64,000 bases of DNA from Planctomycetota bacterium. GTDB taxonomy: Bacteria > Planctomycetota > Phycisphaerae > WQYP01. A program made the translations under genes and the position numbers. Below the pieces are notes generated by a model. The model was not told the DNA's origin and ran no database searches. It saw only the letters and a list, made by a program, of their open reading frames with translations. Within the stretch, counting starts at the first letter, position 1. The number at the start of each line of letters is the position of its first letter. Below are positions 1 through 64,000 of the stretch, piece after piece. Where the stretch lies: positions 9,497-73,496 of the forward strand of contig JAJYFE010000001.1 in the NCBI GenBank assembly GCA_021785435.1. The letters are read 5' to 3'.

Positions 1-1
1 C

Positions 2-163
2 TACATCGCCACCGGGGGCGGGACTCACGGCGCCACCAAGGGCGCGGTCGTGCTGGCGCCGCTGACGCGCCTGGTGGATCAGAAGACGACACTGGTGCTG
101 ACGTTTGCCGTGCGGCGCCCGCGGCAAAAAGTGGCGTTTCATTTTTATAATATTCCGATACCG
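2..163 (+). CDS. 3' end of an unidentified CDS entering from upstream of the window (ends ...VAFHFYNIPIP*)
   Basis: Open frame 2 from the window edge to TAA at 161-163; no family recognised. Confidence 0.3.
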
Positions 164-342
164 TAAAAGCGATCAGCGGTCAGCTTTCAGCAATCAGCGG
201 CACGCCGCCAGCACCGCGTTTCAACGCGGATGCGTCGGGGCGCCCCGCAGGGTCGGGGCAGCGTGGATCTCGGCTGCTTCGCTTCAGCCGGGGCGCCGCC
301 GGCGACCTGAAGCCCGGTGCTGGCGCGAGGTCAATACCAGCG

Positions 343-1398
343 CTACTGACTTACCCGCCGGCGGGCCACCAGGCTGGAAAGGCCCAGCCCCAGGACGTAT
401 AGCGCCAACAGCGGCACAAAAATGCTCGCGAAGGTGAAAACATCCGGCGAGGGGGCCAGCAGCACGGCCAGCACGGCCAGACCCAGGACCACGTAGCGCC
501 ATAATTTGCGATATTGCTCCGGCTGAACCAGGCCGAGGCGCGTTAAAATCATCATTACCATGGGCAGTTCAAAGGAACCGCCGAAGACCAGACACATGAT
601 AATCACGAAACTCAGATAATCACGAAACAGATTCACCGGGGAAAACAAAGCGTGGGCGGGCTGGGCGGTGATTTCCAGCGTCTGGCGGCCGCTGTGCAGG
701 CAGAGCTGGTTGGTGGCGGCGTTGAACCAGAGTACGGCCTGGCCGGGGGCGAAATGCGTCGGATCACTTTTGACCACGGGAATGCGCAGCAAAGGCGTGC
801 GGTCTCCGGCGGGCAGGGCTTTGAGCCATTTCTGATCAAATCCGCCGCCATAGATCACCCGCTCCCAGGGGGTCGGGCGCAGCGACGGCAAGGCGATCTG
901 GTTGTTGAACTGCATGACAAACTTCAGCAGAAAAGGCAACACCAGGAAGAAAAAAAACGCCACACCCAAGGCGAACAGAAGAATGCTCGGCGCCAGGTAA
1001 CGATAAACCACCAGCCGTTCGCGGCGGTATAAACCGGCGGTGACAAACCGCCAGAATTGATAGATGATCCAGGGGCTGGCCAGCACCAGGCCGGCTTTGA
1101 CCGCGGTCATCAGATAAAGAATCACCGAGCCGACGGGCTTGAAATACTGCAGGTGCGGCGAATAGCCGCCCCAGCGCAGGGCCAGCAGATAAGGCTGGTA
1201 CAGGAAGTCGATGATGCCGTTGGCGTAATAAAGGCAGATAACCATCGCGATGACCACGCCGATTAAGGCGTAGAAGATGCGCCGGCGCAGCTCCTCCAGA
1301 TGGTCGCCGAAGGACATCACCGGCAGTTCCTCTTCGGCCCCGGTCGGGGCGGCGGGAGCGGCACGGTGCAAGTGAAAGATTTTTTGCCAACTACGCAT
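343..1398 (-). CDS. tatC: Sec-independent protein translocase TatC, with an unusually large loop insertion. The likely true start is the internal MSFGDHLEELRRR at 1317
   Basis: TatC signature FGDHLEELRRRI and a 6-TM architecture. A roughly 90-aa insertion (QIALPSLRPTPWER...SPVNLF) interrupts the helices. Confidence 0.8.
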   Translation of the reverse strand: MRSWQKIFHLHRAAPAAPTGAEEELPVMSFGDHLEELRRRIFYALIGVVIAMVICLYYANGIIDFLYQPYLLALRWGGYSPHLQYFKPVGSVILYLMTAVKAGLVLASPWIIYQFWRFVTAGLYRRERLVVYRYLAPSILLFALGVAFFFFLVLPFLLKFVMQFNNQIALPSLRPTPWERVIYGGGFDQKWLKALPAGDRTPLLRIPVVKSDPTHFAPGQAVLWFNAATNQLCLHSGRQTLEITAQPAHALFSPVNLFRDYLSFVIIMCLVFGGSFELPMVMMILTRLGLVQPEQYRKLWRYVVLGLAVLAVLLAPSPDVFTFASIFVPLLALYVLGLGLSSLVARRRVSQ

Positions 1399-1443
1399 CA
1401 GGTACTCTTGGCTTTCAGCGGCGGCGGACCGGGGCGGGATCCT

Positions 1444-1620
1444 AGATCCCGGTTGCCGTCGTTCACCGGGCTAAAGCCCGGTGCTTTCGCCCGGGGCTTC
1501 CGCCCGGGGCGAACCCCGCCGGTTGTTCCGCCTGCGTGGCCGTCGTTCACCGGGCTAAAGCCAGGTGCTTCCACCCGGTGCTTCCGCCCGGGGCTTCCGC
1601 CCGGGGCTCCGTGAGCGCCG
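1444..1620. repeat. Two tandem roughly 76-bp units, each carrying a hairpin of the CACCGGGCTAAAGCCCGGTG type (REP-like family) followed by GCTTCCGCCCGGGG direct repeats
   Basis: Direct inspection: CGTCGTTCACCGGGCTAAAGCC(C/A)GGTGCTT occurs at 1458 and 1541. Confidence 0.8.
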
Positions 1621-1734
1621 TAGAGCCGGGAGCACCGCTCGCCTTGTCGAGTCGCCCTCTTCGGCGACATGATCATGCGGTGGTGCGCTGCCGGTACGGA
1701 ATCAACCACCGGGTTCCACTCGGCGCCCCCGTGT

Positions 1735-2430
1735 TCACGCGGATTTTATTTTACCGTCACACAGACAAACCACACGGTCGGCCAGGGCGGCCACCGTCGG
1801 CTCGTGGGTGACCAGCAGAATACTTTGGCGGCGCTGGCGATGCAGGCGGGTAATCACCTCCAGGATGCCGCGCCCGGTGGGAGGGTCCAGGTTGCCGGTG
1901 GGTTCGTCGGCCAGGACCAGGGCGGGATCGTTAATCAGGGCGCGGGCGATGGCCACGCGCTGGCGTTCGCCGCCGGAAAGTTCCGCGGGGCGATGTTGAA
2001 GGCGTTGGCCTAGCCCCAGATCCGCCAGCAACTCCAAGGCCCGTTTCTGCCGTGGCCGGGAAGGGACCAAAGCCCGCCACCACGGCGCCGCGACCATGGC
2101 CGGCAGCAGAACGTTTTCCAGCACATTCAACTCCGGCAGCAGGTGGTAGAGTTGAAACACAAAGCCGAAGGCCTGGTTGCGCAGGCGATGCCGCCGACTG
2201 CGGGAAAGCCGGCAGATATTCTGCCCGCGGAAGCTGGTGCACCCGCCATCGGCATGATCCAAGGCCCCGGCGATATGCAGCAGCGTGCTCTTGCCGGAGC
2301 CGGAGGCGCCCATCAACGCCACAAATTCGCCTTCGCGCACGGCCAGGCTCGCGCCGGTGAGCACGGGGATCGTCGCCGGGCCGAGTCGGAAGGTTTTGTG
2401 AAGCGCAATAAGTTCGAGCAGGTTGTCCAT
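1735..2430 (-). CDS. ABC transporter ATP-binding protein (LolD/FtsE/MacB-type)
   Basis: Walker A GASGSGKST, ABC signature [15 protein letters not shown], Walker B LVLADEPT. Confidence 0.85.
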   Translation of the reverse strand: MDNLLELIALHKTFRLGPATIPVLTGASLAVREGEFVALMGASGSGKSTLLHIAGALDHADGGCTSFRGQNICRLSRSRRHRLRNQAFGFVFQLYHLLPELNVLENVLLPAMVAAPWWRALVPSRPRQKRALELLADLGLGQRLQHRPAELSGGERQRVAIARALINDPALVLADEPTGNLDPPTGRGILEVITRLHRQRRQSILLVTHEPTVAALADRVVCLCDGKIKSA

Positions 2431-4355
2431 TATCGTTCGTGCGGGTCTTCCAGGTAGGTGTAGCCCTGCAGGCCGGATTCATAGAACCGCAGCAGCAGGG
2501 CGGATTCTTCCACGGAGATCGTTTTTTCGCGGACGGCGCGCTCCACGTCGCGGCGCATCCGGGCCAGGAGCTCTTCGCCGTTGAATTGCACGTATTGCAG
2601 CACCTCGCGGACCGTGTCGCCGCGGACCACTTCTTCGACATGGATTTCGCCGGTTTCGTCCATGTGCACGTGGACGGCATTGGTGTCGCCGAGAAGATTG
2701 TGCAGATCGCCCAGGATTTCCTGGTAAGCCCCCACCAGGAAGGCGCCCAGGAAATAATCACCGCCGGTGTATTCATGCAATTCGAGGGTTTTTTTCACGT
2801 CGTGCAAATCAATGAAGTAGTCGACTTTGCCGTCGCTGTCACAAGTAATGTCGGCGAGGATGCCGCGGCGCAGCGGGGCCTCATTGAGGCGGTGGATGGG
2901 CAGGATGGGGAAAAGCTGGCGGATGGCCCAGCTGTCGGGCATGGACTGAAAAAGAGAGAAGTTGCAGAAATAGGTGTCGCAGAGATGGGCCTCCAGGGCC
3001 TCGAAATCTTCGCTGACATCCCGGGTTTCCCGGAGCATCTTGAGAATTTTGGCGCACACGCCCCAGAACAGTTTTTCCGCATAGCTGCGCAGCTCCAGGC
3101 TTAAGTAACCGAGATTAAACAGGTTCAACGCCTCATCCCGCTGCTGCATGGCGTCGTGGTAAATTTCCGCGTAATTTTTCTTGCTTACATCCCGGTGTGC
3201 CTCGAAGAGATCCTTGACCGGCTGGGGAACTTCCTCGCCGGCGGGCAACTCCGGCGGCACGTCGAAACTGTCAAAACCGCTGACCCCCAGCACGTTGAAA
3301 ACCAACAGGCTGTGATAAGCCACCATGGCCCGACCGCTCTCGGTGATGATCGTCGGAGGGGGTACCGCGCATTCGTCGCAAACGGTTTTAATGCGAAAGA
3401 TCACATCCCCGGCGTACTCGGCCAGGGTGTAATTGACGGAAGATTCAAAGTTGGTCTGGCTGCCGTCATAATCCACGCCCAGTCCGCCGCCGACATCGAT
3501 ATATTTCATTCCGGCCCCGGCGCGGGTCAGTTCGGCGTAGATGCGGGCGGCCTCGTTGAGGGCGTTCTTGATGGTGCGAATATTGGTGATCTGGCTGCCC
3601 AGGTGGAAATGCAGCAGCTGCAGACAATCCGCCATGTTCCGCTGTTTGAGATAATCGAGCGCCTGGAGGATTTCCGCGACGAACAGGCCAAACTTGCTTT
3701 TCGCCCCGCCGGAAGACTCCCAGCGCCCGCTGCCGCGCGCCGCGAGCTTGACGCGCACGCCCAGGCGGGGGCGCACGGAATGCTTTTCGCCGTATTTGGT
3801 CAGCAGTTCCAGCTCCGTGAATTTTTCCACCACGGGGATGACGGTCTTGCCGAGTTTCTGGGCCAGCACCACCGTTTCGATGAATTCATCGTCTTTAAAG
3901 CCGTTGCAGATAATGGGTGTGTCGCGGCCGTTGGTCAGGGCCAGCACGACGAGCAGCTCCGGCTTGCTGCCCGCTTCCAGGCCCCAGCCGTAGGATTGGC
4001 CGGCCTGCAGGATTTCCTCCACCACGTGGCGCTGCTGATTGACCTTGATGGGGTAGACGCAGATGTGGCGGCCCGGGTAGCCATTTTCCTGGATGGCCGC
4101 CTGAAAGGCGCTGTGGATCTCCGCCAGGCGGTGTTTCAGAATGTCGCTGAAACGCAGCAACGTGGGCAGTTGGATGCCGCGGAGGATCAGATCATCGATG
4201 AGTTTTTTCAGATCGATGGCCCGGGCGGGGTTTTTGTCCGGGTGCACCGCGACATGCCCGGCCGCGTTAATGGAAAAATAACCTTTACCCCATTTCTGGA
4301 TGTGATACAGCTCGGCGGAATCCTGCACCGTCCAGGGTTTGAGCATGTCCATGTC
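2430..4355 (-). CDS. speA: Biosynthetic arginine decarboxylase SpeA. The start is taken at MDMLKPWTV; the ORF extends upstream to 4439 only by reading through the repeat element
   Basis: Full-length similarity to PLP-dependent biosynthetic ADC (about 640 aa). The upstream extension translates a (GCTCCT)n repeat as SRSRSRS/EQEQ. Confidence 0.85.
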   Translation of the reverse strand, partial: DMDMLKPWTVQDSAELYHIQKWGKGYFSINAAGHVAVHPDKNPARAIDLKKLIDDLILRGIQLPTLLRFSDILKHRLAEIHSAFQAAIQENGYPGRHICVYPIKVNQQRHVVEEILQAGQSYGWGLEAGSKPELLVVLALTNGRDTPIICNGFKDDEFIETVVLAQKLGKTVIPVVEKFTELELLTKYGEKHSVRPRLGVRVKLAARGSGRWESSGGAKSKFGLFVAEILQALDYLKQRNMADCLQLLHFHLGSQITNIRTIKNALNEAARIYAELTRAGAGMKYIDVGGGLGVDYDGSQTNFESSVNYTLAEYAGDVIFRIKTVCDECAVPPPTIITESGRAMVAYHSLLVFNVLGVSGFDSFDVPPELPAGEEVPQPVKDLFEAHRDVSKKNYAEIYHDAMQQRDEALNLFNLGYLSLELRSYAEKLFWGVCAKILKMLRETRDVSEDFEALEAHLCDTYFCNFSLFQSMPDSWAIRQLFPILPIHRLNEAPLRRGILADITCDSDGKVDYFIDLHDVKKTLELHEYTGGDYFLGAFLVGAYQEILGDLHNLLGDTNAVHVHMDETGEIHVEEVVRGDTVREVLQYVQFNGEELLARMRRDVERAVREKTISVEESALLLRFYESGLQGYTYLEDPHER

Positions 4356-4364
4356 GCCTTGCTC

Positions 4365-5440
4365 CTGCTCCTCACTTCTCAACTTCTCACTCCTGCTCCT
4401 GCTCCTGCTCCCGCTCCTGATCGAAAGGCCCTCGATCAAGAGCAGGAGCAGGAGCAGGAGCAGGAAAGATTACGCTCCGGAAACGCCGCTGCCATATTCG
4501 CGGCCGGAATTCCGCTTGATCAGCCCCATGAGCATACGCACGATTCGTTGCAGCCGTTCCATGTCGCCTCGCTCCCGCTGCTCACCCCCGCTCCTACTCC
4601 TGCTCCTGCTCCCGCTCCTGATCGAAAGGCCCTCGATCAAGAGCACGAGCAGGAGCACGAGCAGGAGCAGGAAAGATTACGCTCCGGAAACGCCGCCGCC
4701 ATATTCGCGGCCGGAATTCCGCTTGATCAGGCCCATGAGCATACACACGATTCATTGCAGCCGTTCCATGTCGCCTCGCTCCCGCTGCTCACCCCCACTC
4801 CCGCTCCTACTCCTACTCCTGCTCCTGATCGAAAGGCCCTCGATCAAGAGCAGGAGCATGAGCAGGAGCAGGAATGATTACGCTCCGGAAACGCCGCTGC
4901 CATATTCGCGGCCGGAATTCCGCTTGATCAGCCCCATGAGCATACGCACGATTCGTTGCAGCCGTTCCTTGCCGGGGTGGATCCGCTCTCGTGCCAGCCT
5001 CCTCCGGGAAACGAGAACGTCCAGGCCGGCGGCGCACTCGAGCGCGGAGCCGCGGGCAATGTCCAAGAATCGGCAGCGATCCTTGGGAGCATATTTGCCG
5101 TTGCCCTCGGCGATGTTCAGTAAGATCGAGCTTGACGCCCGATCCAACTGCTCTTTCACCTCGCCCCAGCGCACGCCGGCTTCCGTGAGTTCGGACAGCC
5201 AGGCGACGAACGCCAGGGCTTCTTGGTAAACGTCCAGCTTCTCGTGATCAAACCAGCACTTTTCGGGCGAACTCATCAGGCCTGACCCTTCGCCTTGCTC
5301 CTGCTCCTGACTTCTCACTCCTGCTCCTGCTCCTGATCCTGCTCGAAAGGCCCTCGATCAAGAGCAGGAGCACGAGCACGAGCAGGAAAGATTACGCTCC
5401 GGAAACGCCGCTGCCATATTCGCGGCCGGAATTCCGCTTA
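4365..5440. repeat. Tandem array of four roughly 205-bp units. Each unit is a hairpin with a roughly 23-bp stem (CTCCTGCTCCTGCTCCTGATCGA-AAGGCCCT-TCGATCAAGAGCAGGAGCAGGAG), flanked by (GCTCCT)n, followed by a copy of the last roughly 100 bp of the four-helix-bundle gene
   Basis: Hairpins centred near 4425, 4630, 4838 and 5345. The 3'-end segment GATTACGCTCCGGAAACGCCGCTGCCATATTCGCGGCCGGAATTCCGCTT occurs at about 4470, 4675, 4875 (the real gene end) and 5390. Confidence 0.85.
4878..5276 (-). CDS. Four-helix-bundle protein of the 23S rRNA intervening-sequence protein family (PF05635/TIGR02436; Avd-like fold)
   Basis: Motif FDHEKLDVYQEALAFVAWL...LLNIAEGNGK...FLDIARGSALECAAGLDVL is typical of the family. 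Start MSSPEKCWF; the ORF extends to 5318 through the repeat. Confidence 0.7.
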   Translation of the reverse strand: MSSPEKCWFDHEKLDVYQEALAFVAWLSELTEAGVRWGEVKEQLDRASSSILLNIAEGNGKYAPKDRCRFLDIARGSALECAAGLDVLVSRRRLARERIHPGKERLQRIVRMLMGLIKRNSGREYGSGVSGA

Positions 5441-7066
5441 AGCCCCGCCCGCCGCGGCGGCGCCAGCAAGTGCCGGCAGAATGAACGTTTTGACCACTTC
5501 AATGCCCGAATCCCCGCGCAAGGCCGCCAGGCATTCCGGCGGGGGCACGGTATCGAGTTTGAGCAGCATCAGGGCCTTGTCGCCCTTGCGGCTGATGGTC
5601 ATGTCCGCGATATTGATGTTCCACCGGCCAAAGGTGGCGCCGACGAAACCGATCACGCCCGGCCGATCCTTATTGACCACGAGGGTCATGGGACCGGCGG
5701 GCACCATGTCCATCCAGTAGCCCTTGAGCGCCAGCACCCGGGGCAGATTATCCGCGAAAACCGTCCCGATCATGGCGTGCCGGGTGCCGTTTTCCGTGAT
5801 TTCCAGTTCCAAGCCGTGTTGCAAGGCCCGCTGCTGCGCCTGGCCCATGGTTTCGTGGCCCAGGGCGATGCCCCGCTGTTCGGCCAAATGCAGCACATTG
5901 ACCAGGTTGGGAGTTTCGGCGATGTGCCCCCGCAGCAGTTCCATGACCGCCAGCCGCTGCAAGGTCGGCGCGATGCGGCGTGGTAGTTCACCGTTGGTGC
6001 GCAGGGTCACCGCAGCGAAGCCTTTTTCCACGATCGCCCCCAACATCACGCCCATGCGCCGAGCCAGATCTGCGTACGCCTTTTCCGGTTCGGACAAATT
6101 CAGGTCGATGCCGCCGGCATTCACGGCGCCGGCAATGCCCTGGCCGCGAAGGTAGAGCAGCAGTTCCTGTACGGCGTCCCGGGCCACAGCCTGCTGGGCC
6201 TCGGCGGTGCTGGCGCCCAGGTGCGGGGTCAGTAAAACCTTCGAGCCCAGGGCGAAGAGGGGGTTGGTCTTGGCCGGTGGCTCGCTGGCATAAACATCCA
6301 GGGCGGCGCCGGCGACGTGCCCGGATTCAATGGCCGCGGCCAGCGCGGTTTCATCAATCACGCCGCCCCGGGCGCAGTTGATCAGGCGCACGCCCGGGCG
6401 GCAGCGGCGCAGGCGGGCCGCGTCCAGCAGGCCGCGGGTTTCGCCGCCCGGCACATGCACGGTGATGAAGTCGCATTGGGGCAACAGGGCGTCCAGGTCT
6501 TTCACCAGGGGAACCTGGCCATCCAGGCCGGTCTCGGCGAAAAAGAACGGATCGTAGGCCAGCACTTTCATCTCCAGCCCCAGCGCCCGTTTGGCGACGG
6601 CGCGGCCAATGCGGCCGAAGCCGATGACGCCCAGCGTTTTTCCCGCCAATTGGGCGCCGAGAAAGCGCCCCCGCTCCCATTGCCCGCCGCGGACATGGGC
6701 GTCGGCGGCGGCCAACTGCCGGGCCAGACCCAGCATCAGGGCCAGGGCATGTTCGGCGGTGGTGATGGTGTTGGCGTCGGGCGTGTTCATTACCAGCACC
6801 CCGGCGCGGGTGGCGGCCTCCACGTCCACGTTATCGACGCCCACCCCGGCCCGGGCGATGGCCTTGAGCCGCCCCGGTTGGGCCAGTTCCGCCGCGGTGA
6901 TTTTCACCCCGCTGCGGATCAACACGCCGTCATATTTGCCGATTTCCCGCGCCAGTTCGCCGGCCTGCCACCGCGGATGATCGGTGGCTTCGACGTCCGG
7001 CTGCTGGCGCAGCAGCGCCAGTCCTTCCGGGGCCAGTTTATCCGCGGCCAGAATTTTAAACATCAA
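5438..7066 (-). CDS. serA: D-3-phosphoglycerate dehydrogenase (long form with a C-terminal ACT domain)
   Basis: 2-hydroxyacid dehydrogenase NAD-binding GxGxxG (GVIGFGRIGRAVA), catalytic-domain similarity, roughly 540 aa length with ASB/ACT C-terminus. Confidence 0.9.
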   Translation of the reverse strand: MMFKILAADKLAPEGLALLRQQPDVEATDHPRWQAGELAREIGKYDGVLIRSGVKITAAELAQPGRLKAIARAGVGVDNVDVEAATRAGVLVMNTPDANTITTAEHALALMLGLARQLAAADAHVRGGQWERGRFLGAQLAGKTLGVIGFGRIGRAVAKRALGLEMKVLAYDPFFFAETGLDGQVPLVKDLDALLPQCDFITVHVPGGETRGLLDAARLRRCRPGVRLINCARGGVIDETALAAAIESGHVAGAALDVYASEPPAKTNPLFALGSKVLLTPHLGASTAEAQQAVARDAVQELLLYLRGQGIAGAVNAGGIDLNLSEPEKAYADLARRMGVMLGAIVEKGFAAVTLRTNGELPRRIAPTLQRLAVMELLRGHIAETPNLVNVLHLAEQRGIALGHETMGQAQQRALQHGLELEITENGTRHAMIGTVFADNLPRVLALKGYWMDMVPAGPMTLVVNKDRPGVIGFVGATFGRWNINIADMTISRKGDKALMLLKLDTVPPPECLAALRGDSGIEVVKTFILPALAGAAAAGGA

Positions 7067-7575
7067 TATATTCCCATATCTATGCGCGGCTCGAGATTAC
7101 TTCCCGCGCCGGCGGCCCAGGCCGCGCTCCCGCGGGGGCGCGGCGCTGCCTTGACGCCAGTATAGACCCGCGCCGCGCCGCGGCCAAGCGCCGCGTGGCG
7201 GCGCGGGGGACCGCGCGGGACGGCGATCGCGCCGTGGCACTGCGGAAATATCCTGGCGTCCAGGCGCGACCGTGCACCACGCTGAAGCCGTGGCGTTTTC
7301 GCCCGGTGGCGGCATCCGGTACGGGGGCGCGGTGGAGGTGACGCCGCGCGGCGATGCGTTGCATCCGCCGCGGCGCACCGCGACGCAAGCACCGCGTTTC
7401 AACGCGGTGGGAAGGGCGCGGGCGGGCCGGTCCATTTCGCCACTACCATCCGTATCACCATCTCCGTGTTTCTTGGCGCCGCGCGAAGATTCTATGCGTC
7501 ACCAGAACCTCCTTTTATCCGGCGGACTGCTACCCCCGGCAAAGGTCTCCAAAGGCGACCCCTCGATCCGCCGAA

Positions 7576-7702
7576 GGTCGCCGTGAGCGACCAAACTATT
7601 CCGCCTCCGTGCGGACCGGGGGCTAGGTGTTTGGTTGCGGCTGCGCCGCGCTGGGAGATCCGCGTAATCCGTGGATTCCCTTTCGTTGCGGCTTAGTTTA
7701 GT
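7576..7702. repeat. Inverted pair of the AGTTTAGTCGCCVGCGGCGACC motif (GGTCGCCGTGAGCGACCAAACTA at 7576-7598 and TAGTTTAGTCGCCACGGCGACC at 7681-7702) flanking about 80 bp
   Basis: Direct inspection; the two arms are reverse complements with 2-3 mismatches. Confidence 0.7.
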
Positions 7703-7896
7703 CGCCACGGCGACCAGGCCGCATCGTGGCTGTAAGCAGGAACGCGGAATGGATCAGCAGTAGGCACACTCTCCCGATAGCTACGGGATGCCGTCGAACC
7801 AGCGGACAAGCCACGGCGCGGGAGATGTGTCCACCGGGGCGGCTCTTCGACCTGCGGCTGGAGGCGGCCACGGAGCGCCGCCGGCGATCCAATGAT

Positions 7897-8397
7897 TCAT
7901 TCTGCGTTCGCACTTCGTGGCGCAAAATTCAGGTTAGGCTCGACCGGCGGCTGGCCCCTCCAGTTGTTCCACGTCGGCGAGGTCCTTGGCCCGGTCGGCG
8001 CAACGCTGGTTGGCCAGCAAATCTTCGCGGTGGATGATGCTAAGCTCCACCCGTCAAGCATTTCCCGGCACCGCCGGGCGAAGCCGGTCTGGAATTCCAG
8101 TCCACTCGCGCCGGTGAGAAGCTCGATCCGCAAGGGCGCAACGCCCATGCGAATAACCTGACGCGGCTTTAGGAACAATTCGGGCGAAGCGCCGGCGCGG
8201 CCCAAGCCAAATTGTTCCAGCGGGGCCATCACCCGTCGGGCGTTCCCAGGATCGACCTGGATCCAGACGTCCAGATCCGCGGTGGTGCGGGGGTAGCCGT
8301 GGTACGCGACGGCATAGCCACCCGTGAGCAGATATTTAGCTTCCGAGCGGTTCAGGGTCTGTAAGAATTCTTTGAAATCGGGTGGTAACGAGATCAT
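7897..8397 (-). CDS. Putative nucleotidyltransferase-fold protein (minimal NTase/AbiEii-like motif)
   Basis: LLTGGYAVAYHGYPRTTADLDVWI fits the hG[GS]-x9-13-DhD nucleotidyltransferase signature. Start MISLPPDF; family assignment is tentative. Confidence 0.45.
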   Translation of the reverse strand: MISLPPDFKEFLQTLNRSEAKYLLTGGYAVAYHGYPRTTADLDVWIQVDPGNARRVMAPLEQFGLGRAGASPELFLKPRQVIRMGVAPLRIELLTGASGLEFQTGFARRCREMLDGWSLASSTAKICWPTSVAPTGPRTSPTWNNWRGQPPVEPNLNFAPRSANAE

Positions 8398-8583
8398 AAT
8401 TGTAAGCCACCTGGCGCATAATTTCCAAGGCTTCCAGCCGCTCCCGAGGGGGCCGACGGCGCCACCCGGCGCGGTCTTCGGCGTCCACAAGGTCAAGCGG
8501 GGCCACCCTCAGGGTGGTGCGTTCCAGGCGCGGCAGACGCTCCGGAATCCATGGTTTTCCTGATTTTTCCGACCGTCTATTCA
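8336..8583 (-). CDS. Small ORF (82 aa) overlapping the NTase-like gene out of frame; possible cognate partner (TA-like arrangement)
   Basis: ATG at 8583. The 62-bp out-of-frame overlap with the downstream gene is typical of coupled TA pairs; no recognisable domain. Confidence 0.3.
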
Positions 8584-8591
8584 TGGGCGTA

Positions 8592-9959
8592 TTATAACCG
8601 ATCGGCCGGTTTAACCACGCCCGGCCGGTCACGCGCCTCCGGGCTGGGCGTGGCCGGATTTTGTGGCGGCGGGTCTGGTAAAATGGGCAGGCCGCGGACG
8701 GCGGGAGCGGCGGGAGATTCCGCGCGCGGGGGAACCGGCCAGACGCAGCGCACGGTGGTGCCGACGCCGGGCGTGCTTTCCAGTTCCACCACTCCGCCCA
8801 ATGCGGCCACGGCATGTTTGACGATGGCCAGGCCCAGCCCCGTTCCGCGGTCCGCGCCGCCGCGGCTGCGATTGACCGTGTAGAAGCGTTCGAATACCCG
8901 GCCGATATCCTCCGGGGGGATGCCGCAGCCGGTGTCCCGCACCTGCAGCACCGTGGCCGTCCCCCGCCGCGACCAGCGCACCTCCACCCAGCCGGACGAG
9001 GTGAATTTAAGGCTGTTATCCAACAGGTTTTTAAGAATCAGGATGATCAGGCGCTCGTCGGCGGTAATGGTTTTGACGTCCAGGGCGCTGGGAAAGCGCA
9101 GCTCGAGATGCTTTTCCTGGGCGCTGGCGCCGAACAGGCCCAGCATGGCGTCGCGCAGTTCGGCCAGATCGATCGGCTCCAGGTGCAGGATGGCGCGGGA
9201 GTCTTCGGTGCGCGACAAATCTAGCAGATCCTGCACCAGCAGCTGCAGCCGCCGTACATGCCCGCCGATGATCCCCAGGCAGCGTTCCGCGACGGCCCGG
9301 TCGTGCAGACCGCTGCTGCGCATGGTTTCCACCGCGGCGCGAATACTGGCCAAGGGGGTGCGCAATTCGTGGCTGGCGTTGGCGGCGAAATCGGCCTTGA
9401 TCTGCATACTTTGCAGCAACTCCGTCTGGTCTTCCATCAGCAGCAGAATGCCCAGAAACACCTCCGGCGGCGCCACGCAGGGGAAGCGGGTCGCGGATGT
9501 TCCGCGCCTGGCGCGGGCGGCGCCGCGGGGCGCCGGCACGCCGGGCCGGGGGCGGGCCCAAAATTCGGCCGCTTCTGCGGCAGGGCGCACCGGCGCCACG
9601 GACAGCTGGACCATACGGGGATGGCCGGCGACGGAAAGGCGGATCTGCCGCCGCGGCGGAACCACCCCGCGGCGCGCCGCCGCCAACATTTCCGCTACGG
9701 CCGGCTGGGCCAGAAAGTCGGCCCACCCCGCGGCCCCTGCGGCGAGCAGTTCGCTGGCGCGGGCGTTGGCCAGGGCCACCCGCCCCGCTGCATCCAGAAT
9801 CAGCAGCGGGTGCTCCAGGTGCTCCAACAACGTGCGAAAGGAACTGGCTTGTAAAAGCAGTTGGGGACTCCGCGGTGTTGCGGATAAGCCCAGCGCCGCC
9901 AGCAGGCGGGTGATCGGTCCGTGAATCCAGGTTGGCCAACGCTGATCCATAATTTCCAT
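8592..9959 (-). CDS. Sensor histidine kinase (PAS-like N-terminus, HisKA, HATPase_c); orphan, with no adjacent response regulator
   Basis: H-box ASHELRTPL, N-box LLDNSLKFT, G-boxes DTGCGIP and GTGLGLAIVK. Confidence 0.85.
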   Translation of the reverse strand: MEIMDQRWPTWIHGPITRLLAALGLSATPRSPQLLLQASSFRTLLEHLEHPLLILDAAGRVALANARASELLAAGAAGWADFLAQPAVAEMLAAARRGVVPPRRQIRLSVAGHPRMVQLSVAPVRPAAEAAEFWARPRPGVPAPRGAARARRGTSATRFPCVAPPEVFLGILLLMEDQTELLQSMQIKADFAANASHELRTPLASIRAAVETMRSSGLHDRAVAERCLGIIGGHVRRLQLLVQDLLDLSRTEDSRAILHLEPIDLAELRDAMLGLFGASAQEKHLELRFPSALDVKTITADERLIILILKNLLDNSLKFTSSGWVEVRWSRRGTATVLQVRDTGCGIPPEDIGRVFERFYTVNRSRGGADRGTGLGLAIVKHAVAALGGVVELESTPGVGTTVRCVWPVPPRAESPAAPAVRGLPILPDPPPQNPATPSPEARDRPGVVKPADRL

Positions 9960-10034
9960 CCCGCCCGCCGGGATTGTCGATCACGCGGCTAAAAGCGGAT
10001 TTTAACCATGCCGCCGCGCCGCGAGAAGCCCGGC

Positions 10035-10330
10035 GGCCATTCTGCACCGCGTTGAAACGCAGTGCTGGCCGTGGCGCTTTGCCTGGACCGCCAATCCGGG
10101 AAATCTGGAACCTGAAACCGTCCTCATCGGTTCACCGCGTTGAAACGCGGTGCTTTCATTTCGGGCGCGACACAGTGCACGTTCCACGAGCACGATGCAC
10201 GGTACCTCCGGAGCACCGGGATTTATCCCGGTGAACGGTAGCACCCCGGGACGCAGGCATCCTACGCCAGCCCGCGGCACGACCGTAATCCCGCGCGTCC
10301 TCCCGGCACCGCGTTGCAACGCGGTGCCGG
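10035..10330. repeat. Cluster of four REP-like hairpins (CACCGCGTTGAAACGCAGTG 10044, CACCGCGTTGAAACGCGGTG 10133, CACCGGGATTTATCCCGGTG 10214, CACCGCGTTGCAACGCGGTG 10297) in one intergenic region
   Basis: Direct inspection; each has an 8-9-bp stem of the CACCG-N4/CGGTG type with a 3-4-nt loop. Confidence 0.85.
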
Positions 10331-10369
10331 CCCCCCCCTCAGGCGCGACGTGCCGCCGGGCGTTTCGAC

Positions 10370-11044
10370 CTATGCGGCGAATTCGAGCGTGCCAAAATAT
10401 TGCGGCTGGTGGAAATTCAACTCGCCGGTAATCGGCGACCAACTCGCCCAATGGGGGTGGGAGGTCTTATCGGCGCATTTGTAAAGATTGGCCCGCCAGA
10501 CCTGGCCGGCCGGGTTGCCCAGGGGTCCTAAGTAATGTTCAAAAAGTTTAAACGGGATGACATATTCGATCCGCCAGTGGACCGGCTCCGGCCGCTCCGG
10601 CTGAATCCGTTGGGGCAGGCTGTGATAAATCCGCAGGCGATCCAGCAAGTCCGCGGGTAGGGGCGTGAATTTCTTAAAACCGCGGCCGGGAATTCTTTGC
10701 CAATCTTCCATGTAATGGACCAGCGGCGTGCCGCCACAGTTGATTTCAAAGTTGAAATACGCGCCAGGCGGGCGGGGCTGCACAAAAAATTCCACACAAC
10801 TGTCCTGGCAGACGGATGATTGCGGCTGCGTGTTCACGCATTGCACGTAGCGGTCCTGCACATCGAAAATAACGTACAAACCTTCCGCATCGTACAGCAG
10901 CTTGGCCCTGGTGACGGGGTGATGTCCGCTGCCGCGGGAGTGGAATTGATCCACCGCCAAAATGGGGGCTGACGCCCAGATGGGATCATCCCAGGCGCCC
11001 CGCAAAGCGGGCTTGACGGCGGTTCGCTGAATCACGTAGTGCAT
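10370..11044 (-). CDS. Carbohydrate-binding family 9-like (CBM9/DOMON-like) domain protein
   Basis: N-terminal AWDDPIWASAP...AKLLYDAEGLYVIFDVQD matches the CBM9_2 pattern. Confidence 0.65.
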   Translation of the reverse strand: MHYVIQRTAVKPALRGAWDDPIWASAPILAVDQFHSRGSGHHPVTRAKLLYDAEGLYVIFDVQDRYVQCVNTQPQSSVCQDSCVEFFVQPRPPGAYFNFEINCGGTPLVHYMEDWQRIPGRGFKKFTPLPADLLDRLRIYHSLPQRIQPERPEPVHWRIEYVIPFKLFEHYLGPLGNPAGQVWRANLYKCADKTSHPHWASWSPITGELNFHQPQYFGTLEFAA

Positions 11045-11287
11045 CGGCCACCTCGAAAAGGGAAGGTTATGTGATCCGGAAAATCAGGAACTTCTCCAGC
11101 GGCGTGCGCCCGCCACCGGACCAGCGCTCTGTCGCCACTTATTTTTCGGGTACCCCGGCCGCCGCCGTTCACCGAGCTGAAGCCCGGTGCTTGGGGTTCG
11201 GGGGCGAGTCTGGGGCTCTTTCTCCCACCAGAAATTTATCGATTGACAAAGCACCAGCATCCAGCGCTCGGGCGCTTCCGGAAGCCC

Positions 11288-12541
11288 TTACGCGGCGCTG
11301 GCGGCCGCCGGCTGGAGTTCAAACAGCTCGCCGCCGCGATAAATGGCTTTCGCCTGGCGTAAAAACTCGGGATCGTCAAAGGGGCTGCCCGCCAGGATAA
11401 GCAGATCCGCCGGCTGCCCCGCCGCGATATTCGCCGGCGCCGCGCCCCACAAGCGACGCGGCGTGGAGGTCGCCGCGGCCAATACCTTTTCCATGCTTAG
11501 ACCGGCCTGCCGCAGGAAAAACAGCTCATCGATCAATCCGGTTCCATGCGCCACGCCGTAACTGCCGGCATCCGAGCCTGCCAGCAGGGGTACGCCTAGT
11601 TCATCGGCCAGGGCCGCCATTTCAAAGTGCTGCTTGAGGATTCCATCCAACCGGCGCACGGTCTCGGCATTCCAGCCGGCCAGTTCCGGCCGCGCGAATT
11701 GGAAATAGACGGGGGCAAACGTGGGATCCCAGGCTATTTGTTTATCCGCCATCATTTTCAGGATATCCGGCGACATGAAAAAGCCGTGCTCAATGGAATG
11801 GATGCCGGCTGCGGCGGCGACCTGCAGGCCCTCCGGCCCGCTGCAATGGGCAAAGGTGTGCAGCCGCAGCTGGCGGGCGGTTTCCACAATCAGGCGCGTC
11901 TCATCCAGGTTAAACTGCACCGGGCCTTTCATCCGGCCATGCTCAAAGTCGATAATGCCGGTCAGCAGAATTTTCAGATCGTCCGCTTCCGGCGCCACGC
12001 CGTGGATCGCCGGGACAATCCCGGCGGTATCGGTGATCGGCACACCGATAAAACCGCCGTATTGGCCCGCCTTGCGAAGACCGCGGCCGGCACTGCGCAA
12101 TTCGGGTTTCAGGCCCAGATGGCGGCGCAGGTTCTGTTTAAGGTGCGTGTTGACGCCGTAAAAATCGCCGGCGTCCCGAATCAGCGTGATTCCCGCGGCC
12201 AGATTCGCCTGCAGATTCCGCCAAGCCACCGCCATCATTTCGGGCAGCGGCGCCTTTAAATAGGCCTTGCGCACCTGAACATTCAGCTCGGCGCCATCGA
12301 GAAACAAATGGCAATGCGATTCCACCAATCCCGGCATGGCGAACGGAGCACGCAGGGCGCCGGCGGCAGGGGCGGCGGAGGCGTCCCCAGGCGCCGCGAC
12401 CGCGACCGCGGCGTTTTCATCCGGCGGAGCCGCGGCAACGCCCTGAATCACGCCATCGACCATATCCATGGCATAAGGGCCGGCGGCATGATACGCGGCG
12501 CCGTCAAAATAACTGTCCACGACCAGGCGAAAAGCGGCCAT
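11288..12541 (-). CDS. Metal-dependent amidohydrolase family protein
   Basis: HxH metal-binding motif (ESHCHLF), amidohydrolase TIM-barrel length. Its start ATG overlaps the stop of the upstream methyltransferase. Confidence 0.75.
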   Translation of the reverse strand: MAAFRLVVDSYFDGAAYHAAGPYAMDMVDGVIQGVAAAPPDENAAVAVAAPGDASAAPAAGALRAPFAMPGLVESHCHLFLDGAELNVQVRKAYLKAPLPEMMAVAWRNLQANLAAGITLIRDAGDFYGVNTHLKQNLRRHLGLKPELRSAGRGLRKAGQYGGFIGVPITDTAGIVPAIHGVAPEADDLKILLTGIIDFEHGRMKGPVQFNLDETRLIVETARQLRLHTFAHCSGPEGLQVAAAAGIHSIEHGFFMSPDILKMMADKQIAWDPTFAPVYFQFARPELAGWNAETVRRLDGILKQHFEMAALADELGVPLLAGSDAGSYGVAHGTGLIDELFFLRQAGLSMEKVLAAATSTPRRLWGAAPANIAAGQPADLLILAGSPFDDPEFLRQAKAIYRGGELFELQPAAASAA

Positions 12542-13470
12542 TAATCATCTTTCCGGTAGAGCTGCCGGACGCGCAGCAGGGCCTCGGTGCCTTCCAGCTG
12601 GATGGCCTCCTGAAAGCCCTTAAAAACGAAGTCCTCGGGCGGCAACAACTGATAGTCGCGGCCCGGCGTGCCCAAAATGGTGTCCAGACCGCAAGGCATG
12701 GTCAGGGTCAGGAACGACGACTCAATGCGCGTGGGAAGCGCGCCACCGTCGAGCGCCAGCTTCGGCAGCATAATGCCCAGATTGGATAGGCCCACCAGCC
12801 GGTGCACGCCGTGCAGCATCGGGTCGGCGTGCAACAGGCGAATCGCCTCCACCGCGCGGCGAATCAGACCTTCCGTATCGGTGGCGATGGGGCACAGAGA
12901 AACATCCACCAACAGATCGTCCGGCGTTAATCCATAACCATCCTGCAGCATCCGCCGCACCATGCGGTGGGCGGTTTGGGCAATCGCCGCGGCGGTGTCG
13001 TTGGCAACTTCCCGGCCGTTTTCTTTGCGCTCCGAGGCCATCAGCACCACTTTCGCGGGCTGAATTTTCAACACCTCCAGCATTTCCCAGCGCAGTTCGG
13101 AAACGGAATTGACAATGGGCTTGCGGCCGCGGGCCTTGGCGGCATCGTACGTTTTCAGGCATGTTTCCTGAACGGATTCATGCGGATAATCGAAAGACAG
13201 CGGTACATCCACCACCGCCTGGACCGCCCGAATCAGCTCCACCAGGAAGTGGGGGTCCTGGCCGGCCTTTTCCCCGACGTTGATGGTCAGATACTGGCAG
13301 CCTTTCTGAACCTGCGCCTGCGCCAAGGCCTGCAGACCGGCCAGATCCTGCCGCTCCAGCAACTCCCGTGACTTGGCGAATCCGGGGTTGATCCGTTCGC
13401 CGATGATGGTTAGATCCGTGGCAATCCGCCGCGTCGCCGGCGCGGCGCTGATAGAAGGCTGAGCATTCAT
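12541..13470 (-). CDS. Pterin-binding methyltransferase (methylcorrinoid:tetrahydrofolate methyltransferase, MtrH/AcsE/MtgA-like)
   Basis: Pterin-binding (DHPS-like) TIM-barrel similarity; sits directly downstream of a corrinoid protein. Confidence 0.7.
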   Translation of the reverse strand: MNAQPSISAAPATRRIATDLTIIGERINPGFAKSRELLERQDLAGLQALAQAQVQKGCQYLTINVGEKAGQDPHFLVELIRAVQAVVDVPLSFDYPHESVQETCLKTYDAAKARGRKPIVNSVSELRWEMLEVLKIQPAKVVLMASERKENGREVANDTAAAIAQTAHRMVRRMLQDGYGLTPDDLLVDVSLCPIATDTEGLIRRAVEAIRLLHADPMLHGVHRLVGLSNLGIMLPKLALDGGALPTRIESSFLTLTMPCGLDTILGTPGRDYQLLPPEDFVFKGFQEAIQLEGTEALLRVRQLYRKDD

Positions 13471-13475
13471 TCGCT

Positions 13476-14111
13476 TCAGGCTGCCACCAATTTCCGCGCC
13501 ACTTCCACCGCACTGGCCGCTTCCGCGGCATAACCATCCGCGCCGATTTCATCGGCAAAAGCCTGTGTGATGGGCGCCCCGCCAATCACCACCTTGATCT
13601 GGTTCAGGCCTGCGGCGTGAATCGCGTCGATGGTGGTCTTCATCGCGGGCATGGTGGTCGTCAGCAGGGCCGAGAGTCCTACCACATTGGCCTGATGTTC
13701 GCGGGCCGCGGCGACGAATTTATCCGGCGCCACGTTGGAACCCAGGTCGATCACATTGAAATTGGCGCCTTTCCACATCATGGCCACCAGATTCTTGCCG
13801 ATATCGTGCAGGTCGCCCTGGACAGTCCCGATGACGGCCGTATGGGTGGGCCGAATGCCCGCTTTCACCAAAACCGGCTCCAACAGCGCCAGAGCCTCTT
13901 TCATGGCCCGGGCGGCGATCAGCATTTCCGGCACGAAAATCTCGTTGCATTTAAACCGGCGGCCCACCTCATCCATCGCCGCCACCATGGCGTCGAGAAT
14001 TTCCCGGGCCGGGGTGCCGGCGGAGATGGCCTGACTGGTCAAGGCGGTGGCCTGCTTGCGATTGCCGCTTTTAATCGCCTCGGTCAATTGGCTCAGGGCG
14101 GCGGTAGTCAT
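13476..14111 (-). CDS. Cobalamin-binding corrinoid protein (B12-binding domain plus helical cap)
   Basis: B12-binding DxHxxG motif (GDLHDIGKN) and the helical cap of MtaC/MtgC-type corrinoid proteins. Confidence 0.8.
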   Translation of the reverse strand: MTTAALSQLTEAIKSGNRKQATALTSQAISAGTPAREILDAMVAAMDEVGRRFKCNEIFVPEMLIAARAMKEALALLEPVLVKAGIRPTHTAVIGTVQGDLHDIGKNLVAMMWKGANFNVIDLGSNVAPDKFVAAAREHQANVVGLSALLTTTMPAMKTTIDAIHAAGLNQIKVVIGGAPITQAFADEIGADGYAAEAASAVEVARKLVAA

Positions 14112-14268
14112 TGCGTTTCCTTTAAAAAACCGCGATACAACCACGGCCCGTCAGGGTATCATATCCCCGGCGGCTGTCAACCTGGCCACCGTTCCCGGAC
14201 TGCACCTGACCCTTCCGGCCCGTGAATGGTTACGCAACCTGTTACCTGGACCGCCTCCCGGCGGTACA

Positions 14269-15441
14269 ATGCACCGCATGGCGACCTTAAGCTATCGAAC
14301 CGCCGGTGAATCCCACGGGCCGGCCCTGCTATGCCTGATGGAGGGCCTACCGGCGGGCGTGCCGTTGAATCTCGATTTCATCAACGGCGAATTGCGGCGG
14401 CGGCAGGGCGGCTATGGCCGCGGCGCCCGCCAGCGGCTGGAATCCGATGCGGTCCAGCTTCTGGCCGGCGTGCGCCGCGGCCGCACCATCGGTTCGCCGG
14501 TGGCGGTCCAAATACTCAACCAGGACAGCCGCCTCGATGCAACCCCCGCGCTGGTAAAACCGCGTCCGGGCCATGCGGATCTGGCGGGGGCGATAAAATG
14601 GCTGACCACCGATTGCCGGGAAACACTGGAACGGGCCAGCGCGCGGGAGACCGCCAGCCGCGTCGCCGCCGGCGCCATCGCCCGATGTCTGCTGGACCAA
14701 TTCGCGGTCACGGTAGTGGGATGGGTGGTGCAGATCGGCACGGTGGCCGCCAACGTCGCACCCGATGCCGCGCCTGAAACGTTGCGTTCTGCCGCCGCAG
14801 CCAGCGAAGTCTACTGCCCGGATCCCGCCGCTTCGGCCGGTATGATCGAGCAGATCCAGGCGGCCAAGGCGCAAGGCGACACGCTCGGTGGTATCGTCGA
14901 AACCCGTGTCTACGGCTGCCCCATCGGTTTGGGCAGCTGTGCCCACTGGGACTGGAAACTGGACAGCCGCATCGCCGGGGCGGTAATGGGCATCCAGGCG
15001 ATCAAAGGCGTTGAGATCGGCCTGGGCTTCCGGATGGCCCAACTCACCGGGTCCCTGGTGCATGATCCGATAATCTACGACGCCGCCCGCCGCGACACGC
15101 CGGCCCTGGGCTTTATGCGCCAAACCAATAACGCCGGCGGATTGGAAGGCGGTATGACCAACGGTCAGCCGGTGGTGGTCCGCGCCGCGATGAAGCCGAT
15201 CAGCACGTTGCTCAAAAAGCCCATGCCCACGGTGGATTTGACCAATCACAGCGCCGCCCAGGCGGCCTATGAGCGTAGCGACGTGTGTGCCGTACCCGCC
15301 GCCGGGGTGGTGGTGGAAAACGTGGTCGCGTTTGAAATTGCCCGGGCCATGGTCGAAAAATTCGGCGGAGATTCCCTGGCGGAAATGCTTGCCAATTACC
15401 GCCATTACCTTTCCGCAGCGCGGCAACTCGGCTCCGGCTGA
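14269..15441 (+). CDS. aroC: Chorismate synthase
   Basis: Conserved N-terminus AGESHGPAL and full-length similarity. The ORF extends upstream to 14047, but ATG 14269 gives a canonical roughly 390-aa protein. Confidence 0.9.
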   Translation: MHRMATLSYRTAGESHGPALLCLMEGLPAGVPLNLDFINGELRRRQGGYGRGARQRLESDAVQLLAGVRRGRTIGSPVAVQILNQDSRLDATPALVKPRPGHADLAGAIKWLTTDCRETLERASARETASRVAAGAIARCLLDQFAVTVVGWVVQIGTVAANVAPDAAPETLRSAAAASEVYCPDPAASAGMIEQIQAAKAQGDTLGGIVETRVYGCPIGLGSCAHWDWKLDSRIAGAVMGIQAIKGVEIGLGFRMAQLTGSLVHDPIIYDAARRDTPALGFMRQTNNAGGLEGGMTNGQPVVVRAAMKPISTLLKKPMPTVDLTNHSAAQAAYERSDVCAVPAAGVVVENVVAFEIARAMVEKFGGDSLAEMLANYRHYLSAARQLGSG

Positions 15442-15560
15442 GCAGGCTAAGCCGCTCCCACCCGTGGCCGGTAGGTCGGGGAGTCGCTATGGCGACCTTG
15501 GGCGAGTCGCCTAGCGGTCTCATGGCGGCGACTCGCGGCTTAGCCCGCGCCGTGGCGGAG
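15440..15560. repeat. Structured GC-rich element downstream of aroC: GGCTAAGCCGC...GCGGCTTAGCC inverted repeat enclosing GTCGC(C)...GGCGAC hairpins
   Basis: Direct inspection; shares the GTCGCC/GGCGAC theme with the dispersed motif family. Confidence 0.5.
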
Positions 15561-15622
15561 CTTCAGCGCTGCCGCGGGTGACGACCCTGCCCGCCAACGC
15601 ATTCAATCCGCATTATTCCCGC

Positions 15623-16801
15623 CTAATCGTTCTCCAGCGAAAAAGTTGAAGTTTCGGATTGAACTTCTCCTGCCGAGCGGGTGGCGCCGGATGGCGGCGC
15701 GTTCCTTTCGCCCCCGGGCGAAGGTTCCCCGCACGGGCTGCTGCGGCGCGGCGCCGTGGGCGTGATGCGCCATAAAGCCGGGAACAAAGCCGTGATTTTC
15801 GTGCGCGGCACCGTGCGGGATTCATGCCGGGGATTCAGCGGTTGCAATAACAGTTCGCCGCCGGCATCCGGCGGCTGCCCGCCCGGGCTGGCCGTGGCCT
15901 GGTCCGCGGCCAAAAAGCGAATACGTTTGAAAGTGGTCGCGAAATTTGCCGCTTCATCCAGGCGAATTAGGCAGTCATCGCCGTCGCGCGGCACCGTGCG
16001 GCTGGAAAACACGACAATGTCGCCCGCCATATATTGCGGCGCCATGGAGTCGCCATCCACCCGCAGGGCCAACAAGCCTTCGGCTGCGGACGCGCCTTCC
16101 GGTTGATCCGGCAAGACCGCCGGCCCGACCACCTGCTGGTCCGCGATACCGACGGGGTAATCCAGATCGGTGAATTCCGCCGGTTTGCCCGCGGCCACCC
16201 GGTTAATCAGCGGTATGGACGTCAGCGGCACGAAACCCGCCCGGCCCTGGACCTCGACTGCCGCGGCGGCGGGTCTGCTCCCGGCACTCTTCGAACCCCT
16301 TTTCAGCAACTCGTCGAGGTTGATCGCCCCGTCGGAGCGCCTGGGTAGCGTTTCAGCGTCCGCAACCCCGGTCTTGCCTTCGCGTTTTTCAGGTATTTCG
16401 CGGCTAACATCCGTAAATTCCGTGCCAACCGCGGCCTCTTGATTGCCACCTGCGGACCGCATGATGAATCGCGCCCGCACTGAGGGCGGGGTTCGTAACC
16501 AATCCGCCAGTTCCACAAGACCTCCCGGCGTAAGCTCCAACGCCCGTTCCAGGCGGACCAGCTTTTCTGGTGACGGCGGCCCGATCAGGCGAGCGGTTTC
16601 GATATTTGACAAATAAGGCTTGCTGATGCCCGTGCTCGCGGCAAGTTGGTCCAAGGTCAAGCCCTTGCCCAAGCGAAACCGACGAACCAGTCGCCCTAAA
16701 TCGGATAAATTACGCACTTGTGCGGGGTTGCATTCCACCGGTTCCGGCGGTTGATTTTGCCTTTCGGGCTGAAGCTTTTTGCGTGCGTCATGCGTTGTCA
16801 T
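15623..16801 (-). CDS. XRE-family HTH plus S24 (LexA/CI-like) peptidase-domain transcriptional regulator with a long linker
   Basis: HTH cro/C1 (LTLDQLAASTGISKPYLSNIE) at the N-terminus and an S24 signature GDSMAPQYMAGDIVVF at the C-terminus. Confidence 0.7.
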   Translation of the reverse strand: MTTHDARKKLQPERQNQPPEPVECNPAQVRNLSDLGRLVRRFRLGKGLTLDQLAASTGISKPYLSNIETARLIGPPSPEKLVRLERALELTPGGLVELADWLRTPPSVRARFIMRSAGGNQEAAVGTEFTDVSREIPEKREGKTGVADAETLPRRSDGAINLDELLKRGSKSAGSRPAAAAVEVQGRAGFVPLTSIPLINRVAAGKPAEFTDLDYPVGIADQQVVGPAVLPDQPEGASAAEGLLALRVDGDSMAPQYMAGDIVVFSSRTVPRDGDDCLIRLDEAANFATTFKRIRFLAADQATASPGGQPPDAGGELLLQPLNPRHESRTVPRTKITALFPALWRITPTAPRRSSPCGEPSPGGERNAPPSGATRSAGEVQSETSTFSLEND

Positions 16802-16954
16802 AGCGACCTTCTTTCGTCTGATGGATACCATACAAACAATTCTATTGCGTCAGCAGCGATTGTCAAGCCATCGGGGACAATCCCAGCATGAAAATATAAG
16901 GTCGCCGCGGGCGACTTCCAGGCTATGAAGGAGGCGTGGCCATTTTCGAGGCGG

Positions 16955-18670
16955 TTACGGTGAACGTCCGCCGTCCGGCCAGCGGCGCAGCCAGGCCGGA
17001 CCGATCGGCTTGATCGGAACAGCGCCCGGCGCCTGGACGCTGAGGCGTTGGAGAATGGAGCCTTCCTGCAGATAAAGCTGCGCCTCGGCATCCAGAAAAC
17101 TGACCACAGCCTGGACTTCGGCTAATTGAGCGGCGAGTAAATTATTTTGCGCCAGCGCCACCTGCAGGGAAGTGGTGGTTCCCGCCTGGAATTGGGCGGT
17201 GGTGGCACGCAGAGCTTCGGCCTGGGCGCGGCGGGTGGCCCGGGTGGCCACGATTTCCTGGCGGGCCGTTTGCATTTGGATGTAGGCGGTGCGGACGCTC
17301 AGTTCCACTGTGCGCACCAAATTGGCCAGGGCGGCTTCGTCCGCATCGCGTCCCAATTCCGCGCTCTGATAGTTGGCCTCGGCGGTGCGATTAAAAATCG
17401 GATGACTGAACTGCAGGCCGCCAAACACCGAATAGCCGCCAGCCACGGCCAAATTGGATACCGACCGCGAAAACGCGGCCGAGTAACCGGTTTGGCCGAG
17501 GGTAAGGAACAGGTCTAATTTGGGCAGCAAGCCGTCGCGGGTCTGCACGACTTGCAGTTGGCCGTCTTCAATCTGGAGGCGGGCTTCATTCAGCAGCGGG
17601 CTCAGGCGCAAGGCCAGGGCGGCATGCGCCGACAGGCGCGCCGAAACGTGGGGCTTAGGGGCGCGGGGTTGGTTGAGCAGATGGATTTGGCCGGTCCAAA
17701 ATTTTCCGCCGGCAGGAATAATCAAACTCAGCAGCGTCAGACGGGCGATACGCAGTTCGCCCTGGGCGGCGATGAGCTGCTCGCGATTCGTGGCCACCTC
17801 CGCCGCGGCGGCGGGCAGTTCGGAGGCCGCCGTGCGACCTACCCGTATGAGTTCCCGCGTCTGATGTTCCTGTTCCTTGGCCACGGTAACGGCACGGCGC
17901 AAAATCGCCACGTTCTGGCGGGCTTGGGCGTAGGCCCAATAGGCTTGCACCACCTGGTAGGTGATGGATTGGGCCACGCCCCGCAACTCATAATCGGAAA
18001 TGCGTCGGCCGATCTGGGCCTCACGAATGGCAGCCAGATTAACCCGCAAGCTGGCGCCTTGCAGCAGGGCCTGGGTCACCGTCAGGGAAGCACCTGTGCT
18101 GACGCTTTGGCCGGCGCCGGAGCCTTCCATGTCGCTGAAGTTGGTATTAACGCCGGCCTGGATGCTCGTTCCAGTGGGCAGGTTTTCGGCGACGCCGGCC
18201 TGGGCGGCTTCCGTGTCGGAGGCTCCGCTGCCCGGGAGGCGGCTTTTCCCGGCGGTGGCTTGGGCCGTTAACACCGGATCAAAGACGCCGCGCTGCGCCA
18301 CGACGGCCAGTTGGGCGATGGCGGGTGAAAATCGTTGCACCACCAGGGACGGATTGTTGGTCAATCCCATAATGACGGCCTGGTGCAACGATAATTGCAG
18401 TGGTCCGGCGGATAGTGCGGGAGGATCGGCGTTGGCCCCGGGCGGCGGATCCAGTGCGGCGGGGGCGGCGTTGCGCCTGGCGGCCGCCAGCCCCGCCTGG
18501 GTCATAATCTGATGCTCCAGCGCGGCGTGCATGTAATTTTCGTAGCCGCCGCTATGGATGGAGCCGCAGCCGGCCAGCGTGGCCAGGGCCAGGAACGCCA
18601 GCGCCCCGGCAATGCGCCGCGTCACTCCGCGGGCGCCCGTCGAACTGTTCTGAAAAGGGGGGGCGGGCAT
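16955..18670 (-). CDS. TolC-like outer-membrane efflux factor (lipoprotein signal LAGC); last gene of the MacAB-type operon
   Basis: OEP repeats; start placed at M86 (ATG 18670) giving a signal peptide plus lipobox. The upstream ORF extension is non-coding repeat sequence. Confidence 0.75.
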   Translation of the reverse strand: MPAPPFQNSSTGARGVTRRIAGALAFLALATLAGCGSIHSGGYENYMHAALEHQIMTQAGLAAARRNAAPAALDPPPGANADPPALSAGPLQLSLHQAVIMGLTNNPSLVVQRFSPAIAQLAVVAQRGVFDPVLTAQATAGKSRLPGSGASDTEAAQAGVAENLPTGTSIQAGVNTNFSDMEGSGAGQSVSTGASLTVTQALLQGASLRVNLAAIREAQIGRRISDYELRGVAQSITYQVVQAYWAYAQARQNVAILRRAVTVAKEQEHQTRELIRVGRTAASELPAAAAEVATNREQLIAAQGELRIARLTLLSLIIPAGGKFWTGQIHLLNQPRAPKPHVSARLSAHAALALRLSPLLNEARLQIEDGQLQVVQTRDGLLPKLDLFLTLGQTGYSAAFSRSVSNLAVAGGYSVFGGLQFSHPIFNRTAEANYQSAELGRDADEAALANLVRTVELSVRTAYIQMQTARQEIVATRATRRAQAEALRATTAQFQAGTTTSLQVALAQNNLLAAQLAEVQAVVSFLDAEAQLYLQEGSILQRLSVQAPGAVPIKPIGPAWLRRWPDGGRSP

Positions 18671-18902
18671 CGCGCCGCAGCGAGTCGCCCCGCGGCAGTG
18701 GGTAAACTGTGGCGACTGGCGCGCACGGGCCGGCCCGACGCCTGCGTTACAACCATTTTCATACTCCGCGGGTCGAAGACCCGCCTCTGGAAAATATCCG
18801 CGGGGGCAGGCGGAACGGCCTTGAGGACCGCGGGTGGACTTGCCATGGGGCACACCACTCCCGGTCTGCTCGCGGGGGTTATTTACGCGGGGGCGCCAGG
18901 CG

Positions 18903-20114
18903 TTACTCATGTCGCAGCGCCTCAATAGGATTCAGGCGGGCGGCCCGCCGCGCCGGATAATAGCCGAAGAAAATGCCAATGGCCGCGGAAATGGACAGCG
19001 CCAGAAGCACCATCGACGGCTCCACCCGGCCGGGCGTATGCCAGCGGGGAATATGCACGTAATGGGAGACCACGACCCCCGCCCCGGCCCCGATCAGGCC
19101 GCCCAGCAGGCTGATCAGCGCCGCTTCGACCAGGAACTGGCGCAGGATGTCGCGCTGGCGCGCCCCGATGGCTTTGCGAATGCCGATCTCGCGCGTGCGT
19201 TCCGTGACCGTCACCAGCATGATATTCATGATACCGATGCCGCCGACCAGCAGGGCGATACCCGCCACGGAGCCGAGAAACCAGGTAATGGTTCCGCCGA
19301 TGCGGTTGGCGATCTGAATAATCCGTATCTGGTTGGAGATCCAGAAATCATCGGTATCCCCGGCGATGAGATCGTGGCGTTGGCGCAACCGATGTTCGCA
19401 GGCGATCTGGACGCGCTGCAGATCCGCCATGTGATCGACCTGGATGCTGATATTGTTGAGCGCCACCGTGCGGCCGAACAAATCGGTCATGGCGGTGGTA
19501 TAAGGAATAAGAATCTGATTATCGGGATCATACCAGCCCTGACGGCCCTTGGCCACCAGCACCCCAATCACCTGGAAACGTACGGTTCCCACCGTGATTT
19601 TCCGGCCCAGGGGGTCCATGGATCCAAACAGGCGGGAGGCGGTTTCCGGACCAATCACCGCCACGGAAGCCAGGTCCCGCACGTCGAAGTCATTGATATT
19701 CCGGCCGTTTTGAATCTGAAAATTATGGATTTTCAGCCAGGTGGGCGCGATGCCGATGACATTACAGCGGGTAAAATCGGCCTCCCACTTGACGGGTTCA
19801 AACTGGGCGACCACCGGCGAGACACGCTTGACCCCGCGAATGCCAAGGATGGACCGGGCGTCGCCCAGGGTTAACGGTAAAGGCTGCCCGTTGAGCACCG
19901 GAGGAATCGTGGGACTATGCGGGAAAATCATGATGGTGTTTTTGCCCATGCGGGAGATCCGATTCAGGATGCTTTGCCGTACACCATTGCCCAGGGCCAT
20001 CATGGCGACCACGGCCGCCACGCCGATAATCATACCCAGCATGGTCAGGATGGCCCGCAACTTGTTCGCCAACATGCTGCGCAAAGCCAACTTGATGGTA
20101 GTCCACAAAAGCAT
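18903..20114 (-). CDS. ABC transporter permease (MacB/FtsX family)
   Basis: MacB_PCD and FtsX C-terminal 4-TM architecture; operon context with the ATPase and HlyD. Confidence 0.85.
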   Translation of the reverse strand: MLLWTTIKLALRSMLANKLRAILTMLGMIIGVAAVVAMMALGNGVRQSILNRISRMGKNTIMIFPHSPTIPPVLNGQPLPLTLGDARSILGIRGVKRVSPVVAQFEPVKWEADFTRCNVIGIAPTWLKIHNFQIQNGRNINDFDVRDLASVAVIGPETASRLFGSMDPLGRKITVGTVRFQVIGVLVAKGRQGWYDPDNQILIPYTTAMTDLFGRTVALNNISIQVDHMADLQRVQIACEHRLRQRHDLIAGDTDDFWISNQIRIIQIANRIGGTITWFLGSVAGIALLVGGIGIMNIMLVTVTERTREIGIRKAIGARQRDILRQFLVEAALISLLGGLIGAGAGVVVSHYVHIPRWHTPGRVEPSMVLLALSISAAIGIFFGYYPARRAARLNPIEALRHE

Positions 20115-20124
20115 GGCCGGCCCT

Positions 20125-21474
20125 TTAATGCTTCCAGGGTGTCCACATGGTATCCGCTCCCCCCAGATGCACCTGAACCTTCTGGCCTTCTTTTAAGCCG
20201 CTGATAACCTGCCAGTCGGTGTCGTTGCGCTGACCGAGGGTGACGGTAGTGGTTACGGCATCCCCGTCCGGCTTAATCACGGTGACGGTATCCAGCCCGT
20301 TCTGGACCACCACCGCCTGCAACGGAAGGTACAGCACGTTGTGGAGCGTGTCGGCGAAAATATCCACATCCGCGGTCATGCCGGGGCGGAGCCACTTTTT
20401 TTCCTTTCCCAACACCTCGATTTTCGCCTCAAAGGTGACCATGTTGGTGGCGCTGGCGTTGGCCGAGTTACTGTTGCTGTTTTGATCCTGGATGGAAACG
20501 GGAAATATGCTTTCCACGCGACCGTGGAAGACCTTGCCGGGCGCCCCCGGCGCCGTGACGCGCACGAAGTCGCCCCGGTGCAGGTGATTGATGTCACTTT
20601 CATTGATGGTGGCGTTGACAAAAATATGGGACAGATCCACGAGGGTCATAACCACCGTACCGCCGCCGACGTTGGTCACGGCGGAAGCGATGATCTGCCC
20701 GGGCTGGACCTGCTTATTGGAGACGACACCATTGATCGGCGCGTGGACGGTGGTGTAAGAAAGATTGGTTTCCGCCTGCCCGAGACTGGCTTGCTTGCTT
20801 TCGACGGCGACCTGGTCGGACTGGACGTTCAGTTTCTGGAGTTGAACCTGCAAAGCCTGCGTTTTCAGCTGGGCGATTTGAATCTGGTCCCTTTTTTCGG
20901 CCTGCTGGTCCTGGATCAGCGTGGTCTTGTCATTGTCATAGGTCTGTTGGGGAAGCACATTTTTTTGCAGCAGGGCTAGATCCCGCTGGACATTCAGGCG
21001 ATCGTTGGCGACCTGGGCCTGGGCGGAGAGCAGGTTGGCGGCGTCGGTCTGTCGCGCGATTTCGAGATTCTCCCGGGCGATCCGATAATTCAGCTGGGCC
21101 GTTTGCAAGGCGAGTTGAGCTTGGGCCAGGTCTTGTTGGGCGATCGCCACGGCCTGCTTTTCCAGCGTCGGATCCACTTGGAGCACCACCTGTCCTTTTT
21201 TCACGATGTCGCCGATATGAAAGGGCATTTTCAGAATCTCGCCGCCCGCCAGGCACTTAATATCCACCGTCCGGTTGGCCTGCACGGTTCCCGTGGCGTA
21301 AACGTGCACCGCCAGGGTTCCTTTCCTGACCCGGGCGGTGGCGAGCTTGGCGGCCGGAGCATCGGTGGCATGGTAATGGTGGTACGCCGCGATACCGGCG
21401 CCTGCCGCCGCCAACACCACCAAGCCACTGACTATCCACTTTTTATTCATTAGCGCCTTCCGGACTTCCAGCAC
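20125..21474 (-). CDS. Efflux periplasmic adaptor (HlyD/MacA family membrane fusion protein)
   Basis: N-terminal TM, long coiled-coil and beta-barrel/MPD domains typical of MacA. Confidence 0.85.
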   Translation of the reverse strand: MLEVRKALMNKKWIVSGLVVLAAAGAGIAAYHHYHATDAPAAKLATARVRKGTLAVHVYATGTVQANRTVDIKCLAGGEILKMPFHIGDIVKKGQVVLQVDPTLEKQAVAIAQQDLAQAQLALQTAQLNYRIARENLEIARQTDAANLLSAQAQVANDRLNVQRDLALLQKNVLPQQTYDNDKTTLIQDQQAEKRDQIQIAQLKTQALQVQLQKLNVQSDQVAVESKQASLGQAETNLSYTTVHAPINGVVSNKQVQPGQIIASAVTNVGGGTVVMTLVDLSHIFVNATINESDINHLHRGDFVRVTAPGAPGKVFHGRVESIFPVSIQDQNSNSNSANASATNMVTFEAKIEVLGKEKKWLRPGMTADVDIFADTLHNVLYLPLQAVVVQNGLDTVTVIKPDGDAVTTTVTLGQRNDTDWQVISGLKEGQKVQVHLGGADTMWTPWKH

Positions 21475-22263
21475 CTAAAACCTGGAACCTAGAACCTCAG
21501 CCTCTACGTCGCCGTGCCCATTCAGGCTCGCTTCCGCGGCGCCGGCGCGCGCGACCGGGTTGTGCCGCACCGTCGCCACGATCTTACCATCGCTGATCCG
21601 CACTTCGCCCCGGCAGTGTCGCGCCACCGACGGGTCGTGCGTGACAATAATGATAGTCCGCCCCTGCGCGTTGAGGCTGTGAAAAAGCTCCATAATTTCC
21701 CCGCCCGCGTGGGAATCCAAGTTCCCGGTTGGCTCATCGGCCAGAATAATCGCCGGGTTCGTCACCATGGCCCGGGCGATGGCCACGCGCTGCAACTGTC
21801 CGCCGGAGAGCTGATTGGTCTCATGGTGCAAACGATTGCCCAGACCTACGCTTTCCAAGGCCTTACGCGCGACGGTTTTAGCGTCCCGATGCGCCGAATA
21901 CAGCAGCGGCAACTCCACGTTCTCCAACGCCGACAACCGCGGCAGCAGATTGAAATTTTGAAATACAAAGCCAATTTTTCGATTGCGGATCGCAGCCAGG
22001 CGGTCCCCGGAAAGTTTCGCCACATCATCACCATCCAGTAGATAGGTTCCCGCATCCGGGCTGTCCAGGCAGCCGAGGATATTCATCAGGGTGGATTTAC
22101 CGCTTCCGGAGGGACCGGTGATCGCCAGCATTTCGCCCCGGCGAACCTGCACGCTGACCGCATCCAGCGCCCGCACTTCAGAATCGCCGATAGAATAGCG
22201 TTTTTCGAGGCCGTAGGCTTGAATTACATGGTCGTCGGCATGGTCCGGCTGGTCAGTCATCAC
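21475..22263 (-). CDS. ABC transporter ATP-binding protein (MacB-type ATPase subunit)
   Basis: Walker [10 protein letters not shown], signature [15 protein letters not shown], Walker [12 protein letters not shown]. Confidence 0.9.
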
Positions 22264-22418
22264 GCGTCCATGGTCGCTGATTTAAAGGGTAAAAACAAGC
22301 GCCCTATTTACCAACGCACCTTGGCGCCGCAAGTTGCACCACACCACCCGGGATTGAGGCCTTCAAAAGAACGCTTTATTATTGGTTCATCGGAGAATTT
22401 TTACGTAGGAGCCGGCGA

Positions 22419-23696
22419 ATGGCAAGAAAGCAGGCTGAGATAGCAGACCGATTGCGCCGGATGCGGTGGTGGCGGGACGCTCGGTTTGGAATGTTTGTCC
22501 ACTGGGGTCTCTATTCCCAGATGGGCCGGCACGAATGGGTGATGAACCGGGAACGAATACCGCGGCGCGAATACGAGCGGTACGCCGCGACGTGGAAACC
22601 GCAGCCGCGTCCAATGCGGCAGTGGGCGAGGCTGGCCCGCCAAGCGGGGATGAAATATATGGTCCTGACGACCAAGCATCACGAAGGCTTCTGCCTGTGG
22701 GATTCCCAGGCTACGGACTATAACGCGGCGCGGTGTGGACCGGGGCGCGATCTGGTGCGGGAATATGTCGAAGCTTGCCGGGAATTCGATCTAAAGATCG
22801 GGCTCTACTACTCGCTGATGGATTGGCACCATCCCGACGGGGCGCGATGCGCCGCTGATGTGGCGGCTCGTCGCCGTTTCTGCGCTTACACGCAGACGCT
22901 GGTGCGCGAACTGCTCACCAACTATGGCCGTATCGATATTCTCTGGTATGATGTACCTTGGCCGCTTAAAACGCCAGCGCTCTGGGAGAGCGCGAAAATG
23001 AACGCGATGGTGCGGCGGCTCCAGCCACATATAATCATCAATAACCGTTCCCAGTTGCCGGAAGACTTTGACACACCGGAAGAGCAGGTTGCGCCTCAGC
23101 CAGCCCAGGATGGCCGCGGCTGGGAGGCGTGCATGACCTACAACGGCTCGTGGGGCTACATGCCCAGCGCGATCGACTGGCGCAGCAATCGGGAGGTGCT
23201 TGAGATGCTGCGGACGTGCACCGCGTACGACGGCAATTTACTGCTGAACGTCGGGCCGAAGGCGGATGGCACCGTGCCCGAGGAAGCCCGCTGGCGCCTG
23301 AGCGCCCTTGGCCGATGGATCGACACTCACGCTGAAGCCCTTTACGGTCCCGTTACTCGCGTGGATACCACCCAGGTCGAGTGGATGCCGACGGGTAGCT
23401 GGAGCCTGAAAGATGCCGGCTGCACCGCATATTTCTGGTGTCGGCATTGGCCTGGCAATGGCGAACTGGTATTAGGTGGCATTCGCAGCAAAATCCGTCA
23501 CATCGCCAACGTGACGCGGGGTCTGCCGGTGGCATTCACCCAAAGCGGTGCGCGCACGGTGCTCACCGGTCTGCCGCGCCGCTGCCCGGATCCGCTCGCG
23601 GGGGTAACCATCTTCAAGCTGGTGTGCGACGGAAAATTCCGCCAGGTGCTTGGCCCCGGCTGTGTAGTCCTGCGCGATCGGGCCAGGCGTTCCTAG
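22419..23696 (+). CDS. Alpha-L-fucosidase (GH29)
   Basis: GH29 N-terminal block RFGMFVHWGLYS...KYMVLTTKHHEGFCLWDS...GLYYSLMDWHHP. Confidence 0.85.
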   Translation: MARKQAEIADRLRRMRWWRDARFGMFVHWGLYSQMGRHEWVMNRERIPRREYERYAATWKPQPRPMRQWARLARQAGMKYMVLTTKHHEGFCLWDSQATDYNAARCGPGRDLVREYVEACREFDLKIGLYYSLMDWHHPDGARCAADVAARRRFCAYTQTLVRELLTNYGRIDILWYDVPWPLKTPALWESAKMNAMVRRLQPHIIINNRSQLPEDFDTPEEQVAPQPAQDGRGWEACMTYNGSWGYMPSAIDWRSNREVLEMLRTCTAYDGNLLLNVGPKADGTVPEEARWRLSALGRWIDTHAEALYGPVTRVDTTQVEWMPTGSWSLKDAGCTAYFWCRHWPGNGELVLGGIRSKIRHIANVTRGLPVAFTQSGARTVLTGLPRRCPDPLAGVTIFKLVCDGKFRQVLGPGCVVLRDRARRS

Positions 23697-24007
23697 CCCG
23701 GCGCCGTGTTTTGAACAGCCATCACCCCTGCCGGCAAACCGGCGGTTGTATGCCAATTCGAAACTCTACGGCTGATAAATCGGCGTCCCTATCTGCGACG
23801 CGTTGCCCCGGTCCCATATAGCCGCCGACTTGTCGGCGGTGGTATCTGCGTTGAATACACGCCCCCCCTTTTTTACCCCGCCGCCGGGTTCGTGCCGGCA
23901 CCCCAGCGCCGGCAAACCGGCGGTTGTATAAAAGCGGCCATCCGCGCCGTCCACCGCCACTTCCATCGCCGCCCACCGTTCCCGGCGCGCACCGCCGGAT
24001 GGCTCGA

Positions 24008-24883
24008 TCACAGGGGGCGGGTAGTGACCCGGTATCGGCGCGGCGAAACGCCCATGTGGCGGCGAAAGAAGCGGGAAAAGTAATAAGGGTCTTCCAGGCC
24101 GATCCGATGGGCAATGCGGTGGATCGGTAAAGGGCTGGAGCGCAGCAGATGGCGGGCGCGCTCCAGGCGCAGGCGGGCGAGCCAGGCCGCGGGCGAGGTT
24201 CGCATTTCGCGACGGAACAAACGGGCCAGGGTGGCGCGGCTGCATCCAGCGGCGCTAGCGAGCCGTGCAATATTGAGTGGCTCGGCCAGGTGTAGAGCGG
24301 CATACTGGCGGGCGGCTTGCAGGCGTGGCGACGCGGGAGTGGAAGAAACCTGGGCGATAACGCGCTGGATTTCCTCCACCAGCAGGGCCGCCAAGTTGCG
24401 CATGGCCGGCACATCCCCGGCGGTCGGCCGGGCCGTGTTAAACCGGGCGACAAGGTATTCCGCAAGAGCGATCAGACTTTCCGCGTGGCTTACATCCCCC
24501 TGCAGGATTTGGTTATCCCAGTCGGCCAGGGGTGCGTCCCGCCGGGTGGGCAGGTTGCTTAAGGGGCTTTCATTGGCGTGGGCTACATCAAAAATCACCG
24601 CCGCGGCCGGGTCGTGCCGCGGAATCCAATGGACGCCGGCGAGCAGAAAGGGAGCCTGGGCATGGGCCTGATAAACCATGGGGGTGCCCCACGGCAACAG
24701 AAGCCAGCGACCGGGTATCAGATCGAACCCGGGGCCATGCGTTTTCAACGTGCCGGCGCCGTGGCGACACCAGAGCAGCATCCGGCTTTGCCGCCGGGTC
24801 TGAACGATGCGTTGTCCGGGCGCGAACTGCACCCAGTTGGCCCAGACCACGACGGGCGGCCAGGATTGGACTTTACGGGGCAT
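24008..24883 (-). CDS. AraC-family transcriptional regulator (cupin sensor plus C-terminal HTH)
   Basis: C-terminal AraC HTH (IARLASAAGCSRATLARLFRREMRTSPAAWL...IHRIAHRIGLEDPYYFSRFFRRHMGVSP). Confidence 0.8.
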   Translation of the reverse strand: MPRKVQSWPPVVVWANWVQFAPGQRIVQTRRQSRMLLWCRHGAGTLKTHGPGFDLIPGRWLLLPWGTPMVYQAHAQAPFLLAGVHWIPRHDPAAAVIFDVAHANESPLSNLPTRRDAPLADWDNQILQGDVSHAESLIALAEYLVARFNTARPTAGDVPAMRNLAALLVEEIQRVIAQVSSTPASPRLQAARQYAALHLAEPLNIARLASAAGCSRATLARLFRREMRTSPAAWLARLRLERARHLLRSSPLPIHRIAHRIGLEDPYYFSRFFRRHMGVSPRRYRVTTRPL

Positions 24884-24969
24884 GATTTAGAAATCCATCT
24901 TTATGCACAAAAATCCATGGAATATGCGACGATTTTACCATAATCTCAACGGTGTAGACAGGCAGGAGG

Positions 24970-25899
24970 TTGCGTCCTATGCACGAAAAATGCCAACCCT
25001 TTCTCGATTCCAGCGCGCTGCTTGGCGACGCCAAAGCCTTGCGAGCGCGCGCCCAGGAAGACGGATACCTGTTCTTGCGCGGCCTTCTGCCGGAGCCGGA
25101 GGTGCTGCAAGTGCGTGCCGATGAATTAGCGGTGGTGGAAAAGTACGGCTGGCGTCAGAGCGGCCAGGATTCGCTGGGGGGCTGGATTAACACCGCGGCA
25201 CTCTATCAGGTCCCGGAAGCGGAAATGCGCGCCGACATCGGCGTAAGCACCGCCGCCTACCATGATGTCCAAAAACTCGAAAGTATGCATCGTTTGCCGC
25301 ATCATCCGCGGCTGCTGGAGCTATACCGGGCGCTGTTTGGCGGCGAGGTGTTGGTGCACCCGCGCCATATTGCCCGCATGATTACGTCCCATCCATGTAT
25401 GACGCCCACCCCGCCCCACCAGGATTTCCCGCTGATTCAAGGAACAAAAAATACCTGGACAGCCTGGTTTCCCCTGGGGGCTTGCCCGCGCCGATTGGGG
25501 GCGTTAATGGTTTGCCGCCGCAGCCATCGGGTCGGTTATATACCCGTGGTTACAGCGAAAGGCGCCGGTGGCATTGCGGCGCAGTTGTGTCCGTATGAGC
25601 AGGATTGGGTGGCGGGGGATTTTGCGGCTGGCGACGTGTTGACGTTCCCCAGCTTAACGGTGCATCGGGCGTTGCCGTGCCGAGGCGGGGAGCAGATCCG
25701 GCTTTCCCTGGACGTGCGCTACCAGCCGCTGGCGGAAGAGGTGGAGTTTAAATCACTGTTGCCGCACTGCACGTTGTCGTGGGATGAGATTTACGCCGAT
25801 TGGCAGCGCGACGACTTGAAGTATTACTGGCGCCGCTTGCCGCTGAAGATCTCGCCTTGGGACGAGACCTTGTTGCAGCCGAAGCGGCGGATTTGTTGA
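24970..25899 (+). CDS. Phytanoyl-CoA dioxygenase (PhyH) family Fe(II)/2-oxoglutarate oxygenase
   Basis: PhyH-like HxD...H arrangement (PHQDFPLIQ...TVHRALP); divergent from the AraC regulator. Confidence 0.7.
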   Translation: MRPMHEKCQPFLDSSALLGDAKALRARAQEDGYLFLRGLLPEPEVLQVRADELAVVEKYGWRQSGQDSLGGWINTAALYQVPEAEMRADIGVSTAAYHDVQKLESMHRLPHHPRLLELYRALFGGEVLVHPRHIARMITSHPCMTPTPPHQDFPLIQGTKNTWTAWFPLGACPRRLGALMVCRRSHRVGYIPVVTAKGAGGIAAQLCPYEQDWVAGDFAAGDVLTFPSLTVHRALPCRGGEQIRLSLDVRYQPLAEEVEFKSLLPHCTLSWDEIYADWQRDDLKYYWRRLPLKISPWDETLLQPKRRIC

Positions 25900-25983
25900 A
25901 TTTTTGTAGCGCCGGATTTCCGGCCTGTGGACTCACATCGGCCGCCGGTTGGAAAGCCGGCGCTACAAGTTGGAGGTGCTAAC

Positions 25984-27090
25984 ATGGCTGCGAAAGCATT
26001 GGTGGATGCGGGGCGGCTAACTTCGCGGGAGCGGGTGCGACGGGCGTTGCGCCACCAAGAGCCGGACCGGGTTCCCTTGGATTACGGCGCCAATGCCGGG
26101 ATTGACCGGCGTTTGAAGGAACATTTCGGGCTTGCGCCGACCGACGCAGAGGGGCTGTTGCAGGCGTTAGGCGTGGATTTCCGCGGAGTCGGGGCGGCGT
26201 ATAAGGGCCAGCGGCTGCATCCGGAGCTACCCGGGCGGAACGTGGACCCCATCTGGGGGGCACGGTCGAAATGGATCGAACATCGTTCCGGGGGTTATTG
26301 GGACTTCTGTGATTTTCCCCTGGCGGACGCGGACGGTGAAACGATTGCCAACTGGCCGCTGCCGTCGCCGGACGACTTTGATTATGAAACGGTGCGCACC
26401 GGCTGCCGGCAATATGCCGACAGGTTCATCTATACCGGCGGCCCGGGGCTGGTGGATATCATGAACTCCTATGGGTTCGTGCGCGGAGTGGAGCAGCAAA
26501 TGCTGGATTTGGCGGAGGAATATGAACCGGCCCTGCGTTTGATTGATCGGCGGCTGGCACTTCTCTACGAGGTCACGCGGCGCACCCTGCAGGCCGCCGA
26601 GGGGCGGATCGACCTGGTGTGGATAGGCGAAGACTTAGGATCGCAGCGCGGCCCTTTAATCAGTCCAGGGATGTTTCGCCAGTTGCTGCGTCCGCGGCAT
26701 CAGCATTTTGTGGATTTGGCCCGGCAATATGCCACGCCGGTGATGATTCATTCCTGCGGCTCCAGCTCCTGGGCGTTTGACGATTTCGTGGAAATGGGAA
26801 TCACGGCCGTGGACACGCTGCAGCCGGAGGCGGTGAACATGGCGCCGTCCTATCTGAAATCGCGGTTTGGAGACCGCCTCATGTTCCATGGATGCATTTC
26901 CACCGCCGGGCCGGTCGCGTTCGGAACCCCGGAACAAACCGCCGAGATGGTCCGCCAGACCCTGGTGACGATGATGCCCGGCGGCGGCTATTGCTGTTCA
27001 CCGACCCACCTGTTGCAGGACAACTCGCCTTTGGCCAACGTTCTAGCGCTGTACGAGACCGCGCACCGTTTTGGTGTATACCAATGTTGA
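25984..27090 (+). CDS. Uroporphyrinogen decarboxylase (URO-D) family protein (MtaA/CmuA-like methyltransferase fold)
   Basis: URO-D family similarity (RVPLDYGAN...IHSCGSS). Start ATG 25984 follows GGAGG; the ORF extends to 25927. Confidence 0.7.
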   Translation: MAAKALVDAGRLTSRERVRRALRHQEPDRVPLDYGANAGIDRRLKEHFGLAPTDAEGLLQALGVDFRGVGAAYKGQRLHPELPGRNVDPIWGARSKWIEHRSGGYWDFCDFPLADADGETIANWPLPSPDDFDYETVRTGCRQYADRFIYTGGPGLVDIMNSYGFVRGVEQQMLDLAEEYEPALRLIDRRLALLYEVTRRTLQAAEGRIDLVWIGEDLGSQRGPLISPGMFRQLLRPRHQHFVDLARQYATPVMIHSCGSSSWAFDDFVEMGITAVDTLQPEAVNMAPSYLKSRFGDRLMFHGCISTAGPVAFGTPEQTAEMVRQTLVTMMPGGGYCCSPTHLLQDNSPLANVLALYETAHRFGVYQC

Positions 27091-27151
27091 TCCGACGCCC
27101 CGGCTCGGTCCCGACCGAGCCGGAACGAGGTGGCGGGATTTTCCGAGGCGT

Positions 27152-27179
27152 CCCGATAGCCGCCGGGACATCGGGTTTT
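27152..27179 (+). terminator. Candidate intrinsic terminator (CCCGAT-loop-ATCGGG followed by TTTT) after the URO-D-like gene
   Basis: Hairpin plus T-run seen directly; preceded by a second strong hairpin GGCTCGGTCCCGACCGAGCC at 27105. Confidence 0.4.
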
Positions 27180-27284
27180 CGACGCCCGCGCTTCCGCCCC
27201 GATGCCGCCGGAACTGCGAAATTTTTTCCTGGATCTGCTAAAGACTTTTCTCCGCTTCGGCGGCCATAATCCATCTGGAATGGT

Positions 27285-28442
27285 ATGGTGGGAGTATGGG
27301 TGATGGCCGATGTCCCAAGCCGTCTGCGCGAAATCGATATCTGCTATTTCTGGTTCCAGACCGGAGAGCCGGAGGCAGCGCTGCGGCGGCTGTTCCGTGC
27401 CGATCAAATGCTGGTGGTAAGTTGCCCCGAGGCCTGCCCGCAATTGCTGGCCGATTTTGGCCGCGGCGGCGGGTTGAGGTTGCTTTATATATCCATTTAT
27501 AAAGCGCCACTCCTGGCGCAACTGCCGCCCGATGCGCCCGGCTGGAAGGGCGGCAGTCCCGCCCGCGCTTCCGCCGAACAGAATCCGTTCTGGCGCCAGG
27601 TGAACTTGCAGGGCCACCCGGAGTGGATACTTTACAGCACCGCGGGGCAGCCCCGCCGCCCGTTTGATGATCCCAACTACATGCCGGGCTGGCAGCGCAC
27701 CGCGCCGTCGGTGGCCCATTACCAGGAAGCGGTGGCCCGGGGTATCCAGGCCGTGGCGCAGGACGGACGTTTTGACGGCGTTTATCTGGATAATTTCATT
27801 CCAGGCCGCTGCGGCCAAGCCCTGCCGTGGCTGGTGCTTGACGACACCGGCCACTATAAGAATTGCCCGGTGGAGGTTTATACCGAAGCATTCTATGATT
27901 TAACCCGTCACCTGCGCCAACGCGGTCAGAGCGCCAGCCCCGCCGGAAAATATTTCTGGTTGGTCATCAACGGCGAATGCGACCCGCGTGCTCAGGCCTT
28001 GGCGGACAGCCTGGTGATCGAGAGTTTTATGTTTTCCTGGGCCTGGCCCGGATCCCGTTTAACCGACGCTGCGGCGCTGGAAAAGTTGGGGCAATTCGAA
28101 TCCCTCCGCGCCCGGGGCGGCCGACCGACCGTACTATGCTACTTTGGGTTCAGCGGCCATCCGCTGCGGCAGGATGCCACGCGGGTTCGTCGGGTGCTTC
28201 AGCAGGGCGATGCGATTTTCGCCGACATGCTTACCCTGGCCCGGCCGGCGCTGCTCTCCAGCTTCGCCCGCGCCAATCTTAAACAGTCGGGCCACGCCGG
28301 GCCGCCGGGGCCGAATCATCCCGCGGTGGCGGCGCTGGCCCATGAACTTCCCGGCGATCTGGAGCTGGCGCGGGAAATGTACAACGCCCCTTGGGCCGCG
28401 GTCCGCCGCCCGCGCCACTCACCCCCGCACGGAGAAGTTTGA
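27285..28442 (+). CDS. Hypothetical protein, possibly a GH114-like TIM-barrel glycosidase
   Basis: Weak match to the GH114 signature (FDGVYLDNF); assignment tentative. Confidence 0.4.
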   Translation: MVGVWVMADVPSRLREIDICYFWFQTGEPEAALRRLFRADQMLVVSCPEACPQLLADFGRGGGLRLLYISIYKAPLLAQLPPDAPGWKGGSPARASAEQNPFWRQVNLQGHPEWILYSTAGQPRRPFDDPNYMPGWQRTAPSVAHYQEAVARGIQAVAQDGRFDGVYLDNFIPGRCGQALPWLVLDDTGHYKNCPVEVYTEAFYDLTRHLRQRGQSASPAGKYFWLVINGECDPRAQALADSLVIESFMFSWAWPGSRLTDAAALEKLGQFESLRARGGRPTVLCYFGFSGHPLRQDATRVRRVLQQGDAIFADMLTLARPALLSSFARANLKQSGHAGPPGPNHPAVAALAHELPGDLELAREMYNAPWAAVRRPRHSPPHGEV

Positions 28443-28478
28443 CCCCGGCCCCTTCCGCCGGCCGGATGACGGGTGCGT

Positions 28479-29765
28479 TCACCGTTGATCCAGTGGCACA
28501 TAATGCTGATTGACGAGGCCGGTGTAAATTTGCCGCGGACGGGCGATTTTCGTGGTCGGATCATCGTGCTGCTCTTTCCAGTGCGCGATCCAACCCGGCA
28601 GCCGCCCGATGACGAACATGACGGTGAACATGTTGGTGGGAATACCCACCGCGCGAAGAATAATGCCGCTGTAAAAGTCCACATTGGGATAGAGTTTGCG
28701 CTCCACAAAATACGAATCGTTCAGCGCCAGCTCTTCCAGTTTCCGCGCGATATCCAGCAGCGGATCCTTTATCTTCAGCTTTTTGAGCACCTTCTCGCAG
28801 GTCTTCTGCAGGATTCTGGCCCGCGGATCATAATTTTTGTATACCCGATGGCCAAAGCCCATCAGTCGCACGTCACTGTCTTTATGTTTGGCCAGTTCGA
28901 TATACTTTTCCGCGGTCAGACCGCCCTGATGGATGCGTTCCAGCATTTCCAGCACGGCTACATTGGCCCCACCATGCCGTGGCCCCCAGAGAGCGCAGAC
29001 CCCGGCGGCGCAGCTGGCGAACAGATTCGCCTGACTGGAGCCGACCATCCGCACGGTGCTGGTCGAACAGTTCTGCTCATGATCCGCGTGCAGGATGAAA
29101 ATCAGGTTCATGGCGTCTTCAATCTCTTTGTCGATGACATGTTCGTCATACGGCATGGAAAACATCATGTGCAGGAGATTGGCGCAATAGCGCAAGCGGG
29201 GATTGGCGTAAATGTAGGGCAAGCCGCGCACCTTCCGATAGGTGAAGGCCGCGATGGTTCGGATTTTACTGATTAACCGGGCCGCCGCTTCCTCGGTCTC
29301 CTGATCATCACGCGGCAGAAATAACTCCGAATGGAAACAGCCAATGGTATTTATCATGGCGGAGGTAATGGCCATCGGTTGCGCCGTGGCCGGGAAGCCC
29401 TCGAAGTTGTGCTTCATCGCCTCATGCAGATGGGCGTTGTCCGTCAGGCGCATGCTGAAGCGAGCCAATTCCGCCTTTTTCGGCAAACGCCCGAAAATAA
29501 GCAGCCAGGCGACTTCAACAAAGTTGGGATGCTCGACGAATTCCTGGATCGGAATGCCGCGGTAGCGAAGAATGCCCTTTTCGCCGTCGATGTAAGTGAT
29601 GGCGCTTTGACACGACCCGGTGTTGCCGTAGCCCGGGTCCAGCGTAATTAAACCGGTGGCCGCGCGAAGACGGCTGATGTCCAGCGCCCGTTCGCCCTCG
29701 CTGCCGATGATCATCGGACATTCGCAGGTTTTGCCGTCAATCGAAATGGAAGTGGTCGAAGTCAT
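28479..29765 (-). CDS. gltA: Citrate synthase (type II, GltA)
   Basis: Full-length citrate synthase similarity including HADHEQN and MGFGHRVY catalytic blocks; start MTSTTSISIDG. Confidence 0.9.
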   Translation of the reverse strand: MTSTTSISIDGKTCECPMIIGSEGERALDISRLRAATGLITLDPGYGNTGSCQSAITYIDGEKGILRYRGIPIQEFVEHPNFVEVAWLLIFGRLPKKAELARFSMRLTDNAHLHEAMKHNFEGFPATAQPMAITSAMINTIGCFHSELFLPRDDQETEEAAARLISKIRTIAAFTYRKVRGLPYIYANPRLRYCANLLHMMFSMPYDEHVIDKEIEDAMNLIFILHADHEQNCSTSTVRMVGSSQANLFASCAAGVCALWGPRHGGANVAVLEMLERIHQGGLTAEKYIELAKHKDSDVRLMGFGHRVYKNYDPRARILQKTCEKVLKKLKIKDPLLDIARKLEELALNDSYFVERKLYPNVDFYSGIILRAVGIPTNMFTVMFVIGRLPGWIAHWKEQHDDPTTKIARPRQIYTGLVNQHYVPLDQR

Positions 29766-30055
29766 CGTCGCTCCTGAGTTTGTCGCGCAGCCCCAAAGGC
29801 ATTCTATATCATATTTCCGGCGCTGCGGCAACCGGCTCCTGGCGGAATGTTGTACCCGGGTGTGGTCGGATTTTTTGGCGAACGCTGTCCAGCAGCGATA
29901 GCACCAAGCCCCCCCAACGTCTTAGCGGCGGCATTCATGCCACTCGCGGGTATGTCCCCGCCTCAATATCCGGCCACCCCCCGCAACCTGATGCATAAGG
30001 GTGTGACCCAACGATTATGACCATGGTATGATATCCATGGTCAAGGAAGGTCCCT

Positions 30056-30217
30056 ATGAGAAGCATTGCGGCCGGGGTGTTTAAGACGCACTGTCTGGCG
30101 CTCAGGGACGTGGTTCGCACCAAGCGACAAAGCGTCGTGATTACCAAAGGTGGACGGCCGATCAGCCAAGCTGACGCCGTTGGGCGGCAAGCCCGATGAT
30201 ATACTACACAGCCCGTA
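30056..30217 (+). pseudogene. Orphan Phd/YefM-family antitoxin remnant, apparently frameshifted or truncated, with no toxin partner
   Basis: MRSIAAGVFKTHCLALRDVVRTKRQSVVITKGGRPI matches the Phd/YefM N-terminus. Frame 0 ends prematurely at 30199, while a +1 shift continues AKLTPLGGKPDDILHSPY* to 30217. Confidence 0.5.
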
Positions 30218-30239
30218 TTGAGACGTACCTTTCGTCAGA

Positions 30240-30268
30240 GTAGAAGCGGCGTCGCGCCGCTTTTCTTG
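30240..30268 (+). terminator. Rho-independent terminator (AAGCGGCG-TCG-CGCCGCTT followed by TTCTT)
   Basis: Perfect 8-bp GC-rich stem plus a T-rich tail, seen directly. Confidence 0.6.
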
Positions 30269-30306
30269 GGCCAGATGCACGCTGGCCTGGCCTCTGGAAT
30301 GCATCA

Positions 30307-31521
30307 TTAATAGCCGTGTGCGGTATGCCTACGGGTCTCGACCATTTCCACCAATTGCCAATAAATCGCGCTCTGCATAATTCCAGAAATGGGCAGGACC
30401 TTGACGTCATAGCCTTTCAACTTGAGCAACGCATCATCCACCGCCCAATAAGGATTCAGGTAGATGTGGCGGGGATTGGTGGTGAACGAAGCCGGCGGCG
30501 GGACGCTGCAGGTGAGGATGCAGGCGCCGCCGCCGCGGAGAATCGAATCGATGGGCGGTTCGTTGAAGAGTTGATAACCGAGAACCAGCGCTGTGTCGCC
30601 GGGACCCGATGGCACGGGCGGATGGGCCGACTGAAACCAGGGGGGAGTAGGCCCATTGCGCATCTCGGCGGGAAACATGTGGGCTTCGTATAACACGTCA
30701 ATGGTATGACCGGAACGATGGGCCGCACGGATCCACCGCGCGGCACGCCAGAGGCCACGGCGATCATGGCGCCAGACTTGGCGCAAAGCTGCCGCCACGC
30801 CGGTGAGATAGCGCTGGCCCAGATTCGCGGCGGACGCCGGCGTAACGGTGCTGCGCTGTTGAAAGGCGGCGCCCATCAGTTTAGCGTCGCGTGCCCGCCC
30901 GCCAGGTCGGCCATAGCTTTGATACATGTTGGGCATCCGGCCGTCGTCCACACAGGCTGTGATAAATTCAGCCGTCCAAGCCCACATTCCGATGACGTTA
31001 CTGACGGATGTGGTGCGGATGGACGGGCGCCCTGACTTCCATGTCCCGGGGGCCGTGGACCGCGGGTAAACAGCAGCGAACCGCGCCGGCGGATTCGCCG
31101 GCGGGATACCGGTAAAGAAAATCACGACGCTGTGGGCTTCACGTGCTTTAAGGAGCAGACGGGTCAGCGCCGGTCCCGGCGTGGGGCGTGCGGCTGCCGC
31201 CAGGACTGTGTCCTTCGGACCCAGCACGGTCCCCGGATGATAGGACTTTATCAGCATCAGCCCGCCGGAACGGCCAACGGCCTCCGCGACAAAACTTTGT
31301 TGGCCGCCGGCCACGTACAAATGACCGCCGTGGATGACTTTGCTTGCGGCCTGTTTGGCCGTTGTTTGCAGAGCGGGTAAGGCGGCGCGCCATTGCCCAA
31401 CTCGGTGCAGCAGGCGGGGAATATAAGCTGCAGCGCCCCCGGAGCCGCGCGCCGTGCTGGCCAGCCAGAGCATGGTCCCAACGACCAAGGTGGCCGATAA
31501 AATCCATTTCAAATGCTTCAT
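30307..31521 (-). CDS. Hypothetical secreted protein (signal peptide MKHLKWILSATLVVGTMLWLASTARG)
   Basis: ORF with an N-terminal signal peptide when started at M98; no family recognised. Confidence 0.45.
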   Translation of the reverse strand: MKHLKWILSATLVVGTMLWLASTARGSGGAAAYIPRLLHRVGQWRAALPALQTTAKQAASKVIHGGHLYVAGGQQSFVAEAVGRSGGLMLIKSYHPGTVLGPKDTVLAAAARPTPGPALTRLLLKAREAHSVVIFFTGIPPANPPARFAAVYPRSTAPGTWKSGRPSIRTTSVSNVIGMWAWTAEFITACVDDGRMPNMYQSYGRPGGRARDAKLMGAAFQQRSTVTPASAANLGQRYLTGVAAALRQVWRHDRRGLWRAARWIRAAHRSGHTIDVLYEAHMFPAEMRNGPTPPWFQSAHPPVPSGPGDTALVLGYQLFNEPPIDSILRGGGACILTCSVPPPASFTTNPRHIYLNPYWAVDDALLKLKGYDVKVLPISGIMQSAIYWQLVEMVETRRHTAHGY

Positions 31522-31808
31522 ATCCGCCACCGCATGATAACCGCCGCTGGCTACCGCCGGTTTTCGCCGCCCCGCTTCGCGCCGGGCCACCGCTGCCACC
31601 GCCGATATGTGTCCCGCCTTATCGTATGCGGGACCATCGCAATCGAAAATCAGACCGCGAACCTCCCGCGGCGGTTCCGCTTCCGGGTCGGTCAGCCAGG
31701 GCCGGGCGACTTCTCGTCCACCGCGGCGGATTTCCGGTTCGGGATGGGAGGTTTCTGGAAGCATCTTAATTGGGATTCCCACCGCCTTGTCCAAAGCCGC
31801 CGTGTCTA

Positions 31809-32030
31809 TCACTTCTCAAATGCATCGGGAGTAAGACCGGCTTGGTTGAGGATGCTCCGCAGGGTGCCGCGTGGCACGTCACGCGAATGGCGCGGCACGA
31901 TCACAATTCGTGTCCCGACGGGGCTCACCTTCATGAACTTAACGTGGCTGCCTTTTTGGCTGATTTCAACAAAGCCGGCCGAATGTAGCTTGCGGCGTAT
32001 CTGGCGATAGGGGGTTGGGCTAAGCCGCCA
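31809..32030 (-). CDS. hicA: HicA-family toxin (mRNA interferase); no canonical ATG (possible CTG start at 32030) or N-terminally decayed
   Basis: By-eye translation gives ...YRQIRRKLHSAGFVEISQKGSHVKFMKVSPVGTRIVIVPRHSRDVPRGTLRSILNQAGL, matching the HicA consensus (GSH..., ...IP.GTLRSIL+QAGL). Stop TGA at 31809-31811; overlaps the hicB stop. Confidence 0.6.
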   Translation of the reverse strand, partial: WRLSPTPYRQIRRKLHSAGFVEISQKGSHVKFMKVSPVGTRIVIVPRHSRDVPRGTLRSILNQAGLTPDAFEK

Positions 32031-32223
32031 GCTCCGCCTCCACCTGGGTCAGTTTGGGCATAATTGTAGCGGTCGGCGCCTCAAAATACAGTTCCAGCGC
32101 CTCCCGCAAATTGCGCAGGGCTTCTGCCTCGCTGTGGCCGTGGCTGGCGACATCCACTTCCACGCACTGGGCGATGATCCATTTACCTTCCTTCCAAGTG
32201 CGGGCGGCGAACGTATGTTTCAT
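32020..32223 (-). CDS. hicB: HicB-family antitoxin (UPF0150)
   Basis: KEGKWIIAQCVEVDVASHGHSEAEALRNLREALELYFE matches the HicB RNase-H-like fold consensus. Confidence 0.7.
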   Translation of the reverse strand: MKHTFAARTWKEGKWIIAQCVEVDVASHGHSEAEALRNLREALELYFEAPTATIMPKLTQVEAELAA

Positions 32224-32260
32224 GTAGGGCCTCCTGTCGAACCCGGAATATTATAACGTT

Positions 32261-34393
32261 CTAATGCACCCGCTGGCCCGGGGTGGCGTTTGATTCCACG
32301 GACAGCAACGCGAGATCCGTCCCACCGGCGCCCGCCGCCAGGATCATTCCATCGCTGACGCCGAATTTCATTTTCCGGGGCGCCAGATTGGCGCACACAA
32401 TCACCTGCCGACCCACCAACTGCTCTGCCGAATACGCCTTTTTTATCCCCGCCAGCACCGTGCGACGGCCCAAGGCCCCGAGATCCAGTTCCAACCGCAT
32501 AAGTTTTTCGCTGGCTTGCACCGGCTCGGCGGAAAGCACCCGGGCCACGCGCAAATCCACCGCGTTAAATTGTTCGATGGTACAGGTGGCAGCCAGTGGC
32601 TCCGCCGTCACCGGGGCCTGGGCGATGGCCGACGGCGCGCCCGTTGGCCCCAAGGGAGATTTCGGTGACTCGTTCCCGGCGCGCCAGGACCCGCCTGAGG
32701 TGGGGCGATCCGACGTTGCCGCCACCGGCCCCGCGACCGCGGCGGGTGCCACAGGGGTTTGATTTTCCCGCACCATAACCTCAATCTTCCTTTCTTCGAT
32801 GCGCCCCGCCAAATGTTCAAATGGCGCCAGACGCCGCGGCGAAAGAACCTGCTCCACGTCAGCCCACGCCAACGGACCAAGCCCCAAACATTGTTCCACC
32901 TTTTCCGCGAACCGCGGCAGGATCGGCTTCAAATAAATCGTCAGGATTCGCCCGCATTCCAGCGCCGTTGACCATACGCTTCGCGCGGCCTCGGGGGCGG
33001 TTTTCACCATCGACCAGGGCGCCTGTTCTTCGACATATTTATTAGCCATATCCGCCAGCGCGCAAATCCGCCGGGTGACACCCGCGTAATTCCGATTTTC
33101 ATAGTCGGTGGCGATTTCCGGCGCCGCGGTGCGAAAATCCGCCAGCATCGCGCCCGCCGCCGGAGCCGCCGCGCCGCTGCGCCCTTCCAGCAACTTGGCC
33201 AGCGGCCCGGCGGCGCGGCTGATCAGATTGGCCAGTTTTCCCACCAGTTCGCTGTTGACCCGCGCTATAAAGTCGCCGAAATGTAGATCGATATCCGCCG
33301 GTGTTGCCGTCAGGCGCGTGGCGAAATAATAACGCAACGCCTGGGGGTCCAGATGGCGGGCGTATTGCTCGGCGCTGATAAACGTGCCGCGGCTTTTCGA
33401 CATCTTGCCGCCGTTGATGGTCAAGTGCCCATGTACGCATAACTTTCCCGGCGGCGGCAGGCCGGCGCCCAGCAGCATCGCGGGCCAGAACAAGGCGTGA
33501 AAATAGATAATGTCCTTGCCGATGAAGTGATAAGTTTCCCGGCCTGGCGCCCGCCAAAAATCCTCCGCCTCCGCCGGCTCCGCCCGCAGATAATGGGCCA
33601 GCGAGGCCAAGTAGCCGATGGGTGCGTCGAGCCAGTTGTAGAAATATTTTTCCGTCTGGCCTGGGATCGGGAAACCGAAAAAGGGCGCATCCCGCGAAAT
33701 GTCCCAATCTTTCAACCGGTCGCCAAACCATTCCTGGAGTTTGTTGGCCACCGCGGCGTCGACCATGCCCCCGCGGATCAACCCGCCCAGCTGGTCCCGA
33801 AAATCCTCCAGTTGCAGGAATAGGTGGGGGCTGGATTTGCGCCGCGGTGTTGCTCCACTGACCACGCTGCGCGGATCGATCAAGTCGGTGGGGGCATAAT
33901 GTTTTCCGCAGGCATCGCAGGAATCCCCGTATTGATCCGCCGCGCCGCAGGCCGGACATGTTCCTTTGATGAAACGGTCGGGCAGAAAAATGTTTTCCAC
34001 CGGATCAAAAAACTGCTCCACCGGGCGCTGCGCGATGTGACCGCCCTGGCGCAGGCGCTCATAGAACCGTTCGCACAAAACGCGATTTTCAGGTGAATGC
34101 GTGGAATAGTAACTGTCGAAAACGATGTCAAAACGGGCGAAGTCCGCCTGGTGCTCCTGGTTCATCCGGGCGATGAATTGCTCGGGCGCCAGTTTTTCCT
34201 GCCGGGCCCGCAGCATGATGGGCGTGCCGTGCGCGTCGTCGCCACAAAGATACACGACATCATGGCCGCGCAGGCGTTGAAAACGCACCCAGATATCGGC
34301 CTGAATATAACCGACGAGATGGCCGATATGAATAGCACCGTTGGCGTAAGGCAACGCCGACGTAACCAGAATTTGTCGCTTGGCCAGGGCCAT
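32261..34393 (-). CDS. metG: Methionine--tRNA ligase with a C-terminal tRNA-binding (EMAP/Trbp111-like) domain
   Basis: HIGH motif (AIHIGHLVGY), KMSKS motif, zinc knuckles CPACGAAD...CDACG and C-terminal OB-fold. Confidence 0.9.
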   Translation of the reverse strand: MALAKRQILVTSALPYANGAIHIGHLVGYIQADIWVRFQRLRGHDVVYLCGDDAHGTPIMLRARQEKLAPEQFIARMNQEHQADFARFDIVFDSYYSTHSPENRVLCERFYERLRQGGHIAQRPVEQFFDPVENIFLPDRFIKGTCPACGAADQYGDSCDACGKHYAPTDLIDPRSVVSGATPRRKSSPHLFLQLEDFRDQLGGLIRGGMVDAAVANKLQEWFGDRLKDWDISRDAPFFGFPIPGQTEKYFYNWLDAPIGYLASLAHYLRAEPAEAEDFWRAPGRETYHFIGKDIIYFHALFWPAMLLGAGLPPPGKLCVHGHLTINGGKMSKSRGTFISAEQYARHLDPQALRYYFATRLTATPADIDLHFGDFIARVNSELVGKLANLISRAAGPLAKLLEGRSGAAAPAAGAMLADFRTAAPEIATDYENRNYAGVTRRICALADMANKYVEEQAPWSMVKTAPEAARSVWSTALECGRILTIYLKPILPRFAEKVEQCLGLGPLAWADVEQVLSPRRLAPFEHLAGRIEERKIEVMVRENQTPVAPAAVAGPVAATSDRPTSGGSWRAGNESPKSPLGPTGAPSAIAQAPVTAEPLAATCTIEQFNAVDLRVARVLSAEPVQASEKLMRLELDLGALGRRTVLAGIKKAYSAEQLVGRQVIVCANLAPRKMKFGVSDGMILAAGAGGTDLALLSVESNATPGQRVH

Positions 34394-34511
34394 CCGCCGC
34401 TCCGCATCCCGGGGAAACGATGCATTGTAACGCCCGCGCTCCGAGGAGCAACGCGGCGGTTGCGGTAGTGCCCCCTAATCCCGCGGCGCAGTTCCCTGGG
34501 GCTGTGACAAG

Positions 34512-34565
34512 TTGTTCCTGGTTCCCGCTCTTGCTCCCGCTCCCGCCCTTGATTGAGGGCTTTCG
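34512..34565. repeat. Fifth, diverged copy (opposite orientation) of the long-stem hairpin element, about 120 bp upstream of the metG start
   Basis: The reverse complement reads CTCCTGATCGAAAGCCCTCAATCAAGGGCGGGAGCGGGAGCAAGAGC, matching CTCCTGATCGAAAGGCCCTCGATCAAGAGCAGGAGCAGGAGC. Confidence 0.7.
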
Positions 34566-35146
34566 ATCAGGAGCATGACCGGCAGCGCGAGCAAGAACGG
34601 CGATGATGCCATCGCTCCCGTTTAGCGGTCAGTCCCGATCCGCGGATCGGGACTGGATTTTCAGGGCAGTTCCTCATGCCCCTACGGAGCACCTGCAGAG
34701 CATGAAAATCGGTCCAATCCGGTGCCCGGCGGTCCCGACACATCGGGATAGCCGGTGCTGTTGAGTCAGGAGACAAAATCCCGATGCGGCAGGAGACGCC
34801 CATCGGGTTCCCTATCGCCGCTGCTGATTCATCACCGCGCCACGGCGCCACGACGGACGGACGATTTACTCCCGATAGCCCCGGTGGACACACTCCAATG
34901 TGCTGTGTTTTTATGTAGTAGGCACACTCCGATGTGCCGTAGGCCTCGCCTTCCCGCCGGTCCAAACGGGCTTGTGGCCCGACGGCATGTAGGATCATGC
35001 CTGCTACGTTGCGCCGTTGGCATCCCGCTTCGCGTCGTCGCGGCTTTGCGTGACAGCGTCCGCGATCCCATGATTCATTCCGCGTTCCTACTAAGAAAAA
35101 TCGCCACGCCCGCCCCGAAAGCCGCGGGCAAGGGGGCGGAGCGCGG

Positions 35147-35460
35147 CTCAGAAAAGCATGTTGAAGCCGGCCGTCCGGAAGTGCCGGTCGTTGGTGAAGG
35201 CGTCCGTTATACCGAGGCGGCGCATGACGGCGAAGGAGACATGGTCGGCAATGCCGGCACCCGTTGCGCCACCGTTCTCGTAGGCCGCCCAAGCCGTCTC
35301 CTAATCTTCGGTCCGGGGCGTTAGCAGGCGCCCCGAGGCACCCAACGCCTTTCGGGCCTGGGCGACCAAGCCGCGGTAGGCCCGCCGGGCCGCGGCGTGC
35401 CATGGGTCGATCCGGTCCCACTGTGCCAGCAACCCCACGGTGTCCAAGAAGACGACACTC
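35147..35460 (-). pseudogene. VapC-like PIN-domain toxin pseudogene (in-frame TAG at 35301-35303)
   Basis: N-terminal part MSVVFLDTVGLLAQWD... and C-terminal part ...IADHVSFAVMRRLGITDAFTNDRHFRTAGFNMLF are PIN-like, separated by an in-frame amber codon. The middle is shortened and the conserved Glu is missing. Confidence 0.55.
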
Positions 35461-35675
35461 ATGGTTGGTGCTCATTGTGGCGTTGGGACACGTCGGTTTC
35501 TCCGGAAGCCAAGGACTGCCCCAGCGATTCGTAGATGCGTTGCTGCGCCGCGCGGTCGGCCTGGTCGTCGTCGAGCACCCTCAGGTCAAACGCCACGCGT
35601 GACCGGTCCGGAAGGAAGGCCGAGCCGTTCCAACGGACGAAAGATGCCGTTTTCATAAATTGCTTGAATCGTCAT
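35459..35675 (-). pseudogene. DUF104 (AF2212-PG-type) VapB-like antitoxin pseudogene (frameshifted)
   Basis: MTIQAIYENGIFRPLERLGLP is the DUF104 N-terminal consensus, preceded by GGAGG. The frame breaks at about 35590 and continues as ...VAFDLRVLDDDQAD... in another frame. Confidence 0.55.
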
Positions 35676-36039
35676 ACTTCGGCCTCCGCGCCTACCGGCG
35701 GGGCGGCGGTCCGGCCGTCCCTCATTAATATAATACGGAGCATCGGTGGCATCCGCAGTCAGGGCCTGCGCAAGCCCGGGACGTGACAATTTTTTGCAGA
35801 GGGCCGAACACTATGCCACAGGCACGTAAGATTGGAACCATCGCGGCTGGGGCCAGCGGACCGCCCCTTGGGGGGCGGCCTTCCAGGCGGCCATGGTCTT
35901 GGATCGAGTCGGGCCGATCGCCCCAGTTTACCCGCTGCCGCGGGGCGACTCGCTGCGGTGAGATGCCCGACCCCAGGGGGCCTTTCAACCATCTCTCAAT
36001 CTTGAAACGCGCGGCATACCCCGAAAAATGATCCCACCA

Positions 36040-36500
36040 CCGCATTTGCGACGGCCACTTGACACTTGACATGCGGCTCGCTAGGATGTATTGTTGTTAT
36101 CGTTAACAGACCAATAGGTGACGTTAACATATAGAGTGTGGCCGGTCCTGGAAACGGCGGCCTAAGAGGCTCTTGATCATGCCGGTGACGCTTCGCGACA
36201 TTGCGGATAAAGTCGGGGGCTGCATGATGATGGTGTCGCGGTACGGCGACACCGCCCGATTTGCGACGGGATTGGAACCGGCACTTAACACTTGACATAC
36301 GGCTCGCTAAGATGTATTGTTGTTATCGTTAACAGACCAATAGGTGACGTTAACATAGAGAATGTGGCCAGTCCCGGAAACGGCGGCCTAAGAGGCTCTT
36401 AATCATGCCGGTGACGCTTCGCGACATTGCGGATAAAGTCGGGGTCTCCATGATGACGGTGTCGCGCTCCCTGAACGGTGAAGCGCCGTCGATGGTTTCG
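36040..36500 (+). repeat. Tandem direct duplication (roughly 229 bp, two copies) covering the promoter, operator, RBS and first roughly 20 codons of the LacI-family regulator
   Basis: CACTTGACA(T/C)(G/A)CGGCTCGCTA(G/A)GATGTATTGTTGTTATCGTTAACAGACCAATAGGTGACGTTAACAT...ATGCCGGTGACGCTTCGCGACATTGCGGATAAAGTCGGGG occurs at about 36055 and about 36284. Confidence 0.85.
36292..36334 (+). promoter_or_regulatory. Sigma70-like promoter (TTGACA-17-TATTGT) with an overlapping LacI-type palindromic operator TGTTATCGTTAACA
   Basis: -35 at 36292-36297, -10 at 36315-36320, operator at 36321-36334; a duplicate is at 36066-36107. Confidence 0.5.
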
Positions 36501-37703
36501 CCCGCCTTGAGGCAGCGCATCCGGAAGGCGGCGGAACAATTAGGCTACCATCCGAATGTCAACGCCCGGGCGTTGGCCCGCAACCAATCGATGCTGATCG
36601 GCGTGCTTTATAACGGCGTCAATTTCCTTCAGAGCATGCAATTTCTGGCCGGTTTGCAGGAGGTATGCCTCGCCCGCGATTACGCCCCGCTTTTCTTAAG
36701 CCATCAGAATGCCGCCATGGAGCGGGCCAATCTGCGCCTGTGCCTGCGGCGCAAGGTCGATGCGCTGATCGTCAACCCGTGGGTGGAAAACGAGGATCCT
36801 GACCCATCGCGAATGGGCCGGGACTTCCAGCCGTCGGCATCACCCTACCGGAAAATCGTAAAGTCCGGCTTGCCGATGACCGAGGTTTTTGGACGGCGGG
36901 TTCCCGGGGTTTGCTCCGTGCGCTACGACCACCTTGCGGAGGGCAAGCTGGCCGCCAGGCATTTGATTGAGCACGGCCACCGGCGAATTGTGCTGTTCAC
37001 CCACGCCTGGTACCGGGCCGTGGAAAAAATACCGGGCTTGTGTTTTGACGCCTATGAACAATGGCAGGGCTATGCCGCCGAGATGCGCCGCATCGGCGCC
37101 GAGCCGGTCGTCGTGGCGCACCCACTGACCTTGCAGCCAACCATCCGCAGCGATCCGATGGCATTCCACCAAGCCGCCATGGAGTCCGTCCGCGGCGTGT
37201 TCGATCATCCGGCTGCGCCCACCGCGGTCCTGTGCTACTCGGCGTACCAGGCCCTGGCGGTGCTGAAAATAGCGCAGGCTCGCGGGATCCACGTGCCGAC
37301 CGAGCTGTCCCTTGTCTCCGGCAACGACTTTCCATTCGCCTGGCCTGACGGCCAGCGTCTCACCTGCATTGTCCGGGATCCGACGGAGGCTGGGCGCGTT
37401 GCGGCGAAAACGGTGTTCGCCCAACTGGACACCGGCACCGCGACAGACGCTGCCATCGCGCCGACCCTTCAGCCGGGTGAAACAGTCGCGGACCTAAAAG
37501 CTCAGGCGGTGAAGACGGCACCGCGCGGTTACGGCAAGACTATAACCGGTCAGAGAGTAATCCCCATGCAGACCGATGGCCGGCAGTTTAGTCGCCCGCG
37601 GCGACCCGTGGCGAACGCGATCCGCCGACGCGGTAAACAAGATGGACCGCCCAGGCGCCAAGAACGCTGGGATCAAGCTTTGGTAATGTCAGGAAGCGTC
37701 TGA
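36405..37703 (+). CDS. LacI-family transcriptional regulator (about 80-aa C-terminal tail beyond the usual length, containing a dispersed-repeat motif)
   Basis: N-terminal HTH LRDIADKVGVSMMTVSRSLNG and periplasmic-binding-fold core. No stop until 37703, although the family is usually about 340 aa. Confidence 0.75.
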   Translation: MPVTLRDIADKVGVSMMTVSRSLNGEAPSMVSPALRQRIRKAAEQLGYHPNVNARALARNQSMLIGVLYNGVNFLQSMQFLAGLQEVCLARDYAPLFLSHQNAAMERANLRLCLRRKVDALIVNPWVENEDPDPSRMGRDFQPSASPYRKIVKSGLPMTEVFGRRVPGVCSVRYDHLAEGKLAARHLIEHGHRRIVLFTHAWYRAVEKIPGLCFDAYEQWQGYAAEMRRIGAEPVVVAHPLTLQPTIRSDPMAFHQAAMESVRGVFDHPAAPTAVLCYSAYQALAVLKIAQARGIHVPTELSLVSGNDFPFAWPDGQRLTCIVRDPTEAGRVAAKTVFAQLDTGTATDAAIAPTLQPGETVADLKAQAVKTAPRGYGKTITGQRVIPMQTDGRQFSRPRRPVANAIRRRGKQDGPPRRQERWDQALVMSGSV

Positions 37704-37833
37704 GGTATAAGGAGTCCCGCCATGTAGACACATCAAAGTCATCCGCGTAGTGGTTCCGTTTGGAAAATCCCAAAGGCTCGCCGTTCGCGGAGTCGTTACG
37801 GCGGCAGTTCACCTTTTTTCAAAGGAGTCGCTC

Positions 37834-39225
37834 ATGTTTGGTTCACTGAAAATGGATCGCGGAGTCGCCAAGGCGACGAACTTAACCTTGGGTACTGGTA
37901 ATACTGGCTCTCTTTTAAAGGAGATTACAATGCGAGCGTACCAAAACATCCAATTCGTAGTCGCAGCCGTGTTGTCCCCCGTTACCTGGCTGCTTACTGC
38001 GGTGGCCCTGCTGCTGAACTCCATGGTGCTGAGCCTGGCCCGGGGACTGGGCGCCTACGGCGACCTGGAATCCCTGGTCAGTCGCGCCGGATTCCGGTCG
38101 TGGCGACGCCGTTTCAGAGGCGCGTTGGCGTTTACCCTGATCGAGCTGCTGGTAGTGATATCAATAATAGCTATTCTCATATCTATATTACTTCCAGCAT
38201 TGGCCAAAGCCCGGGAACTGGCCAACCGCGCGGTCTGCATGGCCAATATCCGCGGGATCATCCAGTCCATGGTGACCTATGCTCAGTCGAACGACGGCAC
38301 CTTCCCGGCCACGCCAACCGTCCAGTCCCCCGGCGAGGTGGGCAACGGGCCGGATTTGCCGAACAACTCGGCCATCTCCGGCCAGACCGCCCAGGAAGTG
38401 ACGGCACTGTGGTATTACAACATGGTCTACCCAAGCGGCCCGCCGGTCACCCCGCTGGCCTGCATGTGGCTGCTGGTCCTCGAGGGTTACGACGCGCCGG
38501 CGAGCTTCGTGTGCCCATCCGATCCCTTGGCGCAGGGGCCGTCGCTGGAATACTGGACGCCGCCAAGCAACGGCTTCACCAGCGCCACCTACGTAGGCAA
38601 CTTCGGGTTAATGTCCCCGACCCAGGCTGTGGCGAACCCTGTCAACGATGTCGGCGCGGGGGAGAGCTACTCCATCGCTTTCCCTTGGCCGACGGAGTAC
38701 GACGCTGCGATAGGGGCGAACAACATGATGCCGGCCCAGCCCGGCCGCTGGTGGACCACGGACGGTGCGGACAGCGAGGTTCCGCTGGTCAGCGACATGG
38801 CGCCGGTCGATGGCGGCGGCGCAAGCACGGTCTCCTTGGGATCCGGACCGGGAACTGGCGCCTTCCAACGCGTCACGACCACGCTGCCAACGGCCAACAC
38901 CTATGGGCCCTATATTTACAACTCCGGCAATCATGCCGGCGACGGCCAGAATGTGGGTTTTGGCGATGTTCACGTCACTTGGGAAACTTCGCCCTATGTG
39001 GGCGAAAATGGTGATAATATTTTCACCTACACCACCGCCACGGGTGTGGTCAATGGCACCACGGACACGAATCAGAGGGGGACGTCGGGGTACCCGGGAT
39101 ACCCGCCGACGGGGTACGGCGTGGTGCCCTACTACATCAAGACGCTGGCCCCGCCCTTTGACATCTGCATGGCGCCGGTGCGCACGGTAAACCCGACCAC
39201 GGCGTCGCAGAACATTGCGTGGTGA
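37834..39225 (+). CDS. DUF1559 domain protein with a prepilin-type N-terminal methylation motif, preceded by an unusual roughly 100-aa N-terminal extension
   Basis: [43 protein letters not shown] plus the C-terminal [12 protein letters not shown] motif typical of DUF1559. AGGAG precedes ATG 37834; an alternative start is 37930. Confidence 0.7.
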
Positions 39226-39246
39226 ACTGACCGAACGCCGAGGTAT

Positions 39247-39277
39247 CCCCGGAGGAGCGGCGGCCCGTCCTCCGGGG
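39247..39277 (+). terminator. Strong GC hairpin (CCCCGGAGGA-loop-TCCTCCGGGG) downstream of the DUF1559 gene; candidate terminator without a U-tract
   Basis: 10-bp perfect stem seen directly. Confidence 0.35.
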
Positions 39278-39360
39278 TGGGAACAATAGCCAGCCCGTGT
39301 TTTCGGGCGCGGCAACGTCAATGAACGTCAACACAGCCTGATTTTGAAGGGGCCTGAAAA

Positions 39361-42048
39361 ATGAAATCCTTCTTGTTCCACCGTTGCGGTGCTTCCCTGG
39401 CCGCCATGATATGGTTCGGCCTCGCGCTAGCCCCGGTCTGTCGCGCCGGCGCCGGCGGTTGCCGCCACAGGCCATCTCCGGCGTTCATCAACACCTGGCT
39501 GGTGTTGGGAACGTTTCCCAACACCCCCTCCAACACCGGCTTGGGCCGCGCCTGGATACCCGAGGCCACGGCCTCGCCGGAGGAAGGCGCTGTCGCCGGC
39601 GGTCATACCTGGCGCTACTTCGACGACCATCTTTTTTCGCGCAACTACGACAACTACCAGGACCTTTTCAGCTATTTCCACATCGAACGCCGGGAGTCAG
39701 TGGCCGCGAAGGTCGCCTACGCTTTCACCTACCTTTACACGCCCCGGGCCCGGAACGCCCAGCTCCGCATGGCTGCGGACACGTCGGCGAAAGCCTGGCT
39801 CAATGGCCAGGTCGTCACCCGCTTTCTGGACGGCTCGGGGCGCCGGCAGGACAACCGGACAAACGTCGCACTCCGTGCGGGCTGGAACCGCCTGCTGCTG
39901 AAGATCGCCAACAGCGAAGATGGCCGCTTCGGCTTTTACGCGCGGGTTTGCGCCCGCAGTGGCGATAATCTGCCTGGCTTGGTCATCTCGCCGGATGGGC
40001 CGGGGGACGGACAATTGCAGGTGGAAACCAAAGCCATGGCTGATATCAGGCCGCGGCTGATGGGGCTAACCAAGTCCCCTGACATGCCGATCGGCTGGCG
40101 CTCATGGCCATACGTGGGCGCCCAACCGGATCCAAACAACCCGGTTTTTGACCTGGTCAAAGGGGGGGCGCTCACGACCTTCATCGCGGACCGGAACACA
40201 TTGCTGCAGGCGTCGAATTTCCAATTTGCCGCCCAGGGCGGTACGCCGCCCTACGATTGGAACCTCGGCGCCCATGGCGGCCTCCCGCCGGGCCTTTCGC
40301 TCCAACCCAACGGAACCATCACGGGCACGATTTCGCCCTACGCGAAGCTGGGCACGTATCATTTTACCGTCTGGGTGATGGACGCCGGGGGAAAACTGGC
40401 CTCGAAGAGGCTCTCGATAATCGTACGCCCGCGGCCCAACAAATGGTACGAGGAGGCTCGCCTTGTCGGCCTGATGGAAGGAACCGGGACCCTGGAACCG
40501 GCCGAGATCCCACCCTACGTCCGGATACTCAAGCGTGAGGGGTACCAGGCGGTTATGGTGAAGGCGTTCAACAATGGCGGCATGAGGTTCTGGTACCCGA
40601 CGAAGTTCAGCAGGGTTCCGGTGGAGCGTAACTACGTTGCACCTTGGAAGGAGGCCGTAGAGACGCAGGGCATGAGGTTCGGCGTGTACATGGGCAACAT
40701 AACCAACCTCCCGGGCCTGCCGTTCTCAAGCAATCAGGCGGTTCTGGTGCTCCAACAGGTCATGCAACGGTTCCACCCGGCCGTGCTGTGGTTTGACTGG
40801 TCGGGGCTGAACGCGGTTTCCCCCGACGCCATGTTCAGCGCCATCCGCACCCTCGACCCCAAGACGGTGATCGTTCTCAACGGCGCGATGCGCGGCAGCA
40901 CCGGCGACTGGGACGAAATCTGCTTCGAGGGCTGGGGGGCGTGGGGGAGCCGTGCGCGGGCTTGGGGCGTCTGGCCCAGGCCGATTCCGTGGCCACTGAA
41001 GAACTCGCCGGAGGCATGGCGACTGATGGTCCAGCCCGGCTGGGGCCCTTACAACCCCACTAACATCCTCTCGAGCTGGAAACAGATGCTCCGCATCCAG
41101 ATTTCCCTGATCGGCGCGGGCTTCGTGGCGGATGTCGACGCGATCCCCTGGCTGGGGGGAGGCCCGTCGCCTCTTCCGCTTGGCCGAATGCCGGAGGTTG
41201 TCAACCATGATAAGATGGCCGACTGGGCTAATCCGTCAGGCATGCCGCCGCTTTATCCGTCGTTTACCTGGGTCAATCCCGGCCCGTTGCATCCGGCCTC
41301 CTGGGGTTATGACGTTATCAACCTGCGACGGAATGTGATCTATCTCCACATACTTAAGAACCCGCGCGGCAAGACCGGGCTTCCAGGTGATCGGACCCTA
41401 ACCGTCCGGCCGGTCACTGAAAGAGTGAAGGATGTGGTCTGGATGAACGCCAACAAGCCGTTGAAATTCGCCCAGCACCTCACCCAGACCGATCACGGTT
41501 TGACCATTGATACCACGGGTGTCAAGCCGAGCCGAATTGACACCGTTATTCGCATCGACCTAGAACATCCCCTGCCGCGGCCGTCGCTGGTGGCGCGCCG
41601 GGCCGTTCCCGCCGGAAATCTGGCCTACCGCAGGCCGGCTCGGTTGCTCAGCGCGGACGGCTCGCGTGTATTGCCGCCCAGCGTCCACAATCGTGCTCGT
41701 TACGGCGTGGACGGCGACCTCTCGACCTGCGCTGAGGCCGCCAATGATTGGGCATGGGCCTACCAGGTGGATCTGCAACGGCTCTTCCGAATCGGGCGGA
41801 TTGACGTTATCTTCACCCAGCGCGCGTACGCCACCGAATACAATATCCTGCTCTCGGTCAATGGCCTGCAATGGAAACAGGTGGCCCATCTGACCACGAA
41901 TCACGGCGGCGCCCACGTAACCCGAATCCAGCCAACCTTGGCCCGCTATGTGCGGATACAGGCGGTAAAACCGGATGGGCCTGGCCAACCTGGGGCGCAA
42001 ATGGCCATTGCGGAATTGCGGGTATTCGCCGCGAATGAGAAGCCGTGA
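39361..42048 (+). CDS. Large secreted multidomain glycoside hydrolase: lectin-like beta-sandwich, putative Ig (He_PIG) domain, GH29-like TIM barrel, C-terminal F5/8-type C (discoidin) domain
   Basis: Signal peptide; AWLNGQVV...GWNRLLLKIANSEDGRFGF (sugar-binding-like); PYDWNLGAHGGLPPGLSLQPNGTITGT (He_PIG); ...GMRFGVYMG...VLWFDWSG (GH29-like); WAWAYQVDLQRLFRIGRIDVIF...LSVNGLQW (discoidin). Confidence 0.7.
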   Translation: MKSFLFHRCGASLAAMIWFGLALAPVCRAGAGGCRHRPSPAFINTWLVLGTFPNTPSNTGLGRAWIPEATASPEEGAVAGGHTWRYFDDHLFSRNYDNYQDLFSYFHIERRESVAAKVAYAFTYLYTPRARNAQLRMAADTSAKAWLNGQVVTRFLDGSGRRQDNRTNVALRAGWNRLLLKIANSEDGRFGFYARVCARSGDNLPGLVISPDGPGDGQLQVETKAMADIRPRLMGLTKSPDMPIGWRSWPYVGAQPDPNNPVFDLVKGGALTTFIADRNTLLQASNFQFAAQGGTPPYDWNLGAHGGLPPGLSLQPNGTITGTISPYAKLGTYHFTVWVMDAGGKLASKRLSIIVRPRPNKWYEEARLVGLMEGTGTLEPAEIPPYVRILKREGYQAVMVKAFNNGGMRFWYPTKFSRVPVERNYVAPWKEAVETQGMRFGVYMGNITNLPGLPFSSNQAVLVLQQVMQRFHPAVLWFDWSGLNAVSPDAMFSAIRTLDPKTVIVLNGAMRGSTGDWDEICFEGWGAWGSRARAWGVWPRPIPWPLKNSPEAWRLMVQPGWGPYNPTNILSSWKQMLRIQISLIGAGFVADVDAIPWLGGGPSPLPLGRMPEVVNHDKMADWANPSGMPPLYPSFTWVNPGPLHPASWGYDVINLRRNVIYLHILKNPRGKTGLPGDRTLTVRPVTERVKDVVWMNANKPLKFAQHLTQTDHGLTIDTTGVKPSRIDTVIRIDLEHPLPRPSLVARRAVPAGNLAYRRPARLLSADGSRVLPPSVHNRARYGVDGDLSTCAEAANDWAWAYQVDLQRLFRIGRIDVIFTQRAYATEYNILLSVNGLQWKQVAHLTTNHGGAHVTRIQPTLARYVRIQAVKPDGPGQPGAQMAIAELRVFAANEKP

Positions 42049-43400
42049 AGGCACGGGCCGGTCGGCCGGGGACTCCGGCTGAAAAAGACCAGAAAGCCCC
42101 AACCGCAGCGCCGTATCATGTCGGAACCTTGGTGTACAGTCGCGGCGACTTGCAGCGCCTGTTTTTCTGGCTGCTGCTGGGCGATTTCGCGTCCAACGTC
42201 ATGGGGGCGGCCCTGCCGACCCTGCTGCCGCTGCAACTCAGCGCCCGTGGCGTATCCGCCGCCACGATTGGCTGGGTGCTTTCGCTCGCCCCCCTGGCCA
42301 CGATTATCTTCTCTCCGTTTCTGGGCGTCTGGAGTGATCGGCTGCGCACGCGCTGGGGGCGGCGCCGGCCGTTCCTGATCGTCAGCACGCCCATCGTGGC
42401 GGCGGGGATGCTGTTACTGCCCCACATTCAAAATATGCTCTTACTGCAGGTGGTGGTGACGGTCGTGCAGATCGCCAACGTGCTCCAGACGATCCTGCTG
42501 TATCTGTATGCGGACATCATGCCGCCTTCACTGATGGGGCGCTTTATGGGGGGCTTCAGTTTCGTCGGCGCCCTGGGAACCATGGCCTTTCAATATTTTT
42601 TGGTGCCGTGGTTCGGGACGGCGCCGACGATGGTCTGGACGATCTGTGCGATCTTCTATTTCGTGTTGTTCCAGCTGTCCGTGCACAACGTGCGGGAGGG
42701 GCAATATCCGGCGCCCGAACCGACCCGAAGGTCGCATATACTCCGCGGCTATCTGAAAGACGGGGCGGGAAGCTGGTACATCTGGTGCCTCTGGGCGGCC
42801 CTGGGGATGAACGCTCTGGCCGGCCCGGCGGGGCTTTACTACAATCTTCTCTGCCGGGACCAGCTGGGCATGAGCATGCGCGCGATTGGCATGATGAACA
42901 CGGTCGCGACCATTCCCCGGCTGTTTGTGATGTTGCCGGGGGGATGGCTGATTGACCGCTTCGGACCGCGCAAGCTGTGGGGCCTTTTCAGCCTGCTTAG
43001 CGGCGGCGTGACCCTGGGCGCCTGGTTCTGGGTGCGGGGCAGCGGCGCGATGCTGCTTTATATGCTGCTCAGCGGTGCCCTTGGCGCCTTTACGAGCGTG
43101 GCCCTCATGCCCATGCTGTATGCCCATCTGCCGAAGGACAAATTCGGCCAGCTGGTCAGTATGCAGTCCGTGGTGATGTTTACGTTGATCTTCCTGAGCA
43201 CCAACGCCGTCGGACAACTTATCACGCTGCGGCACGGTGATTATTTTATCACGTTTCTCTATGGAGGACCGATTATGATGCTCACGCCGATTTTCATACT
43301 CCTGCTGGCCCGGGCCAAGAACCCATTCGCCGGGATGGCGACCGCCCTGGCCCGGGACGAGGGTGTTCCGGTGAGGGAGGGAGGTTTTGACCACAATTAG
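42045..43400 (+). CDS. MFS/GPH-family sugar:cation symporter
   Basis: 12-TM protein with the WSDRLRTRWGRRRPF motif typical of GPH/MFS; GTG start overlapping the upstream stop (GTGA). Confidence 0.8.
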   Translation: MKARAGRPGTPAEKDQKAPTAAPYHVGTLVYSRGDLQRLFFWLLLGDFASNVMGAALPTLLPLQLSARGVSAATIGWVLSLAPLATIIFSPFLGVWSDRLRTRWGRRRPFLIVSTPIVAAGMLLLPHIQNMLLLQVVVTVVQIANVLQTILLYLYADIMPPSLMGRFMGGFSFVGALGTMAFQYFLVPWFGTAPTMVWTICAIFYFVLFQLSVHNVREGQYPAPEPTRRSHILRGYLKDGAGSWYIWCLWAALGMNALAGPAGLYYNLLCRDQLGMSMRAIGMMNTVATIPRLFVMLPGGWLIDRFGPRKLWGLFSLLSGGVTLGAWFWVRGSGAMLLYMLLSGALGAFTSVALMPMLYAHLPKDKFGQLVSMQSVVMFTLIFLSTNAVGQLITLRHGDYFITFLYGGPIMMLTPIFILLLARAKNPFAGMATALARDEGVPVREGGFDHN

Positions 43401-43724
43401 CCCAGATTCCGCACCACGGTGCCATGGGGTTCACGGAGATCCCAGCGCGGCGAAGCCGCAACCAAACACATAGCCCCCGGCTATGCCGGGGCTAGCGGGT
43501 CCGCCGGGCAGACAAAGTTTGCTATCGAACCAAAATCTTCGCACGGCGCAAGGATTTTGATGGATTGTGGCACGGAGAAATAAGGAGCTGCGAACTTTCT
43601 AGGATTAAATCCCGACGACCATCGGGACTTTCCGAAATCTCGGTATCCCGGCGCACCGGGATTAATTTCAACAACCTCGGCGAACTCTCTGTGGTGAAAT
43701 ATCGGGGTTAGACTGATTTCACGG

Positions 43725-45443
43725 ATGGACGGATACGATGATCTAAACATTCCTTTTATCCGTGCCGCCGGTGTAATCCGTGGTTATTTGGAGCGGTCGG
43801 GGATGGACTCAAGGATGCCCACGATGCCAACCGATTGTCGTTACATGCTTCGCTACTGCCTGATGGCCTACAACGCCGGGCAGCGCATTGCCGAGCTTGT
43901 GGAATACTGCCGCCGTTGCGGGATCGAATCGGTCATGATTCACACCGAATCGCACTCGATGCACCTGCGGCATCGCACGGTGGAGGAAGCCGAGGCCTAC
44001 ACGGATATCCTCGTCCGCTGCGCCGCGGCGTTGCGCGCGGCGAGGATCGAGTTTGGCCTGAACATCTGGCAGACGCTCGGCCATCACGACGCGGCGTTTT
44101 CATCGATCGCCCACTTCGGCTGGCGTCCCATGGTCGGACACGATGGGCGGCTTTCCGCGCGGTCGCCGTTTCCTTTGGCGCTATGGCCGCGCACCGGCGC
44201 GCGCCGTGCCCAATCATTTCCCGGGGTCGGCCCGACCGTTCCGTTCAGCGATGTACCGCATGGTTGGCCGGGCCATTGCGTGCCGCAACCCATGGGTATG
44301 TCGGACGCGCGCATCCGCTGGCGCGACGCGCGCGGGGGCGCCGAGGTGGAAGTGCGGTTCACGAGCCGCGCGACCTGGGACGCCTTTCCGATTTTGTTGT
44401 GGCAACCGCCGATCCTGCCGTCGCAACTCGATGGTTCGCGCGACGGTGTGCAGTGGATGTCGGCGCGACCACAGCGGGGACGCGTCGAGGGCATTCTGCT
44501 CGTCGGCGCGATCCGCCAAACCGGTCGGACGACTTGGAAGGTGTTCATACCCGGTAAGCCGGCGGCGGCGCGGGAACAGGACGTGGTGGAGTTGACGCGT
44601 GAGCTGACGCTGGTCCACATGCCGGCGAGCCTGGAGCCGGTGCGGCACGGATATTTGGTGAAAACACGACGCGGCACCGCGGACGTGCGGATTACCGGGG
44701 GCGTGACGAAGGTGGAAACGCATGGGGGCGAGGCGGCCATGCCAAAGCGTTCGTTCGCGTTGACCAACGAGAGTCCGTATCTGCGTGTGTGGTTGAAGCG
44801 AGGCGCCCTGGTGCGGGTGCGGGCGAAGTTCACGCCGCGGCGCGCCGCAAAAAACTTCTCGCTGGAGAAGGACACGGAGCAGTTGCACGATTGGGTGCGG
44901 CATTCGGTGTTGTTGCCGACGGAGCGCCTGGTGTTTTCGTTGGGTTGCTTCCGTAAATGCATGGAAGGCACATGGGGGCATCCCGTCCAGGAGGATCACG
45001 TGTCCATTACGCGGGAGGGGCTGGGTTACGAAACCCATGAAGTGGATTTCGGCCAGGCATGGGCGCCAGGTCACACGACCTGGGTGCAGCCGTGGAGGCT
45101 TTCGCTGATCCTTCTTCATACGGATGGGTTGAAGGGAAAGATGGCGCGAATTCATCTGCATGCCTACGATTATGTTCCAGGGCTGAATCGAACGTTCGTG
45201 GTGACCGCTAATGATCGGTTGCCGAATGGATTTTCACAATGGTTGATTCCGGAGGGGCCCGCGGCGCGGTTCAGCCCGCAGTCGGTGTGCAGTTTCAGCG
45301 CAACCGATGCACTCTTGGCGGAGGGCAAAGTGAAAATCAGCCTAAACTCGGTGCTGCGTCATCCGGTGAACGATTGGGTCAAGGACAGGGCGTTTTCATT
45401 ATTACTCGCCGACGTATGGGTGAGCGTGCGGGAGAATCCATGA
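43725..45443 (+). CDS. Hypothetical protein (572 aa), no family recognised
   Basis: Long ORF in the same orientation as its neighbours. Competing antisense ORFs are Arg-rich artefacts; the central part is itself Arg-rich, so only part may be coding. Confidence 0.35.
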   Translation: MDGYDDLNIPFIRAAGVIRGYLERSGMDSRMPTMPTDCRYMLRYCLMAYNAGQRIAELVEYCRRCGIESVMIHTESHSMHLRHRTVEEAEAYTDILVRCAAALRAARIEFGLNIWQTLGHHDAAFSSIAHFGWRPMVGHDGRLSARSPFPLALWPRTGARRAQSFPGVGPTVPFSDVPHGWPGHCVPQPMGMSDARIRWRDARGGAEVEVRFTSRATWDAFPILLWQPPILPSQLDGSRDGVQWMSARPQRGRVEGILLVGAIRQTGRTTWKVFIPGKPAAAREQDVVELTRELTLVHMPASLEPVRHGYLVKTRRGTADVRITGGVTKVETHGGEAAMPKRSFALTNESPYLRVWLKRGALVRVRAKFTPRRAAKNFSLEKDTEQLHDWVRHSVLLPTERLVFSLGCFRKCMEGTWGHPVQEDHVSITREGLGYETHEVDFGQAWAPGHTTWVQPWRLSLILLHTDGLKGKMARIHLHAYDYVPGLNRTFVVTANDRLPNGFSQWLIPEGPAARFSPQSVCSFSATDALLAEGKVKISLNSVLRHPVNDWVKDRAFSLLLADVWVSVRENP

Positions 45444-45462
45444 AAACTGTGTGGGTAACATG

Positions 45463-45880
45463 GCCATGACGGTGGAGCTCGGCCGGCAGGTGGCCTTGGT
45501 AACAGGCGCGGGCAGGGGCATGGGTCGGGCGATCGCCGACACCCTGACTGTCAACGGCGCGCGTCATCTACGGCGATGTGGACATGGCCTCCGTTACGGC
45601 TGGCGCATGGGCCTCTCCCAACGCCAAGCCCATGGCCGCGGATGTGGTCGATGAAGAACAGGTCGAAACGGGAATTGCCGACGCCATCAGCGAGTCTGGC
45701 CGGCTCGATATTGTGGTCAGCAACGCCGGAATCAACACACTTTATCACCGGGCGAGAATTGACGAATTTACCCGTGATGAAGAAGATCACCTCGTTCAGG
45801 TGGATATCACCGGAGTCCATTCCATAAGCAAATTTGTTTCCTGGGATGACTTTTCGAAAGGTCATAAAGGTGCGTTTTGA
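45463..45880 (+). pseudogene. Short-chain dehydrogenase/reductase remnant: frameshifted at about 45555 and truncated before the YxxxK catalytic region
   Basis: TGAGRGMGRAIA Rossmann motif in one frame; DIVVSNAGI...VDITGV in the next frame; ends at the start of the following gene. Confidence 0.55.
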
Positions 45881-47006
45881 GTCGGAGGACGTTACCTGGC
45901 TGACGGAAGCCTGTAAACGCCAAATCGAGGGATGCCAGCGCAAGGCGTTTGATGGAACGACCCTTTTTACGCCCGATGGAACCGGGCACTATGGCGCGCT
46001 CTGGACACGGGATTTCTATTACGTCACCACGGTCTTTGATTTGCTCGATCCGCGCGAGGTCCGTGCCGCGCTCGAGTACCTTCTGCGCGGGCAACGGGCC
46101 GATGGGGTGATGCCCGACCGAAGGCAGGCCGACGGAACATCCGTTTATTGCGCGGGTTCGCAGGAGCAGCCCGTGGGCCTGCCGCCGCTCGATAATTCCG
46201 CCTTTTCGGTCTTGCTGGTGTGGGAGTATGTGCGCCACACCGGTGAGGCGGCTTTTTTTGGAAAACACCGGGATGGCTTGCTTCGGGCGCAGGCGGCCAT
46301 CCCACGCGGTGAAAAGGGATTGGTGTTCAACGATCCCGTAAGGCCCCATTCGCCGTACGGTTTTGCGGATACGGTCGGCCAGACTGGCGAGCTTTTGTAC
46401 TGTTCGCTGCTCGATTGGCAGGCGTGGACCGCTTTGGCGGCCATGTTGGACCTGCTGGGTGATCGTTCCCAAGGCGCCCGTTGTCGCGCCCGGGCGGATC
46501 TGATCGTGCGGGGCATTCAGACCCTCTGGGATGAAGCCAGTGGGATGTTCCTGGCCGCTTCCCATGATTGCCGACAGATTGATATCTGGGGCAGCGCCTT
46601 TGCGGTTGCAGTTGATTTCCCGCTGCCCTTGGCGCGACGCGGTAAAATCACCGCGTATCTGGCCCGGAACATCGACAGCATTTCCCAAGCGGGACAAATC
46701 AGGCACTTGCCGGCCGGCGCCTACTGGCAGCGTTTACTGGCTCCCATCGCGCCGGATCATTACCAGAATGGCGGATATTGGGGAACCGCGACGGGTTGGG
46801 CGATGCTGGCTTTGGCGCAGGAGTATCCCGAAATAACCCGACGGCTCTTTCATACCATGGTTGCCGACTACCGCCGGAGCGGAATTTATGAGTGGATTTG
46901 CGGCGACAGGCGAACGCTCCCGCGCTATGTGGCCAGCGCGGTGAATCCCTTGGCAGCGGCCCGGCAGCTTCAGTCCCAGTTCGGATTCCCACATGAGGAT
47001 AGCTGA
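45834..47006 (+). CDS. Putative six-hairpin (alpha/alpha)6 glycosidase-like protein
   Basis: Pattern ...QNGGYWGTATGWAMLAL... and aromatic-rich repeats suggest an (alpha/alpha)6 barrel; family uncertain. Confidence 0.45.
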   Translation: MFPGMTFRKVIKVRFESEDVTWLTEACKRQIEGCQRKAFDGTTLFTPDGTGHYGALWTRDFYYVTTVFDLLDPREVRAALEYLLRGQRADGVMPDRRQADGTSVYCAGSQEQPVGLPPLDNSAFSVLLVWEYVRHTGEAAFFGKHRDGLLRAQAAIPRGEKGLVFNDPVRPHSPYGFADTVGQTGELLYCSLLDWQAWTALAAMLDLLGDRSQGARCRARADLIVRGIQTLWDEASGMFLAASHDCRQIDIWGSAFAVAVDFPLPLARRGKITAYLARNIDSISQAGQIRHLPAGAYWQRLLAPIAPDHYQNGGYWGTATGWAMLALAQEYPEITRRLFHTMVADYRRSGIYEWICGDRRTLPRYVASAVNPLAAARQLQSQFGFPHEDS

Positions 47007-47034
47007 GCTAACAAACATCGGCTGTTGCGATGTT

Positions 47035-48060
47035 AGGGGGAGAGTTTACCCCACGGTGGCGTGAGTTAAAACAGGAGCCGCAGACGGCGGCCGGCGAGCC
47101 AGGGGATGGGCAGGTCGGTGTTCTGAAAGCCGGCGGCCAGCAACAGTGGGTTATGGGCGCGTTTCTGGAACCGTACATCAATGAACTGATCGCTGATGGT
47201 CACGGTGGCTGTGGCGTCCGCAAAGTCATCAAGAACCCGTCGGGCCCTGGCCGTGCTGATAGCCGTGGCCGAGGCGCACCGCCAGGAGACGGTACAAGCT
47301 GCTGGCGATCAAGGTGAATTGGAGATCACCATCCACCGTCATGGCCACGGCCGAGGACAGGGCATCCAGGCGGAAGAAGTCGATGCCATCCTCAATGGTA
47401 TTCTCGATAATCATGCGTTGCGCGTACCCTCCGATGAGGGTGGCGGGCGACCGGCGCAGTTGGTTGGCCAACAATAAAGCGGGGGACTCGTGGCCCAGTT
47501 CGGTGATGCCGATCTGGCGCATGCGGTCGCGGTAATCGGGCAGGCTCACGGTGGCGTCGAGGATGCGTGGAATGCGGTAACGCCGGGCCAGGTTGGCCAG
47601 TTCGATGCGTCGCCAGGTGGTGGCGGGGTGTTGGGGCGATCTGGCCGAGCAAAGGGGCCGTGCGTCGCCGCAGGGTAATAAAGTTGATGCCCTGCCGGTT
47701 GAGCCGACCGAGATTGCCATAGGTGGTCAGGCAGGAATCGAAAATCAACTCCCTGGGCCGCTGGCCGGTGCGTTGCTTCCAAAAGGCGATAAAATCCAAA
47801 ATGGCGTCATTTTGCTGGTCCTTACGCAAACTGGCGTCGGCATAGCAAAACACCTGGGTGTGGGCGTCTTGCGCGAAGAAGGCCAGGCCCCCCCCTGTCG
47901 ACGGCTGCGTTTGGAAACGTAGTGTTTTTCCACCAGGGCGTCGTCCCCGTGAAAAGGGATGGTATGGAAGTCCAGATCAAAGGAATCCCCGTGGCGTAAG
48001 CCCCGCTTCCGCGCGGCCGCCAGCCGGCGGGCCGGAACTTGGCCGACTACAAGAGTTCTC
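47035..48060 (-). mobile_element. Transposase remnant of the IS4 superfamily (IS1634/IS1380/IS701-like), N-terminally truncated, with at least three frameshifts, one at an 8-C homopolymer (47888-47895)
   Basis: Frames read ...LDFHTIPFHGDDALVEKHYVSKRSRRQ / VFCYADASLRKDQQNDAILDFIAFWK... / ...YAQRMIIENTIEDGIDFFRLDALSSAV...LYRLLA / ...RAHNPLLLAAGF...IPWL. Confidence 0.6.
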
Positions 48061-48767
48061 TGCGTGACTGGGCCGTCCAGGCGAAACAGCGTGGCTTCCG
48101 GGCGGCGAAATTAGAGGCCAGTTTGTTCGGACCCTATGCCCATGGTCGGCTCAACGAACCGGAAGCAGCGCTGGTGGAGGTGATCGCGGCGTGCCGGGAG
48201 GCGGTCGGGCGTGATTTCACCCTGATGGTGGATGTGCAATACGCCTTCTCCGACGCGAAAAAGGCGTTGCGCATTCTCAAACAACTCGAGCCTTTGGACC
48301 TTTTCTTCATTGAAACACCGCTATGGATTGACGATCTGGACGGCTATGCGTTTCTGCATGAGAACTTAGGTATCCGCGTGGCGGCCGGTGAATGGCAGAC
48401 CACGCGTTTTGAGTTTATCGATCTGATGGATCGGGGCCAGGTGGATGTGGCACAGCCGGATGTGGGCCGCGTGGGCGGTTTGACCGAAGCCAAGCGGGTC
48501 TGCGACCTGGCGGCCGCCCGGGGTCGGCTGATTGTGCCGCACTGTTGGAAGACCGGCATCGGGATCGCGGCCTCGGTGCATCTGGCGGCGGCGACGGGGC
48601 ACTGCCCCTTCGTGGAGTTCCTCCCCGCCGCCCAGTGCGATGCCCCGTTGCGCCGGGAACTGGTTCAGGAGGAACTGCGCATGCGGGACGGTCGCCTCGC
48701 TTTGCCGACCCGCCCGGGCTTGGGCATTGAGCTGAATCGCGAGGCGCTGAAGAAATTCGCGGTTTGA
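48039..48767 (+). pseudogene. Mandelate racemase/muconate-lactonizing (enolase-superfamily) enzyme: C-terminal barrel domain only, with the N-terminal capping domain missing at the IS junction
   Basis: KxK...D...E...D metal-ligand barrel (AAKLE...MVDVQYAF...FIETP...DVAQPD...) is present. The first roughly 120 aa are absent, and the ORF begins exactly at the IS remnant. Confidence 0.6.
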
Positions 48768-48931
48768 CCGAACGCGGCGCTGTAGTTTTGTCGCCCGCGG
48801 CGACCGCTGGGCCATGAGATAAAGACCGCAGGTACCTCATGGTCCCGATACCTCGGGACGCGCCGGGTTTGGGCTTGCGACGGCCATCCGGACCCGTGGT
48901 TGCGGCTTAGCCGCGCGGGGCTTTCCACCGG

Positions 48932-50185
48932 CTATGGAAACACCCGCACAACCAGTGCGGAATTCTTGGCGCCGAAGGCAATGCAGTTGGCCAGGACCCA
49001 GGCTGGGACTTGGGTGGGGCGGGCGTGCTGGGGCACATAATCCAGATCGCACTCCGGATCGGGATCATCCAGGTTAATCGTGGGATGAATAAAACCCGCA
49101 CGCAGCGACAGAATCGCGGCGGCCACGCCGGCGGCGCCGCAGGCGCCCTGCGGATGACCGATCATGGATTTGGTGCTGCTCATGGGAATCGCCCCGGCGC
49201 CTGGGCCTAAGGCCAGCTTGAGGCTCTGGGTCTCCAGCGCGTCATTTAAAGGCGTGCCGGTGCCGTGCAAATTTACATGGCTCAGGTCGACCGCGGTGAT
49301 CCCGGCTTCGCCCAGGGCCAGAGAAATCGCGCGGGCGCTTTCCACCGCATCCGGCGCGGGGCGGACCCGGTGCCAGGCGTCGCAGGTGGAGCCCCAGCCA
49401 CACAACTCCGCCAGCGCGGGAGTGCAGCGTTGCTCGGCATGATCCGCCTCTTCCAGTACGAACATCCAGGCCCCTTCACCCAGGACGAAGCCATCGCGAT
49501 CGCGGTTGAACGGCCGGCTGGAGCGTTGGATTGGTTCCACCGGCCCGGCCAGGATCCGCATCAGCTCGAAGCCCTTGAGGGTACCGGCGGTGATCGGGGC
49601 GTCGGCGCCGCCGACCAGCACCATGGGCACGTCACCGCGCTGAATGTGCCGATGGGCATAGCCAAGCGCATCCGTGCTGCTGGTGCAACCGGTGCTGATC
49701 ACGTGCGAAAAACCGCGCAAACCCAGGGCAATGGAAATTTCACTGGATAAATTGCCCATCGTTCCGGCGGGAATGGTAAACGGAGAATATTTGCCCCGGC
49801 CCGTGAAAAAAGCGCGATACTGCGGCTCCAGGAAATCGATTCCCCCACCGCCGCTGCCCAGGATCACCCCGATATCCCGGCGCCCCTGCCGGTCCCCGGG
49901 TTCCAGATGCACCCGCGCCATGGCCAGTGCTTCCCGGGCCGCGGCCAGGGCCAAAGGCACCAGGCGGGGCACGCGGCGCCTATCACGCTCGTCCAATACC
50001 CCGCGGGGATCAAAGTTTTTCACGGCGGCGGCGAAGCGAACTTTAAGGCCCGTCGTATCGAACGAATCAATCCAATCGATGCCGCTGGTCCCGCGGCGCA
50101 GGCTCTCGGTAAAGACGGCTGCGCCAATTCCATTGGGCGCCACGACGCCAATTCCCGTGATGACTACGCGGCGGTTGAGGGGCAT
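48932..50185 (-). CDS. fabF: 3-oxoacyl-[ACP] synthase II (KAS II)
   Basis: Active-site Cys block ISTGCTSS, and His/His blocks (GHPQGACG; NCIAFGAKN). Start MPLNRRVVITGIG. Confidence 0.9.
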   Translation of the reverse strand: MPLNRRVVITGIGVVAPNGIGAAVFTESLRRGTSGIDWIDSFDTTGLKVRFAAAVKNFDPRGVLDERDRRRVPRLVPLALAAAREALAMARVHLEPGDRQGRRDIGVILGSGGGGIDFLEPQYRAFFTGRGKYSPFTIPAGTMGNLSSEISIALGLRGFSHVISTGCTSSTDALGYAHRHIQRGDVPMVLVGGADAPITAGTLKGFELMRILAGPVEPIQRSSRPFNRDRDGFVLGEGAWMFVLEEADHAEQRCTPALAELCGWGSTCDAWHRVRPAPDAVESARAISLALGEAGITAVDLSHVNLHGTGTPLNDALETQSLKLALGPGAGAIPMSSTKSMIGHPQGACGAAGVAAAILSLRAGFIHPTINLDDPDPECDLDYVPQHARPTQVPAWVLANCIAFGAKNSALVVRVFP

Positions 50186-50250
50186 AGGTCGCTCCGGACG
50201 GCCCGCGTGAGACATGCTAAATCCGGCTCTCCAGAGCACCGTCGATATCG

Positions 50251-51105
50251 TCAGGGGGCTTGGTCCGATTGCTTGCGCGGAGCTCCGACCTCGGCCTGCG
50301 GTTCGCGGCGCCCATAGCGGGCCAGCAACTTTCGTCGCCATCGAATCATAGGCTGGGCCACGCGGCGATGGGCGCGAATGTACCAACTGCGGTCTTCGGC
50401 GCGCTTAAAATCATCCGCGGTGCACGCCTGCGGGGCCAGGCGTGTCTTGTGTTTATAGTAATGGTACCAGTCTTCCGCCTGCAAGCGGCGCAACAACCAT
50501 CGGGCCAGGAAATGATCGCGCGCGCCGCGCCGGCACAGAAACGAAATCTGAAAGTCGATCAGGTACGGCCGGCCGTCGGAGCCGTACAGAATATTCTCCC
50601 GCTTATTGGTGTCCACGTAGGCCACGTGGCGTTCGTGCACGGCCTGCAGCAATTCCCGCAGCGCCTGAAAAAATTCCGCTCCGGCGCCAAGCCCTGGCCG
50701 CAGATCCTCCCCCGGGATAAAAGCGTGGACGTATCCGGTCGTGCCCCAGGTCCCCAGAAACGTCGGAATCCCAGGCACGCCCTGCAGCGCCTTCAGAACA
50801 GCGACCTCGTGCCGCGCCGCCAGCCGCCCCAACCAGCGCAGCGGCAAGCCCTGGAAGGGCTGCGTGCGCTGAACCTTCAGCACCGCCAGGTGGGGCGATT
50901 CGGTGGCCATGGGCAGGTCCGCGCCGATTTTCCGCGCGTACAACCCGGTGACGGCAAAAAAATCGTGCTTGAAGGTTCGCACCAGCTGCCAGCGGTCTCC
51001 AGCGATTTGAATTTCCGCCGGAAGCGAGGCATAGCCCAGGGCGAAAAAACTTGCCGGCGGCTGGCGCGGAATCTCGGTGGAGCGGCGCCGGAAAAATGCG
51101 GGCAT
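50251..51105 (-). CDS. Protein-kinase-like fold protein (Kdo/lipopolysaccharide kinase or RIO-like)
   Basis: Catalytic-loop-like HVAYVDTNKRENILYGSDGRPYLIDFQIS. Start placed at MPAFFRRR; the upstream ORF extension is non-coding. Confidence 0.5.
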   Translation of the reverse strand: MPAFFRRRSTEIPRQPPASFFALGYASLPAEIQIAGDRWQLVRTFKHDFFAVTGLYARKIGADLPMATESPHLAVLKVQRTQPFQGLPLRWLGRLAARHEVAVLKALQGVPGIPTFLGTWGTTGYVHAFIPGEDLRPGLGAGAEFFQALRELLQAVHERHVAYVDTNKRENILYGSDGRPYLIDFQISFLCRRGARDHFLARWLLRRLQAEDWYHYYKHKTRLAPQACTADDFKRAEDRSWYIRAHRRVAQPMIRWRRKLLARYGRREPQAEVGAPRKQSDQAP

Positions 51106-51677
51106 AGGCCTACCTACCTTCTTAAGATGTCTATCGTCGCGGATCCGCCCACGCCGATTCCCGCACGCCGCCGTCGCGAAGCGCGCCGAAGCCTCTGCCC
51201 CACGCCCGCTGCACCCAACGCCAAAACGACCCGTCAACTTCCTCTTAAAATAACAACTCGCCAAGAAAAAGGGCGACCTGAAGGGACCGGATGGCGACTC
51301 GGTGGCGTTGCCGCCACGAGCGTAAATGGATCTGCGTAGCGCGAACCAGTCCCCCGGGACACCGCATTTTAACGCGGTGAAGGGTGCATGACAGATTTGG
51401 CGCCCGTGCCGTTCCCAGTGCGCCCGTTTTGCGCAGCGAGGTAAGGACGGGACGTGATTGTACCGCACACGGCTATTAATGATCTATTCCAGAGGCTGGG
51501 CCAGCGTGCAACGGGCCCAAAAAAGCGGCGGGACGCCGCTTCTACTTTGACGAATGGTACGTCTCAATAGGAGCGGTGTGTCGTATATCATAGCCCGGCG
51601 GTCGCCGCGGGCGACTAAACTGCAGCGACGGGTGACGCCGGGCGAACTACCCCAGCCCGTGAACGGTTACGCGAAAC

Positions 51678-52253
51678 TCAGCGCAGCTTCGGTTCCAGCA
51701 CCGATTGCGTGCGAATCACAACCCGCGCTTCGCCGAGCAGATGAAAGCCTTCCACATGGATTGCACGCCGATGCAACTGCGCCACCAATACCGACAAATA
51801 TTCGGTTTGGCCTAATTCATTGCGGCGATGCGAAAGCACCGCGGCTTGTTCCTCCGCTAAACGCAGCAGCTCCTGCACGGAGTTCTCAAAAAGTGCCTCG
51901 GAGATGTGCTCCTCATTTAACGCCAGGTAGTAGTGGTAATCCTCGCCCAGCGGAAGATCGAACAGCTTATCACCCTTGCAGGGCAGGCGCTCCACCAAGC
52001 CACGCTCCGGCAGGTTGGTGTTCGGAAAGCACGCCACTTCAGAAATCATTTGCGGTCCGCAGATGGCCGCCATATGGCCGCCCCCCGCCAACAGCCAGAG
52101 GTTGATATCAAACTCTCCGAGCGACTTGGTTTTGCGTGCATCGGCGACAAAAAGCTCGGGATGCAGGATGCGGTCATAGATTAACACCGACAGCCCCGCG
52201 CTCCGCGGCTTCTTGTGATGAACACCGCCCGCCGATTCCCTTCTGGTCTTCAC
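51678..52253 (-). CDS. Hypothetical protein
   Basis: ORF only; followed 3' by a copy of the AGTTTAGTCGCCCGCGGCGACC motif. Confidence 0.4.
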   Translation of the reverse strand: MKTRRESAGGVHHKKPRSAGLSVLIYDRILHPELFVADARKTKSLGEFDINLWLLAGGGHMAAICGPQMISEVACFPNTNLPERGLVERLPCKGDKLFDLPLGEDYHYYLALNEEHISEALFENSVQELLRLAEEQAAVLSHRRNELGQTEYLSVLVAQLHRRAIHVEGFHLLGEARVVIRTQSVLEPKLR

Positions 52254-53126
52254 GTTGTTTCCTCGCGTCCTTTTTTGCGGGCATTTCCCGCGGCCAATCT
52301 TTCACGCTTTCGTCATCCGGGTGCCGCCGGATCACGGACAGACTTCCGCGATGGGAGACGCCCAAGCGCCTCTGAACCGCCAACCATGCCGATGTTCCGC
52401 AAGCTGATTTTCCGCCGTCCATGGCAGTGGCGGGGCTCGCACCATTCCGGGCTGGCTCGCCGAGGCGAGTCACCTTCGCACATCGGTGCGATTAACGTAA
52501 CATACGGTTCGCACCGTCAGTCAGTTCATTATTTTACCCCGTCGTCAGCCAAAATGGAAGCAAAATCCTGCAGAATTCATCCACCTATTGAAGCTTTGGC
52601 CCAAGTTCCCGTATTTTACCGATAATTCGACTTGGCTTTTGAGCAAAGTCCCGTTCCCATTGCCTTCCGCAGGGCGTTACCGCACCTCAACACCGCCGCA
52701 AATACCACGGAGCGCAATTTTATATAACCTATTTCTAAATAAGTAGTTACATGCTGATGGGGCAGGAAAATGGTTCCAAACCAAGCCGAGCTGTCGGAAA
52801 ACCATCGGCCATTATCTCCAGCGGCCGATCATTAAGAAGCACAGCCATTGCCATCGGCATATCCGAATGATAGGGGATGGTTATTGGCTGCTGTTCCCAA
52901 GTCGAACGTGGCCCACTCCGTTCCGAAAACTGAAGACTGACTACCCGGCGGCCAAGTTGGGGCAGAGCATAACGCCGCCCCGGGCTCGGGATGCGTGCCG
53001 GCGATTTTCACGCCAGCTCCAATAATCTTGTGCTGCTACCGTTGGGCCGATAAATCCGAAGAATCGGCACATAAAAATTGAAAACGCCCGGTTGCCGATC
53101 CCCGCCACGCGCTCTAACATGCCCGT

Positions 53127-53651
53127 ATGAGCAATTTCATCAGCAATGGCCGGATGCAGCGCGTGCGGGAGCATTGGCAGGCTACGAATGCCATCATCTG
53201 CGGCGATGTCACCATCGGGGCGGACTGCGGCATCTGGTTCGGCGCCGTTATCCGCGGTGATGTGGCGCCGATAACACTCGGCAAAGCGGTGAATGTGCAG
53301 GAAGCCGCGGCATTACACTGCGATCTCGGCGAGCCGCTGGTTATCGGCGATAAGGTGACCATCGGCCATGGGGCAGTGGTGCACTGCCGGTCGGTTGGGG
53401 CTGGAACATTGATTGGAATCAAGGCCGTCGTGCTCGGCGGCGCGGTCATCGGGGCTGACTGCATTGTGGCCGCCGGGGCAGTGGTTGCACCCGGGACCCA
53501 GGTCCCCGACGGCCAGGTGGTGATGGGCGTCCCCGGCAAGGTGGTGCGGGCGGTTCGCCCCGCCGAGTTGGAGCAGATGCGGGCCAACAATCGCCATTAC
53601 GTCGAATTGGCCGCGGCCCATGTGCTTGAACCGGAAAGGTACTACCGGTGA
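53127..53651 (+). CDS. Gamma-class carbonic anhydrase family / hexapeptide-repeat protein (YrdA/PaaY-like)
   Basis: Left-handed beta-helix hexapeptide repeats and conserved His ligands (ALHCD...GHGAVVH). Confidence 0.85.
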   Translation: MSNFISNGRMQRVREHWQATNAIICGDVTIGADCGIWFGAVIRGDVAPITLGKAVNVQEAAALHCDLGEPLVIGDKVTIGHGAVVHCRSVGAGTLIGIKAVVLGGAVIGADCIVAAGAVVAPGTQVPDGQVVMGVPGKVVRAVRPAELEQMRANNRHYVELAAAHVLEPERYYR

Positions 53652-54106
53652 CGCCCGCCATCAACCCTCTGTTCTGGCTAACTCTGCTGATGCGCTGGAT
53701 GCACATTGGCTCGGCGATCATTCTGATCGGGGCTGTGGTATTCATGCGTTTCTTTCTGCTGCCCGCCGCGGCCAAACTGGACGCCGAAACCCGTCAGGCG
53801 TTATGGGACCGGATCAACAAACCTTGGCGGATGGTTCTCGGCCTGGTTATTCTCACCCAAATCGGCTCCGGCGTGTATTGGCTGCTGGCCGTCGTGGACT
53901 TCAGCGCCCAGCCCGCCATCTATCGCCTGTTCTTTACGCTAAAAATGCTCGCCGCCCTGGCATTTTTCTTCTTGCTTTCCGTCCTGGCCGGTCGCGCTCC
54001 AGCCTTTGAAAAATTCCGCCAGGAAAATAAAACCTGGCTCACGGTCTGCGTGACCCTGGGCGCCTTCATCATCGCCTGTGCTGCGGCCATGCATCTGATC
54101 CGCTAA
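53648..54106 (+). CDS. Small integral membrane protein (4 TM, CopD/DUF2214-like)
   Basis: Four hydrophobic helices; ATG overlaps the upstream stop (translational coupling). Confidence 0.55.
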   Translation: MTPAINPLFWLTLLMRWMHIGSAIILIGAVVFMRFFLLPAAAKLDAETRQALWDRINKPWRMVLGLVILTQIGSGVYWLLAVVDFSAQPAIYRLFFTLKMLAALAFFFLLSVLAGRAPAFEKFRQENKTWLTVCVTLGAFIIACAAAMHLIR

Positions 54107-54164
54107 ACCCGATATCCCCCGCCACGGATGAAAATCAAGTCAGAATATTTTTCCTTTTGCCTTT

Positions 54165-54650
54165 TTACTTCGCAACACCCCCGCTATTATCCTGCCAGGC
54201 TCCTATGCGCTGCGCCAAGCCGCACGGATTTTCAAAATGCACAACTAAGCCGCTTCCAGTTCGCCGGCCGGGGCGGTGCACGTCATGGCTGACCACCACT
54301 TTCACGCCGTTCGGATGCACACGTCGGAAGACACGGAAATTACCCGGGTCAAAATCAGTCGCGGACCACTGGCATTCGATCGCCACCGGATCACCCTCGC
54401 GCGGCGCCCACATGAAATCAATCTCGTGCTTCGACTTGTCACGCCAATAGCTGATGGTACGCCGCCCGGCGACCGCATGGAGCTCGTTAAGCACCAGGTG
54501 CCCCCAAAGCGCCCCGACGTCCTGCGGCCGCAGGCTGGTCCAGCCACGGTGAAAGCAGGCAAATCCAGTGTCAAAGCCGTAGATCTTGGGAGCCGCGATA
54601 ATCTTTTTGGGTTTGTTCCCATGGAGCGGCCGCAAGATGTGGATCACCAT
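54165..54650 (-). pseudogene. C-terminal DUF4143 fragment of an AAA+ ATPase; the N-terminal ATPase domain is missing at the IS5 junction
   Basis: KIYGFDTGF...ELHAV...ISYWRDKSKHEIDFM...AIECQWS matches the DUF4143 C-terminal module; no Walker motifs are present. Confidence 0.6.
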
Positions 54651-54674
54651 GGTCTCTTCCAGCGCGCTGACGTA

Positions 54675-55546
54675 GAGTCTCTAATAAAAAGAACGTATAT
54701 AAGTTTAATTGGCGGTTGGACAAGGAGGTCTAATTATGGCCCAGCAATTACTGGACGACGATTTATGGAAGTTGATCGAGCCGATCTTGCCAGCACTGAA
54801 ACGCAGGCGATTTCGATATCCAGGGCGCAAGCCCATCGACAACCGCCAGGCACTCCAGGGCATTCTATTGGTGCTCAAGACCGGCATCCTTGGGAATATC
54901 TGTCCCAGAAAATGGGGTGCGGCTCCGGCATGACCTGACTGGCGGCGTCAGCACGATTGGCAACGGTGTGGGGTCTGGCAGCAGTTGCACCAGGTATTGC
55001 TCAGCAAACTCCGCGAAGCCGACAAGATCGACTGGTCGCAGGCGGTGGTGGACAGCACCTCGATTCGCGCTGTTTTTGGGGGGCGCAGACCGGCCCAAAT
55101 CCGACGGATCGACAGAAAAATGGGAGCAAACAGCATGTTCTTACCGGCGGCCATGGCATTCCGAGGGCCATCACGTTGACGGCCGCCAACCGACATGAAG
55201 TGACGTAACTGCTGCCCTTGGTCGATGCCGTACCCTCGGTGGCCGGCAAAGCGGGCCATCCACGGCACCGTTTCCCACGTGCGCAAGGAGACCGGGCCTA
55301 CGATTCCGAACCCCATTGGCGCGAGCTTCGCCGGCGCCGGATAGAACCCGTGCTGGCCAAACGCCGCACGGCCGTGGCCTGGGTGTTTATCGCTGGGTGG
55401 TGGAACGAACCGAGAGCTGGCTGCACCAGAACCGGCGACTTAAAATCCGATACGAACGACGCGCCGATATTCCGATGGCGTTTCTGAAATGGGGCTGTGC
55501 CTTGATCTGCCATCACTATCTCAAAAGTTCATTTTGTTAGAGGCTC
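54675..55546 (+). mobile_element. IS5-family (IS427/IS1031 group-like) insertion sequence, 872 bp, with roughly 20-bp imperfect terminal inverted repeats; the transposase is split by at least four frameshifts (decayed copy)
   Basis: IRL GAGTCTCTAATAAAAAGAAC and IRR GTTCATTTTGTTAGAGGCTC. Transposase blocks LLDDDLWKLIEPILP / PWEYL / AVVDSTSIRAVFGG...GPNPTDRQKNGSKQH / ADRAYDS / RWVVERTESWLHQNRRLKIRYERRADIPMAFL appear in different frames. Confidence 0.75.
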
Positions 55547-55647
55547 TTAACAGCGGCGCGACGCCGCTTGTATCATGGTTGCCACGGTTGCCATGGAATT
55601 CAGTCACGCCCCACCTGCTGGTCGGACTAATCCCAAGCGTCCAGCCA

Positions 55648-57040
55648 TCACCTGCCGCCGGCGCGTTCCAACGGGGCGGCGATGATGGCGTCGAGGTCGG
55701 CGATACGTTGACCCTGATCGGTACGCAGGTCAGCGATGGTTTGCCGCGTGTCCAGAAGCATATGCTCGGTTTCCAGTTGACTTTCCACACCTCCGCGGCC
55801 CTGCTGATAATCCGCCCGGTCCAACGCGGCAATCTCTTTCAGCCGTGGCTGAATATGTTGAGCGAACAGGATGATTTGGCGGTGATCATTCCGCAGGGCA
55901 ATCAGGTCGATCAGCAGCCGGGCGGCCAAGTTGACTTTCTCCCGGCGCAGCGCGGCCTGTATGGACCGAAGCTGATTTTGGGTCTGGGCGATGGAGGCGT
56001 TAATGGCCTGATAACGCAGCCATGGCGCCACCAGATCACCGGTGAAGTTCTGTACGGCGCCGTCGAGGGAGGTGGAAAAGCCCAGGTCAAAATTGGGAAG
56101 GTATTGCATCTGGGCGCGGTGAATGTCCAGACGGCCAGCGGAAACCAAGCGATGAAGACCGCGTAAGGCTGGATTACGCTGCATGGCCAGGATCAAAAAT
56201 CCACGCTCGCTCAAGGCTGGACTGCGCGTAACAGGGATCGTCGAGGGCGGGGTCAGAGGCGCCGCGGCGGGACGCCCCAGCAGCGCGTTGAGGCCGGCCA
56301 ATTCGAACTTTAGTTGATGGACGAACTGTACAATTTCCACGCGGTGATTGTCAATACGATTTTGCAGTGCCAACAGCTGCCGCGGTGGCTGGCCGCCGGC
56401 GCCAACACCGGCGCGAAGCAAGGCCGCCTCCATTTCCAGGAGCCGTTTCATGGCTCTGGTTAGCCGGAGCTGTACGGCGGTGTTGGCGTAGTCATACCAA
56501 GCGAAAAGCACCGCGCGCCGTACTGCGAATATTTTTGCGCGATAGCGCCAGCCCGCGGCACGGGCGGCCTGTAGCGCGGCGCGGGCCTGGACCGACAATT
56601 TCGACGGCCAGCGAATATTGTATATCGTGTCGCCGGCGCCCAGAATGGTGTTGGCCAGCGCGGCCTGACCGTTCTGAAGGGTCGTACCGGCGGTAAGCAT
56701 CAGCGTGGCCGCTTGTGTACCGGCTTGGGGAATTTCCTCAATAGCCGCCCGCCATTTCCAATACGCCTCTTCCACGCCGGGGTTATTGAGCACCGCATAC
56801 TCAATCAGTTGCGGTGCGGTGGCATCCAGCGGCAGCGGTGGTAAGTGACGCTGGGCATATGGCTTTTGGAATGGCTTGCCCGCCGCCGCGGCCTGCCGCC
56901 GCAAAGCCTGTTCCCCGGTGGGGTGGATGGTGCAGGCCGGCAGCAGGACCAGCAGCAAGCCCAGCAGACCCAAAAGAGTATAAGGTGCTTCGGCGGCCGC
57001 GCTTAAGACACGAAGGCGCGAAGACGTGAAAGGGTATGGC
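55648..57040 (-). CDS. Outer-membrane efflux factor (CzcC/CusC-like, TolC family lipoprotein) of the heavy-metal RND system; start uncertain, with no in-frame ATG near the lipobox LLPAC
   Basis: OEP repeats through the C-terminus. The ORF extends upstream (overlapping the RND gene) only as Arg-rich non-coding sequence. Confidence 0.65.
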
Positions 57041-57329
57041 CAGATTTTGTGGGTGGGGGCACCCGAGGCGGTGCTGCACTCTGCCCCGGTCCGCGCGGAG
57101 GCGGAGGAGTTCAGTCGCCCCGGCGAGCTCCAGCGAACTTGTGCTAAGCCGCAAGTCGCCGCCGAGAGACCGATAGGCGACTCGACAAGGCGAGCGGCTG
57201 GGCAGCGGAGGCTGTGGTTGGACGGCGCTCCGGCTTTGCCACAAATTATGGCCACGCCCGACACGAAATAGCGTCCGGGGGAAACCGCATGGGGACGGCT
57301 GCAGACGATATTGTGGCGCTGGCGCCTGA

Positions 57330-60300
57330 TCATGGTTGACCCTCCTTTCCGCGGCTGGGGTTGCTTCCCGCCAGCGCGGCCGGCTGGTGCTGGCGCCGGA
57401 CTTGATAATTCATGGCCACCAGATAAAGCGCCGGCAGCACCAACAGTTCCAGCACAAAGGCGCTCACCAGTCCGCCGATCATCGGAACCGCCAGGTGCCG
57501 CATGACATCGGCGCCGGCTCCCTGCACCCACAGCAGCGGCATCAGACCGGTCAGCGCCGCGGCCACGGTCATCGTCTGCGGCCGAATGCGGCGCACTGTG
57601 CCGGAATAGACCGCGTCGTAGCAGTCACCCCTGGTATTCAGGCGTCCCTCGCGCCTCGCCGTGGCGAAACTGACATCCAGATAAACCAGCAATACGACCC
57701 CCATTTCCACGGCCAGCCCGGCCAGGGCGATCATGCCCACCCACACGGCTACGGACATATGGTAGTGCAGGAAGTATAAAGCCCAGACGGCCCCGACCAG
57801 CCCGAAGGGAACGGTCAGCAGAATGGCCAGCACGCGCGCTACGCTTCGGGTGGCCACGAATAGCAACATGAAAATGACCCCCAGTACCAGCGGAACGATC
57901 AGCTTAAGACGTGCGTTGGCCAGTTCGATTTGTTTGTATTGGCCGATCCAGGCATAGGTATAACCCGACGGCAACACGACCTGACGCTGAATCGCACGGC
58001 TGGCGCGTTGGACATATCCAACGGTGTTGGTGTCGGATATGGTCAAGTTGATGTAATTCACCGTCATCGCATCCTGGCTGTCGATTTCCGGAGGGCCGGG
58101 GGAATAGTGAAGGTTGGCGACCATGCCCAGCGTGATGTCATTTCCGTTGGGAGTTTGGATCGGCAACTGGCGCAGCGCGGCAAGGTTACCTCTGAGATTG
58201 CGCAGATAGCGCACATTGATTGGGAAACGCTCCAGACCGATGACTATGGTGCTGATCGGCTTGCCGCCGATGGCCATGGTGACGATTTTTTGCACCGCCG
58301 CCTGGGTCAGCCCGTAGCGGCCCGCCTTCACGCGGCTGACGTGGATATCCAGGTAATAGCCGCCGACCGGTTGGTTGGCGATGGCGCTTTGCGTACCAGG
58401 CACCTGCTGGAGCACTTGAGCGATCCGGTTGGAAACTTTTTGCAGCGTCGCCAGATCTTCTCCGAATACCCGAATGCCGAGCAGCGTTTTGCTGCCGGTA
58501 TTGGCCATGTTGACGCGGTTGGCGATGGGCATGGTCCAGTAGGCCTGAAAACCCGGAATGTTGAGAGCTTCGTTCATGCCCTGATGGAAGACGCCGTGCC
58601 CGTCGGTCCAGCCGTGCATCACCTGGTTAAGGGTAATATGCCGCCAGTTCGGCCAGAACGTATGTTTAAACGGCCAGGCCAACCAACTCAGCCCGTGCGG
58701 CCAGGAATCGTAGAAACGCGGAATGCGGATGCTTGGCCATTGGTCGCGCCGATCAAGCCGGATAATCGTGTCGATCATGTTCAGGGGCGCGGAATCGGTC
58801 GCGGTATCGGCCCGGCCGATCTGGCCCCAGACACTTTTCACTTCCGGAAAACTCTTGATGATCTTGTCGCTCTGTTGCAGCACGTATTTGGCCGTGCCTA
58901 CGCTTAGGCCCGGATAGGTGGTGGGCATATATTCCAGGTCACCTTCGTAGAGCGGCGGCGTGAACTCCGTGCCCAGCCGCGCCCAGGGCCAGAAAATGGA
59001 CGCGGCCAGCGCCAACGCCAGCGGAATAACCACCCAACGTCCCGCGATGGCGAGCCGGAAGATGGGCGTGAACACGGCTTTAAGCAGCTTGCTGATCGGA
59101 GAATGTTCTTCGTGGATGATTTTCTGCGGCAGAATCAGCAGCGCCGCTAAAACTACCCAACCTCCGCAGAGCCACCCCTGGTAGCGAGCCATGATCCCAT
59201 GTTGGCCAACGGCGTAATATAAACCGGCGGCCGGCAGCGTGATGATGGCCAGCGCCGCGAGACCCTGGACCCACCAGGGCCACTTTTTCGGAAAGAACCG
59301 CGGACTGATGAAATAAATCATCAGCACGGGGACAATCGTGATGGAAAGCAGCGCCGCCGAAGCCATGGCAAAAGTTTTCGTCAACGCCAGCGGACCGAAC
59401 ATCTTGCCGCTTTCACCGGGCAGAACAAAGATGGGCAGGAAGCTGATGGTGATAATCAGCAGGCTGAAGAAAAGACTGGGCCCGACTTCCTGGGCCGCTT
59501 CGAGCATGATTTCGAGGCGCGCGCGCGGCGGTTGGCCTTCCCGCCGCCGTCGGTCCTCGCGGTTCAGATGCTGGTGGGCGTTTTCAATCATCACAATGGC
59601 GGAATCCACCACCACGCCGATGGCGATGGCGATGCCGCTTAAGCTCATGATGTTGGCGCTGATGCCCAGAAAGTAAAGGATGCCCAGGCTGATCAGCATG
59701 CTGGAGGGAATCACGGTGACCGCGACCAGAGCGCTGCGCCCATGCAGCAGGAACAGCAGGCACACCAATGCCACGACCAGGATCTCCTCGCGCAGCGTAT
59801 CGGAAAGCGTGGCGATGGAGCGATTGATCAGATTAATGCGGTCGTAACCCGTTTTGAATATCACGCCGGGCGGCAGGCTGCCAGCGATCCGCGCTATCTT
59901 CTTTTTTACCGCGGCAATAACCCGGTAGGTATCCGCACCATAGCGTACCACCACAATGCCGCCGACCACTTCGCCGCGGCCGTTCCAATCCAGAATACCC
60001 AGCCGTTGTTCCCCGGCGGTTTGCAGCGTGGCAACTTCCTTGAGGAATATGGGAACGCCATTTTTCCCTAGGCCGACCGGGATATCACGGAATTGCGCCA
60101 GGTTCTTCAGATAGCCGCGGCTGCGGACGATGTATTCAAAACCGCTGCGATCCACCACCGAGCCGCCGACATCGTTATTGGACTGCTGTATCGCGCGGAT
60201 CACCTGGTTCACGCCGAGGTGATAGGCCCGCAACTGATTGGGATTGAGGACGACCTGATATTCCTTTTCAAATCCGCCAATACCGGCCACTTCCGATACG

Positions 60301-60980
60301 CCATATACCGCCTCCAATTGGTAGCGCACGAACCAGTCCTGCCAACTGCGCAGATCGGCAATGTTGACATGGGCCGGGACCAGCGGCTGTCCCGACAGCG
60401 GCGACTTGCCGGGATGACTGAATGCCCGGACTAAAACCAACCGCCCGCGGGCTGTCACCGGAGCTGCGGAAGCTTGCCCGTACCATTGATTGGTCTTCGG
60501 ATCATGCCAGATACCATGCGGATGATTTCGGCAGTACCAGCCGGGGAACAAAATGTATTGATACGCCCAGCCGGCGCCAGTGGCGTCGGGACCAAGTTGC
60601 GGGGTAACGCCCGCCGGCAGCAAAGCTCTGGCATAATCCAGATAAGCCAGCACCTGGTCGCGGGCCCAGTATAAATTCGTGCCGCTCTTGAAAACCACCG
60701 TGATCAGCGAATACTCGAACATGCTCTGGCCGCGCACCGCTGTCACATCGGGTACGTGGATCAATTGCGTTTCCAGGGGATAGGTTACCTGCTTTTCCAC
60801 CACCCCCGGCGTCTGGCCGGGATAGTTGGTCAGCACCAGCACTTGTATCTCGGAGAGATCAGGCACCGCGTCGAGCTTGCTATGGAAGGCGGCCCAGCCG
60901 GCGATGGCGATGGCCATCAGGACCAGCAACACCGTCAGAAGTTGATTCTTAACCGAAATTTCTATGATTTTCCGGAGCAC
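57330..60980 (-). CDS. Heavy-metal efflux RND transporter (CusA/CzcA family), unusually long at 1216 aa
   Basis: HME-RND similarity along the full length, 12 TM plus two large periplasmic loops, roughly 170 aa of extra insertions. Confidence 0.9.
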   Translation of the reverse strand: MLRKIIEISVKNQLLTVLLVLMAIAIAGWAAFHSKLDAVPDLSEIQVLVLTNYPGQTPGVVEKQVTYPLETQLIHVPDVTAVRGQSMFEYSLITVVFKSGTNLYWARDQVLAYLDYARALLPAGVTPQLGPDATGAGWAYQYILFPGWYCRNHPHGIWHDPKTNQWYGQASAAPVTARGRLVLVRAFSHPGKSPLSGQPLVPAHVNIADLRSWQDWFVRYQLEAVYGVSEVAGIGGFEKEYQVVLNPNQLRAYHLGVNQVIRAIQQSNNDVGGSVVDRSGFEYIVRSRGYLKNLAQFRDIPVGLGKNGVPIFLKEVATLQTAGEQRLGILDWNGRGEVVGGIVVVRYGADTYRVIAAVKKKIARIAGSLPPGVIFKTGYDRINLINRSIATLSDTLREEILVVALVCLLFLLHGRSALVAVTVIPSSMLISLGILYFLGISANIMSLSGIAIAIGVVVDSAIVMIENAHQHLNREDRRRREGQPPRARLEIMLEAAQEVGPSLFFSLLIITISFLPIFVLPGESGKMFGPLALTKTFAMASAALLSITIVPVLMIYFISPRFFPKKWPWWVQGLAALAIITLPAAGLYYAVGQHGIMARYQGWLCGGWVVLAALLILPQKIIHEEHSPISKLLKAVFTPIFRLAIAGRWVVIPLALALAASIFWPWARLGTEFTPPLYEGDLEYMPTTYPGLSVGTAKYVLQQSDKIIKSFPEVKSVWGQIGRADTATDSAPLNMIDTIIRLDRRDQWPSIRIPRFYDSWPHGLSWLAWPFKHTFWPNWRHITLNQVMHGWTDGHGVFHQGMNEALNIPGFQAYWTMPIANRVNMANTGSKTLLGIRVFGEDLATLQKVSNRIAQVLQQVPGTQSAIANQPVGGYYLDIHVSRVKAGRYGLTQAAVQKIVTMAIGGKPISTIVIGLERFPINVRYLRNLRGNLAALRQLPIQTPNGNDITLGMVANLHYSPGPPEIDSQDAMTVNYINLTISDTNTVGYVQRASRAIQRQVVLPSGYTYAWIGQYKQIELANARLKLIVPLVLGVIFMLLFVATRSVARVLAILLTVPFGLVGAVWALYFLHYHMSVAVWVGMIALAGLAVEMGVVLLVYLDVSFATARREGRLNTRGDCYDAVYSGTVRRIRPQTMTVAAALTGLMPLLWVQGAGADVMRHLAVPMIGGLVSAFVLELLVLPALYLVAMNYQVRRQHQPAALAGSNPSRGKEGQP

Positions 60981-61103
60981 AGCTTGGTCCAGTTTGGCTC
61001 CAGGTTCCAGGTTTTAGCTGCCGGGTTTTAGGTTTCAGCCTCCCTACCCCCGCTTCATCTGGCCGCGACCGTTCCTGGAACCTGGCCCCTAAAACCTGAA
61101 ACC

Positions 61104-62501
61104 TTAGTTCATCTTCATACCCGGCGGCATCTTGGCCGGTGTGGCAAAGCTTGGTTGGGCCGCGGCGGGCTTGGTCGCGACGGGAGTCTTACTCATGAAC
61201 CGGGCGGTTACTTCACTCATCTGTGATTCCACATCAATCAGGAACTGGCCGCTGGTAACAACTTGCTGGCCCGGTTTCAGGCCGGAAAGCACCTGCACGA
61301 GGCCGTGGTCGCCCCGTAGGCCGGTGCTGACCCTGACGGGATCAAAATGGCCGCGGGAAATTTCCACGAAGGCCAGCTCGCCGGTGCCGGTATGAATAAT
61401 GGCTCGGCTCGGCGCCAGAATAGCGTGCGCCACCGGCGAAGTGTGAATATCGGCCAGAGCATACATACCGGGTCGGAGCTTGCCGGTGGCGTTCTTCAGG
61501 ACGATACGCACAATAGTGGTATGGGTTTGCGGATTTTCATACGGATCAATGAAAACAACCGCTCCCTGAAACGTGCGACCCGGAAAGGCGGGCAGGGTTG
61601 CCGTGACGCGCTGGCCCATATGAATCCAAGGAAGCTGGTTTTCGTAGACGTAGGTATCCAGCCAGAGCATGGCGAGTTTTTCAATCCGCATCACCGTGGC
61701 GCCGGCGTTGATCCGTGACTTTTGCCGCGCTCGCACGTCGATCAGCTTGCCGTTGACTGGACTATGGAAAGTGACATAGGTCAAGGCCTGAAGCGTCTTT
61801 TCAACTCTGTTGATCTGCGCTGGATCCACGCCCAAGTAACGCAGGCGCAGTTCCACGGAATGCCGCAGCTGGCGGGCTTGCCGGATAGCGGTTGGATGCG
61901 CGGTCTTACGGATCATTGAAAGGGCCTTCTGGGCCGCAACCAATTCATCTTCCGCCGCGACGACGCGGGGGCTGTAGAGCGTAAATAGTTTCTGGCCTTT
62001 GCGAATGGCGGCGCCGTTGGTGGTGGCGTAAAGTTTGCCGATCCAGCCGCCGGCCCGCATCGTGATGTTGTAGCGCAGCGGAGCGGCCGTACGCACCAAG
62101 CCGACCGTACGAACCAGATGGATAAGCGCTCCGAATGTGACCTTGGCGGTCTGGACGCCCATGTTCTGAACCATGGCCGGGTCCACGTGGACCTCGCCAG
62201 GCGTCGATGTGGCTGTTCCAGAGGCGTAAACGGGTATCAGCGGCATGCCCATGGAACTGATGCCCGGCTTATGCGATATGGACGATGGCCCGACCATCGG
62301 ATCCCAGTAATAAAGAATCTTGCGTTTCTTTTTGACCACTGCCACAGCCGTTATGGAGTTTTTCCCGGAAGCCGTGCTGGCGGTCAAAACGCCGGATTTC
62401 GGCGCCTTGGCCGCGAAATTACCGGCCAGAATCAACCCTGCGAGCAGACCGGCGATCCCGCCCAGAATAAGCAGGGCGATCGGTAGAATAATACGTTTCA
62501 T
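61104..62501 (-). CDS. RND efflux periplasmic adaptor (CusB/CzcB-like) with an N-terminal metal-binding motif
   Basis: YYWDPMVGPSSISHKPGISSMGMPLIPVY resembles the CusB N-terminal methionine-cluster motif; HlyD-like beta-barrel domains. Confidence 0.85.
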   Translation of the reverse strand: MKRIILPIALLILGGIAGLLAGLILAGNFAAKAPKSGVLTASTASGKNSITAVAVVKKKRKILYYWDPMVGPSSISHKPGISSMGMPLIPVYASGTATSTPGEVHVDPAMVQNMGVQTAKVTFGALIHLVRTVGLVRTAAPLRYNITMRAGGWIGKLYATTNGAAIRKGQKLFTLYSPRVVAAEDELVAAQKALSMIRKTAHPTAIRQARQLRHSVELRLRYLGVDPAQINRVEKTLQALTYVTFHSPVNGKLIDVRARQKSRINAGATVMRIEKLAMLWLDTYVYENQLPWIHMGQRVTATLPAFPGRTFQGAVVFIDPYENPQTHTTIVRIVLKNATGKLRPGMYALADIHTSPVAHAILAPSRAIIHTGTGELAFVEISRGHFDPVRVSTGLRGDHGLVQVLSGLKPGQQVVTSGQFLIDVESQMSEVTARFMSKTPVATKPAAAQPSFATPAKMPPGMKMN

Positions 62502-62915
62502 GGATCAGGTCTCCAGTTGTGGAAGTCCCGGCGTGTCGGCGCCGCTTTCGGTGTTCCCAGCGGCTCACCGCCGTTTCCACCATGGTTGCCCCAAAACCCT
62601 TCCCACGTCGCCAACCTCCACCGCCGACTTAAGGCTCCGTCGCCGGCAGGTTTGGTGACATCCGGATCGCCTGCCGGCGAGCGGAGCCGTTTTGTAACCA
62701 GGGAAAAAGATGTCACCACACCATAAACGGCAGCCACGCCCGGAAAAGTTCCCGCATCGGAGAACAACGAAGGCGCTGCGCTCTGCCGACGGCTTGTCGC
62801 GGTTTCAATGCCGCTGCTGCGACGAAGAGTTATGGTTTTTCCCCACGATCCCTGTGGTTTTACCTCGTGAACGGATACAGATTTTCGCACCGCGAGCAGA
62901 GTCTGGGCGCCTTGC

Positions 62916-64000
62916 CTACACTGCTGGCGACGGATGTTGCCGTTGCACGGCCAACTCGCACAGCTGCCGCTGAGCGCAGCGTTCCGGTTCGCCGGGGGCA
63001 GGGTGGCGCTGGGTCCAACGGCCATCGGCCGCCAGGTCCCAAGCCTGGCGGTTGTCCGCCAGGAGCAGGTCCAGAATCTCGCGCACCCGTTGGCACAACG
63101 GGCCAGACTCCAGCGGTACGGCGGCTTCGACGCGATGGTCCAGGTTGCGGCTCATCCAGTCGGCGGAACCCATGTAAATTTCCTCGTGTCCGTCATTGCG
63201 AAACCAGAAAATGCGCGAATGTTCCAGAAATCTTCCGACCACGCTTAAGACCTGAATATTCTCGCTTAGCCCAGGCACCTGCGGCCTCAGGCAACAAAAA
63301 CCGCGAACTATCAAATTGATCCGCACGCCCGCAGCACTGGCGCGGTAGAGCATCTCAACGATTTCCGGATCTTCCAGAGCGTTCATTTTGGCGATCAGAC
63401 CCGCAGGTCGACCGGCCCGGGCGTGGCCGATCTCCCGCTCCATCAGCTCAATAAATCGCCGGCGCATGGTGACGGGGGCTACCAGCAGCTTGCGGTAACT
63501 GTTCTTAAGCGATCGGCCGGTCAGAAAGGCGAACAGGTCCACGACATCCTGGCAGATGTCGTCGCGGCAGGTAAACAGTCCCAAATCGGTATAGACCTGG
63601 GCGGTTCGGGAGTTATAGTTTCCAGTGGAGATGTGCGCATAGGATCGCACCTGTCCTTCCTCCTGGCGCACCACCAAGGCGGTTTTGGTGTGGGTTTTCA
63701 GCCCCAGAATGCCATATACCACGTGGGCGCCGGCGCGCTCCAGTGCCTGGGCCCATTGGATGTTGCGTTCTTCGTCAAAGCGGGCCTTAAGCTCCACCAG
63801 CACCGCAATCTGTTTGCCCGATTCCGCAGCACGGGCCAGGGCGGGCACGAAGGGCGAATCACGGCTGGTGCGATACAGCGTCATTTTGATTGCCAGCACG
63901 TGCGGATCGTCGACGGCGGTCAGGATAAAACGCTCCACCGAAGAGTCGAAACTCTCGTAAGGATGATGCACCAGGACATCGTTCTGCCGGATGAGCGCGA
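62916..64000 (-). CDS. ppk: Polyphosphate kinase 1, C-terminal half (the gene continues beyond the window edge)
   Basis: PLD-like catalytic C1/C2 domains of PPK1 (HTKTALVVRQE...; HSRIFWFRNDG). Confidence 0.85.
   Translation of the reverse strand, partial: ALIRQNDVLVHHPYESFDSSVERFILTAVDDPHVLAIKMTLYRTSRDSPFVPALARAAESGKQIAVLVELKARFDEERNIQWAQALERAGAHVVYGILGLKTHTKTALVVRQEEGQVRSYAHISTGNYNSRTAQVYTDLGLFTCRDDICQDVVDLFAFLTGRSLKNSYRKLLVAPVTMRRRFIELMEREIGHARAGRPAGLIAKMNALEDPEIVEMLYRASAAGVRINLIVRGFCCLRPQVPGLSENIQVLSVVGRFLEHSRIFWFRNDGHEEIYMGSADWMSRNLDHRVEAAVPLESGPLCQRVREILDLLLADNRQAWDLAADGRWTQRHPAPGEPERCAQRQLCELAVQRQHPSPAV

Follow-up and report, generated by a model that had tools for sequence, protein, structure and literature searches.

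A four-helix-bundle gene flanked by period-6 arms lies in the serA–speA spacer of a Planctomycetota bacterium and resembles a free-standing intervening sequence

Layout of the serA–speA spacer

The window analyzed here is a 64-kb stretch of DNA from a Planctomycetota bacterium. Within it, the spacer from the serA stop codon to the speA start codon is wholly filled by one complete four-helix-bundle (4HB) gene, four hairpins, and three partial 3′ ends (Table 1). A first-pass annotation of this DNA had described a tandem array of four units occupying the entire spacer, and both points stand. Tandem Repeats Finder recovered a 207-bp period at 4388–4968 (2.9 copies, 91% matches), and a fourth, partial unit lies at 5290–5439. 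The gene identities given at that time also hold in Pfam searches.

Table 1. Features of the serA–speA locus and the additional hairpin in the window
Feature	Coordinates	Strand	Basis
serA (D-3-phosphoglycerate dehydrogenase)	5438..7066	-	Pfam 2-Hacid_dh, 2-Hacid_dh_C, PGDH_inter, ACT
Partial 4HB 3′ end (KRNSGREYGSGVSGA, then stop; last 15 codons and stop)	5392..5439	-	tblastn, residues 117–132, 94%
Hairpin U4: pyrimidine arm (CCTGCT/CGTGCT)n, loop, purine arm (GAGCAG)n	5306..5391	-	
Purine-rich tail of the 5′ arm with AGGAG motifs, and 13-nt leader to the 4HB start codon	5277..5305	-	sequence, alignment
Complete four-helix-bundle gene (132 aa, PF05635/TIGR02436, S23p/Avd family)	4878..5276	-	
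Hairpin U3: 3′ pyrimidine arm of the cassette, adjoining the next purine arm	4796..4877	-	37-nt arms
Ghost unit U2: divergent purine tail, junction, 4HB 3′ end, hairpin (4587–4671)	4563..4795	-	
Ghost unit U1: ATG (4562), 4HB C-terminus, hairpin (4391–4465), purine tail	4353..4562	-	
speA (biosynthetic arginine decarboxylase)	2430..4352	-	Pfam
Solo degenerate hairpin: pyrimidine arm, loop, purine arm	34510..34600	+	blastn, 76–80% to unit

The stop codon of serA (TAA, 5440–5438) adjoins the first element-derived base. The serA C-terminus is intact and is 4–5 residues longer than that of its relatives; an exact look-up of the window serA protein returned no record. The serA-proximal partial copy of the 4HB gene uses the “AA” of this stop codon in common with serA, and it is found in all strains of the species (L001, L063, and L064–L066 alike). 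An earlier claim that three units each carry the last ~100 bp of the gene was accurate for the two units that we call ghosts, which hold about 90 nt (codons 104/105–132 and the stop codon), but not for the serA-proximal unit, which is limited to the last 15 codons and the stop. At the other end of the spacer, speA begins with ATG GAC ATG CTC AAA. The N-termini of SpeA in relatives read M[DN][ILM]L[KN]xW, and we therefore consider this start to be the native one. Public gene calls begin too early for both genes, as had been anticipated, giving lengths of 146 aa for the 4HB protein and 671 aa for SpeA. Repeat-derived N-terminal extensions of this kind are absent from relatives at 84% identity or below.

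Other open reading frames (ORFs) of at least 180 aa within ~10 kb encode TatC, an ABC ATPase, a histidine kinase, a CBM9 protein, an amidohydrolase, pterin and B12 proteins, and an S24-HTH protein, in addition to speA and serA. No reverse transcriptase (RT) is among them, in agreement with the first-pass annotation, and the ORFs at 7897–8496 and 14347–15426 have no Pfam match. The serA–speA interval contains no match to a promoter or terminator consensus, and PADLOC defense-system annotation returned nothing. Rfam 15 gave no match at the gathering threshold anywhere in the window, rRNA included, and just sub-threshold matches to generic miRNA hairpins in the region 4200–5600.

Hairpins and arms in the window

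The hairpin core, CTCCTGATCGAAAGGCCCTCGATCAAGAG, occurs three times exactly and once with two mismatches (in U4), versus zero occurrences expected by chance. The arms are 34–39 nt long with 84–94% Watson–Crick complementarity, or ~35–39 bp when G·U pairs are counted; the palindrome of ~53 bp with a 23-bp stem that was first reported is too short. When folded as mRNA-sense RNA, the hairpins reach −54 to −79 kcal/mol with z-scores of −5.5 to −11.3 (for example, −53.6 kcal/mol and z −5.5 for U4, −69.3 and −10.4 for U3, and −76.4 and −11.3 for U1). Their arms, (GAGCAG)n and its complement, are a GC-rich variant of the arms found in the wider family described below.

The hairpin had been taken for a unit by itself. 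On either flank of the gene, it instead forms where one element's 3′ arm meets the 5′ arm of the next element. The complete cassette takes its 5′ arm from the purine arm of U4, and the pyrimidine arm of U3 starts immediately 3′ of the 4HB stop codon. The two arms that bracket the ORF, purine on its 5′ side and pyrimidine on its 3′ side, are 79–90% complementary to one another, and each also pairs locally with a neighboring arm.

A search for the hairpin elsewhere, which the first-pass annotation had proposed, uncovered a fifth, degenerate copy ~120 nt upstream of metG, with a predicted RNA fold of −37.3 kcal/mol (z −2.4). This solo hairpin is identical in the sole other contig that carries it (L157, 99.9% identical overall). 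The window thus contains one full cassette copy and one solo hairpin.

Ghost units and strain variation

In both ghost units, the first five bases of speA are joined to codon 104 of the 4HB gene. The junction, GGCGACATGGA, shares 11 identical nt with the context of the speA start; a 4HB start codon as the source of the junction ATG was ruled out on the basis of this identity with the native speA start. In U2, the junction reads GCGAC ATG GA/ACGG (slash at the join) with its ATG at 4769; the 4HB end that follows stops early (MERLQ, then stop), and L064 and L065, which were assembled independently, share the junction. In U1, the 30-codon copy of the 4HB C-terminus is intact and in frame to 4470, and the purine tail is the original one, bearing the AGGAG ribosome-binding motif of speA. 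Because the junction holds the first five bases of speA, the two ghosts are a strain-specific, 207-bp local tandem duplication and not insertions. A second tandem duplication, of ~226 bp and spanning a gene start, is located elsewhere in the window.

Ghosts are present in the window strain and in two others (L064 and L065) and absent from four that are 1–3% diverged (L001, L002, L063, and L067); the number of hexamers also varies among strains in a microsatellite-like manner. The ghost-less contigs are short-read assemblies, which could in principle collapse repeats, but we consider this unlikely since their arms match no unit in the window and four independent assemblies agree. A single duplication does not account for every detail. 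The purine tails of the two upstream units differ from the speA-proximal tail by about five substitutions and an indel of 9–10 nt, and this divergence would need extra steps after the first duplication. The serA-proximal partial unit does not fit a single simple event either. Additionally, in an independent lineage (L041), a ghost begins at the same codon without an ATG, which hints at a process more systematic than random duplication. Among 80 metagenome loci, which lie on short contigs, there were no further ghost units.

The serA–speA junction had been put forward for comparison among related genomes, and this proved instructive, both for the differences in copy number among strains and for the empty sites. 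In relatives at ~80% identity, the spacer is empty of the cassette, and in five of these contigs (L071–73 and L074–75), serA and speA are separated by an ordinary ~215–235 bp without hexamers. We found no pair of filled and empty sites close enough to fix the ends of the element.

The four-helix-bundle protein

The 132-aa protein matches PF05635 with an E-value of 1.7e-20 (73.6 bits versus a cut-off of 33.8) and also matches TIGR02436 and the structure PDB 2GSC (E 1.7e-8). It has more than 7,900 homologues at 70–79% identity. Its dN/dS is 0.05–0.10, and by this estimate the protein is under strong purifying selection.

Membership in the Avd family invites comparison with diversity-generating retroelements (DGRs), as the homologous Avd protein has the same pentameric four-helix-bundle fold (PF05635/cd16375). 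Similarly, palindromes at the 3′ ends of ORFs look superficially like attC-bounded cassettes. However, we judge it very improbable that the locus is a remnant or variant of a DGR or an integron-type cassette array. Neither an RT nor an integrase lies nearby, and there is no template/variable repeat pair and no variable-region target gene. Differences among the units are not adenine-specific (A/G 15, C/T 13, C/G 7, A/C 7, G/T 2, and A/T 2), and the dismissal of a DGR in the first-pass annotation was correct. The 4HB protein belongs to a different subfamily than Avd, its nearest solved structure being XCC0516. An integron array was rejected with no IntI found; a search for GTTRRRY/RYYYAAC cores gave a lone GTTRRRY match inside the ORF and none at the palindromes, which have no attC R-box cores. 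A CRISPR array was likewise set aside, as the “spacers” are copies of one gene end and no cas genes are nearby.

A cassette family across genomes

The gene and its arms belong to a very large family, mostly from Planctomycetota, in which the ORF lies within inverted arms of ~60 nt made of G-A-K-K-A-R hexamers. Judged against shuffled controls, ORF-enclosing inverted repeats were present at about two-thirds of ~115 loci (32 of ~50 from genomes and 46 of 67 from metagenomes), with detectable arms absent from the remaining third or so. The gene-plus-arms design recurs at more than 70 independent loci across phyla, among assorted protein genes. This widespread, discrete family of inverted-repeat-bounded cassettes bears out the initial impression that the spacer is not ordinary intergenic DNA. 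In most relatives, both arms pair across the whole ORF; one such stem (L004) is ~70 bp long with z −10. Within the hexamer, G1, A2, and A5 are each kept at 94% or more, and the period-6 autocorrelation is 0.66. Arm sequence differs greatly among lineages, and even polarity flips. Cognate arms outpair non-cognate arms (61 versus 29). Between paralogs, arm identity is 87–93% versus 71–85% at third codon positions, and the arms, from such comparisons, are under selection.

These data bear on whether the locus could be a functionless product of slippage, that is, ordinary intergenic simple-sequence DNA with no element identity. The ghost units really are a local tandem duplication, the number of hexamers varies like that of a microsatellite, and there is another ~226-bp tandem duplication in the window. 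Nonetheless, we regard slippage as quite improbable given the recurrence of the design across phyla, selection on both arms and protein, the empty spacer of relatives without any hexamers, and the asymmetry in G·U pairs described below. For the whole cassette this explanation is contradicted, and it is tenable for the two ghost units only.

RNA-level evidence

The mRNA strand is the more stable one in 12 of 12 hairpin variants, with 51 G·U pairs versus 5, although this bias in the species of the window is drawn from related hairpins and could be explained in part by strand-biased mutation. Across the family, the excess of G·U over A·C is weakly significant (127 versus 95, p 0.04), and most arm mismatches are of the transversion type. 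Since the imperfections in the hairpins fall as G·U on the mRNA strand, a role at the RNA level is indicated. Of the candidate roles, RNase III-type processing or insulation of the mRNA appears most likely, in line with the analogues considered next. For RNase III excision, the G·U bias and stem lengths of 35–70 bp are indirect pointers.

Discussion

Absent from the first-pass annotation was what is, by its design, the closest known analogue of the cassette: the ORF-containing intervening sequence (IVS) of 23S rRNA. There, an S23p ORF occupies the loop, RNase III cuts the stem, and the short repeats that precede the start codon vary among strains, for example, the heptamers GACAGAT in Coxiella (PMC4990558). 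IVSs of the Leptospira, Coxiella, Xanthomonas, and Brucella type share with the cassette family an S23p/PF05635 gene in the loop, terminal inverted repeats that form a long ORF-enclosing stem, purine-rich tandem repeats just 5′ of the start in strain-variable number (hexamers in the cassette), a patchy distribution, and decaying copies. There are also clear differences. The IVS is found in helix 9, 25, or 45 of 23S rRNA, while the cassette lies between protein genes. The IVS stem is 28 bp, whereas the arms of the cassette are ~60 nt and consist wholly of period-6 repeats. The ORF is decaying in Coxiella but under strong purifying selection in the cassette. Unlike an IVS, the cassette can be present in several copies per genome, and in the window its arms pair locally with neighboring arms and not as one ORF-enclosing stem.

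Inverted-repeat elements of the Correia/NEMIS (Neisseria), REP/BIME, and ERIC types are co-transcribed with flanking genes, as the cassette would be, and in RNA form their hairpins either undergo RNase III processing or stabilize neighboring mRNAs. As with the cassette, they include miniature, non-autonomous forms and show insertion/absence polymorphism. In contrast to it, they have neither an ORF nor hexamer repeats, and Correia elements come with TA target duplications.

Considering these elements together, the locus is, on balance, probably a free-standing, IVS-like cassette with a recent local duplication, whose stems act in RNA. In relatives, the transcript would fold into an extended stem whose loop holds the entire ORF. 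One such cassette would have entered the serA–speA spacer of this Phycisphaerae-like species, where a 3′ arm meets a 5′ arm on either flank of the gene and gives a 35–39-bp hairpin there. In the window strain, the 207 bp that begin at codon 104, span the downstream hairpin, and end with the fifth speA base were then duplicated in tandem at CA(A/T)GGA microhomology, followed by amplification to three copies that left two ghosts. The near-perfect hexamer arrays and palindromes would favor slippage and duplication at this locus. We infer that the stems serve as sites for double-strand-specific (RNase III-type) processing or for stability. They could excise the cassette from a putative serA–4HB–speA transcript or insulate it within that transcript.

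The suggestion of a MITE-like element or cassette array in the first-pass annotation survives in part. Several copies per genome, ORF-less miniatures, and empty sites in relatives all agree with it; the extra units at this locus, with the first five speA bases at the ghost junction, are not independent insertions. A cassette that is mobile as DNA, with its arms being the terminal inverted repeats that a trans-acting transposase or recombinase recognizes, is a possible though less probable explanation. The 4HB gene would then be a passenger or helper, the abutted arms could be head-to-tail junctions of tandem or circular intermediates (cf. IS minicircles and IS dimers), and an RNA role would still be compatible. 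Units of 500–640 bp with further terminal inverted repeats are dispersed within single genomes, and a paralog alignment shows abrupt ends, with homology from CTAGTGCT to AGCACTAG, nested inverted repeats, and ~40% identity outside. One Gemmataceae MAG has three copies and one Isosphaeraceae MAG has at least five, and internally deleted and ORF-less miniature derivatives exist (the miniature in L052). In the window, the solo hairpin occupies another site and the serA-proximal unit resembles a 1.3-unit concatemer. MITEs and MICs, the latter with a passenger ORF, likewise have terminal inverted repeats without a transposase of their own, deletion derivatives, dispersed copies, and empty sites. 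Unlike these, the cassette has no detected cognate transposase, and no convincing target-site duplication was seen in clean loci or in the paralog alignment. No transposase, integrase, or RT lies within ~10 kb. Furthermore, arms that vary by lineage and flip in polarity are unlike the sites of a sequence-specific transposase. Copies that share a genome are old by their dS (0.26–1.6), some insertions are syntenic across families, and the ghosts did not arise by insertion.

We also weighed whether the 4HB protein acts as an Avd-like pentamer on the period-6 arms of its own gene, binding them in RNA or DNA form and thereby regulating its translation or stability or bringing in another enzyme. Such autoregulation or self-recognition would be consistent with a strict hexamer period in which three near-invariant positions are kept across phyla despite sequence change, with arms conserved beyond synonymous sites, and with the strong purifying selection on the protein. 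The innermost arm pairs also contain an SD-like AGGA adjoining the start codon, and the homologue Avd binds nucleic acid and RT (PMC10053308). Conversely, about one-third of loci have no detectable arms, and slippage alone could give the periodicity; we consider this explanation unlikely. A bolder version, to which we would assign a similarly low probability, is that the PF05635 gene and its arms are one self-recognizing module, in which the pentamer binds its own stem and recruits an enzyme to copy or move the cassette. That enzyme would be a host or trans-acting reverse transcriptase, nuclease, or recombinase. The last ~29 codons of the gene are retained beside the arms in the ghosts of the window, in the independent L041 ghost (which begins at the same codon), and in the L052 miniature. 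If the self-recognizing module were true, these codons would mark a cis-acting site, and free-standing cassettes would be living relatives of both the 23S rRNA IVS and the DGR Avd module.

Under the IVS-like reading that we prefer, the locus has practical and evolutionary implications. The arms yield long false ORFs and false N-terminal extensions, with the public calls for the 4HB gene and speA both wrong here, and they break short-read assemblies too. The origin, mobility, and function of the rRNA IVS and its S23p protein have been debated since the early 1990s (PMC4990558), and the examples studied so far are a handful, all rRNA-borne. We found no prior description of a free-standing cassette in the literature. 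This locus leads to thousands of free-standing gene-in-a-stem copies, a large comparative data set that spans decayed and miniature forms, with empty sites and with selection on both protein and arms. Cultivable Planctomycetota hosts would allow tests of processing, of binding between protein and arms, and of mobility. As such copies are compared, they may reveal the origin of those found inside ribosomal RNA genes.

Layout of the serA–speA spacer

From the serA stop to the speA start there is no sequence beyond the units listed in the table. Tandem Repeats Finder, core counts, the coding-strand layout and folding all bear out the tandem array described in the first-pass annotation, with the hairpin core present four times versus zero expected by chance. 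The hairpins it reported do exist, at −54 to −79 kcal/mol as mRNA-sense RNA (z −5.5 to −11.3), but their stems are longer than it stated. It had also anticipated mis-started gene calls, and public annotation indeed gives the PF05635 four-helix-bundle (4HB) gene 146 aa and speA 671 aa. The two ghost units, which carry only the 3′ end of the 4HB gene, have junctions of the same sequence; U1 retains an intact in-frame 30-codon ORF (MERLQRIV...GA, then a stop), and U2 has a premature stop (after MERLQ). The serA-proximal partial unit resembles a 1.3-unit head-to-tail concatemer, and the two upstream units have a divergent tail in common.

Features of the window and of comparison loci from other genomes or metagenomes
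Locus	Feature	Coordinates	Strand	Description
Window	serA	7066..5438	−	
Window	4HB gene, PF05635	5276..4878	−	132 aa
Window	speA	4352..2430	−	
Window	Tandem repeat	4388-4968		207-bp period, 2.9 copies, 91% identity
Window	Fourth unit	5290-5439		Partial
Window	1st past serA stop (coding strand)			Last 15 codons and stop of 4HB gene, hairpin U4, purine-rich tail
Window	2nd past serA stop			Full 4HB ORF, hairpin U3
Window	3rd past serA stop			Tail ending GCGAC ATG GA, fused to ORF codon 104/105 (ghost U2); its hairpin
Window	4th past serA stop			Ghost U1 repeating the U2 junction, its hairpin, tail, GCGAC ATG GAC ATG (speA start)
Window	13-bp repeat GCCCGGGGCTTCC	1476-1510, 1567-1608		Two short arrays between tatC and an ABC ATPase gene
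Window	Degenerate solo hairpin	34510-34600	+	Pyrimidine arm, loop, purine arm; ~120 nt upstream of metG; identical in L157 (GCA_027429575.1)
Window	Small perfect hairpin cagtcccgatccgcggatcgggactg	about 34630-34655		Adjoins the solo hairpin; identical in L157
Window	Unrelated tandem duplication	36056-36466		226 bp, 1.8 copies, 94%; takes in a promoter-like stretch of the TTGACA type, an operator-like palindrome (GTTAAC...GTTAAC) and the initial ~25 codons of a LacI-type regulator (ORF 36405..37703)
L003	Cassette	2752-6474	Opposite to both neighbors	Cassette lies within this span, between TPP_enzyme_C and POR/POR_N genes (2-oxoacid:ferredoxin oxidoreductase pair)
L004	End of truA, the upstream gene	3927-3934		TAA falls in the cassette arm, within its first GATTAA hexamer
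L041	Cassette, hairpin, partial ORF copy	3001-3684		Full cassette; contig ends inside the partial copy
L052	ORF-less miniature	1374-1535		Arm, last 8 codons, arm
L058	Internal deletion	3001-3243		Both arms kept
L060	5′-truncated pseudogene	about 2950-3240		3′ arm kept

Origin of the tandem array

The host of the window is Phycisphaerae-like. In relatives with speA at ~80% identity (L071-73, L074-75), serA and speA are separated by an ordinary, non-repetitive spacer of ~215-235 bp that contains no hexamers, hairpin or 4HB gene, and repeat-derived N-terminal extensions were found in none of 12 relatives at ≤84%. The cassette, meaning the 4HB ORF with its inverted hexamer arms, is therefore a species-level insertion. 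Every strain of the species carries the partial unit next to serA and a hairpin flanking the gene at either end. Only the window, L064 and L065 have the two ghosts; L064 and L157 are from one MAG, and L157 is 99.9% identical to the window. In strains that differ by 1-3% (L001, L002, L063, L067), the downstream hairpin runs straight into speA without ghosts. The hexamer arms also vary among strains with 97-99% identity in the flanking genes, as is expected of near-perfect short repeats.

The ghost junction, GGCGACATGGA followed by ACGG, contains 11 nt identical to the context of the speA start. That start is native, since relatives begin M[DN][ILM]L[KN]xW, and CATGGA in speA corresponds to CAAGGA in the 4HB ORF. 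The ghosts are thus the product of a microhomology-mediated tandem duplication, in which the segment from codon 104 through speA base 5 was duplicated and afterwards amplified. Arrival of the ghosts as insertions is ruled out by the speA start bases at the junction. As for the tandem array, it is an ordinary local duplication. An independent Planctomycetota MAG with opposite arm polarity (L041) carries a partial copy of codons 101-118, 100% identical, that begins at the codon homologous to the start of the window ghosts, after a conserved PGKE but without the ATG; the probability of such agreement by chance is a few percent.

A family of cassettes with hexamer arms

The cassette family, rather than the tandem array, is the interesting part. 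Close homologues of the 4HB protein (about 132 aa, 70-79% identity) number more than 7,900, with named hosts in Pirellulaceae, Tepidisphaeraceae and other Planctomycetota, and on long contigs their contexts are unrelated (antisense inside a POR operon, after truA, after sulfatase genes). Long inverted repeats built of hexamers tightly enclose the ORF in these loci. For example, the 5′ arm of L004, (GATTAA/GATTAG/GAGGAA...)n, ends 4 nt before the ATG and its complement begins 1 nt past the stop; the arms are 68 nt and 94% complementary, and L004 folds so that the ORF sits in the loop of a ~70-bp stem (z −10). Compared with shuffled flanks, such repeats enclose the ORF in 32 of ~50 loci from named genomes (Planctomycetota and some Verrucomicrobiota, Armatimonadota and Omnitrophica) and in 46 of 67 metagenome loci.

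The arms are built on a strict hexamer unit, G-A-K-K-A-R, with G1, A2 and A5 each at least 94% conserved and an autocorrelation of 0.66 at lags 6, 12, 18 and 24. Arms measure 61 nt at the median, with 82% complementarity; the 5′ arm ends ~13 nt ahead of the start codon, and the 3′ arm starts ~6 nt past the stop. Other phyla have the same gene-in-arms design with different hexamers. Because (GAGCAG)n of the window conforms to this unit, what the first-pass annotation called a hairpin is one unit's 3′ (pyrimidine) arm abutting the next unit's 5′ (purine) arm. A Gemmataceae locus (L022) has the same hairpin-ORF-hairpin-hairpin layout. AT-rich arms contain stop codons in one frame, while the GC-rich arms of the window have none, which accounts for the long spurious + strand ORFs through 3156-4877 and 4339-5229.

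Copies repeated within a single genome measure 500-640 bp. Three Gemmataceae paralogs are homologous between CTAGTGCT and AGCACTAG, and outside their hexamer arms lies another, nested inverted repeat (TCGACTGACGGG / CCCGTCAGTCGA); past the ends of the homology, identity falls to about 40%. The dN/dS of the ORF is 0.05-0.10 within and between genomes alike. Arms are more similar between paralogs (87-93%) than third codon positions (71-85%) or outer segments (75-82%), and cognate arms pair with a mean score of 61 versus 29 for non-cognate arms. On this comparative evidence, the cassette is a discrete element under selection. Decayed forms occur as well, including a frameshifted copy in L052; the miniature, deletion copy and pseudogene in the table all belong to a single Isosphaeraceae MAG. 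In six lineages (L035, L037, L042, L043, L045 and L055, from Gemmataceae, Phycisphaerales and Tepidisphaeraceae), cassettes of one subgroup sit just upstream of the same conserved ~100-aa MoaD/ThiS-like gene (MIRVILPQHLRTLA...RFFACEED), which marks some insertions as old or site-preferring.

Known systems and the possible role of the stems

No Rfam family matches the cassette or its hairpins, and full-text literature searches returned rRNA-borne intervening sequences (IVS) and Avd, with no description of free-standing PF05635 cassettes with hexamer-repeat arms. The locus fails membership tests for diversity-generating retroelements, integrons and CRISPR arrays. Among documented systems, the ORF-bearing 23S rRNA IVS comes closest; the serA–speA locus differs from it in the defining location. 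RNase III cuts that IVS in the middle of a stem formed by its terminal inverted repeats, the loop holds the S23p ORF, and a strain-variable number of short purine-rich repeats precedes the start codon (PMC4990558).

Neither a consensus promoter nor an intrinsic terminator was found between serA and speA, which makes co-transcription plausible. For each of the 12 distinct hairpin variants of the species, the mRNA strand folds more stably (mean −58.8 versus −47.3 kcal/mol), with 51 G·U pairs in sense and 5 in antisense; across the family the G·U bias is weaker (127 versus 95, p 0.04) and mismatches are mostly transversion-type. An SD-like AGGA is sequestered by the innermost base pairs of the arms. 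At the DNA level, the arms may serve as terminal repeats for movement, a role that could coexist with one in RNA. The mRNA-strand bias and the IVS precedent favor the RNA-level role. By analogy, and with slightly more doubt than confidence on our part, the stems would be elements for RNase III-type processing or for stability, insulating the cassette inside host transcripts.

Follow-up and report, generated by a model that had tools for sequence, protein, structure and literature searches.

A long-stem hairpin recurs in this DNA, and several of its copies stand shortly upstream of the start codons of minus-strand genes. Is it a signal that belongs to these genes, or is it part of an element that happens to lie beside them? 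The first-pass annotation of the window (the whole stretch of 64,000 nucleotides analyzed here) considered it a dispersed, very stable palindrome, either mobile with an insertion preference for 5' leaders or a shared cis-regulatory or RNA-processing site.

Copies of the hairpin in the window

With up to three mismatches allowed, the pattern given in the first-pass annotation matched the plus strand exactly at 4414, 4615 and 4822 and with two mismatches at 5336, and the same search of shuffled sequence gave 0 matches. The recurring hairpin is thus real and is represented by four strong copies, named A to D in Table 1, and by one diverged and decayed copy. All four strong copies lie within one minus-strand locus, in which the order is serA, a remnant with hairpin A, the four-helix-bundle (4HB) gene with hairpin B, a remnant with hairpin C, a remnant with hairpin D and, finally, speA.

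Table 1 Positions of the genes, gene remnants, hairpins and tandem repeat considered in the analysis.
Feature	Positions	Strand	Remarks
speA (biosynthetic arginine decarboxylase)	2430..4352	-	downstream host gene; profile match
207-bp tandem repeat	4388..4968		2.9 copies, 91% matches; Tandem Repeats Finder
Hairpin D	4390..4466	-	32 positions: 29 WC, 3 G·U, 0 A·C
Tandem unit 1, mini-ORF MERLQRIVRMLMGLIKRNSGREYGSGVSGA*	4470..4562	-	ATG + last 29 4HB codons; 100% to residues 104-132
Hairpin C, tandem copy	4585..4673	-	38 positions: 30 WC, 6 G·U, 0 A·C
Tandem unit 2, mini-ORF remnant	4677..4769	-	ATG + last 29 4HB codons; tblastn residues 104-132, 90%
Hairpin B	4791..4881	-	directly 3' of 4HB stop; 39 positions: 28 WC, 8 G·U, 0 A·C
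4HB gene, cassette cargo	4878..5276	-	132 aa; PF05635 23S_rRNA_IVP; TIGR02436
Hairpin A	5313..5387	-	between serA stop and 4HB gene; 31 positions: 23 WC, 3 G·U, 1 A·C
4HB-gene 3'-end remnant, LKRNSGREYGSGVSGA*	5395..5442	-	16 codons; tblastn residues 117-132, 94% identity
serA (phosphoglycerate dehydrogenase)	5438..7066	-	upstream host gene; profile match
metG (methionyl-tRNA synthetase)	32261..34393	-	host gene nearest the solo copy
Solo decayed hairpin copy	34522..34597	+	~129 nt upstream of metG ATG (34393); no adjacent 4HB gene or remnant

The arms of the hairpins are hexamer repeats, (CCUGCU)n and (AGCAGG)n. In sense RNA each hairpin consists of a (CCUGCU)n arm, the conserved apex GAUCGAGGGCCUUUCGAUC and an (AGCAGG)n arm, and 31-39 positions are stacked; in the window the stems measure 30-39 bp and the hairpins 75-91 nt. 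The sense strand of hairpin A is spelled (CCUGCU/CGUGCU)n, apex GAUCGAGGGCCUUUCGAGC, (AGGAUC/AGGAGC)n, and variant hexamers inside the arms (CGUGCU, CAUGCU) mostly produce mismatches that are not compensated. On the sense (minus) strand, hairpins D, C, B and A fold with -78.4, -84.6, -75.0 and -60.5 kcal/mol, with z-scores against shuffles of -8.6, -9.1, -9.3 and -4.65, respectively, and folding is 11 kcal/mol more favorable on the gene-sense than on the antisense strand. The description of the element as a very stable hairpin is thus appropriate for these four copies (-60 to -85 kcal/mol), but not for the fifth, which barely surpasses its shuffles (z of -1.3 on the plus strand and -3.1 on the minus strand). 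When the whole serA-speA spacer is folded at minimum energy, arms of different copies pair with each other. At gathering score, Rfam 15 gave 0 matches in the window and 0 in 12 related loci. In E-value mode, only sub-gathering matches appeared, nearly all of them to eukaryotic miRNA-precursor models, together with one weak match to the isrG sRNA, and these are due to the generic shape of a long hairpin.

The decayed copy was recovered with blastn of the 220-nt unit against the window, with 80% identity over 76 nt (E of 2e-13) in the opposite orientation. The first-pass annotation had correctly recognized a diverged fifth copy upstream of metG. The range it gave, 34512-34565, spans just the 5' arm and the apex, as the element reaches to about 34597. 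It also called this copy inverted, a label that is weakly supported, since the element is palindromic and its identity in the same orientation as the other copies is 76%. The copy has a 1-nt loop deletion and a decayed 3' arm, and two NCBI MAG assemblies of the source organism carry it in identical form. No similar element was found in the metG upstream regions of more distant relatives, and neither tblastn nor the family HMM, run on six-frame translations, found a 4HB remnant beside it. Synteny gives no date for the solo copy, since no homology exists between the ORF before metG in the window and the protein that precedes metG in a relative. We infer that it is a dead solo remnant of the cassette hairpin described below.

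The surroundings of this copy have features of their own. The ~2 kb upstream of metG (34394-36404) contain no convincing gene, and a 241-aa ORF found there has no Pfam match. A perfect 26-nt palindrome at 34630-34655 (CAGTCCCGATCCGCGGATCGGGACTG) is followed by ATTTT. At 36056-36466 there is a 226-bp tandem duplication (1.8 copies, 94% matches), which doubles a strong sigma-70-like promoter, TTGACA-17-TATTGT (10/12 matches), and overlaps the start of a LacI-family regulator gene (36405-37703). Elsewhere in the window, a sequence of ~130 nt occurs twice, at 30196-30325 and 51461-51591, with 88.6% identity and with a terminator-like hairpin, AAAAGCGGCGCGACGCCGCTTCT; the pair has no Rfam match at gathering score and may represent paralogous small RNAs. 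An unrelated inverted repeat, with 27-nt arms that are 81% complementary and an 11-nt loop, lies at 25904-25968, and short tandem arrays of a 13-bp unit, GCCCGGGGCTTCC, lie at 1476-1510 (2.7 copies) and 1567-1608 (3.2 copies).

The 4HB cassette and the serA-speA spacer

The four strong copies share more than the hairpin itself, as the 3' end of the 4HB gene precedes each of them: the full gene stands before hairpin B, and remnants of it stand before A, C and D. The gene matches PF05635 (E of 1.7e-20) and TIGR02436 (E of 4.3e-19), and its nearest structure is XCC0516, PDB 2GSC (E of 1.7e-8). The remnant before hairpin A abuts and overlaps the serA stop codon in a different frame. The 207-bp tandem repeat takes in the first three hairpin copies (D, C and B). 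Its unit consists of the 4HB 3' end, the hairpin, a Shine-Dalgarno sequence (SD) and an ATG, and its junction shows GGA microhomology. An exact look-up of the 30-aa mini-ORF returned no record. The hexamer arms, the 207-bp repeat and the 4HB 3' end before each hairpin had been missed by the first-pass annotation. The placements it gave relative to the starts of speA, the 4HB gene and metG were correct: the base of hairpin D (4390) lies 37 nt from the speA ATG (4352), that of hairpin A (5313) lies 36 nt from the 4HB ATG (5276), and the fifth copy lies about 129 nt from the metG ATG (34393). The purine-rich 3' side of hairpin D continues as GAGGAGCAGGAGCAAGGCGAC-AUG, which is the Shine-Dalgarno or ribosome-binding region of speA. 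The two flanks of the 4HB gene in the window are complementary to each other, with 58 matched pairs.

Consensus scans of 4250-5550 found 0 terminator-like sites with a U-tract and 0 sigma-70-like promoters, and excluded a terminator or promoter reading of the hairpins.

Two side effects on the neighboring genes should be mentioned. The hexamer arms (4353-4439 and 5277-5318) are free of stop codons, such that gene callers over-extend speA (669-671 aa vs 640) and the 4HB gene (146 aa vs 132); these over-extended ORFs are an annotation artefact that has spread into public protein sets (for example P0001, P0122 and L001 2548-4563). Moreover, the serA C-terminus (window 5438-5480) reads …ILPALAGAAAAGGA where that of relatives reads …LPGKES. 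This divergent end, together with the stop codon overlapping the 4HB remnant, suggests that the serA end was reshaped, either by the insertion or by a deletion that came after it.

Whether the cassette is an insertion can be judged from related contigs. For both speA and metG, the closest named relatives come from Phycisphaerae MAGs. On five related contigs (L086-L090), whose speA is 80-83% identical, serA adjoins speA with a spacer of 140-236 nt, and none of these spacers contains a 4HB gene, hexamer array or hairpin. The orthologous site is thus filled in the window and in L001 and empty in the five relatives, and the cassette in the window is therefore an insertion. Same-species assemblies differ further. 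Three of them (L001, L002, L095) carry a single hairpin between the 4HB gene and speA, while two others (L092, L093), which are 99.6-99.9% identical to the window, carry at least two tandem units and end inside the array; tandem unit 2 is seen again in these two independent assemblies. L096 has part of another 4HB gene, 42 codons or more, upstream of hairpin A. The arm hexamers likewise differ in number and spelling among same-species assemblies, and contigs break inside the array. These differences indicate tandem gain and loss of the unit of 4HB sequence and hairpin within a population.

The hairpin is thus very probably the foldback end-module of a small cassette that carries a 4HB gene of the 23S-rRNA-IVS-protein family. 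The cassette was inserted in the serA-speA spacer of a Phycisphaerae-like planctomycete and was then amplified locally in tandem, and the comparisons show that the hairpins stand in leaders as a consequence of the cassette's location. The suspicion that the element is mobile was therefore close to the mark, as it is absent in relatives and varies in copy number. The proposed preference for leaders, however, is not supported: rather than being independent insertions of a dispersed palindrome, two of the three 5' positions flank one inserted 4HB cassette, the extra copies are local tandem duplicates and the metG copy is a decayed solo remnant. The first-pass annotation had itself named restriction to one locus as speaking against its reading, and for the exact sequence this is nearly what was found, with 4 of 5 copies in one locus.

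Given these results, we regard it as very improbable that selection has kept the hairpin in the speA, 4HB and metG leaders, be it as a common cis-regulatory or RNA-processing signal or as a dispersed REP-like palindrome. In favor of this view, three copies precede a start codon by 36-130 nt on the transcribed strand, and the stems are very stable. Nonetheless, the speA and metG leaders of relatives are without the hairpin and no evidence supports a shared regulatory site, most of the stem is gone from the metG copy, and two copies precede mere 30-codon gene remnants. The motif CCTGMTCGAAAGN{0,1}CCCTCRATCAAG had no match in 185,579 species genomes or in JGI metagenomes, no Rfam family corresponds to it, and, at 75-90 nt with hexamer-repeat arms, the hairpins differ from REPs of 20-40 nt. 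Across the whole family considered below, finally, the arrays follow 4HB genes and not host start codons.

Related cassettes and their possible mode of action

Homologues of the 4HB protein number more than 7,900; the best among the matches listed are ~70-79% identical, and an alignment of 22 sequences has 68 invariant positions. We fetched 80 homologous loci from genome contigs, with several MAGs giving two or three loci. The loci span Isosphaerales, Gemmataceae, Pirellulaceae, Tepidisphaeraceae, Phycisphaerae, Verrucomicrobiota, Lentisphaerota and Kiritimatiellota. A period-6 detector found 95 hexamer arrays. Of these, 91 lie no farther than 300 nt from the end of a 4HB gene (47 kb in total) and 4 in the other 447 kb, and 2 of these 4 are the window's own tandem copies. 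The spelling of the hexamer depends on the lineage (GATTAG, GATTAC, GAGTAA, GATGAG or GATCAG, with GAGCAG in the window), such that a GA-N-N-A-N consensus is kept across phyla while the other positions drift. The array 5' of the 4HB gene is the reverse complement of the array 3' of it; most planctomycete loci present a purine-rich and then a pyrimidine-rich array, and verrucomicrobial and lentisphaeral loci present the reverse order.

The flanks of the 4HB gene are complementary, with 20 or more matched pairs, in 60 of 73 loci, and in some of these the number rises to 93-96. A locus's own flanks have a median of 41 matched pairs, compared with 20 when the flanks come from different loci and 11 when they are shuffled. 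Duplex energies across whole 200-nt flanks are inflated and were not counted as evidence. Some 20 further local hairpins with hexamer arms adjoin 4HB genes. The layout of the window, in which the gene stands between two hairpins, is also seen in a Gemmataceae locus (L017) and a Lentisphaerae locus (L065); in the former the order is hairpin, 4HB, hairpin, hairpin, and the purine arm is the SD of the next gene. As judged from the sequences, the comparison shows that the design of a predicted stem with an ORF in its loop recurs around homologous 4HB genes throughout the PVC superphylum, and the window hairpin is a lineage-specific spelling of this general feature. Searches of Rfam and of full-text literature (for family names, hexamers and PVC repeats) yielded no account of the arrays, and the cassette design is thus apparently both widespread in Planctomycetes, Verrucomicrobia and their relatives and undescribed.

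The near exclusive association of array and 4HB gene, the conservation of GA-N-N-A-N across phyla and the unusually high conservation of the protein would all be expected if the arrays were binding sites, repeated every 6 nt, of the encoded protein, by which it autoregulates, packages or mobilises its own RNA or DNA. The 4HB protein is homologous to pentameric S23p and to the Avd proteins of DGRs, and Avd family members bind nucleic acid and reverse transcriptase complexes. We nevertheless find this reading improbable, as solo arrays persist without the gene, and the same linkage is expected if the arrays are merely the ends of a gene-carrying element.

Whether the cassette acts as RNA was approached through the mismatches in the stems. 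On the gene-sense strand, G·U pairs outnumber A·C mismatches by 20 to 1 in the window and by 9 to 2 in L001 and L002. In other lineages the counts are 151 vs 133 in 60 long-range stems and 31 vs 23 in 22 local hairpins, so the bias is confined to the window lineage, and selection at the RNA level is not a general property of the cassettes. When referring to the 20:1 count, it should be considered that the window copies are related by descent, so that the number of independent events behind it is smaller; part of the excess could moreover stem from transcription-associated mutation bias. The G·U excess thus gives some, limited, support to the cassette acting as sense-strand RNA in the window lineage.

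We lean towards a composite explanation, namely a mobile, tandemly amplifying foldback cassette, the helices of which would be RNase III substrates and the purine arm of which would serve as the ribosome-binding site of the downstream gene. The cassette would be co-transcribed with the co-oriented host genes. Its 30-39-bp helices, perfect or with wobble pairs, or the long-range pairing of the flanks around the ORF, would then be cut by RNase III, by analogy with the intervening sequences (IVSs) of rRNA, and the cut would separate the cassette RNA from the serA and speA mRNA. The ribosome-binding site of the downstream gene would come from the purine-rich arm and the sequence that extends it, and such a supply would explain why the insertion is tolerated.

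In a purely DNA-level alternative, the arrays would be the long terminal inverted repeats of a non-autonomous foldback transposable cassette, the RNA structure would be incidental, and the local hairpin would represent two abutted element ends (a tandem-copy junction) or a mini-element lacking the ORF. We consider this somewhat unlikely as the whole story. Much of what was observed agrees with it. Gemmataceae paralogues from one MAG and Isosphaerales copies have sharp common ends, CTAGTGC...GCACTAG, at which the similarity stops, and their outer inverted repeats measure ~30 nt; the ends of the window's cassette are obscured by its tandem copies. Presence and absence differ between related genomes, units are gained and lost in tandem, and the G·U excess over A·C is missing outside the window lineage. 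Cassettes occur in both orientations relative to their neighbors, with ~20-30% of them not co-oriented with a neighboring gene, which amounts to a modest co-orientation (as based on heuristic ORF calls). Solo foldbacks without an ORF exist as well, namely the window's 34.5-kb copy and L057, which lies between two co-oriented genes.

Against the DNA-level alternative, the cassettes have been linked to no transposase or recombinase, and they show no clear target-site duplication; three loci (L009, L010, L012) show no consistent flanking duplication beyond the CTAG/TA that belongs to the element ends. The microsatellite-like hexamer number in the arms is unusual for ends recognised by a transposase, the window lineage has a strand-specific wobble bias, and the known relatives with an ORF in a stem, the rRNA IVSs, act as RNA. 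The DNA-level alternative is, however, largely compatible with the composite explanation and does not exclude it. Filled and empty sites, tandem amplification and sharp ends point to mobility at the DNA level, and, in Gemmataceae and Isosphaerales, the terminal inverted repeats at the sharp ends are suggestive of transposition in trans at the DNA level; the RNA and DNA levels may both apply.

At two verrucomicrobial loci (L066 2954-3420 and L054 1960-2460), a terminator-like hairpin, GGATGCGCC...GGCGCATC followed by TTTTT, was seen as a direct repeat on both sides of the cassette. It could represent a long target duplication or terminator-targeted insertion.

Two more specific mechanisms were dropped. 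Sequestration of the SD by an anti-SD was abandoned since the GAUUAN hexamers of other lineages have no SD character, and DGR-like A-mutagenesis of the variable hexamer position was abandoned since the other adenines are invariant.

Significance and comparison with known systems

To our knowledge, the 4HB S23p proteins and the origin of the rRNA IVSs have had no explanation since the 1990s. In a study of Coxiella, remnants of a transposition event are given as one hypothesis for IVS origin among several (PMC4990558). The present analysis shows that the design of an ORF in a stem also occurs apart from rRNA, with several copies per genome (a single MAG gave up to three of the fetched loci), and that it spans Planctomycetota, Verrucomicrobiota, Lentisphaerota and Kiritimatiellota. 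Complementary GA-N-N-A-N arrays form an easily searchable signature, so the question becomes testable in cultured strains. One could go further and consider the cassettes an unrecognised class of autonomous selfish foldback elements of ~0.55-0.7 kb in PVC bacteria, in which the 4HB protein, as the sole gene product, recognises its own arms, as RNA or DNA, and promotes spread or retention, and of which the ORF-bearing 23S IVSs are members that landed in rRNA. This remains speculative and we judge it unlikely; if true, it would give the PF05635 family a function and explain the origin of the IVSs. In practical terms, the cassettes break short-read assemblies and make gene callers over-extend neighboring ORFs, and they can replace the native promoters and leaders of housekeeping genes, as in the window, where the whole serA-speA spacer is replaced.

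Among known systems, the hairpins resemble intrinsic terminators in being G+C-rich stem-loops after a gene. They differ from them in that the stems are followed by AGUGAGAAG or GGGGGUGAGCAG instead of a U-tract and are 4-6 times longer than usual. As with REPs and BIMEs, the palindrome is extragenic, lies between co-oriented genes and could stabilise or process mRNA. REPs are described as 20-40 nt long, with GTAG/CGTC heads, tens to hundreds of dispersed copies and a link to the RAYT transposase (PMC3733652). The hairpins of the window are 75-91 nt long, have CCTGCT/AGCAGG arms, lack a GTAG/CGTC head and are linked to 4HB. There are 5 copies in two loci of the 64-kb window, 4 of them in one locus.

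FB transposons and MITEs have long terminal inverted repeats composed of short sub-repeats in variable number, and have derivatives without an ORF. The cassettes resemble them in the sub-repeat arms, the ORF-less foldbacks, the filled and empty sites and the local amplification, a likeness that is one of analogy and does not imply homology. Unlike FB elements, the cassettes are bacterial and carry a conserved 132-aa cargo gene.

The closest comparison is with the IVSs of 23S rRNA. ORF-bearing IVSs occur in Leptospira, Coxiella, Xanthomonas and Brucella; they sit at helix 9, 25 or 45 of the 23S rRNA and are removed from the pre-23S rRNA. The ORF belongs to the same family as that of the cassettes (PF05635/TIGR02436), and in the window and in 60 of the 73 loci it likewise stands between complementary long-stem flanks. 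The Coxiella IVS has a 28-bp terminal stem with the S23p ORF in the loop and is excised by RNase III, and it carries strain-variable tandem heptamers upstream of the ORF (PMC4990558). Both its stem of 28 bp and the cassette stems of 30-39 bp have lengths that suit RNase III, as judged for the cassette by geometry only, and the repeats beside the ORF, heptamers in the former and hexamers in the latter, vary between strains in both. The cassette differs from the IVSs in lying between protein-coding genes, with Rfam finding no rRNA in the window, and in having arms made almost wholly of hexamer repeats, with window flanks that also fold as local hairpins. Moreover, unlike IVSs, the cassettes occur in multiple copies per genome and in tandem.

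Follow-up and report, generated by a model that had tools for sequence, protein, structure and literature searches.

The 64-kb stretch of DNA analysed here (hereafter, the window) comes from an uncultivated planctomycete and carries an intact gene for a LacI-family repressor whose control region and 5' end occur twice in tandem (Table 1). The predicted repressor has a LacI-type helix-turn-helix domain (HTH_LacI, PF00356) at residues 4-51 (E = 4.4e-17; 62 bits against a cutoff of 27) and a periplasmic-binding-protein domain (Peripla_BP_3, PF13377) at residues 184-360 (E = 3.9e-20), with a further match to PF00532 (24.5 bits against a cutoff of 22.2). Nearly all of its 506 homologues are annotated as LacI family. 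The C-terminal tail of about 70 aa (residues ~361-432) gave no Pfam match, and no obvious leucine heptad was seen in it by eye. The genes 3' of lacI all lie on the + strand with short gaps between them, and they encode a prepilin-type N_methyl protein, a He_PIG/F5_F8-type-C protein, an MFS sugar transporter, a 572-aa unknown protein and an MGH1-like glycoside hydrolase. Scanning with the sigma-70 consensus, which may not suit Planctomycetota, returned seven sites between positions 35500 and 38000, where 0.8 were expected, and one weak site in the 10.9 kb downstream, where 3.4 were expected. Because the density of such sites is high at lacI and low downstream, the duplicated region probably controls the whole cluster; by its sequence, it is probably the control region of a lacI-led glycan-utilisation cluster, for which we infer an operon structure. 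Two minus-strand ORFs upstream were considered as a toxin-antitoxin pair, a candidate that was dropped as it had no Pfam support.

The first-pass annotation of this DNA had described a tandem duplication of the promoter, operator-like sites, ribosome-binding site (RBS) and first ~20 codons of a LacI-family gene, and both repeat finding and the Pfam assignments bear this out. Tandem Repeats Finder reports a single tandem array at 36056-36466 (period 226, 1.8 copies, 94% matches, score 745), and the gap-free repeat pair 36046-36240 and 36272-36466 is 92% identical. A short pair at the 5' edges (36035-36054 and 36250-36269) stands instead at an offset of 215, which implies an 11-nt indel; pairwise alignment places the extra sequence, GATTGGAACCG (36270-36280), in copy 2. 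The period is thus 226 bp and not the 229 bp first given, and the identity between copies is 92-94% (6-8% diverged; 11-13 substitutions plus the 11-nt indel) and not ~95%. The two copies are adjacent and co-oriented, they meet at a single novel junction (36241-36249), and the duplicated part of the coding sequence amounts to 62 nt (20 codons plus 2 nt).

Table 1. Features of the duplicated control region, the repressor gene and the downstream cluster, in window coordinates.
Feature	Position	Strand	Basis
Copy 1: 5' edge motif, promoter, operator block, 5'UTR, RBS and first 62 nt of lacI-type CDS	36035-36240	+	Repeat finding, strain alignment
P1 region (predicted): overlapping TTGACA (36059)-17-TAGGAT and TTGACA (36066)-17-TATTGT (-10 at 36089-36094; whole promoter 36066-36094)	36059-36094	+	Sigma-70 consensus scan
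Candidate operator block a: O1a TGTTATCGTTAACA (36095-36108), O2a AGGTGACGTTAACA half-site (36116-36129)	36095-36129	+	Motif search, strain alignment
RBS AAGAGG of truncated ORF, 9 nt before ATG; kept in all copies	36164-36169	+	Sequence, alignment
Truncated ORF MPVTLRDIADKVGGCMMMVS..., 38 aa plus stop	36179-36295	+	ORF translation
Perfect 8-bp inverted repeat across the junction, GGTGTCGC-GGTACG-GCGACACC	36232-36253	+	Repeat search, RNA fold prediction
Junction GTACGGCGA, ~9 nt between copies	36241-36249	+	Alignment, strain comparison
Copy 2, runs into the intact gene; has the 11-nt GATTGGAACCG (36270-36280)	36250-36466	+	Repeat finding, alignment
P2 region (predicted): TTGACA (36292)-17-TATTGT (-10 at 36315-36320; whole promoter 36292-36320) intact; overlapping upstream promoter degraded (TTAACA, TAAGAT)	36285-36320	+	Sigma-70 scan
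Candidate operator block b, identical to block a: O1b (36321-36334), O2b (36342-36355)	36321-36355	+	Motif search, strain alignment
RBS AAGAGG of intact lacI-type gene	36390-36395	+	Sequence, alignment
Intact LacI-family repressor gene, 432 aa	36405-37703	+	Pfam, homologues
Co-oriented downstream cluster	37750-47006	+	Pfam, gene order, promoter scan

The TTGACA-17-TATTGT promoter that had been read in both copies is indeed present in both, and alignment with related strains (described below) found it intact in 18 of 18 main-clade copies; the -10 is TATCGT in the clade of the outgroup locus L003. A second predicted promoter, TTGACA-17-TAGGAT, overlaps it on the upstream side. This promoter is intact in all copy 1s, and from the first -35 hexamer to the -10 not a single substitution was found in the seven copy 1s that are complete (7/7). 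In copy 2, the overlapping upstream promoter has undergone several independent changes (TTAACA, a 7-nt deletion, TAAGAT), of which TTGACA>TTAACA is confined to copy 2 of the window lineage.

The proposed operator motif TGTTATCGTTAACA was likewise recovered in both copies. It begins immediately after the -10 hexamer, is palindromic at 12 of 14 positions with a central CG, and has its centre 78 nt ahead of the start codon. Two helical turns (21 bp) downstream of that centre lies the centre of a second CGTTAACA half-site. Allowing up to two mismatches, TGTTATCGTTAACA occurs in the 64 kb at 36095 and 36321 only (0.06 expected), and CGTTAACA occurs four times in the duplicated region and once elsewhere (0.95 expected). 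A search with up to three mismatches to the ideal palindrome found no further operator sites before the downstream genes or elsewhere in the 64 kb. The doubling of operator-like sites that had been proposed thus takes the form of two identical 35-nt blocks, TGTTATCGTTAACAGACCAATAGGTGACGTTAACA, and this block is invariant in 21 copies from 13 loci. Across these copies, none of its 35 columns varies, compared with 11 of 39 in the promoter segment (seven of them indel columns), 10 of 49 in the rest of the 5'UTR and 5 of 62 in the first coding nucleotides (0/35 versus 26/150 in the other three segments combined; p=0.005, Fisher's exact test). Single-copy strains also have the block unchanged, so part of its constancy in copy 1 may be owed to the short time available.

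Published LacI-family regulators provide a reference for such sites: even palindromes with a central CG were reported for 1173 of 1303 transcription factors, the sites lie mostly between -140 and -30, and 72% of the regulators are autoregulated (Ravcheev et al., 2014; PMC4052901). Judged by its sequence, the candidate operator fits this pattern (even palindrome, central CG, position -78), with a core of 14 nt compared with the usual 16-22. As a phylogenetic footprint, the invariant 35-nt block gives a predicted operator for this uncharacterised planctomycete LacI-family regulator and shows where the control region of the glycan-utilisation cluster probably lies. No match to the block was obtained when JGI metagenome contigs were scanned for its exact pattern.

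Within copy 1, the start codon opens a truncated reading frame whose first 21 codons are a fragment of the lacI N-terminus carrying V14G, S15C and T18M. Its tail is read from upstream non-coding sequence, and its TGA stop sits within the -35 hexamer of copy 2. All changes in the lacI-derived part are non-synonymous and fall at conserved helix-turn-helix positions. The ORF gave no Pfam match, and neither its sequence nor its length is kept among strains, which speaks against a functional leader peptide; in the strains whose repeat period is 219 bp, the frame is shifted, giving 48 aa with a different C-terminus. The first-pass annotation had called this a truncated decoy ORF. The reading frame exists, but its sequence marks it as a decaying gene fragment and not as a functional decoy protein. 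It may well be translated from P1 transcripts, with no sign of a functional peptide. The 38-aa upstream ORF is called in some metagenome-assembled genomes (MAGs); being a gene fragment, it should not be annotated as a protein.

The perfect inverted repeat that spans the junction (Table 1) corresponds to a predicted hairpin in the P1 transcript. An intrinsic terminator was considered for this hairpin but not adopted, as it has no adjacent U-run and was not called by a terminator scan. A structured RNA in the P1 leader was rejected: the fold did not clearly exceed shuffled sequence in stability (z = -1.87; 6 of 100 shuffles folded as well), and no Rfam family was assigned. The one hit of the Rfam scan of the duplicated 5'UTR, whalefall-1, fell below threshold (15.5 bits against 37, E = 0.64), lay outside the repeat and is put down to chance.

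A comparison with related strains, as the first-pass annotation had proposed, was made over 13 loci, drawing on the window, L001, contigs of nine further variants of the 90%-identity protein cluster, and the 89%-identical P0002. All relatives were found through the protein-cluster route. The lineage of the window organism is rare. No relative turned up when GTDB representative genomes were scanned with the LacI protein. A genome scan based on the adjacent methionyl-tRNA synthetase (MetRS) supplied the taxonomic placement, with 93% identity to MAG YP1.bin19, with the next relatives, from Sedimentisphaerales/Phycisphaerae, at ~52%. The sole contig with a close MetRS, L013 (93%), ends before the lacI side and contributes no synteny. 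Eight of the 13 loci have two copies and five have one. The period is 226 in the window, L001, L007, L008 and L009, the last of which begins inside copy 1, and 219 in L004, L006 and L012; the single-copy loci are L002, L003, L005, L010 and L011.

The junction provides a specific marker of the duplication. The 26-mer that spans it, GTGTCGCGGTACGGCGACACCGCCCG, is present in 8 of 8 two-copy assemblies and 0 of 5 single-copy ones; the single-copy joint reads CCGCATTTGCGACGGGATTGG. The closest relative, L001 (GCA_027429555.1), is a separate 12.5-kb MAG contig that encodes exactly the same LacI protein and holds both copies; it starts at window position 35683 and differs at 3 of 12,021 positions (99.975% identical). 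The two-copy assemblies derive from different samples, projects and assemblers (MEGAHIT k141, SPAdes NODE and TPA MAGs, from ENA and NCBI), and they differ from one another by SNPs within the repeat. Neither the junction nor the copy-1-specific variants occur in single-copy genomes, so the structure cannot have come from mis-joined single-copy reads. The duplication is genuine, with assembly-level support from eight independent assemblies.

A site-by-site table of the 21 copies shows that all copy 1s differ from copy 2 and from the single-copy outgroups by four derived states: CCAGTCC>CCGGTCC and CTTAATC>CTTGATC, both in the 5'UTR, and GTC>GGC at codon 14 (V14G) and ACG>ATG at codon 18 (T18M). 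As every copy 1 has these four states and the same junction, the duplication arose once. In a gene tree built from the non-duplicated part of the gene (nt 63-1299), two-copy alleles lie on every main-clade branch. The deepest of these branches, L008, is two-copy and differs at up to 39 of 1237 nt (~3%), and L003 forms the outgroup at ~6.5%. The duplication is therefore old and predates the divergence of at least eight sampled strains. It had initially been called recent, a description contradicted by the four fixed copy 1 substitutions, the 6-8% divergence with its indels and the spread of two-copy alleles across the main clade.

After its origin, the array continued to change. AGAGAA>ATAGAG is found in all copy 1s except that of L008, and TCC>TGC in some copy 1s. 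L004, L006 and L012 have lost one unit of (CACTTGA)x2 from copy 2, giving the 219-bp period; this 7-nt deletion is slippage within an internal direct repeat. Copy 2 of L007 and L009 has copy-1-type bases, which points to gene conversion. Over 7.3 kb, the single-copy locus L005 matches the window at 99.82% identity, and its one copy equals copy 2 of the window, including the lineage-specific TTAACA, with the copy-1 upstream flank joined to copy-2 sequence within the shared ATTTGCGACGG. By its sequence, L005 has clearly lost copy 1 secondarily, through a deletion bounded by the short direct repeats found at both 5' edges. L002 begins with a 5' part of copy-1 type, equal to copy 1 of L008, and continues with a copy-2-type (ancestral-type) 3' part; it represents either a collapse by crossover within the operator block, where the copies are identical over a long stretch, or an allele that was never duplicated, and recombination makes these two histories indistinguishable. 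L010 and L011 each pair a gene of the main clade with upstream sequence of L003 type and are thus recombinants. On evolutionary time, the array is unstable, through gene conversion, the 7-nt slippage deletion and at least one clear collapse.

The reading that we favour, with a probability of roughly 0.7, is that an old duplication of single origin has placed two tandem, self-repressed promoter-operator modules at the head of a lacI-led glycan-utilisation cluster. For this reading, we infer promoter activity, repressor binding, operon structure and the quantitative effect. The predicted modules, P1-O1a/O2a and P2-O1b/O2b, stand 226 bp apart and precede one intact lacI-type gene. Without inducer, the repressor would bind the CG-centred palindrome abutting each -10, together with the downstream half-site, so that both promoters would be repressed, and transcripts from P1 would additionally be blocked at the occupied downstream operators. 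A sugar effector would free the repressor, and both promoters would then fire. The net effect to be expected is modest, namely tighter repression and/or higher induced output. Each predicted promoter is the sole one in some natural strain (the copy-2 promoter in L005, the copy-1-type promoter in L002), so both are probably active; this suggests promoters of the ordinary kind in place of the titrating decoy that the first-pass annotation had proposed. DNA looping between the modules is not supported: their spacing is 226 bp (21.5 turns) at five loci and 219 bp (20.9 turns) at three, and with a spacing that varies among strains, geometry-dependent cooperation between modules is not conserved.

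Changes in the two copies are distributed in a complementary manner. Copy 1 has no events from the -35 region through the -10 and eight in the 5'UTR plus coding stub, copy 2 has four and one in the corresponding segments, and the operator block has none in either copy (p=0.007 for 13 events, Fisher's exact test; p=0.026 when two conversion-like copy 2 changes are counted as well). Within copy 1 alone, the 72 nt from the -35 region through the operator block contain no events, versus eight in the 111 nt of UTR and coding sequence (p=0.023). These numbers are small, and the pattern is suggestive, not proof, of constraint on copy 1 as promoter and operator and on copy 2 as RBS and coding start, with the redundant parts drifting. 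Alternatively, recombination with single-copy alleles could keep the flank-adjacent halves homogenised, neutrally. A stronger version of the argument, in which selection keeps the two modules as subfunctionalised control, seems doubtful to us. Under it, copy 1 would serve as the main promoter with extra operators and copy 2 as the coding start with roadblock operators, and the one-copy, two-copy/226 and two-copy/219 alleles would be heritable settings of repression and induction in the natural population.

It is also possible, though unlikely, that the duplication is real and old but that selection maintains no function of the upstream copy: it would persist simply because 200-bp repeats that are 94% identical are slow to be deleted, and conservation of the copy 1 promoter and operator would be owed to shortness of time and/or recombination with single-copy alleles. 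Single-copy strains coexist with two-copy ones, so the second module is dispensable, and the single-copy L002 and L005 lie inside the same clade, which makes copy 1 in particular dispensable. A neutral history would also suit the unconserved spacing of the modules, the exclusively degenerative changes of the coding stub at its conserved positions, a total of just 13 substitution events, and the frequent recombination recorded by the L010 and L011 recombinants and the L007 and L009 conversion patches. The event-free 72 nt of copy 1 fit it poorly, however, and the same promoter segment in copy 2 took four independent changes over the same genealogy. Furthermore, two copies have been retained at 8 of the 10 sampled loci with a certain or most likely window-type upstream flank.

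A different origin would be import: homology-facilitated illegitimate recombination with a diverged donor would have brought in copy 1 along with a ~1.57-kb strain-specific segment (34470-36034), in which case the divergence between copies would be partly original and no measure of age. The flanks offer some grounds for this. L003-type loci are without this segment, which in the window is found between metG and lacI, and have in its place a dispersed ~250-nt repeat before the promoter; copy 1 starts, at ~36035, just where the missing segment ends. Over 19 nt, the 5' edge of copy 2 (36249-36267) matches L003 (256-274) at 100% identity, whereas the edge of copy 1 differs at 3-4 positions plus the 11-nt indel. 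The 11-nt GATTGGAACCG is absent from window copy 1 and from L003, and present in L012 copy 1 and in L005. The 9-nt junction has no clear template: it is unlike the continuation of copy 2 and unlike the flank upstream of copy 1, and is partly similar to the L003 sequence upstream of the L003 edge motif. Against an import, V14G and T18M alter the conserved GVS and TVSR positions of the helix-turn-helix, changes that are unlikely in a functional donor gene and point to decay after duplication. Copy 1 also matches the outgroup-like consensus from the first -35 hexamer through the operator block, and no donor-type single-copy allele was found among the 13 loci or in the protein database. On balance, we consider an import improbable. 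An assembly artefact, which the first-pass annotation had allowed for and which would consist of concatenated strain alleles or an assembler-expanded repeat, is extremely improbable: the window does come from a metagenome-type assembly with several co-occurring strains, and a number of related contigs break off within 200-720 nt of the gene, as in a hard-to-assemble region, but one and the same junction recurs in eight assemblies of differing project and assembler, among which SNPs particular to individual strains and a variant with a 7-nt indel are found; no single-copy allele contains the 9-nt junction or the four copy-1 substitutions, and the copies are 6-8% diverged, not identical.

The favoured arrangement of two self-repressed modules has its closest counterparts among the autoregulated local LacI-family regulons of the RegPrecise type (Ravcheev et al., 2014; PMC4052901). 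As in those regulons, HTH_LacI is joined to a periplasmic-binding-protein fold, the candidate operator is an even palindrome around a central CG and lies 78 nt before the start codon, and the regulator adjoins sugar transporter and glycoside hydrolase genes, with autoregulation likely. The window differs in that the control module and the 5' end of the gene are doubled in tandem, in that each module has a second half-site 21 bp downstream, and in that the repressor has a C-terminal tail of ~70 aa that matches no family. To our knowledge, Planctomycetes are a phylum outside those reconstructions. A general search of the literature found nothing specific on duplicated autoregulated promoter/operator modules.

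In the lac and gal systems of E. coli, repression from multiple operators involves DNA looping (auxiliary O2/O3 of lac; OE/OI of GalR), and extra operators can raise the local repressor concentration. Like these systems, the locus described here places several candidate operators of a single LacI-family repressor no more than a few hundred bp from the promoter. Unlike in E. coli, the repressor tail shows no obvious leucine-heptad motif that would suggest tetramerisation, on inspection of its sequence, the helical phase between modules is not conserved at spacings of 226 or 219 bp, and the extra operators bring their own predicted promoter and arose by duplication.

As an event, the duplication belongs with the small tandem duplications that arise in bacteria by slippage or unequal recombination. 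Like them, it is head-to-tail and a few hundred bp long, with gene conversion between copies, collapse in close relatives, a slippage indel in (CACTTGA)x2 and a truncated pseudo-ORF. Such duplications are usually transient; this one, by contrast, has persisted through strain diversification, with four fixed differences plus later ones, and shows a complementary decay that resembles subfunctionalisation of promoter and coding parts. No new mechanism is revealed here: the event is of an ordinary class, with an unusually complete allele series. Over 13 loci, this clean natural series displays single origin, complementary decay, gene conversion, a slippage indel and reversion.

Finally, the two modules recall the tandem promoters (P1/P2) of single bacterial operons, in that two co-oriented sigma-70-like promoters lie ~226 bp apart and the transcript from the upstream one would pass through the downstream one. 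Here, in contrast to promoters that answer to different sigma factors or regulators, the two predicted promoters are paralogous and their operators identical.

In strains of the window type, metG is separated from lacI, the gene for a LacI-family repressor whose control region and first 62 coding nt are tandemly duplicated, by a segment of ~1.57 kb that is absent in L003, the outgroup in the lacI gene tree. Two ORFs lie on the minus strand of this segment, neither of which has a match in Pfam. As the right boundary of the segment coincides with the left edge of the upstream copy of the duplication, its insertion and the duplication of the lacI control region may be linked. The junction between the two copies is spanned by a perfect 8-bp inverted repeat (arms GGTGTCGC and GCGACACC). 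Codons 19-21 of lacI make up one arm, and the duplicated unit's upstream edge supplies the second; therefore, short inverted repeats bound the duplicated segment, which may stem from the way the duplication formed or be a coincidence.

Features in and around the lacI locus, by window or contig position
Feature	Position (strand)	Description
Segment, ~1.57 kb	window 34470-36034	ORFs of 278 aa and 65 aa, both on the minus strand
Dispersed repeat, ~250 nt	L003 ~279-532; window 51381-51598 (+); window 30196-30326 (-)	copies 86-90% identical
Short dispersed repeat, 57 nt	window 35918-35974 and 18659-18715 (-)	91% identity between the two
Junction inverted repeat	window 36232-36253	8-bp arms
MITE-like insertion, ~140 nt	L002 1413-1550	orthologous window site between 35822 and 35823
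LacI C-terminal tail, ~70 aa	window 37485-37703	residues ~361-432

Dispersed repeats also occur near lacI. Directly 5' of its promoter in three related contigs with a single copy of the control region (L003, L010 and L011) lies a ~250-nt repeat with inverted, GGGTGCA-type ends, possibly with a duplicated CCGG(T/C)ACTTGA target on both sides. The 57-nt repeat has one copy in the intergenic region 5' of lacI and the other ~17 kb away on the opposite strand. Another single-copy contig, L002, carries an AT-rich, MITE-like insertion with terminal inverted repeats (GGAGTCTGTC...GACAGACTCC) that neither the window nor the two-copy contig L001 contains.

Assemblies seem to break repeatedly at the polymorphic repeat region 5' of lacI: 7 of the 12 related contigs (L001, L005, L007, L009, L010, L011 and L012) begin 200-720 nt 5' of the lacI start, at positions inside or just ahead of the repeat or dispersed-repeat region.

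LacI itself ends in a basic tail, C-terminal to Peripla_BP_3, for which no family match was found. Part of the tail-encoding DNA (37543-37592) is 80% similar to L003 126-175, which lies 5' of the lacI gene of that contig and includes a hairpin (GGTCGCC-TAG-GGCGACC); judging from this resemblance, the tail may be derived from a repeated element.

Follow-up and report, generated by a model that had tools for sequence, protein, structure and literature searches.

The element at 48784-48805(+) begins 17 nt past the stop of an enolase-superfamily ORF, in sense orientation and within a convergent gap of the 64-kb window, by which the whole stretch of DNA analysed is meant. It is one copy (copy E, with 1 mismatch to the consensus and the tag AGTTTT) of a 20-22-nt core that consists of an AGTTTA tag, the hairpin GTCGCC-(2-4 nt loop)-GGCGAC and a trailing C. 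A calibrated covariance model of the core, built from 54 distinct copies and run on the window with filters off, finds 37582+, 51597-, 7692+ and 48781+ at E≤1e-3, 16898- and 7573- more weakly at E~0.06-0.08, and 57105+ at E 0.3, which amounts to 6-7 copies in the window, plus two long variants. Both the copies and the model bear out the preliminary description of the core as a hairpin preceded by AGTTTA. The intergenic DNA in which the copies are found is a mosaic of many repeat families.

The exact consensus, AGTTTA-GTCGCC-CGC-GGCGAC-C, is present twice. Copy D (37585-37606(+); 41.6 bits with the covariance model) lies inside the open 3′ tail of a LacI-family ORF (36405-37703), whose Pfam domains stop at residue 360/432 with the frame remaining open to 37703, and the next ORF lies 144 nt downstream. 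Copy F (51600-51621(-)) is located 57 nt past the stop of a DUF2617 gene, in sense, and is nested in a class-3-type REP host, CCCGTCGCTGC[core]GCCGGGCTATGA, to give a composite at about 51584-51650. The host of copy E is of the same class-3 type with a degenerate left arm, and its composite (48772-48821) matches that of copy F at 86%. A canonical hairpin with a T-run is also found at about 51520-51545, 60 nt from copy F, within another repeat.

The remaining copies depart further from the consensus. Copy B, which had been placed at 7681-7702 in a list of coordinates that is otherwise mostly correct, is actually at 7695-7716(+); it reads AGTTTAGTCGCCACGGCGACC, has effectively a 5-bp stem and a 4-nt loop, and occupies the loop of a GTTGCGGC...GCCGCA host hairpin (7686-7724). 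Copy A (7576-7597(-)) is a degenerate form, AGTTTGGTCGCTCACGGCGACC, with 3 mismatches and a T.G in the stem, and belongs to the 'GGAGGCGGA' host family, which is also found at 57084-57118; copies A and B form a head-to-head pair (7573-7718) with a 91-nt spacer. Copy C (16900-16915(-); 19.5 bits, model positions 10-26), listed earlier as near-identical at 16900-16916, retains the hairpin and the trailing C (GTCGCC-CGC-GGCGAC-C) and lacks the AGTTTA tag; its position 16915 lies 39 nt past the stop of a tolC-like ORF, in sense. A degenerate copy that was absent from the earlier list, with the tag AGTTCA and a broken stem GTCGCC..GGCGAG, is found at 57108-57128(+) (15.7 bits).

Two sites, previously described as longer variants of the motif at 18681-18722 and 35925-35958, do contain AGTTTA, which is followed by a different hairpin, CCCRC-TGCC-GCGGG, all within the loop of an outer stem. 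In variant G (18684-18716(-)) the outer stem is GTCGCC/GGCGAC and the loop is made up of AGTTTA (18703-18708) and CCCAC-TGCC-GCGGG, and in variant H (35917-35949(+)) an outer ATCGCC/GGCGAC surrounds AGTTTA (35925-35930) and CCCGC-TGCC-GCGGG (35931-35944). Both are parts of a 65-nt repeat (18659-18723; 35910-35974), the copies of which are 88% identical.

Conservation, gene context and spread of the core

That the 22-nt motif is a real recurring element is confirmed by its frequency, because the pattern AGTTTAGTCGCCCGCGGCGACC with ≤3 mismatches has 4 matches in the 64-kb window against 0.00 expected from 100 dinucleotide shuffles; the bare palindrome GTCGCC-NNN-GGCGAC with ≤1 mismatch has 9 against 0.68 expected. 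AGTTTA, GTCGCC, GGCGAC and the final C are invariant across copies, apart from the tag variants AGTTCA, AGTTTG and AGTTTT, and the loop (2-4 nt) and all flanks are free. The tag and the hairpin are coupled, in that a perfect hairpin of ≥5 bp directly follows AGTTTA in 74 of 140 occurrences in the window and the related loci, the corresponding figure for 16 other hexamers taken as a control being 0-9%. A second stem class is represented by 7 by-catch copies, in which AGTTTA is followed by CCCGC(C)-loop-(G)GCGGG, with two positions changed on both sides; copies of this class are sometimes found within the same flank families as GTCGCC copies.

Covariation in the stem, which had been envisaged in the preliminary description, is absent within the GTCGCC class, in which the degenerate copies carry single mismatches of all kinds (T.G, A.C, C.A, G.G, C.C). 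Compensation is confined to the copies that have switched to CCCGCC/GGCGGG, possibly in one event. Wobble pairs are not favoured on the motif strand in the degenerate copies; since the mismatches are of every kind and show no wobble preference, the copies look like decaying DNA repeats. The whole window gives 0 matches to Rfam 15 at the gathering score, a scan of IMG/VR viral contigs for the core motif also gives 0 matches, and a full-text literature search for the sequence strings of the core found no paper.

The relation of the core to genes was assessed in a census of 83 full-length model matches from 344 kb, which comprise the window and related loci of mixed genomes and were ascertained by the motif. 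The sample represents relatives, not the window's own complete genome, and its gene calls were crude (GC3-based, with over-extended starts). Of the 83 copies one is intragenic, although coding calls take up about 68% of the DNA; a few, those at 37585, 18684 and 57108 of the window, fall within the tails or 5′ extensions of ORFs. In gaps between co-directional genes, 15 copies are sense and 12 antisense (binomial p=0.70); another 18 lie in divergent gaps and 6 in convergent ones, and the 31 copies that have a called gene on one side only are divided into 15 sense and 16 antisense. The preliminary description had tied the motif to the 3′ ends of genes in the sense orientation, on the strength of four window copies within about 60 bp of a stop codon. 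Three of these stand, at 17 nt (48784), 57 nt (51621) and 39 nt (16915, the copy lacking the tag), and the fourth, attributed to the LacI gene, is still inside the reading frame, whose stop, at 37703, comes 98 nt later. The 83 copies show neither a 3′-end bias nor an orientation bias, and this is the outcome that the preliminary description had itself named as refuting the gene-end reading, which therefore fails.

The copies in the window are not followed by a U-tract (no T-run), and scanning the surroundings of copies E and F for terminators and promoters flagged neither of them; a hairpin without a U-tract is not a canonical terminator, as had been noted at the outset. An intrinsic Rho-independent terminator is accordingly rejected, on the grounds of the missing T-run, the negative scan and the lack of orientation or 3′-end bias. 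On the gene-end question, the core turns out to be something ordinary, a dispersed repeat, rather than a terminator of a new kind.

A species-level scan, with one genome per species and the pattern AGTTTAGTCGCC-N2-4-GGCGACC, yielded at least 54 loci, of which a few single matches could be due to chance. Among the matches listed, most loci (at least 37) are from the related Planctomycetota MAG YP1.bin19, and others are from Chthoniobacterales (Verrucomicrobiota), Phycisphaerales, Pirellulaceae and an Acidobacteriota MAG that contains four clustered core copies. The identical 22-mer is thus found in several phyla, set in many different flanks. At closer range, 51535-54131 of the window is 99.8% identical to a contig of the Planctomycetota MAG FK5.bin10, and no indel that would indicate strain-level polymorphism at copies E and F was seen in six public contigs that are 99-99.97% identical to 48677-59651 of the window.

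Nesting of the core in other hairpin repeats

When the flanks of each core were sought without the core, empty paralogues were found for at least five host repeat families, across two phyla. Host (a), which carries copies E and F, has the empty form CCCGTCGC-TTACGC-TCCGGGCTATGAA and the filled form CCCGTCGC-TGC-[core]-TCCGGGCTATGA, and host (b) has the empty form CCCCGCGC-TGACRC-KTGGGGCTATGAA; both hosts are the reverse complement of the Planctomyces limnophilus class-3 REP ACGAGCCGGAAGCGTCAGCGACGGGC (Table S1, PMC6006769). Host (c), with the empty form GGTTGCGGC-TKC-GCCGCGCTGGG, is filled in copy B of the window and in two loci of the related genomes (L030 and L032), and its empty hairpins occur in the window at 7633-7654(+) (GGTTGCGGC-TGC-GCCGCGCTGGG, the host of copy B without the core), at 43441-43463(-) (GGTTGCGGC-TTC-GCCGCGCTGGG) and, in a similar form, at 48898-48919(+) (GGTTGCGGC-TTA-GCCGCGCGGGG), about 90 nt downstream of copy E. 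Host (d) is the Chthoniobacterales repeat GCCCTCGGC-TGCG-CCTCGCGCTG, and host (e) is a GTAG-tagged REP. Among 54 copies of the lineage of the window and YP1.bin19, 21-22 (about 40%) are hosted by class-3-type REPs, 7-8 by GTAG REPs, 8 by host (c) and 13 by two further families.

In every host family the core takes the place of 3-6 nt of the empty form, at the hairpin apex of the host or directly beside it, and within each family its orientation is fixed relative to the host. The replacement of 3-6 host nt and a variable left junction blur the site of insertion, for which an exact junction or target motif is not definable. Single copies are the majority; where copies are adjacent, the pairs are head-to-head in 8 cases, four of them with a recurrent spacer of 40-41 nt, tail-to-tail in 2 and direct in 6. 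In the predicted fold of copy F, the 5′ arm of the host, GTCGC(TGC), would be able to pair with the 3′ arm of the core, GCGGCGAC; these shared, mutually pairing GTCGC/GCGAC arms hint that the core may have been generated from class-3 REP sequence.

One difference in occupancy is found at an orthologous site, which lies upstream of a Y1 gene and reads CCCCAAG[GTCGCCGCGGGCGATTAAAC]TGCAGCG in locus L028 and CCCCAAG-TGTCAGCG in locus L055. The two loci differ there by exactly the tag and the hairpin, in a pairwise alignment with 88% mean column identity.

Y1 genes near the core and known repeat systems

Genes for HUH-Y1 proteins were sought with a motif regex over all six-frame ORFs and with a profile from 14 class-3 proteins, and neither search found a Y1 gene in the window. 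The motif search matched a single ORF, at 3722-4411(-) of locus L028 in YP1.bin19 (NHVH...YVLLEQ). Its protein exceeds the Pfam Y1_Tnp cut-off (26.5 bits against 23), carries the class-3 signature NHVH, WT, YVLLEQ, has about 2,000 homologues, many of which are named RayT by JGI, and matches the NCBI REP-tyrosine-transposase model below the cut-off of that model. Within about 450 nt of this gene are 5-6 cores, arranged as class-3 REP doublets, and the doublet downstream of it is predicted to fold into a long hairpin (-40.8 kcal/mol, z=-5.8). L055, found by protein search alone, encodes a 90%-identical homologue, with 2 cores ≤150 nt downstream. A second RAYT-like gene of YP1.bin19, found by the profile search in locus L051, is class-2-like (EHVHVV...IRYVEENPV; 49 bits with the NCBI RAYT model, below its cut-off) and has a GTAG REP on either side, empty upstream and with a core downstream.

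More distant class-3 homologues, of 40-54% identity, were followed through 89 loci (244 kb, from genomes and JGI metagenomes), in which no core was found; published class-3 REPs are present in 21 of them, or other hairpins. Class 3 and the core are thus not linked in general. Cores are contained in the REPs of two RAYT systems, so their closeness to Y1 genes may be an indirect one, and because they sit within other REPs the flanking Y1 genes are only candidates for the cognate enzyme.

The closest published systems for comparison are the GTAG- and CGTC-tagged REP superfamilies, the REP/BIME elements of E. coli, the REPINs of Pseudomonas and the RAYT (TnpA_REP) enzymes (PMC3733652, PMC3116915, PMC2817692). 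Like REP and REPIN elements, the core has an unpaired tag beside a G+C-rich hairpin, at a length near that of REPs (about 20-35 nt), and its copies are many and extragenic, occur as singles, inverted doublets and mosaics, and are occasionally found in reading frames; in relatives, though not in the window, copies also lie around single Y1 transposase genes, in what may be a REPtron-like arrangement. Unlike these elements, the core has the tag AGTTTA, not GTAG/GTRG or CGTC, and GTAG REPs occur in the same genomes as a separate family. The same 22-mer is common to several phyla, whereas REPs and REPINs are lineage-specific; the core is typically situated inside the apex of other REP-type hairpins, not beside them; and its cognate RAYT is only a candidate.

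Class-3 TnpA_Y1 proteins are characterized by the motifs NHVH, W[TA] and YV..EQ (PMC6006769), and their REP-like hairpins are exemplified by ACGAGCCGGAAGCGTCAGCGACGGGC of P. limnophilus and CAGAGCCGCGACCGTCAGGGAGCG of Solibacter usitatus (Quentin et al. 2018, PMC6006769). In class-3 REPs the hairpin, GC-GTNA-GC, is weak and contains tandem mismatches, and the foot on its 5′ side is CnGA (PMC6006769). Table S1 of the same study (PMC6006769) contains no REP with an AGTTTA hairpin, the sole AGTTTA match being unrelated. The core occurs in the same taxa as class-3 REPs, Planctomycetes and Acidobacteria, and class-3 REPs are likewise conserved across phyla; the Y1 gene beside the cores of L028 has the class-3 signature, and the flanks of copies E and F are a class-3 REP on the other strand (CCCGTCGCTKACGCTCCGGGCTATG). 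Unlike a class-3 REP, the core pairs perfectly over 6 bp, carries the AGTTTA tag and has neither the CnGA foot nor tandem mismatches. The weak-hairpin features are found in the host flanks of the core (CCCGTCGCTKACGCTCCGGG) and not in the core itself, which replaces the GTNA-loop region of the class-3 REP.

The subterminal hairpins of IS200/IS605 elements combine a hairpin with a short guide-like sequence and are recognised on single-stranded DNA by the HUH-Y1 enzyme, and these elements insert in an orientation-specific manner and without target duplication. The core resembles such hairpins and miniature derivatives in being a hairpin with an adjacent short guide-like sequence, and differs from them in consisting of one hairpin of 20-22 nt, for which no pair of left and right ends, cargo or target tetranucleotide was found. 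IS1397 and ISKpn1 insert into the loops of REP palindromic units. Here, too, the apex of a REP hairpin is the site at which foreign DNA is found, but the insert is a 21-nt hairpin and not an IS with a transposase gene. A MITE is rejected, because the unit is 20-22 nt (a MITE is 50-500 nt with TIRs) and no duplication is seen at the filled/empty junctions. A CRISPR array is rejected because the copies are dispersed on both strands and the sole local cluster, in locus L001, is spaced irregularly (45-151 nt), the sequence between its successive copies being itself repeated. An integron attC site is ruled out on anatomy. The core works like a REP and shares most of the defining traits of REPs, but it has no GTAG or CGTC tag, differs from the published class-3 hairpins and has a cognate enzyme that is no more than a candidate. 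It is therefore filed as an AGTTTA-tagged REP-like hairpin that nests inside other REPs and not as a member of an existing REP family.

Origin and propagation of the core

It is fairly probable that the core is a REP-like, non-autonomous dispersed repeat with an AGTTTA tag that works at the DNA level and is propagated, most likely, by an HUH-Y1 enzyme of the RAYT kind. In this model, the core would act, or be parasitic, at the DNA level, and would be dispersed through the extragenic DNA of this planctomycete and of other, mainly PVC, bacteria as a discrete 20-22-nt unit that other hairpin repeats may gain and lose at their apex or close to it. The hosts would be class-3-type REPs, GTAG REPs and others, and gain of the core would convert them into nested BIME-like mosaics and into head-to-head doublets resembling REPINs. 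Propagation would most likely occur by single-strand DNA cut-and-join by a RAYT-kind HUH-Y1 tyrosine transposase, for which the apex of an extruded hairpin might be a natural single-stranded target, and class-3 REPs are perhaps both the cradle and the main host of the core. The repetition of the core, its extragenic location, the lack of orientation bias, the nesting with filled and empty forms, the one orthologous presence/absence difference and the adjacency to Y1 genes are direct observations, from which we infer the mobility of the core as such and the kind of enzyme that moves it; its spread is probably by single-strand HUH-Y1 chemistry.

The involvement of an HUH-Y1 enzyme is suggested by the two Y1 genes, one of class 3 and one class-2-like, that are flanked by core-bearing REPs in the sister genome. 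This reading is weakened by the window, which has no Y1 gene, and by the 89 class-3 homologue loci without a core, as well as by a tag that is neither GTAG nor CGTC nor the CnGA foot of class 3 and by the constancy of copies E and F among near-identical contigs. The suspicion of a link to mobile DNA in the preliminary description was right, although the form it gave to this link, a target site of a mobile element, does not hold, the core itself behaving as the repeated and apparently gained or lost unit.

A bolder version of the model, which is put forward tentatively and with considerable doubt, regards the 20-22-nt core as a minimal mobile unit, a REP within REPs, that inserts in a single orientation into the single-stranded apices of other hairpin repeats, including the REPs of two different RAYT systems, depends on a class-3 HUH-Y1 enzyme for its movement in trans and has been passed between Planctomycetota, Verrucomicrobiota and Acidobacteriota.

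The main rival to the REP-like mobile repeat, itself unlikely, is that the core is not mobile alone and is a passenger of its host repeats, that is, an apical variant that arose once per host repeat, or once in a class-3 REP, and then spread with the host REP or REPIN, the empty forms being older lineages or slippage deletions. The orientation of the core is fixed relative to each host family, a regularity that would also result if the core had been inserted once, long ago, and the composite then amplified. The replacement of 3-6 host nt in place of a clean interruption, the pairing of the host arm GTCGC(TGC) with the core arm, which hints at an origin in class-3 REPs, and the uniformity of copies E and F among strains point in the same direction. 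However, the identical 22-mer is found in no fewer than five host families that are unrelated to one another, and in different phyla whose flanks have nothing in common, which requires repeated transfer of the core alone, and the orthologous indel in L028/L055 consists of exactly the tag plus the hairpin, not of the palindrome only.

The remaining readings are poorly supported. It is improbable that the core is bound, at many intergenic regions, by a DNA-binding protein of the host, be it a dimeric regulator or a factor of the nucleoid or of DNA topology. Dimeric proteins typically have sites of the 6-3-6 palindromic kind, the core is strictly extragenic in the census (1/83 intragenic), and the BIMEs of E. 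coli bind IHF and gyrase. Against such a site, the loop varies between 2 and 4 nt and is free in sequence, the conserved tag is asymmetric, the second stem class keeps the pairing and not the sequence, and the copies decay as neutral repeats do; moreover, the core occurs nested within other repeats, and sites that are otherwise the same may have it or lack it.

A function at the RNA level, in which a 3′ stem-loop would make the mRNA more stable or aid termination by a protein factor, as the preliminary description proposed, is a little less probable still. E. coli REPs can protect upstream mRNA and stabilise mRNA 3′ ends, and the core shares with terminators and REP-type stabilisers a stable G+C-rich stem and the location of some copies, three in the window, at 17-57 nt past stops in sense. 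It differs from them in the absence of a U-tract and of orientation bias (15 sense and 12 antisense in co-directional gaps) and in its frequent location in divergent, promoter-side gaps (18 copies, against 6 in convergent gaps). The terminator scan was negative, the hairpin with a T-run near copy F being a different one, G.U pairs are not preferred on the motif strand of degenerate stems, and no Rfam family matches. Transcribed copies just past stops, such as those at 48784 and 51600, could stabilise mRNA 3′ ends incidentally, but this effect cannot account for the distribution of the copies. Finally, REPs are targeted by specific IS elements, for example IS1397, at palindromic-unit loops, and members of the IS110 family, but that the core is merely the preferred target of some insertion sequence and not a self-spreading repeat is the least probable explanation, since an IS or larger insert interrupts none of the 83 copies examined and the core copies are themselves the inserted or absent segment.

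REP elements and RAYT enzymes are well studied in Proteobacteria, and to our knowledge no substrate has been characterised for the class-3 HUH-Y1 proteins of Planctomycetes and Acidobacteria. For these enzymes, the core that is viewed here as a REP-like mobile repeat provides a sharply defined 22-nt candidate substrate, with a tag, a stem and a free loop, and the filled and empty sites constitute a natural series on the questions of whether a single hairpin can move alone and whether hairpin apices are targets. In practical terms, the core repeat and its hosts break the assemblies of these MAGs, and neither the core nor its hosts should be labelled as terminators or small RNAs in annotation. 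If the core is a minimal mobile unit, no smaller transposable DNA would be known, and it would parasitise other repeats that are themselves non-autonomous. The nesting, the identity across phyla and the tie to uncharacterised class-3 Y1 proteins together make the core a concrete testable system.

Repeats within and beside reading frames

The LacI-family ORF at 36405-37703 (+) of the window has no stop across core D, a copy of the 22-nt AGTTTA-tagged hairpin repeat (37585-37606, +), and its frame stays open. Because the last residue of its Pfam domains is 360 of 432, about 70 C-terminal residues come from repeat-containing sequence. The start of this ORF is overlapped by a 195-nt direct repeat, the two copies of which (36046-36240 and 36272-36466) are 92% identical.

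Repeats also occur in the first ~250 nt of both tolC-like (OEP) ORFs, 16955-18925 (-) and 55648-57333 (-). In the former the repeat is variant G (18684-18716, -), a long variant in which AGTTTA and another hairpin lie inside an outer GTCGCC/GGCGAC stem; in the latter it is found at 57084-57184. As called publicly, this second ORF begins at 57333 and so overlaps the stop of the acrB-like gene. Therefore, the repeats may be in frame within the coding sequence, or else the true starts may lie further downstream.

The enolase-superfamily ORF at 48000-48767 (+), which adjoins core E (48784-48805, +), encodes the C-terminal domain (MR_MLE_C) only. Because the N-terminal domain is absent from its frame, a frameshift or a pseudogene is possible. 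The ORF at 37750-39225 (+) carries a prepilin-type N-terminal methylation motif; its paralogues at six loci of YP1.bin19, a related Planctomycetota MAG, share 69-87% nucleotide identity, so in this lineage the gene is one of a large family with many copies.

Other repeat families and nesting

Hairpins that have the core's GTCGCC/GGCGAC stem, but long loops (6-15 nt) and a CGA...TCG foot, are located at 1651-1668, 15503-15544 and 57143-57184, two of the three being 90% complementary copies, and hairpins of this type form the outer hairpin of variant G and of the second long variant, H (35917-35949, +). Two further hairpin repeat families are found in the window, namely CACCGCGTT(G/T)AAACGCGGTG (203-229, 7381-7407 and 10033-10332) and CACCGGGCTAAAGCCCGGTG (1452-1607, 10212-10249 and 11153-11216). 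At two YP1.bin19 loci (L011 and L024), a GTCGC..GCGAC-type hairpin lies inside the loop of the CACCGCGTT(G/T)AAACGCGGTG repeat, which is a further case of nesting.

A dispersed repeat of ~120 nt, with nearly 90% identity between its copies at 30206-30325 (+) and 51461-51579 (-), includes a canonical terminator-like hairpin and T-run (AAGCGGCGTCCCGCCGCTTTTTT). One copy adjoins core F (51600-51621, -), and part of this repeat is also present in YP1.bin19 (GGTACGTCTCAATA). Separately, CTCCTG-type short repeats form arrays at 4365-5440 with a higher-order period of 201-207 nt; these arrays have internal inverted symmetry and overlap ORFs of both strands.

Core clusters and assembly breaks

Four cores in the same orientation lie within 380 nt in an Acidobacteriota MAG (L001, 2142-2523), where the cluster sits in a longer tandem-like repeat. 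In a Phycisphaerales MAG (L035, 6690-6735), a GTCGCC-class and a CCCGCC-class core are arranged in tandem with 5 nt between them. Public contigs from three independent assemblies of this population (L145-L147) all begin at window position 48677, ~100 nt before core E, and this shared breakpoint suggests that MAG assemblies are fragmented by these repeats.

REP/RAYT systems in related genomes

At L055 (1103-2898), a locus with a 90% homologue of the class-3 Y1 transposase gene of YP1.bin19 locus L028, the class-3 Y1 gene adjoins a defence-like pair of genes, the first encoding a DUF4276 protein and the next an AAA_15/AAA_21 ATPase. L028 carries a 249-aa ORF (2701-3450) at the equivalent position, and synteny between the two loci is suspected.

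Canonical GTAG-tagged REPs, such as GTAGGGCCGATGCCCTCATCGGCC, are present in related genomes too, alongside the AGTTTA core. They occur at ~3400-3440 and ~2565-2600 of YP1.bin19 locus L051, which also carries a class-2-like RAYT gene at 2747-3320 (-), at 1-60 and 781-840 of L055, and at ~1609 of locus L036. Because both these REPs and the class-2-like RAYT gene are found in related genomes, the AGTTTA core exists side by side with two or more REP/RAYT systems.
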